Origin: a virus
Taxonomy: Duplodnaviria; Caudoviricetes
Strand: one strand, 5' to 3'
Virus record (IMG/VR): IMGVR_UViG_3300005058_000167
Coordinates: 1 to 36,398 of that record
Length of the DNA: 36,398 bases
In this document: in pieces, positions 1 to 36,398 of the stretch
Numbering within the stretch: position 1 is the first letter of the stretch
How the letters are laid out: every line of letters begins with the position of its first letter
Translations under genes and position numbers: made by a program
The notes under the pieces: model-generated
Told to the model about the DNA's origin: nothing
Database searches by the model: none
The model's input: the letters and a program-made list of their open reading frames with translations, nothing else

Positions 1-82
1 ACGGGCCGTGGTTACTGGGTTCTGACCACTCGGGGCGGAATTCTGATTTCCGGACAGTTCTGGGGTAAAAGTACGGGATATT

Positions 83-148
83 CGGGCGATATGTGCGGGA
101 AATTGCCCGGTGCGTTACTGGAAATACCCCATTCAAAGACCGTTTAAA
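83..148 (+). repeat. Degenerate direct repeat copy 1 (GGGCRAT..ATTGCCC dyad + CCCATTYRAAGACCRTTTAAA)
   Basis: 128-148 matches 18768-18788 at 18/21; ATTGCCCRGTGC and an upstream CGGGC(G/A)A are also shared. Confidence 0.65.
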
Positions 149-151
149 TGA

Positions 152-670
152 TCAGCGACGACGGTTTATTACAGCGGTGAGATGGTCGGCAGTCACGTCG
201 CCGACCAATTGGCGATCACTTTCCGGGAAGCCAACAAGGGGGCGCGCGGGAAGGCCTGGGTGATTGACTCGCTTGCGGAACATGCCACCAAAACTGAGCG
301 CCTTTGCTTTCCGTGCCGTGATGACATGGGCGCGCGATCCGTCCTGGTGGAAGATGGCCTTGAATCCGTCGCCCTGGTCGAATCCGAGGCGCAGATTGTC
401 GCCCTGCACCTGGTAATGGAAATCGGCCAACATACGGCCGGTTTTGTTGAGTGGACCACCTTTGCGATCTCCGGCCGCGATGGTCGAGGCGGCCAACGGT
501 TCCCACGCCTTGCCCTCCGGATCGAGGCCTTGATCGTGGCGCTCCTGATTCACGCGAAACAGCGATTCGCCGATGCTGCCGAGCATTTCAGCCGGCGTGG
601 CGATCTCGCGGCGGACGGCTTCGAGAACAGCCGTCAGGTGGTCGGCTTGAAATTCAATGTCGAATTGCAT
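152..670 (-). CDS. Phage virion morphogenesis protein (Mu gpG-like)
   Basis: RHDQGLDPEGKAWEPLA, LNKTGRM, AIFHQDG, HPGLPARPLVG motifs; follows MuF. Confidence 0.88.
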   Translation of the reverse strand: MQFDIEFQADHLTAVLEAVRREIATPAEMLGSIGESLFRVNQERHDQGLDPEGKAWEPLAASTIAAGDRKGGPLNKTGRMLADFHYQVQGDNLRLGFDQGDGFKAIFHQDGSRAHVITARKAKALSFGGMFRKRVNHPGLPARPLVGFPESDRQLVGDVTADHLTAVINRRR

Positions 671-754
671 ATAGTTACCTCGCGGTTCAGTCAGACTGGC
701 TTCGGCCTACTGCCCCATATCTGATCCGTAAAGCGACGCGGCCCGATGGCCGCG

Positions 755-2023
755 TTACTTTTTCCAGATCAGGCGGCCGATGCGCTGCTTGTCGAAATAC
801 TTCTCTTTGCTGGCCGGGAAGACCGTCGCGCCCGTCCATCCCGCCTTCGACCACTCGAACACACCGACGCCATAGCGGCCATCTCCGTCGATTTCGAAGG
901 CCTTCACGTAGCGGCGTTTCAGGCGCCATTTGGCCGGGTCGCCGGCATCCTTTTCCCAGGCCCACCAGATTTCATCCGGCTCGATCAAGGTCATGGCCAG
1001 CAGGTTGATGTATTTCAGGCGGTCGGCCTTCTCCGGCTCGGCCAGCCACTTGAAGTTATCGCCTTCCTTCTCGCTGCCCTTGACGAAGAGTGCCTTGGTG
1101 ATCGCCAGCGTGCTGCCGGCCACATCGGTGAAGGCGGCGCCTTCGGCCAGCGTGGCGCCGAAGATGTCGAGGAAATCAGCAACGGCCACTTCCGGCGCAG
1201 TGCCGGCCGGCAGAACCGCCGAGGCAGGGATTTTCGTTGGCGTCGGCAGCGCCGGGCGTTCTTTGCCAGTTGGCCAGGCCGCTTTGCGTTCCTTCAACAC
1301 CGCATCGTAGCCCTGCAGCGGCGGCACGGTGTGCGGTTCCAGCCAGGCCTTGCCTGGGTTGTAGGCGAAGCCGGGGTCGATGCCTTTCGGTACCTGAACC
1401 GTGCGCGGGTTGCTGCCGTTCTTGCCGACCACCTTCTCTTCCCACTCAATGGGCGGCGCTTCGTCCGGGCCGGACTTGCCGTTCTTCTTCCACTCCCGCT
1501 CTGCCTCGACTTTGGACAGGGAGTACTTGCGGCATTTGCAGCCCCAGCCGTTTTGTGGCGTGTGGGTGTTCCACCACGGATCATCCAGCGGCAACACCAG
1601 GCCGTTCCACGCCTTGTGCTCCAGGCGCGGGTGCTCGATGCTGGTGTGGCGATACATGGCGTAGGGCCGCAGGTGCTTGACGGCCTGCATCTGCTTTTCG
1701 CGGCCGGCGTTGAAAGACTGGGTGATATTGGTGTCGTAGATGATTTTCGAGCGCCAGCCGGGCGAGCCGTTGTGTGCCCAGCCGTGCTTTTTGACGATCT
1801 CCGGGAAAGCCTTCTGGAACTCGGCATAGCCGCCGGCTTCCTTGGCCTTGGCGATGGCGTTGTAGAGGTCGCCAACCAGGTCATCATGGGCGGCGCCGGC
1901 CACCACGAAGGCATGCGAGTGCTGTTCCTGCCAGATGTCCGTCCAGCCGGACGATGGCAGCTTGATCTTCGACTTGAAGAAGTCGATGGATTCGGTGAAT
2001 GGGAGGTTGGCAGGGTTGGCCAT
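755..2023 (-). CDS. MuF (gpF) head morphogenesis protein with C-terminal extension (PBECR2-like nuclease fold suspected)
   Basis: AFVVAGA, IYDTNI, PRLEHKAWNG, WWNTHTPQNGWGCKC, GIDPGFAYNPG; ~190 aa extra C-terminal domain ending KQRIGRLIWKK. Confidence 0.88.
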   Translation of the reverse strand: MANPANLPFTESIDFFKSKIKLPSSGWTDIWQEQHSHAFVVAGAAHDDLVGDLYNAIAKAKEAGGYAEFQKAFPEIVKKHGWAHNGSPGWRSKIIYDTNITQSFNAGREKQMQAVKHLRPYAMYRHTSIEHPRLEHKAWNGLVLPLDDPWWNTHTPQNGWGCKCRKYSLSKVEAEREWKKNGKSGPDEAPPIEWEEKVVGKNGSNPRTVQVPKGIDPGFAYNPGKAWLEPHTVPPLQGYDAVLKERKAAWPTGKERPALPTPTKIPASAVLPAGTAPEVAVADFLDIFGATLAEGAAFTDVAGSTLAITKALFVKGSEKEGDNFKWLAEPEKADRLKYINLLAMTLIEPDEIWWAWEKDAGDPAKWRLKRRYVKAFEIDGDGRYGVGVFEWSKAGWTGATVFPASKEKYFDKQRIGRLIWKK

Positions 2024-2025
2024 GG

Positions 2026-2532
2026 CTATGTCTTGCCGGTTTTAATGAAAACACCGCGATCGCTAAGTTTTCGCAGGGCGTCAGCGCAGTCATCGCCAAA
2101 AGCGAATAAGACGGTACCTGCACCGCACCGACTTTTCTTGTGCTGATTTTCCAGACCAGGAACGAATTCAATCCGACCCGATACGAACAGCATTGCGCTT
2201 GCGGATCTCATCGCGTCTTGGCACCAGCCTGCGTCCGTTCGACTAAAAACAAGAGCAATACCGTTTCCGTGCTCAGCCATCCTCTTTACCCACATCCCAG
2301 TATCTGGCCCATATGGCGGGTTCATCCAGACGCGGCCGAACCATGGTTTTTTCAGGCCATCATCGAAGACGGTGTATTTGGTCGTGGCCGGTACCGCTGT
2401 TTCCATGTCGTGTGGGCTTGATGGGTCAAGGTCGAACGTCAAGCCGAGGGCATCAAAAATCCAAGCTGGCGTGTACCACTCAACACTCTTATGAGCTGGT
2501 GCCGTTCTAGCCTCGCCGAACATTCCGCTCAT
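2026..2532 (-). CDS. dam: Phage DNA N6-adenine methyltransferase
   Basis: EWYTP, FDLDP, WMNPPYG motifs; ATG at 2532 overlaps portal stop (ATGA); target specificity not established. Confidence 0.85.
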   Translation of the reverse strand: MSGMFGEARTAPAHKSVEWYTPAWIFDALGLTFDLDPSSPHDMETAVPATTKYTVFDDGLKKPWFGRVWMNPPYGPDTGMWVKRMAEHGNGIALVFSRTDAGWCQDAMRSASAMLFVSGRIEFVPGLENQHKKSRCGAGTVLFAFGDDCADALRKLSDRGVFIKTGKT

Positions 2533-4088
2533 CGCCTGTCCCCAACATCCGCCCGCCCCGCCAAATGCGCAGCCGCCATGCCCAACTGCATCGCCTCTGC
2601 CCACTTCGGATCAGCCTTCAGCGCGGCAATCCCTTCCAGCGCCGCATCAAAGTCGCCAGCCTCGGCAACAATCGCGCTGATCTGCTGGATCAGGCCTTGC
2701 TCGAAGGGTGCGCACAGGGTGGCGAGCTGGCTGCCGTAGGCGGTGGTGATGTCCGTTTCGGTGGCCAAGGCGACCAGGCGCGTCAGAGCAGTCTCAGCCG
2801 GGTTGGCCGGGCTGGGCGTGGTGGCCGGTGCGGTCGGCTTGTTGGTGGCGATCAGCAGCTTGGCGCCCTTTTCAGCACGCGGTAGCTGCATGATCTCGTG
2901 GGCGTATTCCACGTCGATCTCCATGCCGATATCGGCGGCCTTGGCCAGCACGTCGACCATCTTCTGCTGATCGACGCTTTCCTGTGTCAGGTGGCTGAAA
3001 ACCGGCAGTCGATTCGGCGGGAACATGCTGTTGATCAGCGCAATCGGTTCGACCACCTGGCGGTTCATCGTCGGGTCGATCTGGCCCACGTCATGCAGCA
3101 TGATCTCGCGCCGAACCTTGTCGTGAATCTCGCCCAGCGCGTTGGTGCTCGTCTTGCCGTCCGCCTGGCTGGTCAGCGTGCCGCCGAGGATCGCCATCGA
3201 TTGCTTGCGCTCCCAGTAGCCAACGGCATTCAGGAAGTCGTCAATCGATCCGCTCTTCATCGCCTGGATGAAGTCGATGCTCATATTGGCCGGCACCACG
3301 CCCGCGCCATCGTTGCCGATATTGCGTACCGCCTTTAGGAGCTGATCGCGCTGCTTGGAATCGATCCCGGCCGGATACTTGCCCAGGCGCAGCGGCAGGC
3401 CGTACATCTCCAGGAAGCGCTGCATGTCCCGCTGGTTGTAGGCCTTGTAGGCATAGGTCCAGGCCAGCACGCGGAACAGCGCCGCCTGCTCGATGTAGCC
3501 CGATTTCGCACGGTGCTCATGAACTACCCAGCCCCATTCGCGCAAGGCCTCCGGCGCACCGTTCTTGACGTACTGCAGCGCCCCGGATTTACGGTCGACG
3601 CGGAATTCCGTCTGCGGCACCCAGATGAAGCCTTTCGGATACCACGTGTCGCCAAACTGCCAGTCGATCTCGTGGGCAGAGATGCCCTTGCCGATGGCGT
3701 CGCTGAGGTCGTACTGCATATCCTCGAAGCGGGGAATCTTGCGCAGGATGTCTTCCAGCTCTTTCGTCCGGTCGATCTCCGACTGATTCGCATCCTCCGG
3801 CGGCGTCAATTGCCAGCCCAGCCCGGTCACCGCCCGGCGCCGCTTGGCCAGTTCGGCGAAGATATGCGCGTCCTGCTCTTCCACCAGGTTGAACAAGGCC
3901 GCCTGATCGGTGATATGGCCTTCGTCGGCAGCCGCGAACGCGCTGGCCAGCCGTGCCGGCGGAATCGTGGTCACCGACAGGTAATTGGCCGTCGTCGCAC
4001 TCGAACGCGGGCCGGCCTGCAGCACATCCAGCCCGGTGCGTGCCACCCTGGCCAGCGCCGCCTTGATCTCTTTAATCATCGTCGTCAT
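2529..4088 (-). CDS. Portal protein (Mu gp29/DUF935)
   Basis: DAHIFAELAKRRRAV, FLEMYGLPLRLGKY, AILGGTLTSQADG, ALGEIH; follows TerL; start 4088 or 4079. Confidence 0.93.
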   Translation of the reverse strand: MTTMIKEIKAALARVARTGLDVLQAGPRSSATTANYLSVTTIPPARLASAFAAADEGHITDQAALFNLVEEQDAHIFAELAKRRRAVTGLGWQLTPPEDANQSEIDRTKELEDILRKIPRFEDMQYDLSDAIGKGISAHEIDWQFGDTWYPKGFIWVPQTEFRVDRKSGALQYVKNGAPEALREWGWVVHEHRAKSGYIEQAALFRVLAWTYAYKAYNQRDMQRFLEMYGLPLRLGKYPAGIDSKQRDQLLKAVRNIGNDGAGVVPANMSIDFIQAMKSGSIDDFLNAVGYWERKQSMAILGGTLTSQADGKTSTNALGEIHDKVRREIMLHDVGQIDPTMNRQVVEPIALINSMFPPNRLPVFSHLTQESVDQQKMVDVLAKAADIGMEIDVEYAHEIMQLPRAEKGAKLLIATNKPTAPATTPSPANPAETALTRLVALATETDITTAYGSQLATLCAPFEQGLIQQISAIVAEAGDFDAALEGIAALKADPKWAEAMQLGMAAAHLAGRADVGDRR

Positions 4089-5853
4089 CCCACTCTTCGG
4101 AAAAGCCGCTGGTGAAGCCACCACGGCCGGTATTGCGTTGGTTCATGCGAGAAGTTCCGGCCGAGGTGTAAAGCCATTCGCCCGCGAACTGGTTGGCCAG
4201 GCGCCACAGCTTTTCCAGGGCGTCCGGGCCGTCGTCGTGGTCGGCTTCCGGCCAGAACTTCGTCTGCTCGATCATCACCGTCTGCGAGCGGTGCAGCCTG
4301 ATCTTGCCGTTTGCGAAGTGCGGCTGCAGGCTGATGATGCGCAGGTCTTTCTCGACGTTCTCCGGCATCGGGATGCCGGGGAAGGCAATGCCCAGCAGCG
4401 CCGCCCGCTTCAGCAGCTCGGTGTACATGAACTCCTGAAACTGCACCGTCTCGACGCCCCAGGCCAGGCACTGGTATTCCGCCTGCAGGTCGATGGCGCG
4501 ACTGATGATCAGGTCCGGCACGCGCTTGGCGATATCGGCCTCGACCACATCGAGCACCATCGTGTTGCGGTTCAGACCGCCGACCAGGATCGCCGAAGGG
4601 TCACGTTTCTTGCCCTGCTTGCCGAGCGAAGGATCAATGGCGCCGAAGAACAGCCAGTCCGCCCGCCGATCCACCCAGAACTGGATGTTCTTGAACGGCG
4701 CCGAATCATCGTTGCCGGCCTCGTTCTGCTGTTCCTGGTTGAACGCGTCGTGGTCGCTGGCGAACATGCAGAACAGCCGGTAGAGCGGCCGCACATCCGG
4801 CCACGACACCACAGCGCCGGCATCCATCGCCGCTTGGTTCGCCTGGTAGAAGGCCAGCGCCTCGGCCTCGGCCTTTTCCTGCGCTCCGTCTTCATCGCTG
4901 GCCGCTGCCGAGGTGTAGATGCCTTCCCACTGCTCCCACAGGTCCATGCGATCCGGCCATTTCATGATCGACTTGAACACCTTGCGCCGCCAGCCCGGCT
5001 TGCGCGAAACGCGGTTGATCGCCGCGTCGTAGTGCAGCGAGGTGCCGACCCAGAAGATATCCATCCCGCCCGCCGGCCCGGCCAGGCCGACCACGGCCTT
5101 GATCACGAAGTTTTGAACGGCGTCGCGCTGTTCCTTGTTGCGGACGTTCTCATCGTTTTCCAGATCGTCCAGGAAGATCAGGCCCGGCCGGTGCGGACCA
5201 TGGCGCATACCGCGCATCTTCTTGCCTACACCGCCGACGCGTACCTTGATGCCGTTGGCCGTGTGGATGGTCGCCGCCTGCCAGACGCGCCCACGGCCGA
5301 CCGCCTTGGGGAAGTCGGCCGCCAGGCGTGGGTTGCTGTCCAGCTCGGCCTTGATCGCTTCGAGCATTTCAATCGACTGCTCCAGCGTGTTCATGATGAT
5401 GCCGATCAGCCACTTGCGTGCCTTGGGGCTGGCGTGCGGGACCAGCTCAGCCAGATAGTTGGCCCGGCAGATGCACCACAAGCTGCCGAGCTGCGTTTCG
5501 TAGGTCGACTTGGCCTCGCCACGAGGCGCCTGATGCACTTCGCGGGCATCGGTCTGGCCGTCGATCCGCTCCGGGAAGCATTCGAAGATGAACTGGTGGA
5601 ACTGCGAGAAGTGCGGCGTCGGCACGTAGTGCGGGAAGTAGGTCTTGCAGAAAAACTCGTAATCGACCACCGCCCGCTCGCGCCGCGCCTTGCTCGCCGC
5701 CGGGTCGATGGGGAAGGCCTCGCACTCCAGCTCGATAGTCTGGCGCAACTCCTCGGCGAAGGATTCCATCCGGCGCTGAAAGTCGCCGAGGTTCTTCACC
5801 TCGGTCAGGTCTTCGTAGTCGTCGGTCCAGTCGAATTCACGCATGGTCGTCAC
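4072..5853 (-). CDS. Terminase large subunit
   Basis: Walker A APRGEAKST, Walker B IFLDDLE, nuclease motifs IDPS and HDDGPDALE. Confidence 0.93.
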   Translation of the reverse strand: MTTMREFDWTDDYEDLTEVKNLGDFQRRMESFAEELRQTIELECEAFPIDPAASKARRERAVVDYEFFCKTYFPHYVPTPHFSQFHQFIFECFPERIDGQTDAREVHQAPRGEAKSTYETQLGSLWCICRANYLAELVPHASPKARKWLIGIIMNTLEQSIEMLEAIKAELDSNPRLAADFPKAVGRGRVWQAATIHTANGIKVRVGGVGKKMRGMRHGPHRPGLIFLDDLENDENVRNKEQRDAVQNFVIKAVVGLAGPAGGMDIFWVGTSLHYDAAINRVSRKPGWRRKVFKSIMKWPDRMDLWEQWEGIYTSAAASDEDGAQEKAEAEALAFYQANQAAMDAGAVVSWPDVRPLYRLFCMFASDHDAFNQEQQNEAGNDDSAPFKNIQFWVDRRADWLFFGAIDPSLGKQGKKRDPSAILVGGLNRNTMVLDVVEADIAKRVPDLIISRAIDLQAEYQCLAWGVETVQFQEFMYTELLKRAALLGIAFPGIPMPENVEKDLRIISLQPHFANGKIRLHRSQTVMIEQTKFWPEADHDDGPDALEKLWRLANQFAGEWLYTSAGTSRMNQRNTGRGGFTSGFSEEWDDDDD

Positions 5854-6062
5854 CAGTCACGAGAGTCGAAACCGACCCAGCCGGCGATGCTATGAGCGAT
5901 GTTGCCCAGCTTGATCAGCGGCCACGTTACAAATACGGTCGTGAACAGAATTGGGGCGAGAAGAATGGCCAGAACAAAGCGTAGATGAGGGGCCCGCTTT
6001 TTCGATTTGAAGGCCCAGCGAAGAAGCGCTTTGCTGGGTTCGCCGTAGTAGTAGACGCGCAT
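5850..6062 (-). CDS. Small hypothetical membrane protein
   Basis: 70 aa, hydrophobic segment, ATGA-coupled to TerL, lower GC. Confidence 0.55.
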   Translation of the reverse strand: MRVYYYGEPSKALLRWAFKSKKRAPHLRFVLAILLAPILFTTVFVTWPLIKLGNIAHSIAGWVGFDSRDW

Positions 6063-6064
6063 GG

Positions 6065-6292
6065 CTATGGCAAATCCTTTTCAAGCATTGCTGCCAAATC
6101 CTGATTCGCCTTTCGGCATATGACTTCAAACCGTGACATGATTTTTTGTTCGCGATGCGTCCGTCTCGCCCTGTAGAACTTCCCGAAGTCGGCCATGCCT
6201 TCAACGTTCTTGGCGATGCTATCGGCCATCAATTGGTGCGCAACGACAGACAGCGCCTCTTCAGTGGCTGCGGAGAGTAGTGGCTTAGCCAT
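6065..6292 (-). CDS. Hypothetical protein
   Basis: ATG 6292 overlaps TerS end; tight packing. Confidence 0.55.
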   Translation of the reverse strand: MAKPLLSAATEEALSVVAHQLMADSIAKNVEGMADFGKFYRARRTHREQKIMSRFEVICRKANQDLAAMLEKDLP

Positions 6293-6779
6293 ACCGCTTC
6301 CCCAGCACCGCCCCGATATCCTCGACATGTGGCTGCAGCGCCCGCAGTGCGGCCGGGTCGGTTTTCTTCAAATACTCGGCGATGACCTTGAGCGTATCCA
6401 GTGCCACGGACAGCCCGGAAAACTGCGGATTCAACCGCCCAAAGGCCTTGCTGAACTTGGCGTAGCCATCGGCCAACTGGGCGAGCAGCGCGGCCTTGTC
6501 GCTGGCCGGAATCTTCGCTTCTTCCAGTTCCCGCGTGGTCGTGATCACCTGGCGGGCAAAGTCTTCGATGAGCTGCTTGTTCAGCTCGTCCATCCCTTGC
6601 TCGCTGATGCGGTAGGCGGCGCGAGCGGTGTCCCAGTCGTCGCCCTTCGCCTTGGCAATCCGCTTCCACTCGCGGGCCGTGTCGTAGCTGACACCGCAGG
6701 TGATGGCAGCACCGTTCAAGGGCATGCCCTCGATGTAGAGCTGCCGTGTCCGCTCGCGGGTTTCCTGGCTGTGGGCCAT
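6285..6779 (-). CDS. DUF1804-family protein, probable terminase small subunit
   Basis: MAHSQETR..., HTH GVSYDTAREWK, GDDWDTARAA; upstream of TerL. Confidence 0.85.
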   Translation of the reverse strand: MAHSQETRERTRQLYIEGMPLNGAAITCGVSYDTAREWKRIAKAKGDDWDTARAAYRISEQGMDELNKQLIEDFARQVITTTRELEEAKIPASDKAALLAQLADGYAKFSKAFGRLNPQFSGLSVALDTLKVIAEYLKKTDPAALRALQPHVEDIGAVLGKRYG

Positions 6780-6781
6780 GG

Positions 6782-7147
6782 TCAGATGCGCTTGATGATT
6801 TCGACAGCCGCAGCCGCCAGTGCGCCGCCCACACCGCCACCCAGCGCGCCGAGCTTGGCCGTTTTCTCGATCAGCTTCTTGTCCTCAACTTCCAGGTTGG
6901 TGACGCGGGTACCGAGGCCGTCGATGCGCTTGTTGACGTCTTCGCGCACCTGGTTGATCTGGCCGGTCAGGTTCTCCTCGATCCGCGTCATGCGTTCGCC
7001 CTGGGCCTGCTCCAGACGGCGGATATCGCCCTTGATGTCTTCGATGCGGGCGGTCAGGCCGGTATGCATGGCGTGCACGGCGCCAGTGAGCTGGCCGATG
7101 CTGTGCATGATCTGCGAGTTATCACGGCGGTCGTCTTGGGTAGTCAT
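6782..7147 (-). CDS. Coiled-coil protein with C-terminal hydrophobic anchor
   Basis: Heptad pattern, C-terminal GALGGGVGGALAAAAV; between spanin and TerS. Confidence 0.7.
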   Translation of the reverse strand: MTTQDDRRDNSQIMHSIGQLTGAVHAMHTGLTARIEDIKGDIRRLEQAQGERMTRIEENLTGQINQVREDVNKRIDGLGTRVTNLEVEDKKLIEKTAKLGALGGGVGGALAAAAVEIIKRI

Positions 7148-7662
7148 TTTTCTTGGTCCTCGGCGGTTTCAAAATCGATCAGTGCGCCGAGTCGGTCACG
7201 GCACGTGGCGTATTGGCGGATGGCGTGGTCGATCCATTCCGCGATGTCGGTATCGGTGGCAGCGGGGGCATCTTCAGCATCAGGCCGGCTGGCGGCTTCG
7301 GGCACGGCTGGGGGCTTGATACCGCCGGAACCGTTGAGCAGGCGGACAGTGCCAGCATTGAGACAAGGCCGGCCATGCGTAAGGCGTTTGATTTCACGGG
7401 AGTGCTCCTGGGCTTGGGAAAGTCGTTCCTGGTCGGCCGCTTCCAGTTGGCGCTGCAGGGCATTGGCCACCTGCTGGGCAGCGATCAGCTTGTCGCGGCT
7501 GTCGGTAGCCGCCTGGCGATCGGCCTCGGCCTGCGCTTTCTCCAGCTTGGCCACCTTGATGTCGCCCACGTAGAGGCCCATCTTCATGCCGAGCAGGAAG
7601 ACGCAGGCCAGCACGATCAGGGTGCAGAGAACGACGATTCCGCTGAGAATCTTGTCGGTCAT
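7144..7662 (-). CDS. Rz-like inner-membrane spanin
   Basis: N-terminal TM helix, coiled coil, C-terminal Cys; lysis cassette. Confidence 0.8.
   Translation of the reverse strand: MTDKILSGIVVLCTLIVLACVFLLGMKMGLYVGDIKVAKLEKAQAEADRQAATDSRDKLIAAQQVANALQRQLEAADQERLSQAQEHSREIKRLTHGRPCLNAGTVRLLNGSGGIKPPAVPEAASRPDAEDAPAATDTDIAEWIDHAIRQYATCRDRLGALIDFETAEDQEK
7179..7397 (-). CDS. Rz1-like outer-membrane lipoprotein spanin embedded in Rz
   Basis: GTG start with AGGAG 7 nt upstream; MKSNALRMAGLVSMLALSA-C lipobox; Pro-rich mature part. Confidence 0.8.
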   Translation of the reverse strand: MKSNALRMAGLVSMLALSACSTVPAVSSPQPCPKPPAGLMLKMPPLPPIPTSRNGSTTPSANTPRAVTDSAH

Positions 7663-7934
7663 GGCGCATCTCCAAACATTGATTCGATGCCGCCCATGGC
7701 TTCGCGAACCATGGAGACAGCCCTTTCCTGGGTGATCTCCTCGAAGGCCGTATCAGCCTTGGATTCGCCATCATCGTCATCGGTGTAACCGATCCTGAAT
7801 TGACATAAGCCGAGACCATCAACGCCGGGATAGAAATGGAACGCGATCTCAGGGCCTTCATCGCTGCTCTGGCGCATAACAAGCACCTGGCCGCGTTCCG
7901 TTTCATACAGCTTGGCAAAGGGCTTCATACGCAT
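7659..7934 (-). CDS. Hypothetical acidic protein within lysis cassette
   Basis: Overlaps both endolysin and Rz; exact start uncertain. Confidence 0.65.
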   Translation of the reverse strand: MRMKPFAKLYETERGQVLVMRQSSDEGPEIAFHFYPGVDGLGLCQFRIGYTDDDDGESKADTAFEEITQERAVSMVREAMGGIESMFGDAP

Positions 7935-8575
7935 ACCCCTTTTCCCCAGGCCGTATAGGCCGGCTGCAGCACTTTGATGATCCGCTTCGGGTAACCGCGA
8001 TTTTCAGCAAAGGCTCCCTGGCTGCGGCCCGCGTTGAATCGTTCCACCTGCCCCCACCAGCGCGTTCGAATGCCACCCGAAGCCTGCGTCAGTGCCTTGT
8101 CCTTCAGCAACCAGCCCAGCCCGCCGTTGTAGGCTGAGAGCACCATGGCTATGCGTTCGCAATCGTTCTCGGCCGCGGTGCGTTCCCACAACCATCGGTC
8201 GTAGGCCGTCAGGGCACGCAAGGCCCAGACAGGGTTATCCGGCTGGCGCTGTGCTAGCTCCGGTACGATGCCGCCAATCCAGTCTGCCGTGGCCGGCATG
8301 AACTGGGCGAGGCCCTTGGCACCGACGCGGGAGACAGCACGGGCATTCCAGCCGGATTCCTGATGCACCTGGGCGGCAAAGGTGGCAATGGGCGCATCCA
8401 GCCCCCACGCCAGGCGCGCATTGCGCGTCAGCTCGCCCCGGTACTGTTGTGCAGACTGCGGCACTTCGGCCGCCTGCAGGTGGCCGGAGAGCAGACCACC
8501 GACCAGGCAGAGCACGGCCACCAGCAACGTGGCCAGCAGTTCCTGCCGTTGTTCCAACGTCCAGCGCCCGAACAC
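7925..8575 (-). CDS. SLT-family lytic transglycosylase endolysin
   Basis: QVHQES catalytic Glu, GLAQFMPATA, SAYNGG; N-terminal hydrophobic signal/SAR. Confidence 0.92.
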   Translation of the reverse strand: MFGRWTLEQRQELLATLLVAVLCLVGGLLSGHLQAAEVPQSAQQYRGELTRNARLAWGLDAPIATFAAQVHQESGWNARAVSRVGAKGLAQFMPATADWIGGIVPELAQRQPDNPVWALRALTAYDRWLWERTAAENDCERIAMVLSAYNGGLGWLLKDKALTQASGGIRTRWWGQVERFNAGRSQGAFAENRGYPKRIIKVLQPAYTAWGKGVCV

Positions 8576-8577
8576 GA

Positions 8578-8940
8578 TCAGGCTCCCAGACCCATGGCCA
8601 GCATGGCACAGCCGACGATGATGGATCGTCGCAGCATGGCAATGCCGAAGAGATGCGCCGTAGCGCTATCGCCCATATCCCAGGGCGGAAGGGTGAAATT
8701 GACCTCGGTGCTCGCCGGGTCGCAGAAGTCGAAATCACCGTCGCAGGTTTCGCCCATGAAGGCATCCGGCCGGGCATAGGGGAACAGCGAACGGTCAAGC
8801 CAGTAACCCACCACACCGGCCATGCTGACCAGGGAGAGCTTGTACAGGCTGACCGGCAACTGCTGCGGCGCGAGCAGGCCGATGATGCAGACAAGCATGA
8901 TGGTGGCGATCAGCCACCCGAAAAGGCGGGGAGGTTTCAT
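8578..8940 (-). CDS. Putative holin
   Basis: Three hydrophobic segments, GYWLDRSLFPYARP motif, upstream of endolysin, AGGAG RBS. Confidence 0.85.
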   Translation of the reverse strand: MKPPRLFGWLIATIMLVCIIGLLAPQQLPVSLYKLSLVSMAGVVGYWLDRSLFPYARPDAFMGETCDGDFDFCDPASTEVNFTLPPWDMGDSATAHLFGIAMLRRSIIVGCAMLAMGLGA

Positions 8941-8979
8941 TGCGCAAACTCCTGGTCAGGTTGGTCAAGGTACGACCGG

Positions 8980-9027
8980 AGTTTGCGCGTGCGCGCGAGG
9001 GCTGCTTAGGCTGGAAACGTTTCCAGC
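8980..9027 (-). promoter_or_regulatory. Late promoter 1 (lysis/packaging arm): activator dyad + -10
   Basis: Perfect palindrome GCTGGAAACGTTTCCAGC 9010-9027, 24 nt, then CAAACT (8985-8980). Confidence 0.75.
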
Positions 9028-9045
9028 TACGGGGTTACGGGATGA

Positions 9046-9073
9046 TCAGTCACGTCCATTGGGTCGTGACTGA
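9046..9073. terminator. Hairpin downstream of repressor-linked operon
   Basis: TCAGTCACG/CGTGACTGA 9-bp stem; no clear U-tract on the minus strand. Confidence 0.4.
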
Positions 9074-9083
9074 ACAAAACGCA

Positions 9084-9677
9084 TCAGTTGTTCTTGTTCT
9101 CTGGGAGGTCGAACATTCCGACAAGATGGACTGCGTGTGCGATGCCGCCAACGCTATTCGCATAATGCTGCTGACCGGTGACAATTCCACAGAACTTGGC
9201 TCGACTGTTCGCCACAATTTCACCCGTCGAGCGAACGGCTACGAACCGGTAAAGCTGGCCAGCATCGTTGTACATGCCACCAAGGAACACCTTTCCGCCG
9301 GGAACTGTGTTGTCTACTGAGATTTCGATGACCCTTCCCCCGGTACAGATTCTGCTGCCCCGCTGAGAGTTGGAGTCCTTCATCACCATTGCGTATTTAC
9401 CAGCCGGTATTTCTTGAAGCTCTGACCATTTCATCCTGTCAATGCTCCACAGCGCCAGTGCTGCAGTGCCTTGATCGAGATTTTCATCAGGCTTGTCTGT
9501 CATATATAGACGTGTGGCTGCAATTGCCGCTCTCAAGGTTTCTGGTTGGGGAGGAGCAGGAGCAGAAACCGGAATTTTCTGTTCAGAATTACCCGCTGAT
9601 TTCGTGGGTTCTGAACCTTGAGGACTACAGGCAGCCAACATAGCGCATGCAGCAAGGAAGGTAACGACGGCTCTCAC
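9084..9677 (-). CDS. Accessory lipoprotein
   Basis: Lipobox MLAA-C; lower GC; co-oriented with repressor. Confidence 0.75.
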   Translation of the reverse strand: MRAVVTFLAACAMLAACSPQGSEPTKSAGNSEQKIPVSAPAPPQPETLRAAIAATRLYMTDKPDENLDQGTAALALWSIDRMKWSELQEIPAGKYAMVMKDSNSQRGSRICTGGRVIEISVDNTVPGGKVFLGGMYNDAGQLYRFVAVRSTGEIVANSRAKFCGIVTGQQHYANSVGGIAHAVHLVGMFDLPENKNN

Positions 9678-9688
9678 GATTTTCCCCT

Positions 9689-10468
9689 TTAATTTTCCAA
9701 AAATAGGCCATAGCTCCGACCTTGCTTGACGCGCTTGATATCGCCGATTATCTCTGCGTAGTACATCACATACCGAAACCGCTCGACATCAAACTCAGGA
9801 AACCCTTTCGCCAGGCTTGACTGGATCACGCCAGGGCGTGACTCGACAATCGGCATGACCACTGCCATCACCTCGGTGTAGTATGGATCGGCGCGCATCA
9901 GCCCCGCTAGCAAATGATCATAGGCTGCAGTGGCTTCGGGCAGCGCATTCTCTTCACGCATCCGGAAACCGACTGCGCGTAGCTCTTGCCGGGCCGCCTC
10001 AAAGTCGAGCCGTAGCCAATGTCGGCGCACTGTATCGAACTGGCGCTGCCAGTAGTCATCGATTTCGACCCCGGTTTCGATCCATGCAGCCCTGGCACGA
10101 ACCTTCGAAGCGAGAGTTGGATGCACCGCTCCGATCCGCAACGCGATGCCTCGTAGCCATGTTTGAGCTGATCTGCTGGTTTTGTGAATCCGTTCTCTGG
10201 CCACCTCTGGTCCGATGGCATTCTCGATTGTGCCACGCTCGCTTTCGGTCAGAGACTCCTGCCACCACTCTGCCAGATCGAAATAATCAATCAGTCCGGA
10301 TGGCGTGTCATCGACGTTGACGGCGCCCAGTGTCGTGATGTGCAAGTTCTGAATCACCACGGTATTCGTGCCACAAAGTTGGCCGATCAGGCCGGTGATG
10401 TTGGTGCTATTGACGATGTCGCCTATGGCGGCTTGTGCGCCCTTATCAGCCGCTGCTTTGTTCCCCAT
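9689..10468 (-). CDS. Accessory hypothetical protein, possible C-terminal winged-HTH
   Basis: Start overlaps repressor 3' end; C-terminus RPGVIQSSL...IKRVKQGRSYGLF. Confidence 0.7.
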   Translation of the reverse strand: MGNKAAADKGAQAAIGDIVNSTNITGLIGQLCGTNTVVIQNLHITTLGAVNVDDTPSGLIDYFDLAEWWQESLTESERGTIENAIGPEVARERIHKTSRSAQTWLRGIALRIGAVHPTLASKVRARAAWIETGVEIDDYWQRQFDTVRRHWLRLDFEAARQELRAVGFRMREENALPEATAAYDHLLAGLMRADPYYTEVMAVVMPIVESRPGVIQSSLAKGFPEFDVERFRYVMYYAEIIGDIKRVKQGRSYGLFLEN

Positions 10469-10907
10469 TTGTTCCCCTGTTGACGATCTTCTTTCCCGCT
10501 GCCTGCGCATTTCTCCCGGTCGCAGTTACGGTGATTTGTGTCTGCTTTGCTTCAGCAGCTTTTTCTTTGATTTTTTTCTGTACTTCCAGCGGCCCTGATT
10601 CCGTAAGAACAAAGGCCAGCATCCGTCTTCGGGTCGGCACGTCGAGTGCGCGATAACCGTCGAGCAAGATCATTTCATCCGAAGCAAGCGCCGAGTTGGA
10701 GCGAATGCCGGTCAGGATGTACTGAGCATCCGCACCCGCCTGGGCGAACAGGAACAGCACGTCGCCACCCATCGCCGCCTTGGCGCGCTCGTACTTTCCC
10801 CACATCTCGCGACTGACGCCGCAAGTGCTTCCAGCCTGCTCCTGGCCAAGCTTCAAGCGCTTCCTTTCCTCGGCGATCCGAGGTGCACAAACAATACAAA
10901 AATCCAC
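10446..10907 (-). CDS. XRE-family phage repressor
   Basis: RIAEERKRLKLGQ...GVSREMWGKYER, GADAQYILTG; divergent from ner; GTG 10907 start preferred over TTG 10925. Confidence 0.88.
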   Translation of the reverse strand: MDFCIVCAPRIAEERKRLKLGQEQAGSTCGVSREMWGKYERAKAAMGGDVLFLFAQAGADAQYILTGIRSNSALASDEMILLDGYRALDVPTRRRMLAFVLTESGPLEVQKKIKEKAAEAKQTQITVTATGRNAQAAGKKIVNRGTNGEQSSG

Positions 10908-10918
10908 GTTCGACCCCG

Positions 10919-10947
10919 TTGACAAAGAGAACTCAAGTTCTCATAAT
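10919..10947 (+). promoter_or_regulatory. Early sigma70 promoter with overlapping operator
   Basis: TTGACA-17-CATAAT; palindrome GAGAACT-CA-AGTTCTC 10927-10942 lies in the spacer. Confidence 0.85.
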
Positions 10948-10960
10948 TGAAACCACTTGA

Positions 10961-10976
10961 ACGAACTTAAATTCTC
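10961..10976. promoter_or_regulatory. Second, degenerate operator
   Basis: ACGAACTTAAATTCTC, 12/16 match to first operator. Confidence 0.6.
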
Positions 10977-11006
10977 AATCCATAACAACGGAAGGAGTGA
11001 AACAAA

Positions 11007-11243
11007 GTGAAAGACAACGAAAGGCTAGCACAAGTAAATAACCGGATAAAGACCGCCGGTATTGCGCAGTCCGCCATCGCCAAGCGCCTCGAAGTTCCTG
11101 AGTCGACGGTTAGCAAGGTTCTCAGCGGAAAGATGCCGGGCAAGCGTGGAAATGCTCGCAAGGTCGCTGTGGCACTCGGAATCGTCGATGGTCGTTTGGA
11201 TGTGACCCTGGACGATGTTCTTGTTGGTTTGAAGGCAGCTTGA
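11007..11243 (+). CDS. Ner/Cro-like HTH regulator (BcepMu gp16-like)
   Basis: HTH, VLSGKMPGKRGNARKVAVALG; first early gene; AAGGAG RBS. Confidence 0.82.
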   Translation: MKDNERLAQVNNRIKTAGIAQSAIAKRLEVPESTVSKVLSGKMPGKRGNARKVAVALGIVDGRLDVTLDDVLVGLKAA

Positions 11244-11253
11244 GGAAAAATAA

Positions 11254-12492
11254 ATGAGTAATTCACCCGTCAAATACCGCCACCCCGGAAATCACGAACT
11301 GGAATGGAGTGGCAAGGGTCGTCAGCCGAAGTGGGTTGAGGCATACCTGGCCAATGGTGGATCGATGGTCAGCCTGGATGTGTCCGTGCAGCTCCGGGAC
11401 GAAATGGAGCAGCTTGAAGATGCGCTCGATGCTGCCGAAATGGAATCTGATGGTATCGACCTCGGCATCGGCGACAGCTCGCCGGCCGTGTTCGAACCGA
11501 ATTACCAGATCGTTGCCGACACTAGCACCGATGAGGCGCGGCAGAGTATTGCCCGAGATGCCGCTATGTTGATTCCCGATGAATCATCCAGCCAGCAGGT
11601 ATCGCAGTTGGCTAAAGAGATTGGTTATAACGGCTCCCCGACCATCGGTTCGCTGGAAGACGAGATTCGGTTTTATCAGCGCCGTACAGTGGAGGCATGC
11701 CTGGAGCTGGGTAAAAGGCTGCTGCTCCTTAAAGCCATGACGCCGCATGGTGAATTTGAAAAGCGCCTCTCGCTGCTCGGCATTGAAAACACCAAGGCGC
11801 AGCGCTTTATGAAAGCGGCTGGAGCTACAGCCAAAAGCAGCAATTTGCAGCTTTTGAGCGATAAAACAAAATCGTTTTCTGCGTTTTTTGAAATCGTGAT
11901 GACCGACGATGAGGTAGTTGAAAACATCCTGGAATGGGATGACGTTGACCGTCTCTCCGCCAGCCAGCTCAGGGCGCGGGTAAGAGAATATGAACAGTCG
12001 ATAAACCGCCTTCAAACCGACCTTAATACGGCGCAATCGCGGCTTTCTGCCGAAGCCAAGACTCTGCCACCGCCGCTATTGTCGAGAGAGGTTGATAAGC
12101 AGATTCAGTCTGCCCTGAATGCTGAAGCCATGGGAGCTGCGGCGGTTGATCTGCTGAATCGGCAGATCAGCGATATGGCCGCTGGCGGTGACTTCCTGGC
12201 GGAACGCGCTGCAACGCTGCATAGCTGCTTGTGCGCGCTGGCCTCCCGAGTGTCTGTGGCTTTCAGCGCCTTGCAGGCGGTCGCCGACGACTGCGATGTA
12301 AGCCTGCCGAAACGCCCTCAAATGGTGGTCAGCGAGGAGATGGCAAGGGAGTACCTGGCCGCTCATACGGGATACATCGAAACGGCTATCGAGCTTGTAC
12401 AGAAACAGCAGATTGCCCGTGGGGAGGTGCTTGGGCGCGGGCGTGGCCGACCGGCGGGAAGCAAGAACAATCGAAAAGCAGGGGAAGCGTGA
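11254..12492 (+). CDS. H-NS DNA-binding domain / DUF3102-like / AT-hook fusion protein
   Basis: N-term KYRHP..WSGKGRQPKWV; central ELGKRLLLLK..HGEF..AQRFM; C-term GRGRP. Confidence 0.8.
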   Translation: MSNSPVKYRHPGNHELEWSGKGRQPKWVEAYLANGGSMVSLDVSVQLRDEMEQLEDALDAAEMESDGIDLGIGDSSPAVFEPNYQIVADTSTDEARQSIARDAAMLIPDESSSQQVSQLAKEIGYNGSPTIGSLEDEIRFYQRRTVEACLELGKRLLLLKAMTPHGEFEKRLSLLGIENTKAQRFMKAAGATAKSSNLQLLSDKTKSFSAFFEIVMTDDEVVENILEWDDVDRLSASQLRARVREYEQSINRLQTDLNTAQSRLSAEAKTLPPPLLSREVDKQIQSALNAEAMGAAAVDLLNRQISDMAAGGDFLAERAATLHSCLCALASRVSVAFSALQAVADDCDVSLPKRPQMVVSEEMAREYLAAHTGYIETAIELVQKQQIARGEVLGRGRGRPAGSKNNRKAGEA

Positions 12493-12845
12493 TGTTCGGC
12501 GGCGTTCCTGACGTGATTTGCGACCTATGGATCATTCGTGACTGGCAGGCAAACGAAGCGTTGCGCGCTGGAAACGTCGATGCCTGCAATGCCATGCTCG
12601 CCGAGGCTCTTGATGACGAGGCGGCCGTCTATGGCCTGCCGCATGACTACACCGCCGGTCGGCGTGTGCATGTGTTTGCCAATGCTGACTGTGAAGTATG
12701 GCTCGGCTGCTACGACCCGGAATGGTGCAACGCGATATCCGTGCTGCCCGACACCGGCATGGCTGATGCAGTGGCTGAGGATGGTGGTCCATACGCCATC
12801 CTGCTGGATGGTCGTGCCGTGGTCGGTGTTCATTCCCGGAGCTGA
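12492..12845 (+). CDS. Hypothetical acidic protein
   Basis: TGATG coupling to the upstream gene; ends 2 nt before transposase. Confidence 0.6.
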   Translation: MFGGVPDVICDLWIIRDWQANEALRAGNVDACNAMLAEALDDEAAVYGLPHDYTAGRRVHVFANADCEVWLGCYDPEWCNAISVLPDTGMADAVAEDGGPYAILLDGRAVVGVHSRS

Positions 12846-12847
12846 AA

Positions 12848-14518
12848 ATGAAAGCGAGTGCGATGGTTAAACGCATCGACGTTTCGAAGGCGCCAGGTGT
12901 GCCCGCCGTGATGCCAACTGCCCAGGTACTGGCGCTGCGTGCGCGTGATCCATGGCGCGAGGCAACAGAGCGTGCTCGGAAGATTGCTGTAGCACGCGAA
13001 GATGTATTGCTCAACCTGAAGTCGCGAATTATTCCTGGCGTGAGCGTTGATCGCGCTATCAAGTCGCTGCAGGCCGCTGCCGAGGCGGGAGAGCTGCCCC
13101 CGTTCCTGACGAATCAGTTGCGACTAGTGACGACACGGAAGGGACGGGCTGCACCGGGTCGAAATACGCTCTATGAATGGCTCGGCGATTATGAAGCGGA
13201 AGGTGTCACAGGACTCTTGCCGGAATACAAGGGCCGCGTCGTCGAAGCGGCCGGTTGGTGGGGCCCGGCACTGGAATACTTCAACGCACCCAGCAAGCCG
13301 GACATGTCGGCGGTGCATCGCCGCCTGGTCGAGGTCGATCACTTCGCCGTGTCGTATGACCAGGTACGCGGCTACCTGACCGGCGTGCCGGCCATGTACG
13401 GCCGCAACAGCCCGGCGCGGATCGGTCGAAACCTCTACAAGCTGACCGAGAAGGCCTTCATCCGGCGCTCGGTGCTGGCAGCGCTGCCGGGCGACATCCT
13501 GGCAGCGGACGGCTACAGCGCTGACGTGTATCTGGCACACCCGCTGACCGGTGGCCTGTGGCGGCCCGAGCTGACCGTGTGCATCGACGTGCGAAGCGGC
13601 TTCGTTCCGTACTGGCGGGCCGACGAACACGAAGGCACTTACGCCGTGCAGAACATGTGGGCCGAGGCTTTAAGCCGCTGGAACCATACGCCCATCTTCC
13701 TGTACGTCGACAATGGTTCCGGCCACAAGAACCGCCTGATGAGCGATGACAACGTCGGCTTCTACAAGCGGGCCGGCATCGTCGAGGTCATTCACGCGCT
13801 GCCGGGCAACCCGCACGGCAAGGGATGGATTGAGCGCTTCTTCAGGTCGATGAAGGATGACTTCCTGAAGATGGAGTTCCCGCAGTTCTACTGCGGCACC
13901 GACGCCTCGTCCGATCACCTCAAGCACGTCGTGAATGAGGTCCGGGCCGGTCGTATGGAAGCGCCCAGCCTGGCTGAGTTCACCGAGAAGTTCAACGCCT
14001 GGCTGATGCGCTACCACAACCGGCCGTCACCCGCCGAGCCACGCCGTACCCGGGCCGAAATCTGGGGCGAGCTGCAGCCGATCCCGCCGGCCGACAGCGT
14101 CAAGGAACTCAAGCGCCAGGCAACGCAGCTCACGGTGCGCCGCGCCTCGGTCAAGCACTACCGCCGGGAGTATGGCCACGCCGATCTGCATGCCTTCAAC
14201 GGTCAGAAGCTCATTGTCGAGTACGACCTGGTCGATGCCAGCTTCGTCGTCATCCGTACGCCGGACGGCCGCTGGATATGCGATGCGCCGCTGATCAAGG
14301 CTATCGACGTGATTGCACCGAACCGCCTGGAAGAAGCCCGCCAGATGCGTGCCGACAACGCCATCAAGCGCCTCGAAAAGAAGATGGCCGAGCAGCAGGC
14401 CCGCGCCGGCCGCGTGATCGACGCCGATGCCATCGCCGATGGCGCCGCCCTGGAAGGCCACTCCATTCGCCTGCTGCCCGAAGACGGCAACGACGACGAA
14501 ATCAACCTGTTCGACTAA
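12848..14518 (+). CDS. Mu-type DDE transposase (MuA)
   Basis: LAADG, YVDNGSG, KGWIERFF catalytic triad; Mu-type C-terminal domain. Confidence 0.93.
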   Translation: MKASAMVKRIDVSKAPGVPAVMPTAQVLALRARDPWREATERARKIAVAREDVLLNLKSRIIPGVSVDRAIKSLQAAAEAGELPPFLTNQLRLVTTRKGRAAPGRNTLYEWLGDYEAEGVTGLLPEYKGRVVEAAGWWGPALEYFNAPSKPDMSAVHRRLVEVDHFAVSYDQVRGYLTGVPAMYGRNSPARIGRNLYKLTEKAFIRRSVLAALPGDILAADGYSADVYLAHPLTGGLWRPELTVCIDVRSGFVPYWRADEHEGTYAVQNMWAEALSRWNHTPIFLYVDNGSGHKNRLMSDDNVGFYKRAGIVEVIHALPGNPHGKGWIERFFRSMKDDFLKMEFPQFYCGTDASSDHLKHVVNEVRAGRMEAPSLAEFTEKFNAWLMRYHNRPSPAEPRRTRAEIWGELQPIPPADSVKELKRQATQLTVRRASVKHYRREYGHADLHAFNGQKLIVEYDLVDASFVVIRTPDGRWICDAPLIKAIDVIAPNRLEEARQMRADNAIKRLEKKMAEQQARAGRVIDADAIADGAALEGHSIRLLPEDGNDDEINLFD

Positions 14519-14527
14519 GGGGAAATC

Positions 14528-15472
14528 ATGACTGAACAAATCAACTGGCCCGACCACTACACGGGCGTCGACCGCGAACTGATCGAAGCCACCCTCAAGT
14601 GGATCGAACAGCGCAGCTACACCCAGGCCGCCCTGGCCCGCCTGGCGCGCATCAGCGCCAGCAGCCTCAACCAGATTCTCAAGGGCACCTATGTCACCAG
14701 CCCGACCAAGCTGCTGGCCTCGGTTGAATCCGCCATGCGCCACGCCGACGAAACCAGCGGCCATGCCATGGCCCCGGTGCAGACCAGCGTTTTCAAGCTG
14801 GTGAATACCGCCTGCGACATGGCCCGGCGCTACCGCAACTTCGCGGTGATGACCGGCTTTGTCGGTACCGGAAAGACTTTCGCCTTGAAGTATTACGTCA
14901 GCACGCACCCGAACACCTACTTCATCGAAGCGGCGCCGACCATGACGCAGGCCAGCCTGACCAAGCAGCTCTACCGCCTGGTGGTCGGTACCGGCAAGGG
15001 CAGCATCGCCGACAAGTTTGATGAGCTGGTAGCCAGCCTCAAGAACACCGATGCGCTGCTCATCGTCGATGAGGCCGAGACGCTGACGCCGAATCAGTTG
15101 CACACCATTCGCCGCGTCCGTGACCTGGCCGGCATCGGCATCGTGCTCGCCGGTACCGAACACCTCTCGGGCCTGATCAAGCCGCAGCACGGCCAGTTCG
15201 ACCAGATTCGCAGCCGTACCGGCTTCTGGCCCGGCACGGTGACCGGCATCACCGCCGAGGATGCCGCTGCCCTGGTGCAGTCTGCCTTCGGCGCCGAAGA
15301 GGTCGCCGACGACGTGGTCGCTCGGCTCTTCGCCTACTGCAAGGGCAGCGCCCGGATGCTGGTCGAAGGCTTGATCGCCGGCATCAAGGAATTCCGCAAG
15401 AACCGCCCGCTCGACGTGAAGTTGGTCGATGCCGTCGCCAAACAGGCCCTGTGCCTGCAATCCCTCGCCTGA
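14528..15472 (+). CDS. MuB-like AAA+ transposition ATPase
   Basis: N-terminal HTH, GFVGTGKT, LLIVDEAE. Confidence 0.93.
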   Translation: MTEQINWPDHYTGVDRELIEATLKWIEQRSYTQAALARLARISASSLNQILKGTYVTSPTKLLASVESAMRHADETSGHAMAPVQTSVFKLVNTACDMARRYRNFAVMTGFVGTGKTFALKYYVSTHPNTYFIEAAPTMTQASLTKQLYRLVVGTGKGSIADKFDELVASLKNTDALLIVDEAETLTPNQLHTIRRVRDLAGIGIVLAGTEHLSGLIKPQHGQFDQIRSRTGFWPGTVTGITAEDAAALVQSAFGAEEVADDVVARLFAYCKGSARMLVEGLIAGIKEFRKNRPLDVKLVDAVAKQALCLQSLA

Positions 15473-15482
15473 AAGGTCCGCC

Positions 15483-15734
15483 ATGGAAAACGTCATCCGC
15501 ATCGACAGCCGGCCGCGTGTGTTGCACGCCGCCTTCGTCCGCAGCCTCGCCGAGGCGAACCGCGCCGCCCGCCAGTTGCGCAAGCTGGGCTGCCACGTGC
15601 TCAGCCTGACCGTGGCTGACGCGGGCGCCGAGATCGTGGTCGACCGCAACCCGCACCGCACCCTGATCGGCTGCCCGGGCGTGCATGTCACCTGCGCGCA
15701 ATCCAACCTCGTGCGTGTCGCCCGCCATGTCTGA
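15483..15734 (+). CDS. Hypothetical early protein
   Basis: ATG with GAAAGG upstream; phage-typical codon usage. Confidence 0.65.
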   Translation: MENVIRIDSRPRVLHAAFVRSLAEANRAARQLRKLGCHVLSLTVADAGAEIVVDRNPHRTLIGCPGVHVTCAQSNLVRVARHV

Positions 15735-15990
15735 TCGCGCGCCCTGGACCGACATCGAGGACGGTCTGCTGCGCGGCTACATCGCCGAAGGCATTGGCCC
15801 TTGCGCGGCTGCGCGCCGCCTGAGCCGGCCTGAGTCATCGGTATATCGCCGCATCGAGACGCTCAGCCTGAAGGTGAAGAAGCAGCAGCGCGCCTGCATG
15901 TGCTGCCGTGCCCCGTTCATGTCCGATGGCCCGCACAACCGCCTTTGTGGCCGTTGCCGGACCAAGGAAAAAACCCCGTTCGACTTTTAA
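15727..15990 (+). CDS. HTH + Zn-ribbon protein
   Basis: AARRLSRPESSV helix-turn-helix; CMCC...HNRLCGRC. Confidence 0.7.
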   Translation: MSDRAPWTDIEDGLLRGYIAEGIGPCAAARRLSRPESSVYRRIETLSLKVKKQQRACMCCRAPFMSDGPHNRLCGRCRTKEKTPFDF

Positions 15991-16005
15991 CCTGGAGTAA
16001 GCGAA

Positions 16006-16539
16006 ATGCCCCCGAAAACCACCAAGACCCGCATCAAGACCCCGGCCGTAGCCGTTGCAGTTCCGCAGAACCGTGAGCAGGCTGCCAAGTCCATTGCCGA
16101 GATCGGCACGCTGACCCGCGAACTGTCGCGCTGCACGGCCGACATGAACGATGAACTCGCCCTGGTCAAGGAACGCTACGAGCAGCAGGCCGAACCGAAG
16201 CGCCTGAAGATCGAGGCGCTGACCGAGGGCGTGCGCACCTGGGCCGAAGCCAACCGCGACACCCTGACCCAGGGCGGCAAGGTGAAGACGGCCGCCCTGA
16301 CCACCGGCGAGGTGCTTTGGCGCCTGCGCCCGGCCAGCGTGCGCATCACCGGTGCCGATGCCGTGCTTGACCTGCTGCGCCGCATGGGCCTCGGCCGCTT
16401 CATTCGCACCAAGGATGAAGTCAACAAGGAAGCCATCCTCAACGAGCCGGAAGCCGTCTCCGCTGTGCCGGGCATCGCAATTGCCCAGGGCGAAGATTTC
16501 GTTGTGGTTCCGTTCGAGACCGAGCTGGCGGAGGGTTGA
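16006..16539 (+). CDS. gam: Host-nuclease inhibitor Gam
   Basis: WAEANRDTLT, GEVLWR, FIRTKDEVNKEAIL; Mu early region. Confidence 0.92.
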   Translation: MPPKTTKTRIKTPAVAVAVPQNREQAAKSIAEIGTLTRELSRCTADMNDELALVKERYEQQAEPKRLKIEALTEGVRTWAEANRDTLTQGGKVKTAALTTGEVLWRLRPASVRITGADAVLDLLRRMGLGRFIRTKDEVNKEAILNEPEAVSAVPGIAIAQGEDFVVVPFETELAEG

Positions 16540-16541
16540 TC

Positions 16542-16988
16542 ATGGATGCCCAAAAATCTCTGGCTGAAGCGATCAAGATGGTCGGCCGTTCAATGCCGGT
16601 CGGCATGGAAGTCCTTTTCAGTCGTGAGCCTGGCGAACCGGGCGCCTCGATGGTGATCGTTGAACCGAACGGGAACAGCACCGAGTATCGGTTTCTGAAA
16701 TCGGAGCCAATGGCTGATTTCGCGCTGGGAAGGTTGAGACTCGAATCCCAACTTGAGATGACGCTGCGCAATCTGCTCGCCAGCATCGAACTACACACCG
16801 ATTGCATGACTGGCGAGATTGATAGTGCTGCCATCGCCGATGAGGTAGATGCTGCTGAATTGCTGCTTTCCGAAAGCTGGGAGGTTGATGAAAGCCACCC
16901 GGCCAACCAGGTCAATTTTCAGCCGGCCACCGTCAGTTACCCGACCGGCAGCCTTGGCGAGCCTCTGGAGGTGTGCGATGAAGGCTGA
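16542..16988 (+). CDS. Hypothetical protein
   Basis: Tightly packed after gam. Confidence 0.65.
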   Translation: MDAQKSLAEAIKMVGRSMPVGMEVLFSREPGEPGASMVIVEPNGNSTEYRFLKSEPMADFALGRLRLESQLEMTLRNLLASIELHTDCMTGEIDSAAIADEVDAAELLLSESWEVDESHPANQVNFQPATVSYPTGSLGEPLEVCDEG

Positions 16989-17250
16989 TCGCATGGGAAC
17001 CTATACCGAGCAGGTCCGTGCTCGCATGGGCTGGATTTCGCCGACTGCCAGAAAGGCGGCCGGAAAGAATGACACCAAGGTCTGCATTAACTGCAACTGG
17101 GTCTGGCAGAAAGAAATCCCTAACCGCGATGGTGGTTGCGGAAACTACTCGACGTATTGCGGCCATCCGGCAGCCGGCGGTCATGATCATGTCGGTGGCC
17201 ATGCCACCCGCGATACAGCATCTTGTGACAAGTGGGAGCGGAAGCCATGA
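16978..17250 (+). CDS. Cys/His-rich hypothetical protein
   Basis: GGAGG RBS; CINC, YCGHP, SCDKW. Confidence 0.6.
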
Positions 17251-17417
17251 CCCGCTACGCCTCCCGCAAGTTCCTGCTCGCCCTGGCCGCCCTGGTCAGC
17301 GCCAGCGCCCTGGTGGCCACCGGGCATATTGCCGATGGTGTCTATTCGGCGGTCGTCATTGCCACGGTCGGCGCCTACATCGCCGGCAACGTGACCCAAA
17401 AGGCGGTGACCAAATGA
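17247..17417 (+). CDS. Small two-TM membrane protein
   Basis: SRKFLLAL..., AYIAGNV; ATGA coupling. Confidence 0.7.
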
Positions 17418-17611
17418 CGCCCGAACTCAAGCGCCAGCTTTTCCCGCTTCGCGCCCCGCGCTGGCAGTCCATGCTGTTTCACCCGGTGGCTGTGTTCGCT
17501 GCGGCAGTGGATGGCTACTTCGAAGCCTTCTTTGCGTGCTTCCCGGATCGCAAGCCGCGCATCACCTTCTTTTCGAAGCTGCCCGAGCGTATTCCGGAGG
17601 ATGTGCAATGA
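17414..17611 (+). CDS. Hypothetical protein
   Basis: ATGA coupling at both ends. Confidence 0.6.
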
Positions 17612-17823
17612 GCGACGAAGACATCTACGAACGCCAGGTGCGCGTGCTTGAAAAAGAACTGGCGGCATCCCGCGAGACGCTGCGCGATCGGTTTGCGATG
17701 GCGGCTCTGACGGGCTACCTGGCGTCATTCGAACCGACGGAAGAGCCGTCCGAGTACGCAAGCTCCATCGCTATCGATTGCTTCCGCCTGGCCGATGTGA
17801 TGATGGAGGTGCGGGAAAAATGA
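17608..17823 (+). CDS. Hypothetical phage protein (LRDxFAMAAL motif)
   Basis: GGAGG RBS; motif common in small phage proteins. Confidence 0.65.
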   Translation: MSDEDIYERQVRVLEKELAASRETLRDRFAMAALTGYLASFEPTEEPSEYASSIAIDCFRLADVMMEVREK

Positions 17824-18269
17824 GCGACCTGACCAAGCATCATCTGCAGCTCGTCGGCATCGCCAAGACCTGGGCGCTGAAGAACCTGCCCGGTTGGTCC
17901 GACGAAAGTCACCGCGATCTGCTCGGCACGTACGGTGGCAAGGCAGTCGAAGGAAAGGTGTCGGCCAGCACGATGACGGTGCCGCAGCTCGGCAGCGTGC
18001 TCGATGCCTACGAGCGCCGGGGCTGGCCGCGCCAGAAGAAGGTGTTCGGCAAGGGCGATGCCGCACGCAAGGTGCCGCCGCAGATCGCGCACCTGGTCCG
18101 CCTGTGGGGCAAGCTCGGCGCAGTAGGAAAGGTGGATAACGACAGCCGGCCTGCGCTGCTCGCCTGGTGTGCGCGCCAGGTGAATCACGAAGTGCGGGAT
18201 CTCGATAGCCTGACCACGGCCGAGTCGCAAAAGCTGATCGAAGCCCTCAAGGGCTGGCTGGGACGCTGA
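17820..18269 (+). CDS. gemA: GemA/DUF1018 regulatory protein
   Basis: HRDLL, SASTMT, LLAWCARQ, KLIEALKGW; precedes mor. Confidence 0.85.
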   Translation: MSDLTKHHLQLVGIAKTWALKNLPGWSDESHRDLLGTYGGKAVEGKVSASTMTVPQLGSVLDAYERRGWPRQKKVFGKGDAARKVPPQIAHLVRLWGKLGAVGKVDNDSRPALLAWCARQVNHEVRDLDSLTTAESQKLIEALKGWLGR

Positions 18270-18270
18270 C

Positions 18271-18717
18271 ATGGTCTTCAAGCTCGAACCCGTCCCACCC
18301 GACCACGTGCCGGCCAAGCCCTTGGCCTGGCCGGTCATCGACGAGGAGCTGCTGCGCACCCTGCCGCCGATCCTGCGCGGCGTGGTGATGGCGCTCGGCT
18401 TCGTGCGTGCCCGGGAGTTCCTCGCAGCACATGGCGGCGTCAATGTCGTCATTCCCAAGCAGCGCACCGCCGCGCTCGGCCTGGAGCAGGATGAACTTGC
18501 CCGCCTGCGCCAGGCGCTCGTCCTGCACATGGATGCCGCCGGCCGGGTATGGATGCCGAAGGCCGACAAGCTTTTCAAGCGCGCCCGGGATACCCAGATT
18601 CGGAAGGACCGCCAAAGCCACAGCATCGCGGCGCTGGCCAGGGCACACGACCTCAGCTCGAAGCAGATATGCAACATCTGCCGCGAGGGCGATGAACGAC
18701 AGTTCGACCTGTTTTAG
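18271..18717 (+). CDS. mor: Mor/C-family transcription activator
   Basis: HGGVNVVIPK, RARDTQIR, LARAHDLSSKQICNI HTH, QFDLF tail. Confidence 0.88.
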   Translation: MVFKLEPVPPDHVPAKPLAWPVIDEELLRTLPPILRGVVMALGFVRAREFLAAHGGVNVVIPKQRTAALGLEQDELARLRQALVLHMDAAGRVWMPKADKLFKRARDTQIRKDRQSHSIAALARAHDLSSKQICNICREGDERQFDLF

Positions 18718-18724
18718 GCGCTGA

Positions 18725-18788
18725 CGGGCAAATGCTCGTCGGCTGCCATTGCCCAGTGCCGCAAAAACCCATTTGAAGACCATTTAAA
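18725..18788 (+). repeat. Degenerate direct repeat copy 2
   Basis: Matches 83-148. Confidence 0.65.
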
Positions 18789-18881
18789 AGCCGCGAACGC
18801 ATGCACGCGGCAGTGCTGACACCGGCAGCACCCGAAAAACGCAATACAGCGCGATTCTGAAGGTCATCCCCTTCCCGGTCA

Positions 18882-18929
18882 GCGGGAAACATTTCCAGCC
18901 CTGACCCGGATTTCGCCAACGGCGAAGAT
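18882..18929 (+). promoter_or_regulatory. Late promoter 2 (head operon)
   Basis: GCGGGAAACATTTCCAGC (16/18 to palindrome), 24 nt, GAAGAT. Confidence 0.72.
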
Positions 18930-18954
18930 TGCTCCATCAACAACGGAGCACGCC

Positions 18955-19962
18955 GTGGCAAACCCGAACCCTCTCCCGAAGAATGTCGCCGCCCTGGTCA
19001 TCGACCTGACGGCCAGTACCGAAGGCTACCCGGAAGGGTGCAATGCGCACATCACGCCGGATGGCTACTTCCGCGCCGACGACGGGCGGCCGCGCAGCAT
19101 GGAAGGGGTCGAGGTCGATGACTGGCTGATGAATGCCGAGATCGCCGCCGCCTTGATCGCCCGTCTTGAATCCAGCGGCAAGCCGATCCTCTACGACTAC
19201 GAACACAACTCGCTGTGGGGCGACAGCCGCGCCGCCGGCTGGATCGTCAAGCTGGTGTATGTCGCCGGCCGTGGCCTGTTCGGTCGCGTCGAGTGGACGC
19301 CCGATGCCGCCGAGGAGATCGCCAAGAAGGTCTATCGCTACTCCTCCCCGCTTTTCTACTTCGACCCCAAGACCGGCGCCGTCACTGAGCTGCTGTCGGT
19401 CGCCCTGACCAATAACCCCGCCCTGGGCGATCTGGGGGCCGTCGATCTGGTTCGCCGTGCAGCGTTGGCCGCGCTGCCGCTGGGCGCATTGGCCAATCAA
19501 TTCATCAAAACTGGAGAGTCCGATATGACCCCTGAACAGTTGGCCGCGCTCACTGCCGAGCGTGATGGCCTCAAAACCACCGTTGCATCCCTGACCGCCG
19601 AGGTCACCGGCCTGAAGTCGCAGGTTGTCGCCCTGACTGCCGAACGCGATGGCCTGGTTGCCGAGAAGGCGCAGGCCGCGCTGGTCGATGAAGAAACCGA
19701 GAAGGCCGAGCTGATCAAGGCTGCTCTCTCCGGTGAAAAGCCGCGCCTCGTGCCGGCTCAGAAAGCCTGGGCTGAAAAGCAGCCGCTGGCTGCGCTCAAG
19801 GAATACCTGGATGCAACCGGCCCGGTCGCCCTGGCAGCCCAGCAGTCGGCCCCGCCGGCCGGCGATGGCAACCACGGCCTGAGCCAGGAAGAACTGGCGA
19901 TGTGCTCGAAGATGGGTGTCACGGCCGAGCAGTTCGCTGCCACCAAGAAAGCCCAGGCCTAA
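18955..19962 (+). CDS. Mu gpI-like prohead protease (with scaffold domain)
   Basis: LYDYEH, AAGWI, YRYSSP, SVALTNNPAL. Confidence 0.93.
   Translation: MANPNPLPKNVAALVIDLTASTEGYPEGCNAHITPDGYFRADDGRPRSMEGVEVDDWLMNAEIAAALIARLESSGKPILYDYEHNSLWGDSRAAGWIVKLVYVAGRGLFGRVEWTPDAAEEIAKKVYRYSSPLFYFDPKTGAVTELLSVALTNNPALGDLGAVDLVRRAALAALPLGALANQFIKTGESDMTPEQLAALTAERDGLKTTVASLTAEVTGLKSQVVALTAERDGLVAEKAQAALVDEETEKAELIKAALSGEKPRLVPAQKAWAEKQPLAALKEYLDATGPVALAAQQSAPPAGDGNHGLSQEELAMCSKMGVTAEQFAATKKAQA
19525..19962 (+). CDS. In-frame internal scaffold protein (gpZ-like)
   Basis: GGAGAG RBS before in-frame ATG (MTPEQLAAL); coiled coil with repeated LTAERDGL. Confidence 0.7.
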   Translation: MTPEQLAALTAERDGLKTTVASLTAEVTGLKSQVVALTAERDGLVAEKAQAALVDEETEKAELIKAALSGEKPRLVPAQKAWAEKQPLAALKEYLDATGPVALAAQQSAPPAGDGNHGLSQEELAMCSKMGVTAEQFAATKKAQA

Positions 19963-19998
19963 GCGCCGGTTGCCACCTCACTCAATCAGGAGAAGTAA

Positions 19999-20907
19999 AT
20001 GCCCGCCACTGTAATGACCCAGGCGCAACTCGACGCGCTCAAGACCTCGCTGGTCGCCCGCTGGAACGCCGGCCTGGCGATGACCAATCCGGACTGGATG
20101 AAGATCGCCAAGAAGATTCAGTCTTCCGGCAAGTCCAATACCTATGAATTCCTGTCGCAGTTCCCGGCCTTCCGCGAATGGGTTGGAGCCCGCCTGCACA
20201 AGGTATTCAAGGAAACCGGCTACAACGTTCCGAACCGCAAGTTTGAAACCACCGTCGACGTCAAGCGCGATGACTGGGAAGACGACAACATTGGCCAGTA
20301 CGGCCTGCTCGCCGAAGGCGCTGGTCAATCCGCTTCTGATCTGATGAACGATCTGGTGTTCCAGTTGATTGGCCTCGGCTTCAATACCACGTGTTACGAC
20401 GGCCAATACTTCTTCGACACCGATCACCCGGTTGCTGCCAATGAAGACGGTACCGGCGCCGTGACCAACGTATCCAATCTGCAAGCCGGTGCCGGTGCCC
20501 CCTGGGTGCTGCTCTGCACCAAGCGCGCCGCGAGCCCGTTCTATCTGCAGGAGCGGATCGCTCCGCAGTTCGACTCGATCACCTCGGTGCAGAATGCCAA
20601 CGTGTTCGACCTGGACGTGTTCAGCTTCGGTGGCCGTTGGCGTGGTGAGGCTGCCTTCGGTTTCTGGCAGTGCGCCTTCGGTTCCAAGGCGGCACTAACT
20701 GCGGCCAACTTCGAGGCTGGATACGACGCGATGCTTGGTTTCAAGGGCGACGGTCAGCGCAAGCTTGGCACCATTGCCGACACGCTGGTAACCGGTGCGT
20801 CCAACCGTGCTGCTGCTGAAGCAATCCTTGATAAGGAAAAGCTGGCCAACGGTGAATCCAACACCAACTACAAGCGCGTCAATCTGATTATCACGCCCTG
20901 GCTGTAA
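19999..20907 (+). CDS. Major capsid protein (Mu gpT-like)
   Basis: FREWVGAR, NRKFETTV, CYDGQYFFDTDHPV, FGFWQCAFGS. Confidence 0.95.
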   Translation: MPATVMTQAQLDALKTSLVARWNAGLAMTNPDWMKIAKKIQSSGKSNTYEFLSQFPAFREWVGARLHKVFKETGYNVPNRKFETTVDVKRDDWEDDNIGQYGLLAEGAGQSASDLMNDLVFQLIGLGFNTTCYDGQYFFDTDHPVAANEDGTGAVTNVSNLQAGAGAPWVLLCTKRAASPFYLQERIAPQFDSITSVQNANVFDLDVFSFGGRWRGEAAFGFWQCAFGSKAALTAANFEAGYDAMLGFKGDGQRKLGTIADTLVTGASNRAAAEAILDKEKLANGESNTNYKRVNLIITPWL

Positions 20908-20937
20908 CGAACAACCCACCGTGAAGTAGCACGCGAC

Positions 20938-20966
20938 CCCCGCCCTGGCCTTGTCGCCGGGCGGGG
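20938..20966 (+). terminator. GC-rich hairpin after capsid gene
   Basis: CCCCGCCC(T)GGC/GCCGGGCGGGG stem; no U-tract, so stabiliser or attenuator possible. Confidence 0.45.
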
Positions 20967-20980
20967 CTCTGGAGACCGAT

Positions 20981-21397
20981 ATGAAAACCTTGTTTGTACG
21001 CATCTCCCCGCGCAAGGAAGCCGAACGCTTCTGGCGCTGTGGGATTGAATTTGGCCGGGGTTGGAAGAAGGTGAGCGATCTGGATGACGCCACCGCCCAA
21101 CGCCTGGAAGAGGAGCAAATGCTGGAGGTGACGGAAACGCGCCCGGCGGACCTGGAAGACGAGGCTCAGGCAGGTGATAGCGCCAATGCCATCGATCCGA
21201 ATGCCGGCAGTTCCGTCCCTCCAGTGGTTGCACTCAGTGCCGCTGAATCTGCCGCTGCCGAAGCTGCCGCTGCCGAAGCTGCCGCTGCTGAAGCCGCCGC
21301 TGCTGAAGCCGCCGCTGCTGAAGCTGCTGCTGCCGAAGCCGCTGCTGCCGAAGCCGCTGCTGCCAAGCCCGTCACCAAGAAGAAGGCGGCCAAGTAA
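20981..21397 (+). CDS. HI1506-like (Mu gp35-position) protein with Ala/Glu repeat tail
   Basis: FWRCGIEF, RLEEEQMLEV; GGAG RBS. Confidence 0.75.
   Translation: MKTLFVRISPRKEAERFWRCGIEFGRGWKKVSDLDDATAQRLEEEQMLEVTETRPADLEDEAQAGDSANAIDPNAGSSVPPVVALSAAESAAAEAAAAEAAAAEAAAAEAAAAEAAAAEAAAAEAAAAKPVTKKKAAK
21241..21365 (+). repeat. 15-bp tandem repeat encoding (EAAAA)n, ~8 units
   Basis: GCYGCTGCYGAAGCY units visible directly. Confidence 0.9.
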
Positions 21398-21891
21398 TGG
21401 CCTTCGCCACTCGTGCCGATCTGCTCGCCCGGTCAAACGCCCGGCGCCTTGCCCAGTTGGCCGTGCCGGCTGACATGGCCATGGTGCCGGATGAGGCCCT
21501 GCGCGTGGCCATCGCGGGTGGCGATTTAACTGCCTACACCGCCGATGACCAGGTGGCGTTGGCTGCTGCCCTGGATGCCATCGACAAGGCCTTGGGCGAT
21601 GCCGATGCGTTGATCCTGAGCTACGGCATTCCCGAGACAGTTCAGACGACGCTCATTGCGCGCCTTGCCTCGACCATTGCCCTGTATTACTTGCAGGGCG
21701 CCGAGCGCATGACGAAGGAAGTGCAGCAGGCCTACGACGCTGCCATCGCCATGCTCAACAAGCATGCGTCAGGTCAGCTCAACCTGATTCCCCCATTGCC
21801 GACTGATCCGGTGCCATCGGCAGACATGGTCATCATCGAAAGCAGCCCCAGCCGGTACAGCACTGCCTACGACGATGAGGTTGGCCTGTGA
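21397..21891 (+). CDS. Head-tail adaptor (Mu gp36/DUF1320)
   Basis: FATRADLL, ALGDADALI, IALYYL, YDAAIAML; synteny. Confidence 0.85.
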   Translation: MAFATRADLLARSNARRLAQLAVPADMAMVPDEALRVAIAGGDLTAYTADDQVALAAALDAIDKALGDADALILSYGIPETVQTTLIARLASTIALYYLQGAERMTKEVQQAYDAAIAMLNKHASGQLNLIPPLPTDPVPSADMVIIESSPSRYSTAYDDEVGL

Positions 21892-22367
21892 TCTCCCTGC
21901 AGCCGATCCGTACCCTGCTTGCCGAGAAACCGGCCGACTTTGCTGGCCTGTGGTTCCGCAAGGTGGGTGGCGGCAGCACTTTTGCCAAGCTGATGGCGGA
22001 TGCGTTGCCCCTGCCTGCCGCCTGGGTGGTTCCTGCAGCCGACCGCACACAACATGCCGGCGAGTGTGCCGAGAACGTGACACTGGGCTTCGATGTGGTG
22101 ATCGCCATCGAGAACGCCCGCGAGCATTACCCCGGCGAGAGCGACGACGTGCTGCTGCAGTACCGCCTGGCTGTGAAGGGTCTGCTGCTCGGCTGGCAGA
22201 TCGCGCCGGATGTGCGACCGCTCAAGTTCGGCGGCGGCCAGATCATCGAATACACCGAAACCGACATTTATTGGCGCGACCGCTACACCTTCGACGCCCT
22301 GATTACCAACTACCTGCCTGACCCGCCGGCCTATGAGGCCCTGACCTTTACTGGAGAGCAATTATGA
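21888..22367 (+). CDS. Tail terminator (Mu gp37-like)
   Basis: Synteny; LPAAWVVP, LLGWQ. Confidence 0.7.
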   Translation: MISLQPIRTLLAEKPADFAGLWFRKVGGGSTFAKLMADALPLPAAWVVPAADRTQHAGECAENVTLGFDVVIAIENAREHYPGESDDVLLQYRLAVKGLLLGWQIAPDVRPLKFGGGQIIEYTETDIYWRDRYTFDALITNYLPDPPAYEALTFTGEQL

Positions 22368-23833
22368 TTTCTTTCAACCATGTGCCGACCGCGCTCCGCT
22401 ACCCGGGCGCCTATATCGAGGTCGACGGTTCGCAGGCCGGTTTGGGCGGCGACATCCCCGCCGTGTTGCTGGTCGGCCAGAAGCTGGCTACGGGCACCGC
22501 GCCGGCCGGCGAGATCACCCAGCTTTCCGGCGTTCAGGATGCGATTGACAAGGCCGGCGCCGGCTCCATGCTGGCCCAGATGGTCGCTCGTTACCGCGCC
22601 ATCGACCCGACGCTTGATATCTACATGCTGCCCTATGCGGACAACCCGGCCGGCGTTCAGGCCACGGGCACCATCACCGTTACGGCCGGGCCGACCTCGG
22701 CCGGCACCCTGGCGCTGTATATCGCCGGCAAACTGGTGACTGTCGGCATCAACCTGGGCATGACGCCAACGCAAGTTGCCACGGCGATTGCCAATGCCAT
22801 CACCGCCGCCGGTACCGATGTGCCGGTGACTGCCGTCGCCGCTGCTGCCGTGGTAACCCTGACCGCACGCCACAAGGGCACCTGCGGCAACGCCATCGAC
22901 ATCCGCCTCAACTTCTACCGCGAAGCTGCCGTGGCCGGGCTGGCCCTGACCATTGCCGCCATGGCCGGCGGTGCTGGCGACCCGGCGCCGGGCGCGCTGA
23001 CCACCATGCTGGGTCAGTTCTGGTATCGCTATGTCGCCCTGGGCATCAACGATGCAGCCACGCTGGCCGCCTGGCATGCCGAAAGCCAGTTGCGCTATAA
23101 GCCGCCGATCCAGGCCGGCTTCCGTGCCTTCACCGCGCACCGTGGCGACTACGCCGCTGCCGTGGCTTTCGGTACGGCCGGCAACTACGAGCACATTTGC
23201 TGCCTCAGCCTCGAAATCAACCCGACCAGCACGTGGGAAGCCGCCGCCATCGTCTGCGCTGCTGCCGCGCCCAAGCTCTACAACAGCCCGGTCGAATCGC
23301 TCGAAGGCATCGCGCTGCCCGGCATGATGGGCAAGACCTATCACGACTGGACGAACGCCAACAGCCTGCTGTTCAAGGGCATGAGCGTGCTGCAGGTGAG
23401 CAAGGATGGTTCGTGCAGCATCAAGCGCCTGATCTCGATGTATCAGTTCCGTCCGGATGGAAGCACCGATGACGCCTTCCTGGATATCAACACGGCCGAG
23501 GTGATGGAGCGCATCCGCTACGAGCAGCGCATCGGCGCCATCAAGCGCTTTACCGGCACTGCTGCCGCCAAGACCAACGAGGGTTACCGCCCCGGCCTGC
23601 GCATCACGACCGAAGACGATGTGCGCGCCTTCCTGCTCTCGCTCTACAAGCACAGCCTGATGGAGGAATTCGGCTGGGTGCAGGCCTACGACTACTACAA
23701 GGGCAGCCTGGTGGTCGAACAAGACCCGCTCAACCCGAGTCGCTTCAACTACCGCGATACGCCGATCCTGCTCTCGCCGTACTACATCCTGGCTGGCCGC
23801 GACGTGTTCTACAAGGCCGTCCCGACCTACTAA
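22364..23833 (+). CDS. Tail sheath protein (Mu gpL-like)
   Basis: RYPGAYIE, GAGSMLAQM, LTARHKGTCGN, I.RLISMYQ. Confidence 0.93.
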   Translation: MISFNHVPTALRYPGAYIEVDGSQAGLGGDIPAVLLVGQKLATGTAPAGEITQLSGVQDAIDKAGAGSMLAQMVARYRAIDPTLDIYMLPYADNPAGVQATGTITVTAGPTSAGTLALYIAGKLVTVGINLGMTPTQVATAIANAITAAGTDVPVTAVAAAAVVTLTARHKGTCGNAIDIRLNFYREAAVAGLALTIAAMAGGAGDPAPGALTTMLGQFWYRYVALGINDAATLAAWHAESQLRYKPPIQAGFRAFTAHRGDYAAAVAFGTAGNYEHICCLSLEINPTSTWEAAAIVCAAAAPKLYNSPVESLEGIALPGMMGKTYHDWTNANSLLFKGMSVLQVSKDGSCSIKRLISMYQFRPDGSTDDAFLDINTAEVMERIRYEQRIGAIKRFTGTAAAKTNEGYRPGLRITTEDDVRAFLLSLYKHSLMEEFGWVQAYDYYKGSLVVEQDPLNPSRFNYRDTPILLSPYYILAGRDVFYKAVPTY

Positions 23834-23868
23834 GCCGCCCACACTGACCGAACCGAAAGGAGCCACCC

Positions 23869-24231
23869 ATGGCACAACTGAACAACATCCGCACCGTCAG
23901 CGTGCCCAGCATTGGCAAGCTGCCCCTGGCCGACAAGGGCAGCACCTTCGTGCCGAGTGGCGTGCAGCGCACCCACAAGCCCGGTCGCCTGGCCAGCGAT
24001 GGCGGCTACACCGAGGGCGAGCTGCCGGCCAAGCTGGACCTGAGCATCAACCTACAGGGCGGCATTGACCACGCGGCAATCAACGCCATCAAGGATGAGG
24101 ATGTCACGATCCGCCTCGCCGATGGCCAAGTGCACATGATGAGCCTGGCGTTCGTCACCGAGCCGCTGGCCGTGGGTGACGGTGAAGGCAAGATCGTCAT
24201 CATGTCCAACACCTCCGAGCGGATCGCCTGA
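23869..24231 (+). CDS. Tail tube protein (Mu gpM-like)
   Basis: Follows sheath; size; AAGGAG RBS. Confidence 0.85.
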   Translation: MAQLNNIRTVSVPSIGKLPLADKGSTFVPSGVQRTHKPGRLASDGGYTEGELPAKLDLSINLQGGIDHAAINAIKDEDVTIRLADGQVHMMSLAFVTEPLAVGDGEGKIVIMSNTSERIA

Positions 24232-24233
24232 TC

Positions 24234-25118
24234 ATGACTGCGACCAACGACGGGATCATTCACCTGCGAGGGAAGATCGAGGGGGGCAAGCTGGTCGCCC
24301 TCCTGGATCACCAGGGACAGGAATTGGGCGGGCCGGTTACGTCGAAGCTGAACGAGGTCACCGGGAGGATTAAAATCACAGGCGTCAATCCTGTGTCCTA
24401 CCTTGGCAAGCCGTCCGCCATGTTTGTCGGCGACAGCCTCATGGACCAGTGCTTTATCCCTAGCACCTCGTCGCGTTCAGCGCGGGACTGGATCATGCAA
24501 GCCGATGCTGAATTGGGCGGCGTGCTCGGTCGAGTATTTGACGCCGGAGTATCTGGCGACAATTCAAGCGAAATCCGCGCCAACCTCGCGGCATCGCTGG
24601 CGACTAATAATCCGGCCATCGTCATCTTTGGACCTATCTCGGTAAATAGCATCGGCGACGGCATCACGGCAGAGCAAAACATCGCCGACCTGCAATGGAT
24701 GTACGACACAGCGATTGCTTACCCGAGCGTCGTGCAGGTGTTTATCTCGACGGTGCATACGCCGACGGCTCAATCTACTGTTGCCGCGTCGCGCCGCTGG
24801 TTGGCTACGGTCAATGCTTTTGTCGAGGCATACGGGGCCGCGAAAAATATCCCTGTTATCCCGTTCGCTCGGCAATTTACGTCGCAGACATCGGGCGGCG
24901 CGAAGACCAATCTTTCGCCGGACGGCACGCATTTGACCTACAGAGGCGCTTACGAGATGGGCGTCAATCAGGTCAAGCCTGTCTTGCGTCCGCTGGCTGT
25001 CGCGCCGTGGTCAATGCCCCGTGGCGCGCTCAATCACCTCAATCTGCTCGGACCTGCAGCGGCTCTGCAAGGTGACATGCAGGTGGTGCAAACAACACGG
25101 CGATCAATGCGGGTATGA
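24234..25118 (+). CDS. SGNH/GDSL esterase-domain protein (N-terminal part of a probably frameshifted gene)
   Basis: VGDSL, GVSG, SVN, DGTH blocks after a ~48 aa leader. Confidence 0.8.
   Translation: MTATNDGIIHLRGKIEGGKLVALLDHQGQELGGPVTSKLNEVTGRIKITGVNPVSYLGKPSAMFVGDSLMDQCFIPSTSSRSARDWIMQADAELGGVLGRVFDAGVSGDNSSEIRANLAASLATNNPAIVIFGPISVNSIGDGITAEQNIADLQWMYDTAIAYPSVVQVFISTVHTPTAQSTVAASRRWLATVNAFVEAYGAAKNIPVIPFARQFTSQTSGGAKTNLSPDGTHLTYRGAYEMGVNQVKPVLRPLAVAPWSMPRGALNHLNLLGPAAALQGDMQVVQTTRRSMRV
24363..24383 (+). repeat. Left imperfect inverted repeat, candidate recombination site
   Basis: GGGAGGATTAAAATCACAGGC vs reverse complement of 25808-25828, 13/21. Confidence 0.45.
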
Positions 25119-25813
25119 CCGGGACTGCCCCTAATGCCGTATTTGCGCGCCGAAACACTGGCGACGGTGCGTCGTCTGGCGTGTGTAGCGTCGTCACTGG
25201 CGCGGTGTCTGACCTAGATACTGTATCTGCTCAATGCGCCGTCACTGTCGGCGTCGCCGGTTCTGGCGCTGGATTTACCATCGGTCACGAGCAGACGGCC
25301 CGCAACCGCTACGACAATGCTCGGTCGAATAGCCAAGCCTACGGCTACGGAGAACGCTACGCGATCAGCGCAACGCTCGTCGCGCAGGTCTATACCCCCG
25401 GCACAAGTGCTGCCTCTGCTCCGGATGTCTCGGCCCTTGTTGCTGGCGATACCTTTGCCGATGGCACAGCAGTGTTTTTGGTCACTGAGCGCCCGATGCC
25501 GGGTGATCTTGTCGAGATTTGCGTCGATTGCGGTCTGTCATCGATCACGAACGGAATGAATGTCGGCGTCTGGGTCAACATCACCGACACAACCGGCGCG
25601 CAGACCAATACCTACATCAACTGGGGTAACAACACCGCAGAGGGTCCGTGGCCTACCCGCGTCGATTCCGAGCGCCGGCTGATGCGCCACTTTTTCACGC
25701 TTCCGACTGCTGCACCGGCCATCCGCAATATCGCCGTGATGACTATGGGGCAGGGTCCGGTCGGAGGCACGGGCACTATCAAGCTGCACGGTGTATCAAT
25801 CGCTAAAGCCTGA
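25115..25813 (+). CDS. Beta-rich hypothetical protein, probable C-terminal part of the SGNH protein
   Basis: Frame is open upstream (AGGANNTAINAG-MTGT); no RBS before its ATG. Confidence 0.65.
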   Translation: MTGTAPNAVFARRNTGDGASSGVCSVVTGAVSDLDTVSAQCAVTVGVAGSGAGFTIGHEQTARNRYDNARSNSQAYGYGERYAISATLVAQVYTPGTSAASAPDVSALVAGDTFADGTAVFLVTERPMPGDLVEICVDCGLSSITNGMNVGVWVNITDTTGAQTNTYINWGNNTAEGPWPTRVDSERRLMRHFFTLPTAAPAIRNIAVMTMGQGPVGGTGTIKLHGVSIAKA

Positions 25814-25828
25814 TTTAGTGATCCCCTC
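25808..25828 (-). repeat. Right imperfect inverted repeat, candidate recombination site
   Basis: Reverse complement GAGGGGATCACTAAATCAGGC; spans cargo stop, 5 nt before recombinase ATG. Confidence 0.45.
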
Positions 25829-25833
25829 TTCAC

Positions 25834-26757
25834 ATGGCTTTCGCTGACATCCTGATCCGCTCGACCCTCGGCATCGTATCGCCGAGGTATCGGACGGTCG
25901 CTGACTGGGCTGAGGTGTATCGGCGGATCGTCGATACTAAGCCGATCTGCGACAAGACGAAGGCGAATCGTCGGGTCAGCGTGCGGCACATCGTTTCGGT
26001 GCTCGGGCCTCGTGTCATTTCCCGGGTGCTGCCGCATGAGATCGCCGAGCTGGTACAGCGCATTCATGCCATGCATCCGGCGCTTGCCAAGCGGGTCTTG
26101 ATCGAAGCCAAGAACCTGTTCAACGAGGCGGTCATCTATGGATGGTTGGACCGCAACCCGGCATTTCCGCTGAAGGCACCGGCCGTGCAGGTGCAGCGGC
26201 ATCGCTTGTCCCTGGAACACTGGCGCGCCATTCATGCTTACGCGGTGGCGCATCAGCCGCCCTGGGTGTCCAGGATGCTGGTGCTTGCCCTGGTGTCTGG
26301 CCAGCGGCGGTCTGACCTGGGCAAGATGCAGGCGGGCGATGTGTGGGATGGCTTTCTGCATGTGCAGCAAGCAAAGACCGGCATGCGCCTGGCGCTGCCG
26401 CTGACGCTGCGCCTGGAAGCGCTTGGCGTCAGCCTCGGCGAGGCGATTGATGATTGCCGGGGCTACGCTGTCGGCAGTGGTCGGCTGCTGCGCAAGCACA
26501 ATGGGCGGCCTATCGGCCTGGCCTCGATGTCGGCCCGGTTCGAGCAGGCCCGTGAAGGCGCAGGGCTGGTCTGGTCGGGTGGATTGCCGCCGTCGCTGCA
26601 CGAGTGCCGTTCGCTGTCTGAACGTTTGTACCGTGCCCAGGGCATCAACACCATGGTGCTGCTCGGCCACCGTCACCAGTCGATGACCGACCTGTACGAC
26701 GATGCCCGCGATCTCGAGGACGGCCGGACCGGCTGGAAGCATCTGGACGTTGCCTGA
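25834..26757 (+). CDS. Tyrosine recombinase, lambda-Int-like, lacking the arm-binding domain
   Basis: SGQRRSD (R), QAKTG (K), HECR (HxxR), LLGH, MTDLY (Y); core-binding domain begins ~15 aa from the start. Confidence 0.92.
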   Translation: MAFADILIRSTLGIVSPRYRTVADWAEVYRRIVDTKPICDKTKANRRVSVRHIVSVLGPRVISRVLPHEIAELVQRIHAMHPALAKRVLIEAKNLFNEAVIYGWLDRNPAFPLKAPAVQVQRHRLSLEHWRAIHAYAVAHQPPWVSRMLVLALVSGQRRSDLGKMQAGDVWDGFLHVQQAKTGMRLALPLTLRLEALGVSLGEAIDDCRGYAVGSGRLLRKHNGRPIGLASMSARFEQAREGAGLVWSGGLPPSLHECRSLSERLYRAQGINTMVLLGHRHQSMTDLYDDARDLEDGRTGWKHLDVA

Positions 26758-27125
26758 TGGTTCGCTTTCTGATCGGCCTGTGCCTGCTGGCTGCCTTCGT
26801 CATCTGGATGGCCGAGAAGAAGGTTCGCCGCTTCTTCGGCCTGCCGACTGGGGAGAACTGCGCTACCTGGGCGGCCGATCATTTTGACTACGATGGCGGC
26901 GATGGCCTGGTGTTTCACCGGACGGTGTCCGAGTCGAAGCTGCGCTTTCCGCACGTCGTCATCATGCGCGGCGCCCGCCAGGCTGAGCGCCAAAGCATCG
27001 AGCTGATCGAGTATGTGCCCAAGGTTCGCATCATGGGCAAGCAGATTCCACCGCGCCATTTCGATGGCGTGGTCAAGCGGCGGCGCTACGTTGCCGATCA
27101 TCATCACCAACCCTCTGGAGAATGA
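26757..27125 (+). CDS. Hypothetical protein with N-terminal membrane anchor
   Basis: TGATG-coupled to recombinase; N-terminal hydrophobic helix. Confidence 0.7.
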   Translation: MVRFLIGLCLLAAFVIWMAEKKVRRFFGLPTGENCATWAADHFDYDGGDGLVFHRTVSESKLRFPHVVIMRGARQAERQSIELIEYVPKVRIMGKQIPPRHFDGVVKRRRYVADHHHQPSGE

Positions 27126-27126
27126 C

Positions 27127-27423
27127 ATGTCCGTCCTACGCCTCAAGCACCCGATCCAGATCGGCAAAACGACCATCGACAAGCTGACCTTCCGTGACTA
27201 CACGACGGCCGGCGACTACCTTTCTTTCGACCAGCGCGGTGGCGTGGCCCAGCGTATCTCGCTGATCGCCAGCCTGACCGGCACCGATGAAGCGCTGATC
27301 AAGCAGTTGCGCGGTCCGGATTACCGTAAGGCCGAGAAGATCGCCGATGACCTGATCAATGCCGATGAGGAAGGCGATGACCAGGGCGAAGGCGGTGCTG
27401 AAAAAAAGTCGTCCGAATCCTGA
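27127..27423 (+). CDS. Tail assembly chaperone (Mu gp41-like)
   Basis: LKHPI, LTFR..TAGD, LIASLTG; GGAG RBS; before tape measure. Confidence 0.85.
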   Translation: MSVLRLKHPIQIGKTTIDKLTFRDYTTAGDYLSFDQRGGVAQRISLIASLTGTDEALIKQLRGPDYRKAEKIADDLINADEEGDDQGEGGAEKKSSES

Positions 27424-27548
27424 TGGCGGCCGGGCTGATGATGAACGTGATGCATCAGCCGATGCCGGTCATTGAGGCCATGCCGCTGCAGAAGCTGTAT
27501 GTATTTGCCAAACTGGCGGCAGCCATGAGCGGCCGAAAGTTCGAATAG
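27400..27548 (+). other. Programmed -1 frameshift site and chaperone C-terminal extension
   Basis: GAA AAA AAG (A AAA AAG); -1 frame reads VVRILMAAGLMM...SGRKFE to TAG 27548. Confidence 0.8.
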
Positions 27549-27559
27549 CCTGACCATCC

Positions 27560-27608
27560 GGCTGGAAACGTTTCCAGCCCTGCCAGCGGGAATCCCGCGA
27601 ATTAAGCT
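27560..27608 (+). promoter_or_regulatory. Late promoter 3 (tape measure/baseplate)
   Basis: GGCTGGAAACGTTTCCAGCC; 24 nt after the 18-bp core, TAAGCT. Confidence 0.78.
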
Positions 27609-27637
27609 CCAGATACCCTGTGTCTGGAGCTTTTTTC
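27604..27637 (+). terminator. Hairpin + U-tract overlapping the -10 and tape measure RBS
   Basis: AAGCTCCAGATAC/GTGTCTGGAGCTT stem ending in a T6 run. Confidence 0.7.
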
Positions 27638-29785
27638 ATGTCGAATACCTCAGCCGTCGATGTCGAAGTCCGCCTGCGGCTGAAGGACGATGCGACCGCC
27701 AACATGCGCGCCGTCGAGAAGACGGCTGCAACGATTTCCGACCGGGTGGCGACCGCCACAGAGCGCGCCGCCCGCCGTGCGGCCGAGGCGACCGAGCGGG
27801 GCAACGCCCGTCAGCGGACATCCTACGAGAAGACGGCACAAGCCCGCGAGACGCTGTCGATCCGTAGCGAGCGGGCCATCCAGCGCGAAATCCAGCAGAC
27901 CGAAGCTGCCTATGGCCGCCTGGCCAAGGCCGGATTCGCCAGTGCCCAGGAACAGGAGCGCGCCTATGCCGCCGTTCAGTCGCGCATCACGCGGCTGACC
28001 AATGAAATGGGCAAGCTGACCGCTGCCCAACGCAAAGCCGCCGACGAAGCCAAGCGCATGGCGCAGATCGAGGCCGATATTGCGCGTGGGCAGCGGGTGA
28101 TACGAGCAGGCGCTGCAGGCGTGGCTGGCGTTGGTGCAGGGGCTTATACGTTGGCGGCACCGGCAGGCCGCGCAATGACCTTTGATGAGCGGCTGGCGCA
28201 CATGGCCAACACGGCCTTCGCCGAACGTGATGCCGCTGGCCGCCAGATCGGGAGCAAGCAACTCGAAGCCGCAGTGAATCGTGCTGTCGGCCGGGGCGGT
28301 GGCGGCACCCGCGATCAGGCTGCCGAGGCTCTGGACACGATGATCGCCAGCGGGGCGATGCCGGCAAGTTCGGCGATGCGCATGCTGCCGCAGATCATGC
28401 GCTTTGCCAGCGCCTCGAATGCTGACGCAAATCAACTCGCTCAGATTGGCATTCGCTCCATGCAGACCTTCCGCATCAGTGCGGATGACATGCCGAACGT
28501 GCTGAATATGGCGATTGCGGCCGGTCAGGAAGGAGGCTTCGAACTCCGTGACATGGCGAAATGGCTGCCACAGCAGATGGCTGCCGCAAGCATGTCCGGA
28601 ATGAGCGGGCGATCTGGTTTTGCCAAACTGGCTGCACTCAACCAGGCAGCGGCAATCACGGCTGGCAGCAAGGATGAGGCGGGTAACAACGTCGTCAATC
28701 TGCTGGCGAAGATCAATTCGAGCGATACGGCGAACGATGCCAAGAAGCTCGGTATCGATCTGCCGAAATACCTGCAGCAGCGCCGTGCCAAGGGGGTTGA
28801 TGCCGTCGACGCCTTTGGTGAGCTGGTCGATAAAACCGTTTCTGGTCGTGCCGACTACAAGGCGTTGCAGGCGAAGCTGGCCGGGGCCAAGACGGATGCG
28901 GATAAGCGAGCCACGCTGGAGAGTATGGCCACCATTGCCCAGGGGTCTGGCATCGGCAAGCTGGTGCAGGACCGTCAAGCCATGATGGCGCTGCTCGGCA
29001 TGATGAACAACCGCGAGTACATGCAGAAGGTGCTCGGTACGGTGCGCGCCAACGATGTGGCGACCGGCGGTGCGGGTGACAAGAACTACGAGACGATTTC
29101 TGCCACCAGCTCGTTCCAGTTGCGCCAGGCGATGGAGCAAAAGGAAATCGGCCAGAAGGCGGCGATGGACAGCCTGACGCCGGCCATCGGTAAAGCGGCC
29201 GAGGCATTCAGCGACCTGGCCAGCAAGTATCCCTTGATGACCGGCGTCACAACCTTGGCGACGACAGCGCTGGCGGCGCTGGCTGGCGCTGCAGGTATGG
29301 CGACGCTGGCGATGGGTGGTCAGGCGCTGGGCGCCGGTGCCATTAGCAAATACGCCGGCTCGATTGCCGGGAGCGCTACGGCTCAAACCGCGATGCGGGT
29401 CGGCAAGGTCGGCGGTATCGCCGGCCTCGGGGCGATGGCGGGTGACTACGCCCTGGAGAAGGGTTTCGGCGCTGACTCGGCGATTTCGCGGTATGGCTCA
29501 AGTGCCCTGAACGGTGCGGCCATTGGCGCCACGATTGGCAGCGTCGTTCCGGTCATCGGTACCGGTGTCGGGGCGCTGGCTGGCGGCGCGCTGGGTGCGG
29601 CCGTGCAGGGCTTGATCGATCTGCAGCGGTCACTGCGCCCGGCAGAACAGAAGCCGCTCGATGTGAATGCCAGGCTGCAGGTCGGTCTCGCGCCGGGCCT
29701 GGTGCTGCAGTCGCAGAGCATGGATGCCAATGGCGGCAAGGTCTACATGAATACCGGCAACATGAATACGGGAGCACCGGGATGA
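27638..29785 (+). CDS. Tail tape measure protein
   Basis: ~715 aa, Ala-rich, AGQEGGFELRDMAKWLP, hydrophobic C-terminal region. Confidence 0.92.
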   Translation: MSNTSAVDVEVRLRLKDDATANMRAVEKTAATISDRVATATERAARRAAEATERGNARQRTSYEKTAQARETLSIRSERAIQREIQQTEAAYGRLAKAGFASAQEQERAYAAVQSRITRLTNEMGKLTAAQRKAADEAKRMAQIEADIARGQRVIRAGAAGVAGVGAGAYTLAAPAGRAMTFDERLAHMANTAFAERDAAGRQIGSKQLEAAVNRAVGRGGGGTRDQAAEALDTMIASGAMPASSAMRMLPQIMRFASASNADANQLAQIGIRSMQTFRISADDMPNVLNMAIAAGQEGGFELRDMAKWLPQQMAAASMSGMSGRSGFAKLAALNQAAAITAGSKDEAGNNVVNLLAKINSSDTANDAKKLGIDLPKYLQQRRAKGVDAVDAFGELVDKTVSGRADYKALQAKLAGAKTDADKRATLESMATIAQGSGIGKLVQDRQAMMALLGMMNNREYMQKVLGTVRANDVATGGAGDKNYETISATSSFQLRQAMEQKEIGQKAAMDSLTPAIGKAAEAFSDLASKYPLMTGVTTLATTALAALAGAAGMATLAMGGQALGAGAISKYAGSIAGSATAQTAMRVGKVGGIAGLGAMAGDYALEKGFGADSAISRYGSSALNGAAIGATIGSVVPVIGTGVGALAGGALGAAVQGLIDLQRSLRPAEQKPLDVNARLQVGLAPGLVLQSQSMDANGGKVYMNTGNMNTGAPG

Positions 29786-30939
29786 GCTGGATTGATCGCG
29801 TGGCCACGGCGTCTTTCCGGGGCTTTGAATTCCTGACCGACAGCCACGATGCCCGAAGCGGCCGGCGCCTGGTCGTGCATGAGTTTCCAGGGGCCGATGT
29901 GCCCGAGGTCGAGGACTTGGGCGGTAAGGCCTGGAACTGGCGACTGAACGCCTATTTCATCGGGCCGGACTATGACCTGGAGCGTAACGGCTTCCTGGCC
30001 AAGCTGGCCGAGCCGGGCGCCGACTGGCTGAATCATCCGTGGTTCGGCCTGTTGTGGGTGCGGGCGCAAAGCTGGTCGGTGCAGGAGAGTAACGACAAGG
30101 GCGGGTATTGCACGGTCAGCATCGAGTTCGTTGAGGGCGGCGGGAGCATCCAGCCACGGACGGACCGGGTCGATGTGGCCATCCGGCGCCTGGCTGATTT
30201 CTCGCTGGCGTCGATTGATGATTTCAGTCTGGAGGCAATGAGTGCGGGCGGCATGACGGCATTCGTGGCGACGGTGAGCAACAAGCTGGAAGTGTTGCGC
30301 GATGCGATTGCACTGGCGACATTGCCGCTGACCTGGGCGAGCCAGATTCGCACCCTGGGTGCGGGCATCCAGGGCGACCTGAATGCCTTGATGGCGATGC
30401 CGAGCCAGTACGCGACGGCGCTGGCCGGCTTCGCGAATCTGCTGGGTGTCGGATCGGATCGCGACGACGTGGCTGATACGGATCGGCCGCGCCTGGTGCG
30501 ATGCGTGGCCACGGCCGCAAGCTCGGGCGCCCGGGTGGCGGTCGACGGGATTGCGGCGACGAATGGCGCTGTCCGGCGCAACCTGATTCGCGAGGAGGCT
30601 TTGCGTAGCCGTTTGCTGGTCACGGCGGCGGCCCAGATCGCGCTGGCTGACTACCGGGCAGCCGGTGATCGTGATGCGGCTTTGGCGACGGCAGTCAGCG
30701 CGCTGGACGCTTTGTTGCCGAGTTTGGCCGATGCGGTGTTCGAGGTGGCGGTAGCGGCGCGGGCGGCGTTAATTGAGGCGTTGCTGGCGCAGGACTTGCA
30801 GCCGGCGATGGTGCGTGATGTGAGCGGTCCGCTGCCGGCGACGCTGCTGGCGCACCGCATGCAGGTGGATGAATCGGTGTTCCTGGCCAGGAACACGGTG
30901 CGGCATCCGCTCTTCGTGTCGGGGCGTGTTTATGGATGA
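29782..30939 (+). CDS. DNA circularisation protein (Mu gpN-like)
   Basis: ASFRGFEF, GRRLVVHEFPG, EDLG, LNHPWFG. Confidence 0.92.
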   Translation: MSWIDRVATASFRGFEFLTDSHDARSGRRLVVHEFPGADVPEVEDLGGKAWNWRLNAYFIGPDYDLERNGFLAKLAEPGADWLNHPWFGLLWVRAQSWSVQESNDKGGYCTVSIEFVEGGGSIQPRTDRVDVAIRRLADFSLASIDDFSLEAMSAGGMTAFVATVSNKLEVLRDAIALATLPLTWASQIRTLGAGIQGDLNALMAMPSQYATALAGFANLLGVGSDRDDVADTDRPRLVRCVATAASSGARVAVDGIAATNGAVRRNLIREEALRSRLLVTAAAQIALADYRAAGDRDAALATAVSALDALLPSLADAVFEVAVAARAALIEALLAQDLQPAMVRDVSGPLPATLLAHRMQVDESVFLARNTVRHPLFVSGRVYG

Positions 30940-31969
30940 GGCTGTTGTCGAGCTGCGCTTCGATGGCCAGCGCCATGCGTACTGGCAGCGGGTGGATATC
31001 CGTGAGTCGGTGGATGATCTGTGTGCCTCGGTGCATCTGGCGTATGCCAAGCCCGGGGTTGGCGATGCGCTGGGCCTGACGCCGAATACGGTGGTCGAGG
31101 TGTTGGTTGGTGGCGAAGTGGTGAGCACGGCGCGTTCCGACAGCCGGCGCCGGAAGGTGGATGGCGAGAGCCACGAGCTGCGCTTCAATGGTCGCTCGCT
31201 GGCGCGTGAGCTGGTGGATTGCCAGTATTCGAAAACGCTCTCCGGATTGAAGCTGGGCGAGATTGTGAAGCGCCTTTGCAAGCAATTTGAAGTGCCTGTG
31301 AAGATCGATGCGGAGACGACGGTCGTACCGGATTTTTCGATGCAGTGCGAGGTGCCGGCCAATGCCTTGATCAACGCGGTGCGCGCTTCGAACCTGCTGC
31401 TGTACCCGTTGCCGGATGGTGGCTTGATCCTGACCAAGCCGAGCGAAGCGCTGCCGGTGAGCACGCTGCAGTACGGGGTGAACATCAAGTCGTATGAGGT
31501 GATCGATGAGGACAAGCTGCGCTTCTCCGATTACACGATCAAGGGCTACGACTATGGCGCCAATGCGGCCTTGAAGGGTGCGGCGCGAGATCCCGGAATC
31601 ACCTTTTTCCGCCCGATGCATGTGGTGGCTGACAAGCATGGCCAGGGGCTGGGCAGTTGCGAACGCCGGGCGATCCTGGAGCGCAATCGGCGGCTGGCCA
31701 GAGCGCATCGCATCGAGCTGGAGGTTCCGGGCTGGCGTTACCAGGATGGTGATGGGGAATGGCATCCGTGGGCGATCAATACACAGGTGCGGGTGATCAT
31801 TCCTGGCGAGGATATCGATGGGGTTTTCCTGATCGGCGAACGGGCTTTCCGGCTGGATGACCGGGGCGGCCACATCACGATGCTGCAGGTGATGCATCGC
31901 AATGCCTTCATGGGCGAGGACAAGAAGAAGGCCAAGCGCGGGGCCGGGGTGAAGGGAGCCAGTAAATGA
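30932..31969 (+). CDS. Baseplate hub (Mu gpP/gp44-like)
   Basis: GRSLARELVDC, RFSDYTIKG, WAINTQVRV. Confidence 0.9.
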   Translation: MDEAVVELRFDGQRHAYWQRVDIRESVDDLCASVHLAYAKPGVGDALGLTPNTVVEVLVGGEVVSTARSDSRRRKVDGESHELRFNGRSLARELVDCQYSKTLSGLKLGEIVKRLCKQFEVPVKIDAETTVVPDFSMQCEVPANALINAVRASNLLLYPLPDGGLILTKPSEALPVSTLQYGVNIKSYEVIDEDKLRFSDYTIKGYDYGANAALKGAARDPGITFFRPMHVVADKHGQGLGSCERRAILERNRRLARAHRIELEVPGWRYQDGDGEWHPWAINTQVRVIIPGEDIDGVFLIGERAFRLDDRGGHITMLQVMHRNAFMGEDKKKAKRGAGVKGASK

Positions 31970-32553
31970 TTGACCAGGTGTTTTCCAGGCTGAAACTACT
32001 TTTCGCCAAGAGCAAGGGCCTGCGGATCGGCGCTGACAAGGTGCAGGTGCGTGTCCTCGACGATGAGCCGCTGAGTAATGTCGAGCGCGTCGAACCGTAC
32101 GGCTTCTCTTACATGCCGCACCCAGGGTGCCAGGCCTACCTGGCCTTCCCGCAGGGTGACCGCTCCTACGGCATCGCGCTGGTGATCGGCGACAAGCAGT
32201 ACCAGATGGACCTGCAACACGGCGAGGTGGCGATTCACGACGACGAAGGGAACTACGTTCATATCCAGCGCGGCGGCGTGATCGAGGTCAAGGCGGCGAC
32301 CAAGGTGCTGGCCGATACGCCGCTGTTCGAGACGACGCACGATGTGCTGATCGGCGGCGACCTGGTCGTGAGAGGGCAGACGACATCCGATGAGGGATAC
32401 GGCGGCGAGGGTGGCGGGCGCGCCTGGCTGCGCAATGGGGCGCTGATTGATGTCGGTCTTGAGGTGAACGGCACGTCGATCTGCAATGGCAAGAACGTGA
32501 GCGACAGCCATACCCATGCCGAGACGAACAGCCACACGATGGGAGTGGATTGA
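31966..32553 (+). CDS. Baseplate spike (Mu gp45-like)
   Basis: EPYGFSYMP, GEVAIHD, C-terminal HTH metal-binding motif (SHTHAE). Confidence 0.9.
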   Translation: MIDQVFSRLKLLFAKSKGLRIGADKVQVRVLDDEPLSNVERVEPYGFSYMPHPGCQAYLAFPQGDRSYGIALVIGDKQYQMDLQHGEVAIHDDEGNYVHIQRGGVIEVKAATKVLADTPLFETTHDVLIGGDLVVRGQTTSDEGYGGEGGGRAWLRNGALIDVGLEVNGTSICNGKNVSDSHTHAETNSHTMGVD

Positions 32554-32963
32554 TGCTGAAACTGGTACAGACGGACTGGGGCCAGTTTGACCTGGCGTAC
32601 GACGATCCGGCCAATGACGATGCGGCGGCTGCGGTGGCCACGGTGATCTATGCGACGCTATTCACGGATGCCGAGGCGCCGGCAAGCCGGGAGCCGGATA
32701 TCTACCTGCGCCGTGGCTGGTGGGCCGATTCGGCGGCCGGAACCGGCTTGTGGCATGTTCGGCGCCAGCCCCTGGGCGATGCTGCGCGGGCGGAAACGTT
32801 GGCGATGATTCGCCGGGCGCTGGCGGATGCCGATCCGGCGCTGACGGGCGTGGTGGTTGAGGATGCATCCGGTCCGGCCGCGTCTGGAAACGTTTCCAGC
32901 ATGGCAGTGACGGTTTCTGGCTTCCACAATGGGCGCCAGTTCCTGGTGAAAGTGCCACTGTGA
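32553..32963 (+). CDS. Baseplate protein (Mu gp46-like)
   Basis: LFTDAEA, RRGWWAD, GTGLW. Confidence 0.88.
   Translation: MLKLVQTDWGQFDLAYDDPANDDAAAAVATVIYATLFTDAEAPASREPDIYLRRGWWADSAAGTGLWHVRRQPLGDAARAETLAMIRRALADADPALTGVVVEDASGPAASGNVSSMAVTVSGFHNGRQFLVKVPL
32883..32930 (+). promoter_or_regulatory. Late promoter 4 (intragenic, upstream of baseplate J)
   Basis: TCTGGAAACGTTTCCAGC (17/18), 24 nt, CACAAT. Confidence 0.7.
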
Positions 32964-34006
32964 CCTACTACGTCCGCCCTGGTTATTCCGATTTGAAGAC
33001 GCGCATCGAGGCTGATCTTGCGGCCCTGCCGGCGGTCTTGCGCGTGCCCCTGGCCAGCGCCTGGGCAAAGGCCTGCCATGGCGAGCATGGGCATCTGGAT
33101 TGGATCGACAAGCAGTGTTCGCCGCTGACCTGCGAGCTTGAGCGTCTGTATGACTGGGCATCGCTGTATGGGGTTGAACGGCTGATGGCGACGGCGGCGA
33201 CCGGCATCGTCATGGCCACCGGCACGGCCGGTGCTCAGTTGTTGGCTGGAACGGCGTTGCGCGGGCAGAACGGACTCGATTACACCGTGCAGGCTGCAGT
33301 GACATTGGGTGCAGGCAACACGGCGGTTACCGTCCGTTGTGCCGAAGCTGGTGCGGCAGGCAACCAGGCGGCCGGATTGACGCTCACCCTGGTTGATCCG
33401 GTTCCGGGTGTCGATGGCACGCTGACCGTTGATGTTGGCGGCTTGAGCGGCGGCGCTGCTGACGAGAACATTGAAGACTGGCGCGCTCGGGTGGCTGAGG
33501 AGTGGCAGGTGGTCACGACGCGCGGGGCGCGGTCAGGCAAGCTGGACGACTATCGCTTTTGGGCGCGTGCTGCGCATCCGTCGGTAACCGGTGCGCTGGT
33601 GCAGCCGCATGCCTTGGGCGTGGGCACGGTGTTGGTCCGGCCGATCTGCAACGGGCTGACGGACCGGGCGCCTTCGCCTTCCGTGCTGGCGGCGGTGGCG
33701 GAATACTTTTATTCGATTGCGCCAGCTACGGCGGACTGGCGCTTGGCGGCCCCGGTCAGACATGCCGTGGCGGTGACCATTGATCTGCTGCCAGCGGCCG
33801 ACACGATTGACAACCGCAACGCGATCACTGCGGCATTGACGGCCGTCGTGCTAGCCGAGTCAAGCGAAGACTCGTTGCTCGCCATGGCCGAGATTGATGC
33901 GGCGATTGCTACGGTGACCGATCAATACACGCGCCTCGCGCCAGTGGCAGATATAGCCGTGGCGGCCGGCGAGGTGCTGGTGCTCGATCCGGTGACCTGG
34001 GCATGA
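32960..34006 (+). CDS. Baseplate J-like wedge (Mu gp47)
   Basis: GAAGN, GGAADE, DYRFWA, GVGTV. Confidence 0.92.
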   Translation: MTYYVRPGYSDLKTRIEADLAALPAVLRVPLASAWAKACHGEHGHLDWIDKQCSPLTCELERLYDWASLYGVERLMATAATGIVMATGTAGAQLLAGTALRGQNGLDYTVQAAVTLGAGNTAVTVRCAEAGAAGNQAAGLTLTLVDPVPGVDGTLTVDVGGLSGGAADENIEDWRARVAEEWQVVTTRGARSGKLDDYRFWARAAHPSVTGALVQPHALGVGTVLVRPICNGLTDRAPSPSVLAAVAEYFYSIAPATADWRLAAPVRHAVAVTIDLLPAADTIDNRNAITAALTAVVLAESSEDSLLAMAEIDAAIATVTDQYTRLAPVADIAVAAGEVLVLDPVTWA

Positions 34007-34581
34007 TCCTGGCAGCGCATTCCGCCCGTGATTTTGCCGAGGCGTTCAAGGCCTTGCTTCCCCCGGGCGCGGCCTGGGAATGGCCGGTTGGTGGCGTTGG
34101 CGATGCGCTGTTGCTGGCTACGGGTGAGGAGCTGGCGCGGATCGATGCTGCTACACAGGGAGTACTCGACCGGGCGATTGACGTGCATCGCCCGAAGACG
34201 AGCAGTTGGCACATCAGCGAATACCGCCGCGTGGCCAGGGAGGCCTTGGGCGACTTGGTCGAGGAAATGCCACGCCGCACATTCGCAGTGGGTTCGACGG
34301 TGGGTGATCGCGTCTGGAGCAGCGCTGCACCTGGCGAGACATTCCCGGTCGATCTGGTTCGCGTCGAGCATCTGCTGCAGCCGCTGCATGTGGGCAGCCG
34401 GGTCGGTGATCGGCTCTATGAGCCGGCCAGCCGCTACGTGGTCCGGGTGTATTACTACCGTTCAGTGGTCAATCCCGATGTTCTGTTCGCCGCGCTGAAC
34501 GATTTCAAGCAGGCGCATGTGCGTCTGCACTTCATCGATATAACCGGAGTAGCTGGAGAGGTTGACTATGGACAGGATTAA
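34003..34581 (+). CDS. Baseplate wedge (Mu gp48/DUF2313-like)
   Basis: ALLPPGAAW, ELARID, KQAHV. Confidence 0.8.
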   Translation: MILAAHSARDFAEAFKALLPPGAAWEWPVGGVGDALLLATGEELARIDAATQGVLDRAIDVHRPKTSSWHISEYRRVAREALGDLVEEMPRRTFAVGSTVGDRVWSSAAPGETFPVDLVRVEHLLQPLHVGSRVGDRLYEPASRYVVRVYYYRSVVNPDVLFAALNDFKQAHVRLHFIDITGVAGEVDYGQD

Positions 34582-35383
34582 CGGAGCAGGCCACGTCGGG
34601 CATTTGTTCGTTGCTGAGGATGCATCGATCAGTCGACCGCCGACCGAGATTACGGCCGAGTGGCTTAATGGGGTACAGGAAGAATTGGTGAAGGTTATTG
34701 AGGCGGCAGGAATAGCGCCAAGCGGCAGTGATTTTGATCAGTTGGTCCGGGCGATCACAAAAGTAAAGGGTTGCCAACGATTCACTGCGAACGGCAATTT
34801 CTCTGTTCCTCAATGGGTGACGACGATCTACGTGTCGGCGTGTGCAGGAGGTGGCGGCGGCGGCGGGGCTCCACCGGGATCGTCCGGTGTCGGCAGCGGT
34901 GGAGGTGGAGGCGGTGCCGGGCAGTCGATTATTCGGCAGCCGTACGCGGTTACTCCAGGTGATGTCATAGCCGTGACAATTGGCGGCGGTGGGCTTGCAG
35001 GAGGAATATCCGGCAATGGCGGCGCCGGAGGTAATACGGTCATTGGTGCGCTCGTCACGCTGTTCGGCGGCCTCGGCGGATTGGCTGGTGTCAATGTTCT
35101 ACAGCCGGCCGCTGGTGGCGGATATGGGGCTGGCTACCCTAACGGCGGGTACGGATCGGATTCCGCAAATGCCTCTGGTGCAGATGGTGGGGTCGGTGCA
35201 CATTCCCCATTTGGCACTGCTGGCGGCATGTCTCGCGGTTCTACGGGGGGGGGGGTCGCTGGGATGCCGGGTTATGGATATGGTGCTGGCGGCAGCGGCG
35301 CTGGCGGGTACTTTATCTCCGGTTCAGGCATCGGCGCCGCTGGCGCAGCAGGCATGCCCGGTATCGTCATTATCGAGTGGTGA
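34568..35383 (+). CDS. Glycine-rich tail fibre protein
   Basis: EWLNGVQEEL..VIEAAGI..DQL N-terminal anchor; Gly-rich domain ending GIVIIEW. Confidence 0.85.
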   Translation: MDRINGAGHVGHLFVAEDASISRPPTEITAEWLNGVQEELVKVIEAAGIAPSGSDFDQLVRAITKVKGCQRFTANGNFSVPQWVTTIYVSACAGGGGGGGAPPGSSGVGSGGGGGGAGQSIIRQPYAVTPGDVIAVTIGGGGLAGGISGNGGAGGNTVIGALVTLFGGLGGLAGVNVLQPAAGGGYGAGYPNGGYGSDSANASGADGGVGAHSPFGTAGGMSRGSTGGGVAGMPGYGYGAGGSGAGGYFISGSGIGAAGAAGMPGIVIIEW

Positions 35384-35385
35384 AA

Positions 35386-35853
35386 ATGAAACTAGCTTAT
35401 TTTGATCCTGCAAACGGTAAGGTGCTTCAGTGGATCGACACCGACGAAATGGCCTATGTCCTGCCGGACGAGTCAATGCTTTATGAATGCAGCGCTACAG
35501 AGTGGGAGGCGCGGCACGATGGCGAAATGATAGTAAAAGATGGCGCCTTAAGGCCGTATATCGGCGATGAAATGACGTCAACTAGAGCGCAGATCATCGC
35601 ACGTTATGAGGCGGCTCTTGATGTTTACCTCGACTCCGTAGCGCAGATGCACCGCTATCGCGACCGCGTGACTTTCGCGTTGCGTTCCGGTTACGCTGGA
35701 CCATGGCAGGAGGAGGGAACTGCATTTGCCATCTGGATGGACGCGTGCAACCTGCAAGCCTTTCAGTTACTCGAAAATGTTTTGGCGGGAAACGCCGAAC
35801 TTCCGACCATCGAAGATTTCATTGGTGGGTTGCCGACTTTCGTACTGCCATGA
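35386..35853 (+). CDS. Probable tail fibre assembly protein
   Basis: Follows fibre; YLDSVAQ, EGTAFAIWMDAC, FIGGLP. Confidence 0.65.
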   Translation: MKLAYFDPANGKVLQWIDTDEMAYVLPDESMLYECSATEWEARHDGEMIVKDGALRPYIGDEMTSTRAQIIARYEAALDVYLDSVAQMHRYRDRVTFALRSGYAGPWQEEGTAFAIWMDACNLQAFQLLENVLAGNAELPTIEDFIGGLPTFVLP

Positions 35854-36398
35854 TCAGCTACGCCATTCGCCTGGTGGCCTATGTTCCATTCCTGGTCATC
35901 GCGTTCGCCTTAGCACCTGCTCTAGCAGGATTTGCCAAGCCGCAGGCAGGAAAAGTATTCAATGGCAAAGCCTGGGCAGTAGAGCCGCGATTGCCGACCT
36001 GGCTTTCCTGGTTCATGACGCCGGACAATTCGCTGTGGGGCGATGCCGGATGGCGTACAGAGCATTGCCCGGACTTCAAAAGCTATTGGGGGATGGTCAA
36101 GTGGCTATGGCGAAATCCGGCATACGGCTTTGCTTGGGGGCCACTGGCCTTCACGCCAAGCACGGCCTGTACATATGTCACGACCGGCGATACCAGCATT
36201 CGAGCTCGGGACAATGCGAAGGCAGGCACCTATGCCATCAAGGCTAGCGATGGCGCCTTCGAGCGTACGGTGATCTGGCAGATAGCTCGGCTACCTGTTT
36301 GCCTGAAGTTGCGCTTCGGCTGGATTCTCGGCAAGGCAAAGCCCGGTGTTCCTTGTCTGTTTCTTTTGTCCATCCGGTTGATGGATTTCCAGCAATAA
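35850..36398 (+). CDS. Conserved phage hypothetical protein
   Basis: LPTWLSWFMTPDNSLWGD, WLWRNPAYGF; ATGA coupling; stop at window end. Confidence 0.7.
   Translation: MISYAIRLVAYVPFLVIAFALAPALAGFAKPQAGKVFNGKAWAVEPRLPTWLSWFMTPDNSLWGDAGWRTEHCPDFKSYWGMVKWLWRNPAYGFAWGPLAFTPSTACTYVTTGDTSIRARDNAKAGTYAIKASDGAFERTVIWQIARLPVCLKLRFGWILGKAKPGVPCLFLLSIRLMDFQQ

Follow-up and report, generated by a model that had tools for sequence, protein, structure and literature searches.

A gene just ahead of the transposase genes of a Mu-like phage encodes a protein in which the DNA-binding domain of H-NS is joined to a core with the predicted fold of KorB and ParB, and the same gene contains a palindrome that is a candidate binding site for that core. 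The H-NS domain has a host-like sequence, is under purifying selection and is swapped among cores; the palindrome shows compensatory variation, and the gene keeps its position. The predicted KorB/ParB-type core, with its candidate site in its own gene, is the main predicted DNA-binding element of the protein and was missed by an earlier, sequence-only reading. The fused protein does not belong to the H-NS family and is not a complete ParB either; by analogy, it would work like a self-site reader of the KorB/ParZ type that carries an H-NS head. We tentatively propose that it is a self-anchored regulator of the early/transposase operon, the H-NS arm of which competes with host H-NS on the AT-rich control region. 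The relevant features of the window, by which we mean the whole stretch of 36,398 nucleotides that was analysed, are these:

10446..11243, no strand assigned: control block, consisting of the repressor-like gene, an AT-rich intergenic region and the ner-like gene
10446-10925, minus strand: repressor-like gene (Pfam/PHROG profile searches)
11007-11243, plus strand: ner-like gene (Pfam/PHROG profile searches)
11254..12492, plus strand: whole gene, 412 aa, an early protein of the BcepMu gp10 / KS10 gp15 type (PHROG 1748, DUF3102-like) with an N-terminal H-NS domain
11269..11382, plus strand: H-NS C-terminal DNA-binding domain, residues 6-43, host-like (Pfam PF00816)
11383..11589, plus strand: acidic linker, residues 44-112, net charge -15, with the DLGIG motif and a swap junction near 11474
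11566..12021, plus strand: core with a predicted KorB/Spo0J/Noc-like helix-turn-helix fold, residues 105-256
11785-11802, plus strand: predicted recognition-helix residues 178-183, ENTKAQ
11832..11856, no strand assigned: 25-bp palindrome CAAAAGCAGCAATTTGCAGCTTTTG, candidate binding site in the gene, 11/12 pairs, 1-nt centre at 11844
11995..12429, plus strand: long helix with the helical C-terminal module, residues 248-392, which is swapped separately from the core
12430..12489, plus strand: basic GRGRGRP tail, AT-hook-like (Pfam AT_hook below cut-off)
12492-12845, plus strand: 117-aa ORF between the fused gene and tnpA, no Pfam/PHROG match
12848..15472, plus strand: genes for transposase A (556 aa) and a B-type ATPase (314 aa), further along the operon (Pfam/PHROG)

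The gene order of the window is that of a Mu-like phage: a repressor-like gene on the minus strand, a ner-like gene, the fused gene, the 117-aa ORF, transposase A, the B ATPase, Gam, GemA and Mor, followed by the genes for head and tail. A GAGGA 7 nt 5ʹ of the ATG at 11254 overlaps the ner stop codon. Among 42 viral loci of the family, retrieved with C-terminal patterns, tnpA lies downstream of the family gene in every one, at a distance of 40 nt or less in 34 of the 36 distinct loci with enough flank. In annotated phages, the homologue is likewise directly 5ʹ of the transposase gene. The earlier description of an early protein ahead of the transposase holds. The window's transposase, used as a query, found no match in six other loci (L001-L006). 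GC content is 0.54 across the 1.2 kb upstream of the gene, with a minimum of 0.43, and 0.63 in tnpA. This upstream AT dip is deeper in 8 H-NS-bearing loci than in 28 others (p 0.004), a comparison confounded by the kinship of the loci.

Several other elements surround the operon. Two related repeats of 14-15 nt between the repressor-like and ner-like genes (10927-10977) are candidate repressor operators, and a 273-aa ORF (9689-10510, minus strand) with no Pfam/PHROG match adjoins the repressor-like gene in the low-GC block. The 117-aa ORF has a homologue at the same place in just one of the loci checked (L151), and a 21-nt inverted pair (12563-12583 / 12873-12893, 86%) connects it with the start of tnpA. 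The early module sits mid-contig: lysis, terminase and portal genes run to the left (755-8940, minus strand), and capsid and tail genes run to the right (18955 onward, plus strand). A tyrosine-recombinase-like gene (25834-26757; PHROG 7244, E 2e-36) and a GDSL esterase-like gene (24234-25118), both on the plus strand, are embedded in the tail module between the genes for tube and tape measure.

The identity of the H-NS domain is clear. Residues 6-40 match PF00816 with 43.1 bits (E 3.5e-11; cut-off 25.6), and the first 49 residues alone score 49 bits; sequence and fold searches of the PDB returned weak rows only, for the C-terminal domains of Ler and Bv3F. Only five residues precede the domain, leaving no room for an H-NS oligomerisation domain; in host H-NS proteins, 77 of 78 have about 60 or more residues before the DNA-binding domain. 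An H-NS domain at the N-terminus without its oligomerisation partner, as first suggested from the sequence, is thereby confirmed. Translation might have begun downstream of the domain, but a start codon stands a few codons before the KY-x-HP motif in all 12 H-NS-bearing ORFs with DNA. The nearest ordinary H-NS proteins are from Azonexus/Dechloromonas (63-68% identical to the domain), and both named genomes carrying the fusion are Azonexus; these two facts point to such a host for the phage in the window. The domain is under purifying selection: pN was below pS in 28/28 pairs drawn from eight distinct DNA copies (means 0.30 vs 0.65; two duplicates merged, L118 and L119 excluded by a motif filter). 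Ten positions are invariant in all 23 H-NS-bearing proteins, and at position 21 the fused domains have K instead of the host R in 18 of 23, as judged against a pattern-selected host set. Since it is held under selection, the retained domain likely reads AT-rich DNA, and it is probable that the arm does so in the minor groove.

We surveyed the frequency of the fusion, and most relatives do not carry it. Of the 120 best homologues 4 carry it, as do 7 of 42 viral loci; a profile biased towards the fusion picked up 150 cluster representatives, 6 of them fused, and a query with residues 1-48 added 13 further fusion proteins. The total is 29 distinct family members, 23 of them distinct proteins and 6 from the loci. 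In 24 matching records of named phages, every alignment starts at residue 65 or later, so that the H-NS domain is seen in none of them. In a tree of the domain (39 columns), 27 of 29 fused domains fall in one starred clade, and a single clade for all of them is not rejected (p-AU 0.34). The H-NS add-on also recurs outside this family, on phage ParB and RdgC proteins: 27 viral loci with the domain comprise 2 with this fusion, 12 with long ParB-type proteins (5 confirmed by Pfam), 1 with RdgC and 12 with ordinary short H-NS. Nine of ten ParB-fused domain copies group with H-NS of Oxalobacteraceae and related hosts (98/97), a placement in the sequence tree that indicates a capture separate from that of the pre-transposase family. 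The domain is near the C-terminus in the RdgC fusion (L092:4140-5123) and in the ParB-type fusions (L093-L096, L100-L102, L106, L107, L109, L110, L112).

The core belongs to a phage protein family with homologues in the same place before the transposase in BcepMu (gp10; tblastn E 7e-10), KS10 (gp15), phiE255 (gp41) and PM105 (PM105_13). It had been described as DUF3102-like. The homology holds, with a PHROG 1748 match of 107 bits, but the Pfam DUF3102 score stays below the cut-off of 24.4 (18.9 bits for the whole protein, 22.1 for the core alone); two relatives exceed it, P0003, a close relative, with 29.0 bits and P0130 with 28.9. Fold searches with the whole protein told little: Foldseek returned nothing at E<=0.001, and the VIA search was filled by a helical hairpin at residues 273-350. 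Hence, the core was folded alone. Its predicted fold is that of KorB of RK2, Spo0J/ParB and Noc, with 9-13% identity. All of these recognise palindromic sites. Sequence searches of the PDB, made with two profiles, retrieved no chain of the ParB family, and profile-profile comparison of the core with phage ParB regions did no better than controls. The window protein has no Pfam match to ParB_N, the N-terminal CTPase domain, for which phage ParB proteins give 80-86 bits, and there was no gene for a ParA partner among the 30-34 ORFs scanned of the 253 in the window.

The candidate site lies directly 3ʹ of the sequence encoding the predicted recognition helix. In the 36.4-kb window, no second two-armed copy was found, and a single half-site stands alone near 16870; with 2 mismatches allowed, 21 half-sites match, which is near chance (shuffle mean 13.9; 9/100 shuffles reach 21). 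In a set of 37 genes (from 46 loci, 5 not anchored, duplicates merged), a palindrome at the same offset outranks other positions in 35 and beats synonymous recoding in 30. Sites with a 1-nt centre occur in 34 of 46 anchored loci (22 distinct). Although the sequence of the sites varies, their symmetry is kept: 112 of 132 pairs are intact in the variable core, where shuffles reach 70.5 on average and 88 at most. There are 26 non-wobble mismatches and 2 G-T mismatches, an excess that fits double-stranded DNA and not an RNA stem. At the corresponding position, BcepMu gp10 has a perfect palindrome of 28 bp. Among the 12 remaining loci, perfect even-centred palindromes are found in BcepMu, phiE255, Ps59 and Fc22, the latter three shifted by four codons; those of L003-L006, L148 and L267 are imperfect, and PM105 and Ps60 have none. 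The signal is evident even from peptides, 82 of 104 being encodable with at least 10 of 11 pairs compared with 15 of 9,940 controls. In a second set, mostly of other core types, 28 of 41 genes have their best palindrome within that fifth of their length which surrounds the helix, with 2 ties and 11 outside. Other core types often have two tandem palindromes just before the helix-turn-helix (L119, L128, L134, L159).

Helix and site vary together. Arg at helix position 3 is paired with G in the site for 33/33 distinct helices, whereas helices without Arg have G in 9/39, and no other position comes close; in the DNA-backed set the figures are 14/14 with Arg and 1/9 without. At helix position 6, Gln goes with C (6/6), Arg with G (6/8, one row misregistered) and Ala, Phe, His or Val with T (5/5), while Tyr is split. 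Linkage across 45 nt could account for part of this coupling, and a tree-corrected test, underpowered with 5 contrasts only, gave p 0.125. Arguing against pure linkage, L145, L156 and L157 combine a near-identical site near the gene start with a similar helix, with the proviso that genes lacking such a helix also contain matches that differ by no more than two letters. Since helix and site are about 45 nt apart in one exchangeable segment, each swap moves lock and key together.

The gene as a whole is built of exchangeable modules, and the H-NS domain swaps between unrelated cores right after DLGIG. P0121 is 97-100% identical to the window protein at residues 6-73 and 18-24% identical beyond residue 113; conversely, P0002 is without the arm, yet is 77% identical in the core and 83% at the C-terminus. 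A contig of run X1 tracks 11232-11474 with 5 differences and then diverges directly after DLGIG, and two further contigs match at the gene start and differ thereafter. In all, three or more types of core were seen to bear the arm. The junction carries the motif D-L-G-I (11458-11472); it is shared by 22 of the 23 proteins with an H-NS domain and 26 of the 235 family members without one, often right at the N-terminus. The acidic linker noticed from the sequence corresponds to residues 44-112; for the coiled coil noticed with it, the predicted model has a long helix at residues 236-269. The helical C-terminal module would probably serve in dimerisation. The tail is AT-hook-like. GRGRGRP is present, but PF02178 scores 13.9 bits against a cut-off of 17.4, and the tail is no part of the novelty. 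Tails with GRP/GRGR occur in 23/23 H-NS-bearing proteins and in 107 of 235 H-NS-less relatives (proteins >250 aa), which makes the tail a trait of the family. The core of an AT-hook is R-G-R-P; R/K-G-R-P is kept by 3 of the 23 H-NS-bearing proteins, and the window protein has RGRP.

What is the functional significance of an H-NS head on a self-site reader? We propose that the KorB/ParB-type core, as a dimer, would bind to the palindrome within the gene that encodes it, 5ʹ of tnpA, so that two captured host-type H-NS heads on acidic linkers could reach the AT-rich repressor/ner region about 0.9 kb away. There, the H-NS arm would compete with host H-NS, tuning the operon that feeds the transposase. 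Binding of the palindrome by the core as a dimer is probable. That the arm acts on the repressor/ner control region, at a distance of about 0.9 kb and by way of a 65-residue flexible linker, is a conjecture we would put a little short of an even chance. The net effect may be relief from silencing or a phage-owned repression loop, and the leading candidate role for the H-NS arm is counter-silencing or bridging. A bolder version strikes us as rather doubtful: a rapidly diversifying lock-and-key cassette of transposable phages, in which a single exchangeable segment combines a CTPase-less ParB-type reader with the operator for it, would mark each phage genome orthogonally to its relatives, and in one lineage the added host silencer domain would make a site-anchored H-NS mimic that loops to AT-rich DNA and evicts host H-NS or steers the transpososome, a programmable counter-silencer with a readable helix-to-base code.

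An alternative explanation for the arm is that it is a generic tether. The core would sit on the own-gene palindrome, and the H-NS domain would add non-specific affinity for the nucleoid, giving faster search, longer residence or compaction, with no particular target. This is consistent with the 12 long ParB-type proteins and one RdgC with the same domain among 27 viral loci, with the ParB-fused copies, which group with Oxalobacteraceae host H-NS (98/97) as a separate capture, and with an arm that occurs on at least three core types. However, the upstream AT dip is deeper in the H-NS-bearing loci, albeit in a confounded comparison, and the basic tail already gives the family non-specific affinity; we regard a generic tether as unlikely. 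Less likely still is a role in transposition, in which the self-anchored protein would serve the transpososome as enhancer or as self-marker, with an H-NS arm that captures or avoids AT-rich target DNA. It would suit the invariable presence of tnpA downstream (42/42 viral loci; <=40 nt in 34/36 distinct loci) and a 556-aa transposase that has no Pfam match in its first 217 residues and no Mu-type enhancer-binding domain that we could see; moreover, the available text of PMC5977238 states that H-NS affects Tn5/Tn10 transposition and that AT-rich cold spots exist. Nonetheless, operon position alone explains the synteny, and transposase identity does not follow the modules of the protein: in L026, the transposase is 81% identical to that of the window, the core 15% and the C-terminal module 22%. 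The sequence-only suggestion that the protein steers the transpososome thus found no support.

Two further possibilities concern the palindrome and the H-NS segment themselves. If the palindrome were an RNA hairpin or a recombination signal, the core would bind elsewhere. The high mosaicism of the gene and the tandem palindromes of some alleles would be in keeping with this, but the centres are of 0-1 nt, the mismatches are overwhelmingly non-wobble (26 vs 2 G-T), base identity follows the helix residues and the predicted fold is that of palindrome readers, all of which make it very improbable. Finally, the H-NS segment could be a neutral passenger, or untranslated. Its absence from most relatives and its divergence from the loop of host H-NS (position 21 is K, not R, in 18/23, host set pattern-selected) are what a passenger would show, yet pN<pS in 28/28 pairs (means 0.30 vs 0.65), ten positions invariant in 23/23 and a start codon just before the domain in 12/12 ORFs render this highly improbable. 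We retain, as a tentative reading, the self-anchored regulator whose arm competes with host H-NS.

Through this analysis, a conserved hypothetical gene of BcepMu/KS10/B3-type phages gains a predicted fold, a 25-bp candidate site, a partial recognition code and dozens of natural helix-site pairs. In its H-NS arm, a phage has captured the reading head of a host silencer, keeps it under selection and shuffles it across specificities. Should the arm counter-silence, phages would have a new way of handling xenogeneic silencing, and site-directed anti-silencers would have a template; even as a generic tether, the arm would be an instance of an add-on that recurs on phage ParB and RdgC proteins. We found no description of the H-NS fusion or of an own-gene site in these phages in a literature search outside which lay most subscription papers, supplements and the original BcepMu and B3 genome papers; by title or start of abstract, none of the papers it listed for DUF3102 is on phages.

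Several known systems bear comparison with the protein. In the accessible text on KS10 (PMC2628397), the order repressor, ner-like gene, gp15, A and B is the same as in the window. The BcepMu gp10-type proteins are annotated as hypothetical, with no function, and none of 24 records shows an H-NS domain. In contrast to KorB and ParB, the window protein is without the ParB N-terminal CTPase domain, and its candidate site lies in its own gene and diversifies. Borrelia ParZ, according to the part of its description available (PMC9712426), is possibly phage-derived, binds within its own gene, has an added N-terminal functional piece and works with ParA in chromosome segregation. An own-gene site, a candidate one in the case of the window protein, and an added N-terminal piece are what the two have in common; the only lead to homology is an atlas cluster that mixes DUF3102 (14%) and PF01672 (11%). 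H-NS, Ler, Bv3F and the phage-encoded H-NS of EPV1 share the C-terminal DNA-binding domain with the window protein, in which, unlike in H-NS-type proteins, the domain is N-terminal, lacks an oligomerisation domain and is joined to a predicted site-specific core; in the available portion of a review (PMC7074111), phage-encoded H-NS proteins appear as full-length or truncated homologues, not as such a fusion. Shigella VirB is a plasmid-borne ParB-family protein that binds CTP and offsets silencing by H-NS but, as far as the available account goes (PMC10245682), has no H-NS domain, whereas the window protein carries one of its own.

What the first reader, a model, noticed from the sequence alone, without database searches (positions are those of the whole stretch)
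24234..27125. Arm-less tyrosine recombinase + IR-bounded esterase cargo inserted in the tail operon: candidate cassette swap/inversion system
Seen: tube and chaperone genes, normally adjacent in Mu-like phages, are separated by ~2.9 kb. It contains a ~48-aa leader with phage-typical codon use (...SKLNEVTGRIK), fused in frame to an SGNH esterase/beta-domain cargo with visibly different codon use (more A/T third positions). Then come a recombinase with all catalytic residues (R-K-HxxR-H-Y) and a coupled membrane-anchored ORF. The cargo is bounded by imperfect inverted repeats (24363-24383 and 25808-25828, GnGnGGATYA-N6-CAGGC): one at the leader/cargo junction, one at the cargo stop. Known: Mu-like phages integrate via the DDE transposase and need no integrase; Mu uses the serine invertase Gin for host-range switching; lambda Int needs its arm domain for directional att recombination; virion SGNH esterases can deacetylate surface polysaccharides. 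Inference: the recombinase exchanges, captures or flips variable enzymatic modules behind a constant virion-attachment leader, giving a diversification system distinct from Gin and DGRs.
Basis: partly seen in the sequence, partly recalled or inferred. Interest (0 to 1): 0.88.

Follow-up and report, generated by a model that had tools for sequence, protein, structure and literature searches.

The report
Phage cassette-swapping system for surface enzymes
Many unrelated bacteriophages, this one included, carry a sugar-modifying enzyme domain between two short standard DNA sites, relatives differ exactly between those sites, and a trimmed-down integrase next door likely swaps these domains between phage genomes, which would be a previously undescribed way for phages to trade predicted host-recognition parts.

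Summary
The insertion is real, but the claimed inverted repeat (13/21 matches) is at chance level by itself and inversion is not supported. The cargo lies between two palindromic recombination-type cores with the same arms and DIFFERENT 7-bp spacers: site A (24350-24372), in frame after a 41-aa leader, and site B (25819-25841), at the cargo stop and overlapping the integrase ATG. Relatives of this phage in five studies match up to 24374-24376, resume at 25821 and carry other cargos; two contigs bridge the replacement. The A-cargo-B layout recurs in 88 non-redundant cassettes of unrelated phages, mostly without the integrase, including cultured Curvibacter phage P26059A. One cargo is 91% identical behind two unrelated leaders. 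The recombinase is a conserved ~305-aa lambda-Int relative lacking the arm domain. Best reading: a natural recombinase-mediated cassette exchange (A x A, then B x B, in trans) that swaps glycan-active domains between phages. Catalysis by this enzyme and virion location are inferred, not shown. The window's cargo is split by a frameshift, and the membrane ORF is not part of the system. The scan noted the same idea earlier on other DNA (e1-5264775). Closest analogues: Acinetobacter dif modules, Rin shufflon.

The parts
24234..24356 (+). Constant 41-aa leader (platform side), predicted virion anchor
   Evidence: 12 proteins share this leader and diverge right after the V/F-T-G junction; GC3 0.81. 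Anchor role inferred: other leaders are Phage_cement_2 domains.
24350..24372 (+). Site A: palindromic core, 7-bp spacer TCACCGG at 24358-24364, read in frame as V-T-G-R-I; left arm degenerate here
   Evidence: junction Thr-Gly codons ACC GGG in 18 of 19 against 9 of 145 elsewhere; relatives stop matching at 24374-24376.
24357..25118 (+). Cassette, 5' part: SGNH/GDSL esterase domain (GDS at aa 66, DGTH at aa 230)
   Evidence: Pfam PF13472 E 1.5e-15; PHROG lipase/esterase; motif positions.
25076..25813 (+). Cassette, 3' part in another frame (frameshift between 25076 and 25118; assembly error or real break): Gly/Thr/Ala-rich beta domain, possibly a carbohydrate-binding jelly roll
   Evidence: Frames; all 11 other proteins with this leader are 471-864 aa, read-through here would be about 525 aa; atlas hits to CBM_4_9-like clusters are below the tool's bar, lead only.
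25819..25841 (+). Site B: palindromic core, 7-bp spacer TCTTCAC at 25827-25833; right arm overlaps the recombinase start codon
   Evidence: Only hit of the B matrix in the whole window; found upstream of 37 of 59 recombinase genes against 0 of 57 controls; relatives resume matching at 25821.
25834..26757 (+). Arm-less lambda-Int-like tyrosine recombinase, 307 aa, full catalytic set
   Evidence: Pfam PF00589 + PF22022; 501 relatives, best 120 all 280-320 aa; invariant catalytic residues; profile matches lambda Int 74-350 at E 2e-57.
26757..27125 (+). 122-aa ORF with N-terminal hydrophobic helix; platform-specific passenger, not a core part
   Evidence: Present in 4 of 94 recombinase loci; no Pfam or PHROG hit.
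23869..24231 (+). Tail tube gene (upstream context)
   Evidence: Pfam PF10618.
27127..27423 (+). Tail assembly chaperone (downstream context)
   Evidence: Pfam PF10109.

Best explanation
The enzyme domain lies between two palindromic DNA sites with different 7-bp spacers, relatives differ exactly between these sites, and the adjacent arm-less integrase likely swaps the segment between co-resident phage genomes by recombining A with A and B with B. Shown: site architecture, in-frame junction, replacement of the cassette in close relatives, sharing of cassettes between unrelated phages, tight linkage of the recombinase to site B. Inferred: (1) the recombinase binds the shared arms and cuts at the edges of the 7-bp spacer as lambda Int does; (2) because A and B spacers differ, the cassette can be neither excised nor inverted in cis; (3) when two genomes meet in one cell (co-infection, or superinfection of a lysogen), one crossover at A makes a cointegrate or hybrid and a second at B resolves it with cassettes swapped; (4) the new cargo is fused in frame to the resident leader and ends at B; (5) phages without the gene use enzyme supplied in trans; (6) the fusion protein is a virion-displayed, glycan-modifying receptor-binding or barrier-clearing enzyme, so swaps would alter host range.
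For: Own platform: contigs from runs of five studies match the window up to 24374-24376 and/or from 25821 and run on in other DNA; two single contigs bridge both junctions with other sequence between; none of the 8 runs laid covers the cargo. Twelve proteins share the leader; among their cargos BLASTP finds one clear pair and one weak 61-aa match. Other phages: site A upstream of B on the same strand in 34 of 60 loci against 0 of 60, 0 of 59 and 0 of 59 in controls, and the frame through A stops at B in 26 of 34; reciprocal scan 35 of 47 against 0 of 43 upstream (11 of 23 after removing loci holding the exact B pattern). Identity between pairs ends on the last base of a spacer (L062/L066, L065/L125 at B; L118/L149 at A) and L126/L138 share both flanks but not the cargo. 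39 of 120 internal alignment ends fall at sites whose windows cover 0.45% of positions (pairs are redundant). P0130 (this leader family) and L095 (unrelated phage and leader) share a cargo at 91% from the junction to the last residue. Synonymous constraint at A: 18 of 19 against 9 of 145. A and B spacers never match, direct or inverted (0 of 120). Mirror symmetry of both sites centres on a 7-bp spacer, the geometry of lambda/HK022 att cores (PMC7736782, passages). Cargo: 17 of 60 SGNH plus cellulase and deacetylase hits; upstream neighbour is a virion morphogenesis gene in 39 of 75; SGNH receptor-binding proteins are active esterases in other phages (PMC13123978, passages).
Against: No recombination was observed or assayed. 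Most A/B phages lack the recombinase: 6 of 120 B loci have it adjacent (40 had only 300-nt flanks), 8 of 9 near-complete records have no match and the ninth only a weak one, and it is internally deleted in two close relatives (my reading of loose ends) and in L095. B spacers vary at positions 3-4 even between phages of one platform, which strict lambda-type homology would not tolerate. The left arm of A in the window is degenerate. 22 of 59 recombinase loci lack a B site, including all 8 of a reverse-oriented subgroup. The B matrix was trained on 26 of the loci it scores, and spacer tallies are partly circular. Only one full-length cross-platform cargo pair was found, at protein level. 38 of 60 cargos have no Pfam hit. 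No proteomics places any cargo on a virion; in P26059A the two units lie away from annotated structural genes in the 8 kb examined.
Confidence: 0.72

Rival explanations
1. The sites are real exchange points but another activity uses them (a host or other phage recombinase, or short-homology recombination by phage annealing proteins at conserved boundary sequences); the adjacent arm-less enzyme is a passenger or only a DNA-binding regulator.
For: Most phages with A/B sites lack the gene; it decays repeatedly; about 20 bp of conserved sequence at both cassette ends would also focus homology-driven crossovers; B spacer variants coexist in one platform.
Against: Palindromic arms with 7-bp spacers fit a lambda-type enzyme; the gene sits directly behind B in 37 of 59 loci across unrelated phages with invariant catalytic residues; dif-type sites have 6-bp spacers (PMC13141974).
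Confidence: 0.15
2. Integron-like capture: cassettes are excised as circles by A x B recombination with relaxed spacer homology and integrated at an empty site.
For: Both spacers begin with TC; small extra genes sit between directly repeated B sites with identical spacers in L004 and L242, which looks like circle integration at B.
Against: A spacer stays TCACCGG and B stays TCWKCAC at their own ends (partly circular; independent for A); no hybrid or empty A/B junction was met in any locus examined; cassettes carry no attC-like long hairpin that I noticed (not tested formally).
Confidence: 0.07
3. An independent integrative element (cargo plus integrase) inserted into the tail operon with ordinary attL/attR.
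For: A relative leaves the window's sequence at the end of the tube gene, so phages without the whole insert exist (X9); the enzyme is a close lambda Int relative.
Against: No second site or conserved motif downstream of the gene; leader and recombinase stay with the platform while only A-B changes; no conserved chromosomal copy of B (20 of 301 genomes match the pattern, none of the 20 with site A within 1.5 kb).
Confidence: 0.04
4. Inversion switch (Gin- or Rin-like) that flips the cargo.
For: The inner arms of A and B are inverted relative to each other; Rin is an arm-less tyrosine recombinase beside a receptor-binding gene (PMC6109161).
Against: Spacers differ by 3-6 bases in inverted orientation in 120 of 120; no inverted state in 60 + 47 loci or in contigs laid; no silent alternative cargo.
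Confidence: 0.02

Closest known systems
dif modules / pdif sites of Acinetobacter plasmids (PMC13141974, passages read)
   Same: Modules bounded by tyrosine-recombinase core sites; recombination needs matching spacers; a single module is replaced through cointegrate formation at one site pair and resolution at the other; enzyme acts in trans.
   Different: Host XerC/XerD, 6-bp spacers that vary freely, inversely oriented sites, whole accessory genes on plasmids. Here: a phage-encoded single lambda-Int relative, 7-bp spacers fixed as two types across unrelated phages, one site inside a reading frame so that a protein domain is swapped.
Rin shufflon of Bifidobacterium prophages (PMC6109161, passages read)
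   Same: Arm-less tyrosine recombinase next to a receptor-binding gene with one site inside the gene and one just after its 3' end; constant N-terminus, variable C-terminus.
   Different: Rin has identical asymmetric 11-bp rix repeats, a local array of silent variable segments and works by inversion in cis. Here there is one cassette, two non-matching palindromic sites, no silent array and variation comes from other genomes.
Engineered RMCE (heterospecific sites; HK022 Int version in PMC7736782, passages read)
   Same: Two incompatible sites flank a cassette; two crossovers in trans exchange it; 7-bp overlap between palindromic arms sets compatibility.
   Different: Laboratory design with arm-bearing Int and attP/attB pairs; here a natural, arm-less, apparently symmetric version.
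Lambda integrase and att system (PDB 1Z19/1Z1B)
   Same: Core-binding and catalytic domains (residues 74-350), catalytic residues, site geometry.
   Different: No arm-binding domain, no attP arms or attB found, gene sits in the late operon of a phage that integrates by MuA transposition.
Integrons (recalled, no call)
   Same: Recombinase gene beside a site at which variable cassettes arrive; occasional extra genes between repeated B sites.
   Different: Cassette is replaced, not stacked; in-frame fusion; enzyme is lambda-Int-like, not IntI.

Membership tests
Tyrosine recombinase (lambda Int-like) | Catalytic R-K-H-x-x-R-H/W-Y set in a core-binding plus catalytic fold | tested here: met
Lambda-type prophage integrase system | N-terminal arm-binding domain | tested here: not met
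   Profile aligns to lambda Int 74-350 only; best 120 relatives are 280-320 aa.
Lambda-type prophage integrase system | attL/attR direct repeats with identical overlap around the element and a chromosomal attB | tested here: not met
   One B hit in the window; spacers differ; no conserved chromosomal B in 301 genomes sampled.
Shufflon / invertase (Rin, Gin) | Inverted sites with matching crossover sequence | tested here: not met
   0 of 120 A/B pairs match in inverted orientation.
Shufflon / invertase (Rin, Gin) | Silent alternative C-termini and inverted states among relatives | tested here: not met
   contigs drop rare variants, so rare inversions are not excluded.
dif module system | XerC and XerD boxes with 6-bp spacer | tested here: not met
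   Sites are symmetric about a 7-bp spacer; 6-bp spacer stated in PMC13141974. No direct comparison with Xer box sequences was run.
dif module system | Module replacement between matching left and right spacers | tested here: met
   (as inferred from genome comparison, as in the paper).
Integron | IntI-type integrase and attC hairpin cassettes | tested here: inconclusive
   Enzyme's best structural relatives are lambda Int; no Rfam hit in the window; attC folding was not tested.
Natural RMCE (proposed) | Enzyme recombines A x A and B x B but not A x B | not testable with these tools
   Needs a recombination assay.
Virion SGNH esterase / tailspike | SGNH fold with catalytic Ser and Asp-x-x-His | tested here: met
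   Pfam PF13472; GDS and DGTH motifs.
Virion SGNH esterase / tailspike | Present on the virion and active on host glycan | not testable with these tools
   Only context.

The most novel reading that the evidence does not exclude
A community-wide 'plug standard' among phages of freshwater and wastewater bacteria (Betaproteobacteria where a host is named): two universal heterospecific sites let myo-, sipho- and podoviruses, temperate and lytic, exchange virion-displayed glycan enzymes in frame, with a minority of phages supplying a dedicated arm-less lambda-Int-derived recombinase as a public good. This would be a natural RMCE system with its own enzyme and a new route to host-range change beside inversion, DGR mutagenesis and homologous recombination.
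Probability: 0.6. Interest if true: 0.93.

Novelty: categorically new. Interest (0 to 1): 0.87.

Why it matters
How unrelated phages exchange the enzymatic ends of receptor-binding proteins so precisely is usually put down to chance or short-homology recombination. Here is a named enzyme, two defined 23-bp sites, a large natural cassette library (61 cargo clusters among 88 cassettes) and a cultured phage carrying two such units, so the question becomes directly testable. If right, it is a new diversification mechanism and a small, accessory-free recombinase with two natural orthogonal sites for cassette exchange. The chemistry (tyrosine recombination, spacer matching) is known and dif modules use the same two-step logic; the system as a whole fits no described family in the searches run.

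Tried and rejected
Search for relatives of the window's own SGNH cargo in viral contigs: none; longer relatives of the 3' part: none; so the frameshift could not be checked by homology, and none of 8 runs laid covers the cargo. Structure prediction was not obtained. Atlas search of the 3' part gave only sub-threshold leads. Chromosomal attB: rejected. Recombinase in cultured phages: only ordinary integrases below 60% identity, 35-39% in the 25 of 78 rows listed; none in plasmids at E 1e-60; none in P26059A. No sigma-70 promoter in 24100-27300, no Rfam family in the window. Reverse-oriented recombinase subgroup: standard A/B sites not found. Membrane ORF as a coupled component: rejected. Literature searches (listings and abstract starts only) returned no description of this system; the library lacks most subscription papers and bioRxiv supplements were not seen. 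Look-ups of earlier findings by sequence and place returned nothing.
Full report
Observation. The window is a virus record of a Mu-like transposable phage. Between tail tube (23869-24231) and chaperone (27127-27423) lie ORF-A 24234-25118 (SGNH domain, Pfam E 1.5e-15), ORF-B ending 25813 in another frame (open from 25076), a 307-aa tyrosine recombinase 25834-26757 and a 122-aa ORF. GC3 is 0.81 in the leader and 0.67/0.65 in the cargo. The stated inverted repeat has 13 of 21 matches; 11-91% of 1000 random region pairs reach that, depending on search width. Alone it is chance.

The recombinase. It has 501 relatives at E up to 0.001; the best 120 are all 280-320 aa, so loss of the arm is a family trait and not a local truncation. 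R159, K181, R259, H279 and Y288 are invariant in 46 aligned sequences and H256 nearly so. The profile matches lambda Int residues 74-350 at E 2e-57. In cultured phages only ordinary integrases were found (78 records, all under 60% identity).

A shared neighbourhood. Loci were fetched from viral contigs (37), genomes (19, mostly Dechloromonas, Azonexus, Rhodoferax, Denitromonas, Zoogloea) and metagenomes (37). In most, the gene follows a long gene that differs from locus to locus. Of 38 such genes scanned, 12 hit SGNH, 3 polysaccharide deacetylase, 1 SASA, 1 rhamnosidase, and 3 begin with a Phage_cement_2 domain. Two DNA motifs recur. Site B lies at the cargo stop just before the recombinase start: 26 of 46 loci by pattern, 37 of 59 non-redundant loci by matrix against 0 of 57 downstream controls (the matrix was trained on 26 of these loci). 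Site A lies at the leader/cargo junction, read as V/L-T-G-x-I. It is constrained as DNA: with junctions chosen by peptide only, Thr-Gly is ACC GGG in 18 of 19 against 9 of 145 other Thr-Gly pairs in the same 31 genes. A is found upstream in 20 of 33 co-oriented loci against 0 of 33 on the other strand.

The sites without the enzyme. An exact B pattern gave 120 viral loci; only 6 have the recombinase next to it (40 had short flanks). Among 60 non-redundant loci with at least 2.5 kb upstream, 34 have site A on the same strand, against 0 of 60, 0 of 59 and 0 of 59 in three controls, and the frame through A stops at B in 26 of 34. The reciprocal scan with an A pattern (60 loci) finds B downstream in 35 of 47, 0 of 43 upstream, and 11 of 23 when loci with the exact B pattern are removed; three opposite-strand hits are codon repeats. 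A and B spacers match in 0 of 120 pairs, direct or inverted. The 88 non-redundant cassettes fall into 49 leader clusters and 61 cargo clusters. Of 60 further cargos 17 hit SGNH, one each cellulase, deacetylase, CotH, fn3 and cement, and 38 nothing. The upstream neighbour is a virion morphogenesis gene in 39 of 75 (several unrelated portal and capsid families), another named gene in 5, unknown in 8 and without hit in 23. Whole records mostly lack the recombinase: 3 of 35 match (a positive control, a 27-aa remnant, a weak hit), and 1 of 9 near-complete ones, that being the weak hit.

Breakpoints. Pairs with the same platform lose identity at A and regain it at B (L126/L138, L118/L149, L003/L040, L004/L041, L170/L270); pairs with the same cassette end are identical up to the last spacer base of B and unrelated after it (L062/L066, L065/L125). 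39 of 120 internal alignment ends lie at sites, whose windows cover 0.45% of positions; the other 81 are mostly ordinary mosaic ends and the reverse-oriented subgroup, and pairs are redundant. For the window itself, eight runs were laid. X2 and X10 (one study) match to 24375 with 5 differences each and continue in other DNA; X3 stops at 24374 and resumes at 25821; X1 resumes at 25821 with 177 other letters before; X5 and X6 each have one contig joining 24376 to 25821 through other sequence. X4 is uninformative, X9 leaves at the end of the tube gene, and no run covers the cargo. In X5 and X6 the loose ends show the recombinase internally deleted (my reading). Twelve proteins carry this leader and diverge right after the junction. 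One of them, P0130, shares its cargo at 91% to the last residue with L095, a phage with unrelated leader, portal and capsid genes. The cultured lytic siphovirus Curvibacter phage P26059A has two complete units and no recombinase (PMC5964084, passages, where the term mass spectrometry does not occur).

Mechanism. Shown: architecture, in-frame junction, replacement, cross-phage sharing, linkage. Inferred: the arm-less enzyme treats the sites as simple cores; spacer mismatch blocks excision and inversion in cis; A x A then B x B between two genomes in one cell swaps the cassette; enzyme can come in trans; the product is a virion-displayed glycan enzyme. Spacer identity as the compatibility rule, and 7-bp overlaps between palindromic arms, are described for HK022/lambda Int and for engineered RMCE (PMC7736782, passages). 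SGNH receptor-binding proteins are active esterases in Klebsiella prophages and phage G7C (PMC13123978, passages). Against: no activity shown; frequent absence and decay of the gene; variation at B spacer positions 3-4 within a platform; degenerate left arm of A here; 22 of 59 recombinase loci without B; no virion data. I give 0.72 to this reading, 0.15 to another activity using the sites, 0.07 to circle capture, 0.04 to an independent integrative element (no conserved chromosomal B in 301 genomes) and 0.02 to inversion.

Comparison. It works most like single dif-module replacement through a cointegrate in Acinetobacter plasmids (PMC13141974, passages) but is not a member: phage enzyme, 7-bp spacers, two fixed spacer types, in-frame domain swap. 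It is laid out like the Rin shufflon (PMC6109161, passages; paper named by an earlier scan note) but lacks matching inverted sites and silent segments. It is not a lambda-type integration system. Searches (listings only) found no description; searches supplied the comparators; PMC12115436 (passages) was irrelevant. Coverage of the library is partial.

Verdict. Real feature, partly misdescribed; a two-site cassette-exchange system with strong comparative support and an untested catalyst. Interest 0.87; new as a system, familiar as chemistry.

Noticed in passing
window 25076-25118: Frameshift splits the cargo gene into an SGNH part and a beta part; assembly error or real break is undecided.
   Followed up: partly
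L295 (KY981271.1 78123-82620): Cultured lytic siphovirus P26059A carries two complete leader-A-cargo-B units with 75% identical leaders and unrelated cargos; the second A spacer differs by one base; no recombinase in the genome.
   Followed up: partly
L024-L029, L037, L049, L054, L072-L077: Subgroup in which the recombinase and an ~80-aa gene face against the phage operon; the cargo still ends at a B-like left arm but the spacer differs, possibly an orthogonal site set.
   Followed up: partly
L004:5442-6136; L242; L014: Small extra genes lie between two directly repeated B sites; the end of the L004 unit is 99.5% identical in L009 and L060 in front of different recombinase alleles.
   Followed up: partly
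L115:491-717 and L010:26-247: A 222-nt segment running from a B site to an A site (the leader itself) is 99% identical in two loci, so B-to-A segments may be exchanged as well.
   Followed up: no
L060 / P0010: Recombinase looks chimeric: N-terminal half like L004, C-terminal half like P0020 (by eye).
   Followed up: no
L046:5463-6434: A reverse transcriptase gene (Pfam RVT_1) lies two genes upstream of a family recombinase without a clear B site.
   Followed up: no
L051, L052, L057, L058: Several distant copies (about 45% identity) of the recombinase in one genome bin, some in inverted pairs, without A/B sites.
   Followed up: no
window 152-10510 (minus) and 11254-36398 (plus): Divergent gene order with portal, terminase and lysis genes leftward and transposase, capsid and tail rightward; resembles B3/BcepMu-type transposable phages (name recalled, no call).
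   Followed up: no
window 755-2023 (minus): Mu gpF-like minor head protein fused to a PBECR2 nuclease domain.
   Followed up: no
window 11254-12492: 412-aa early gene with an N-terminal H-NS C-terminal-like domain.
   Followed up: no
window 34562-35853: Tail-fibre-like and following genes have the lowest GC3 measured (0.56, 0.57), a second likely variable region without A/B sites.
   Followed up: no
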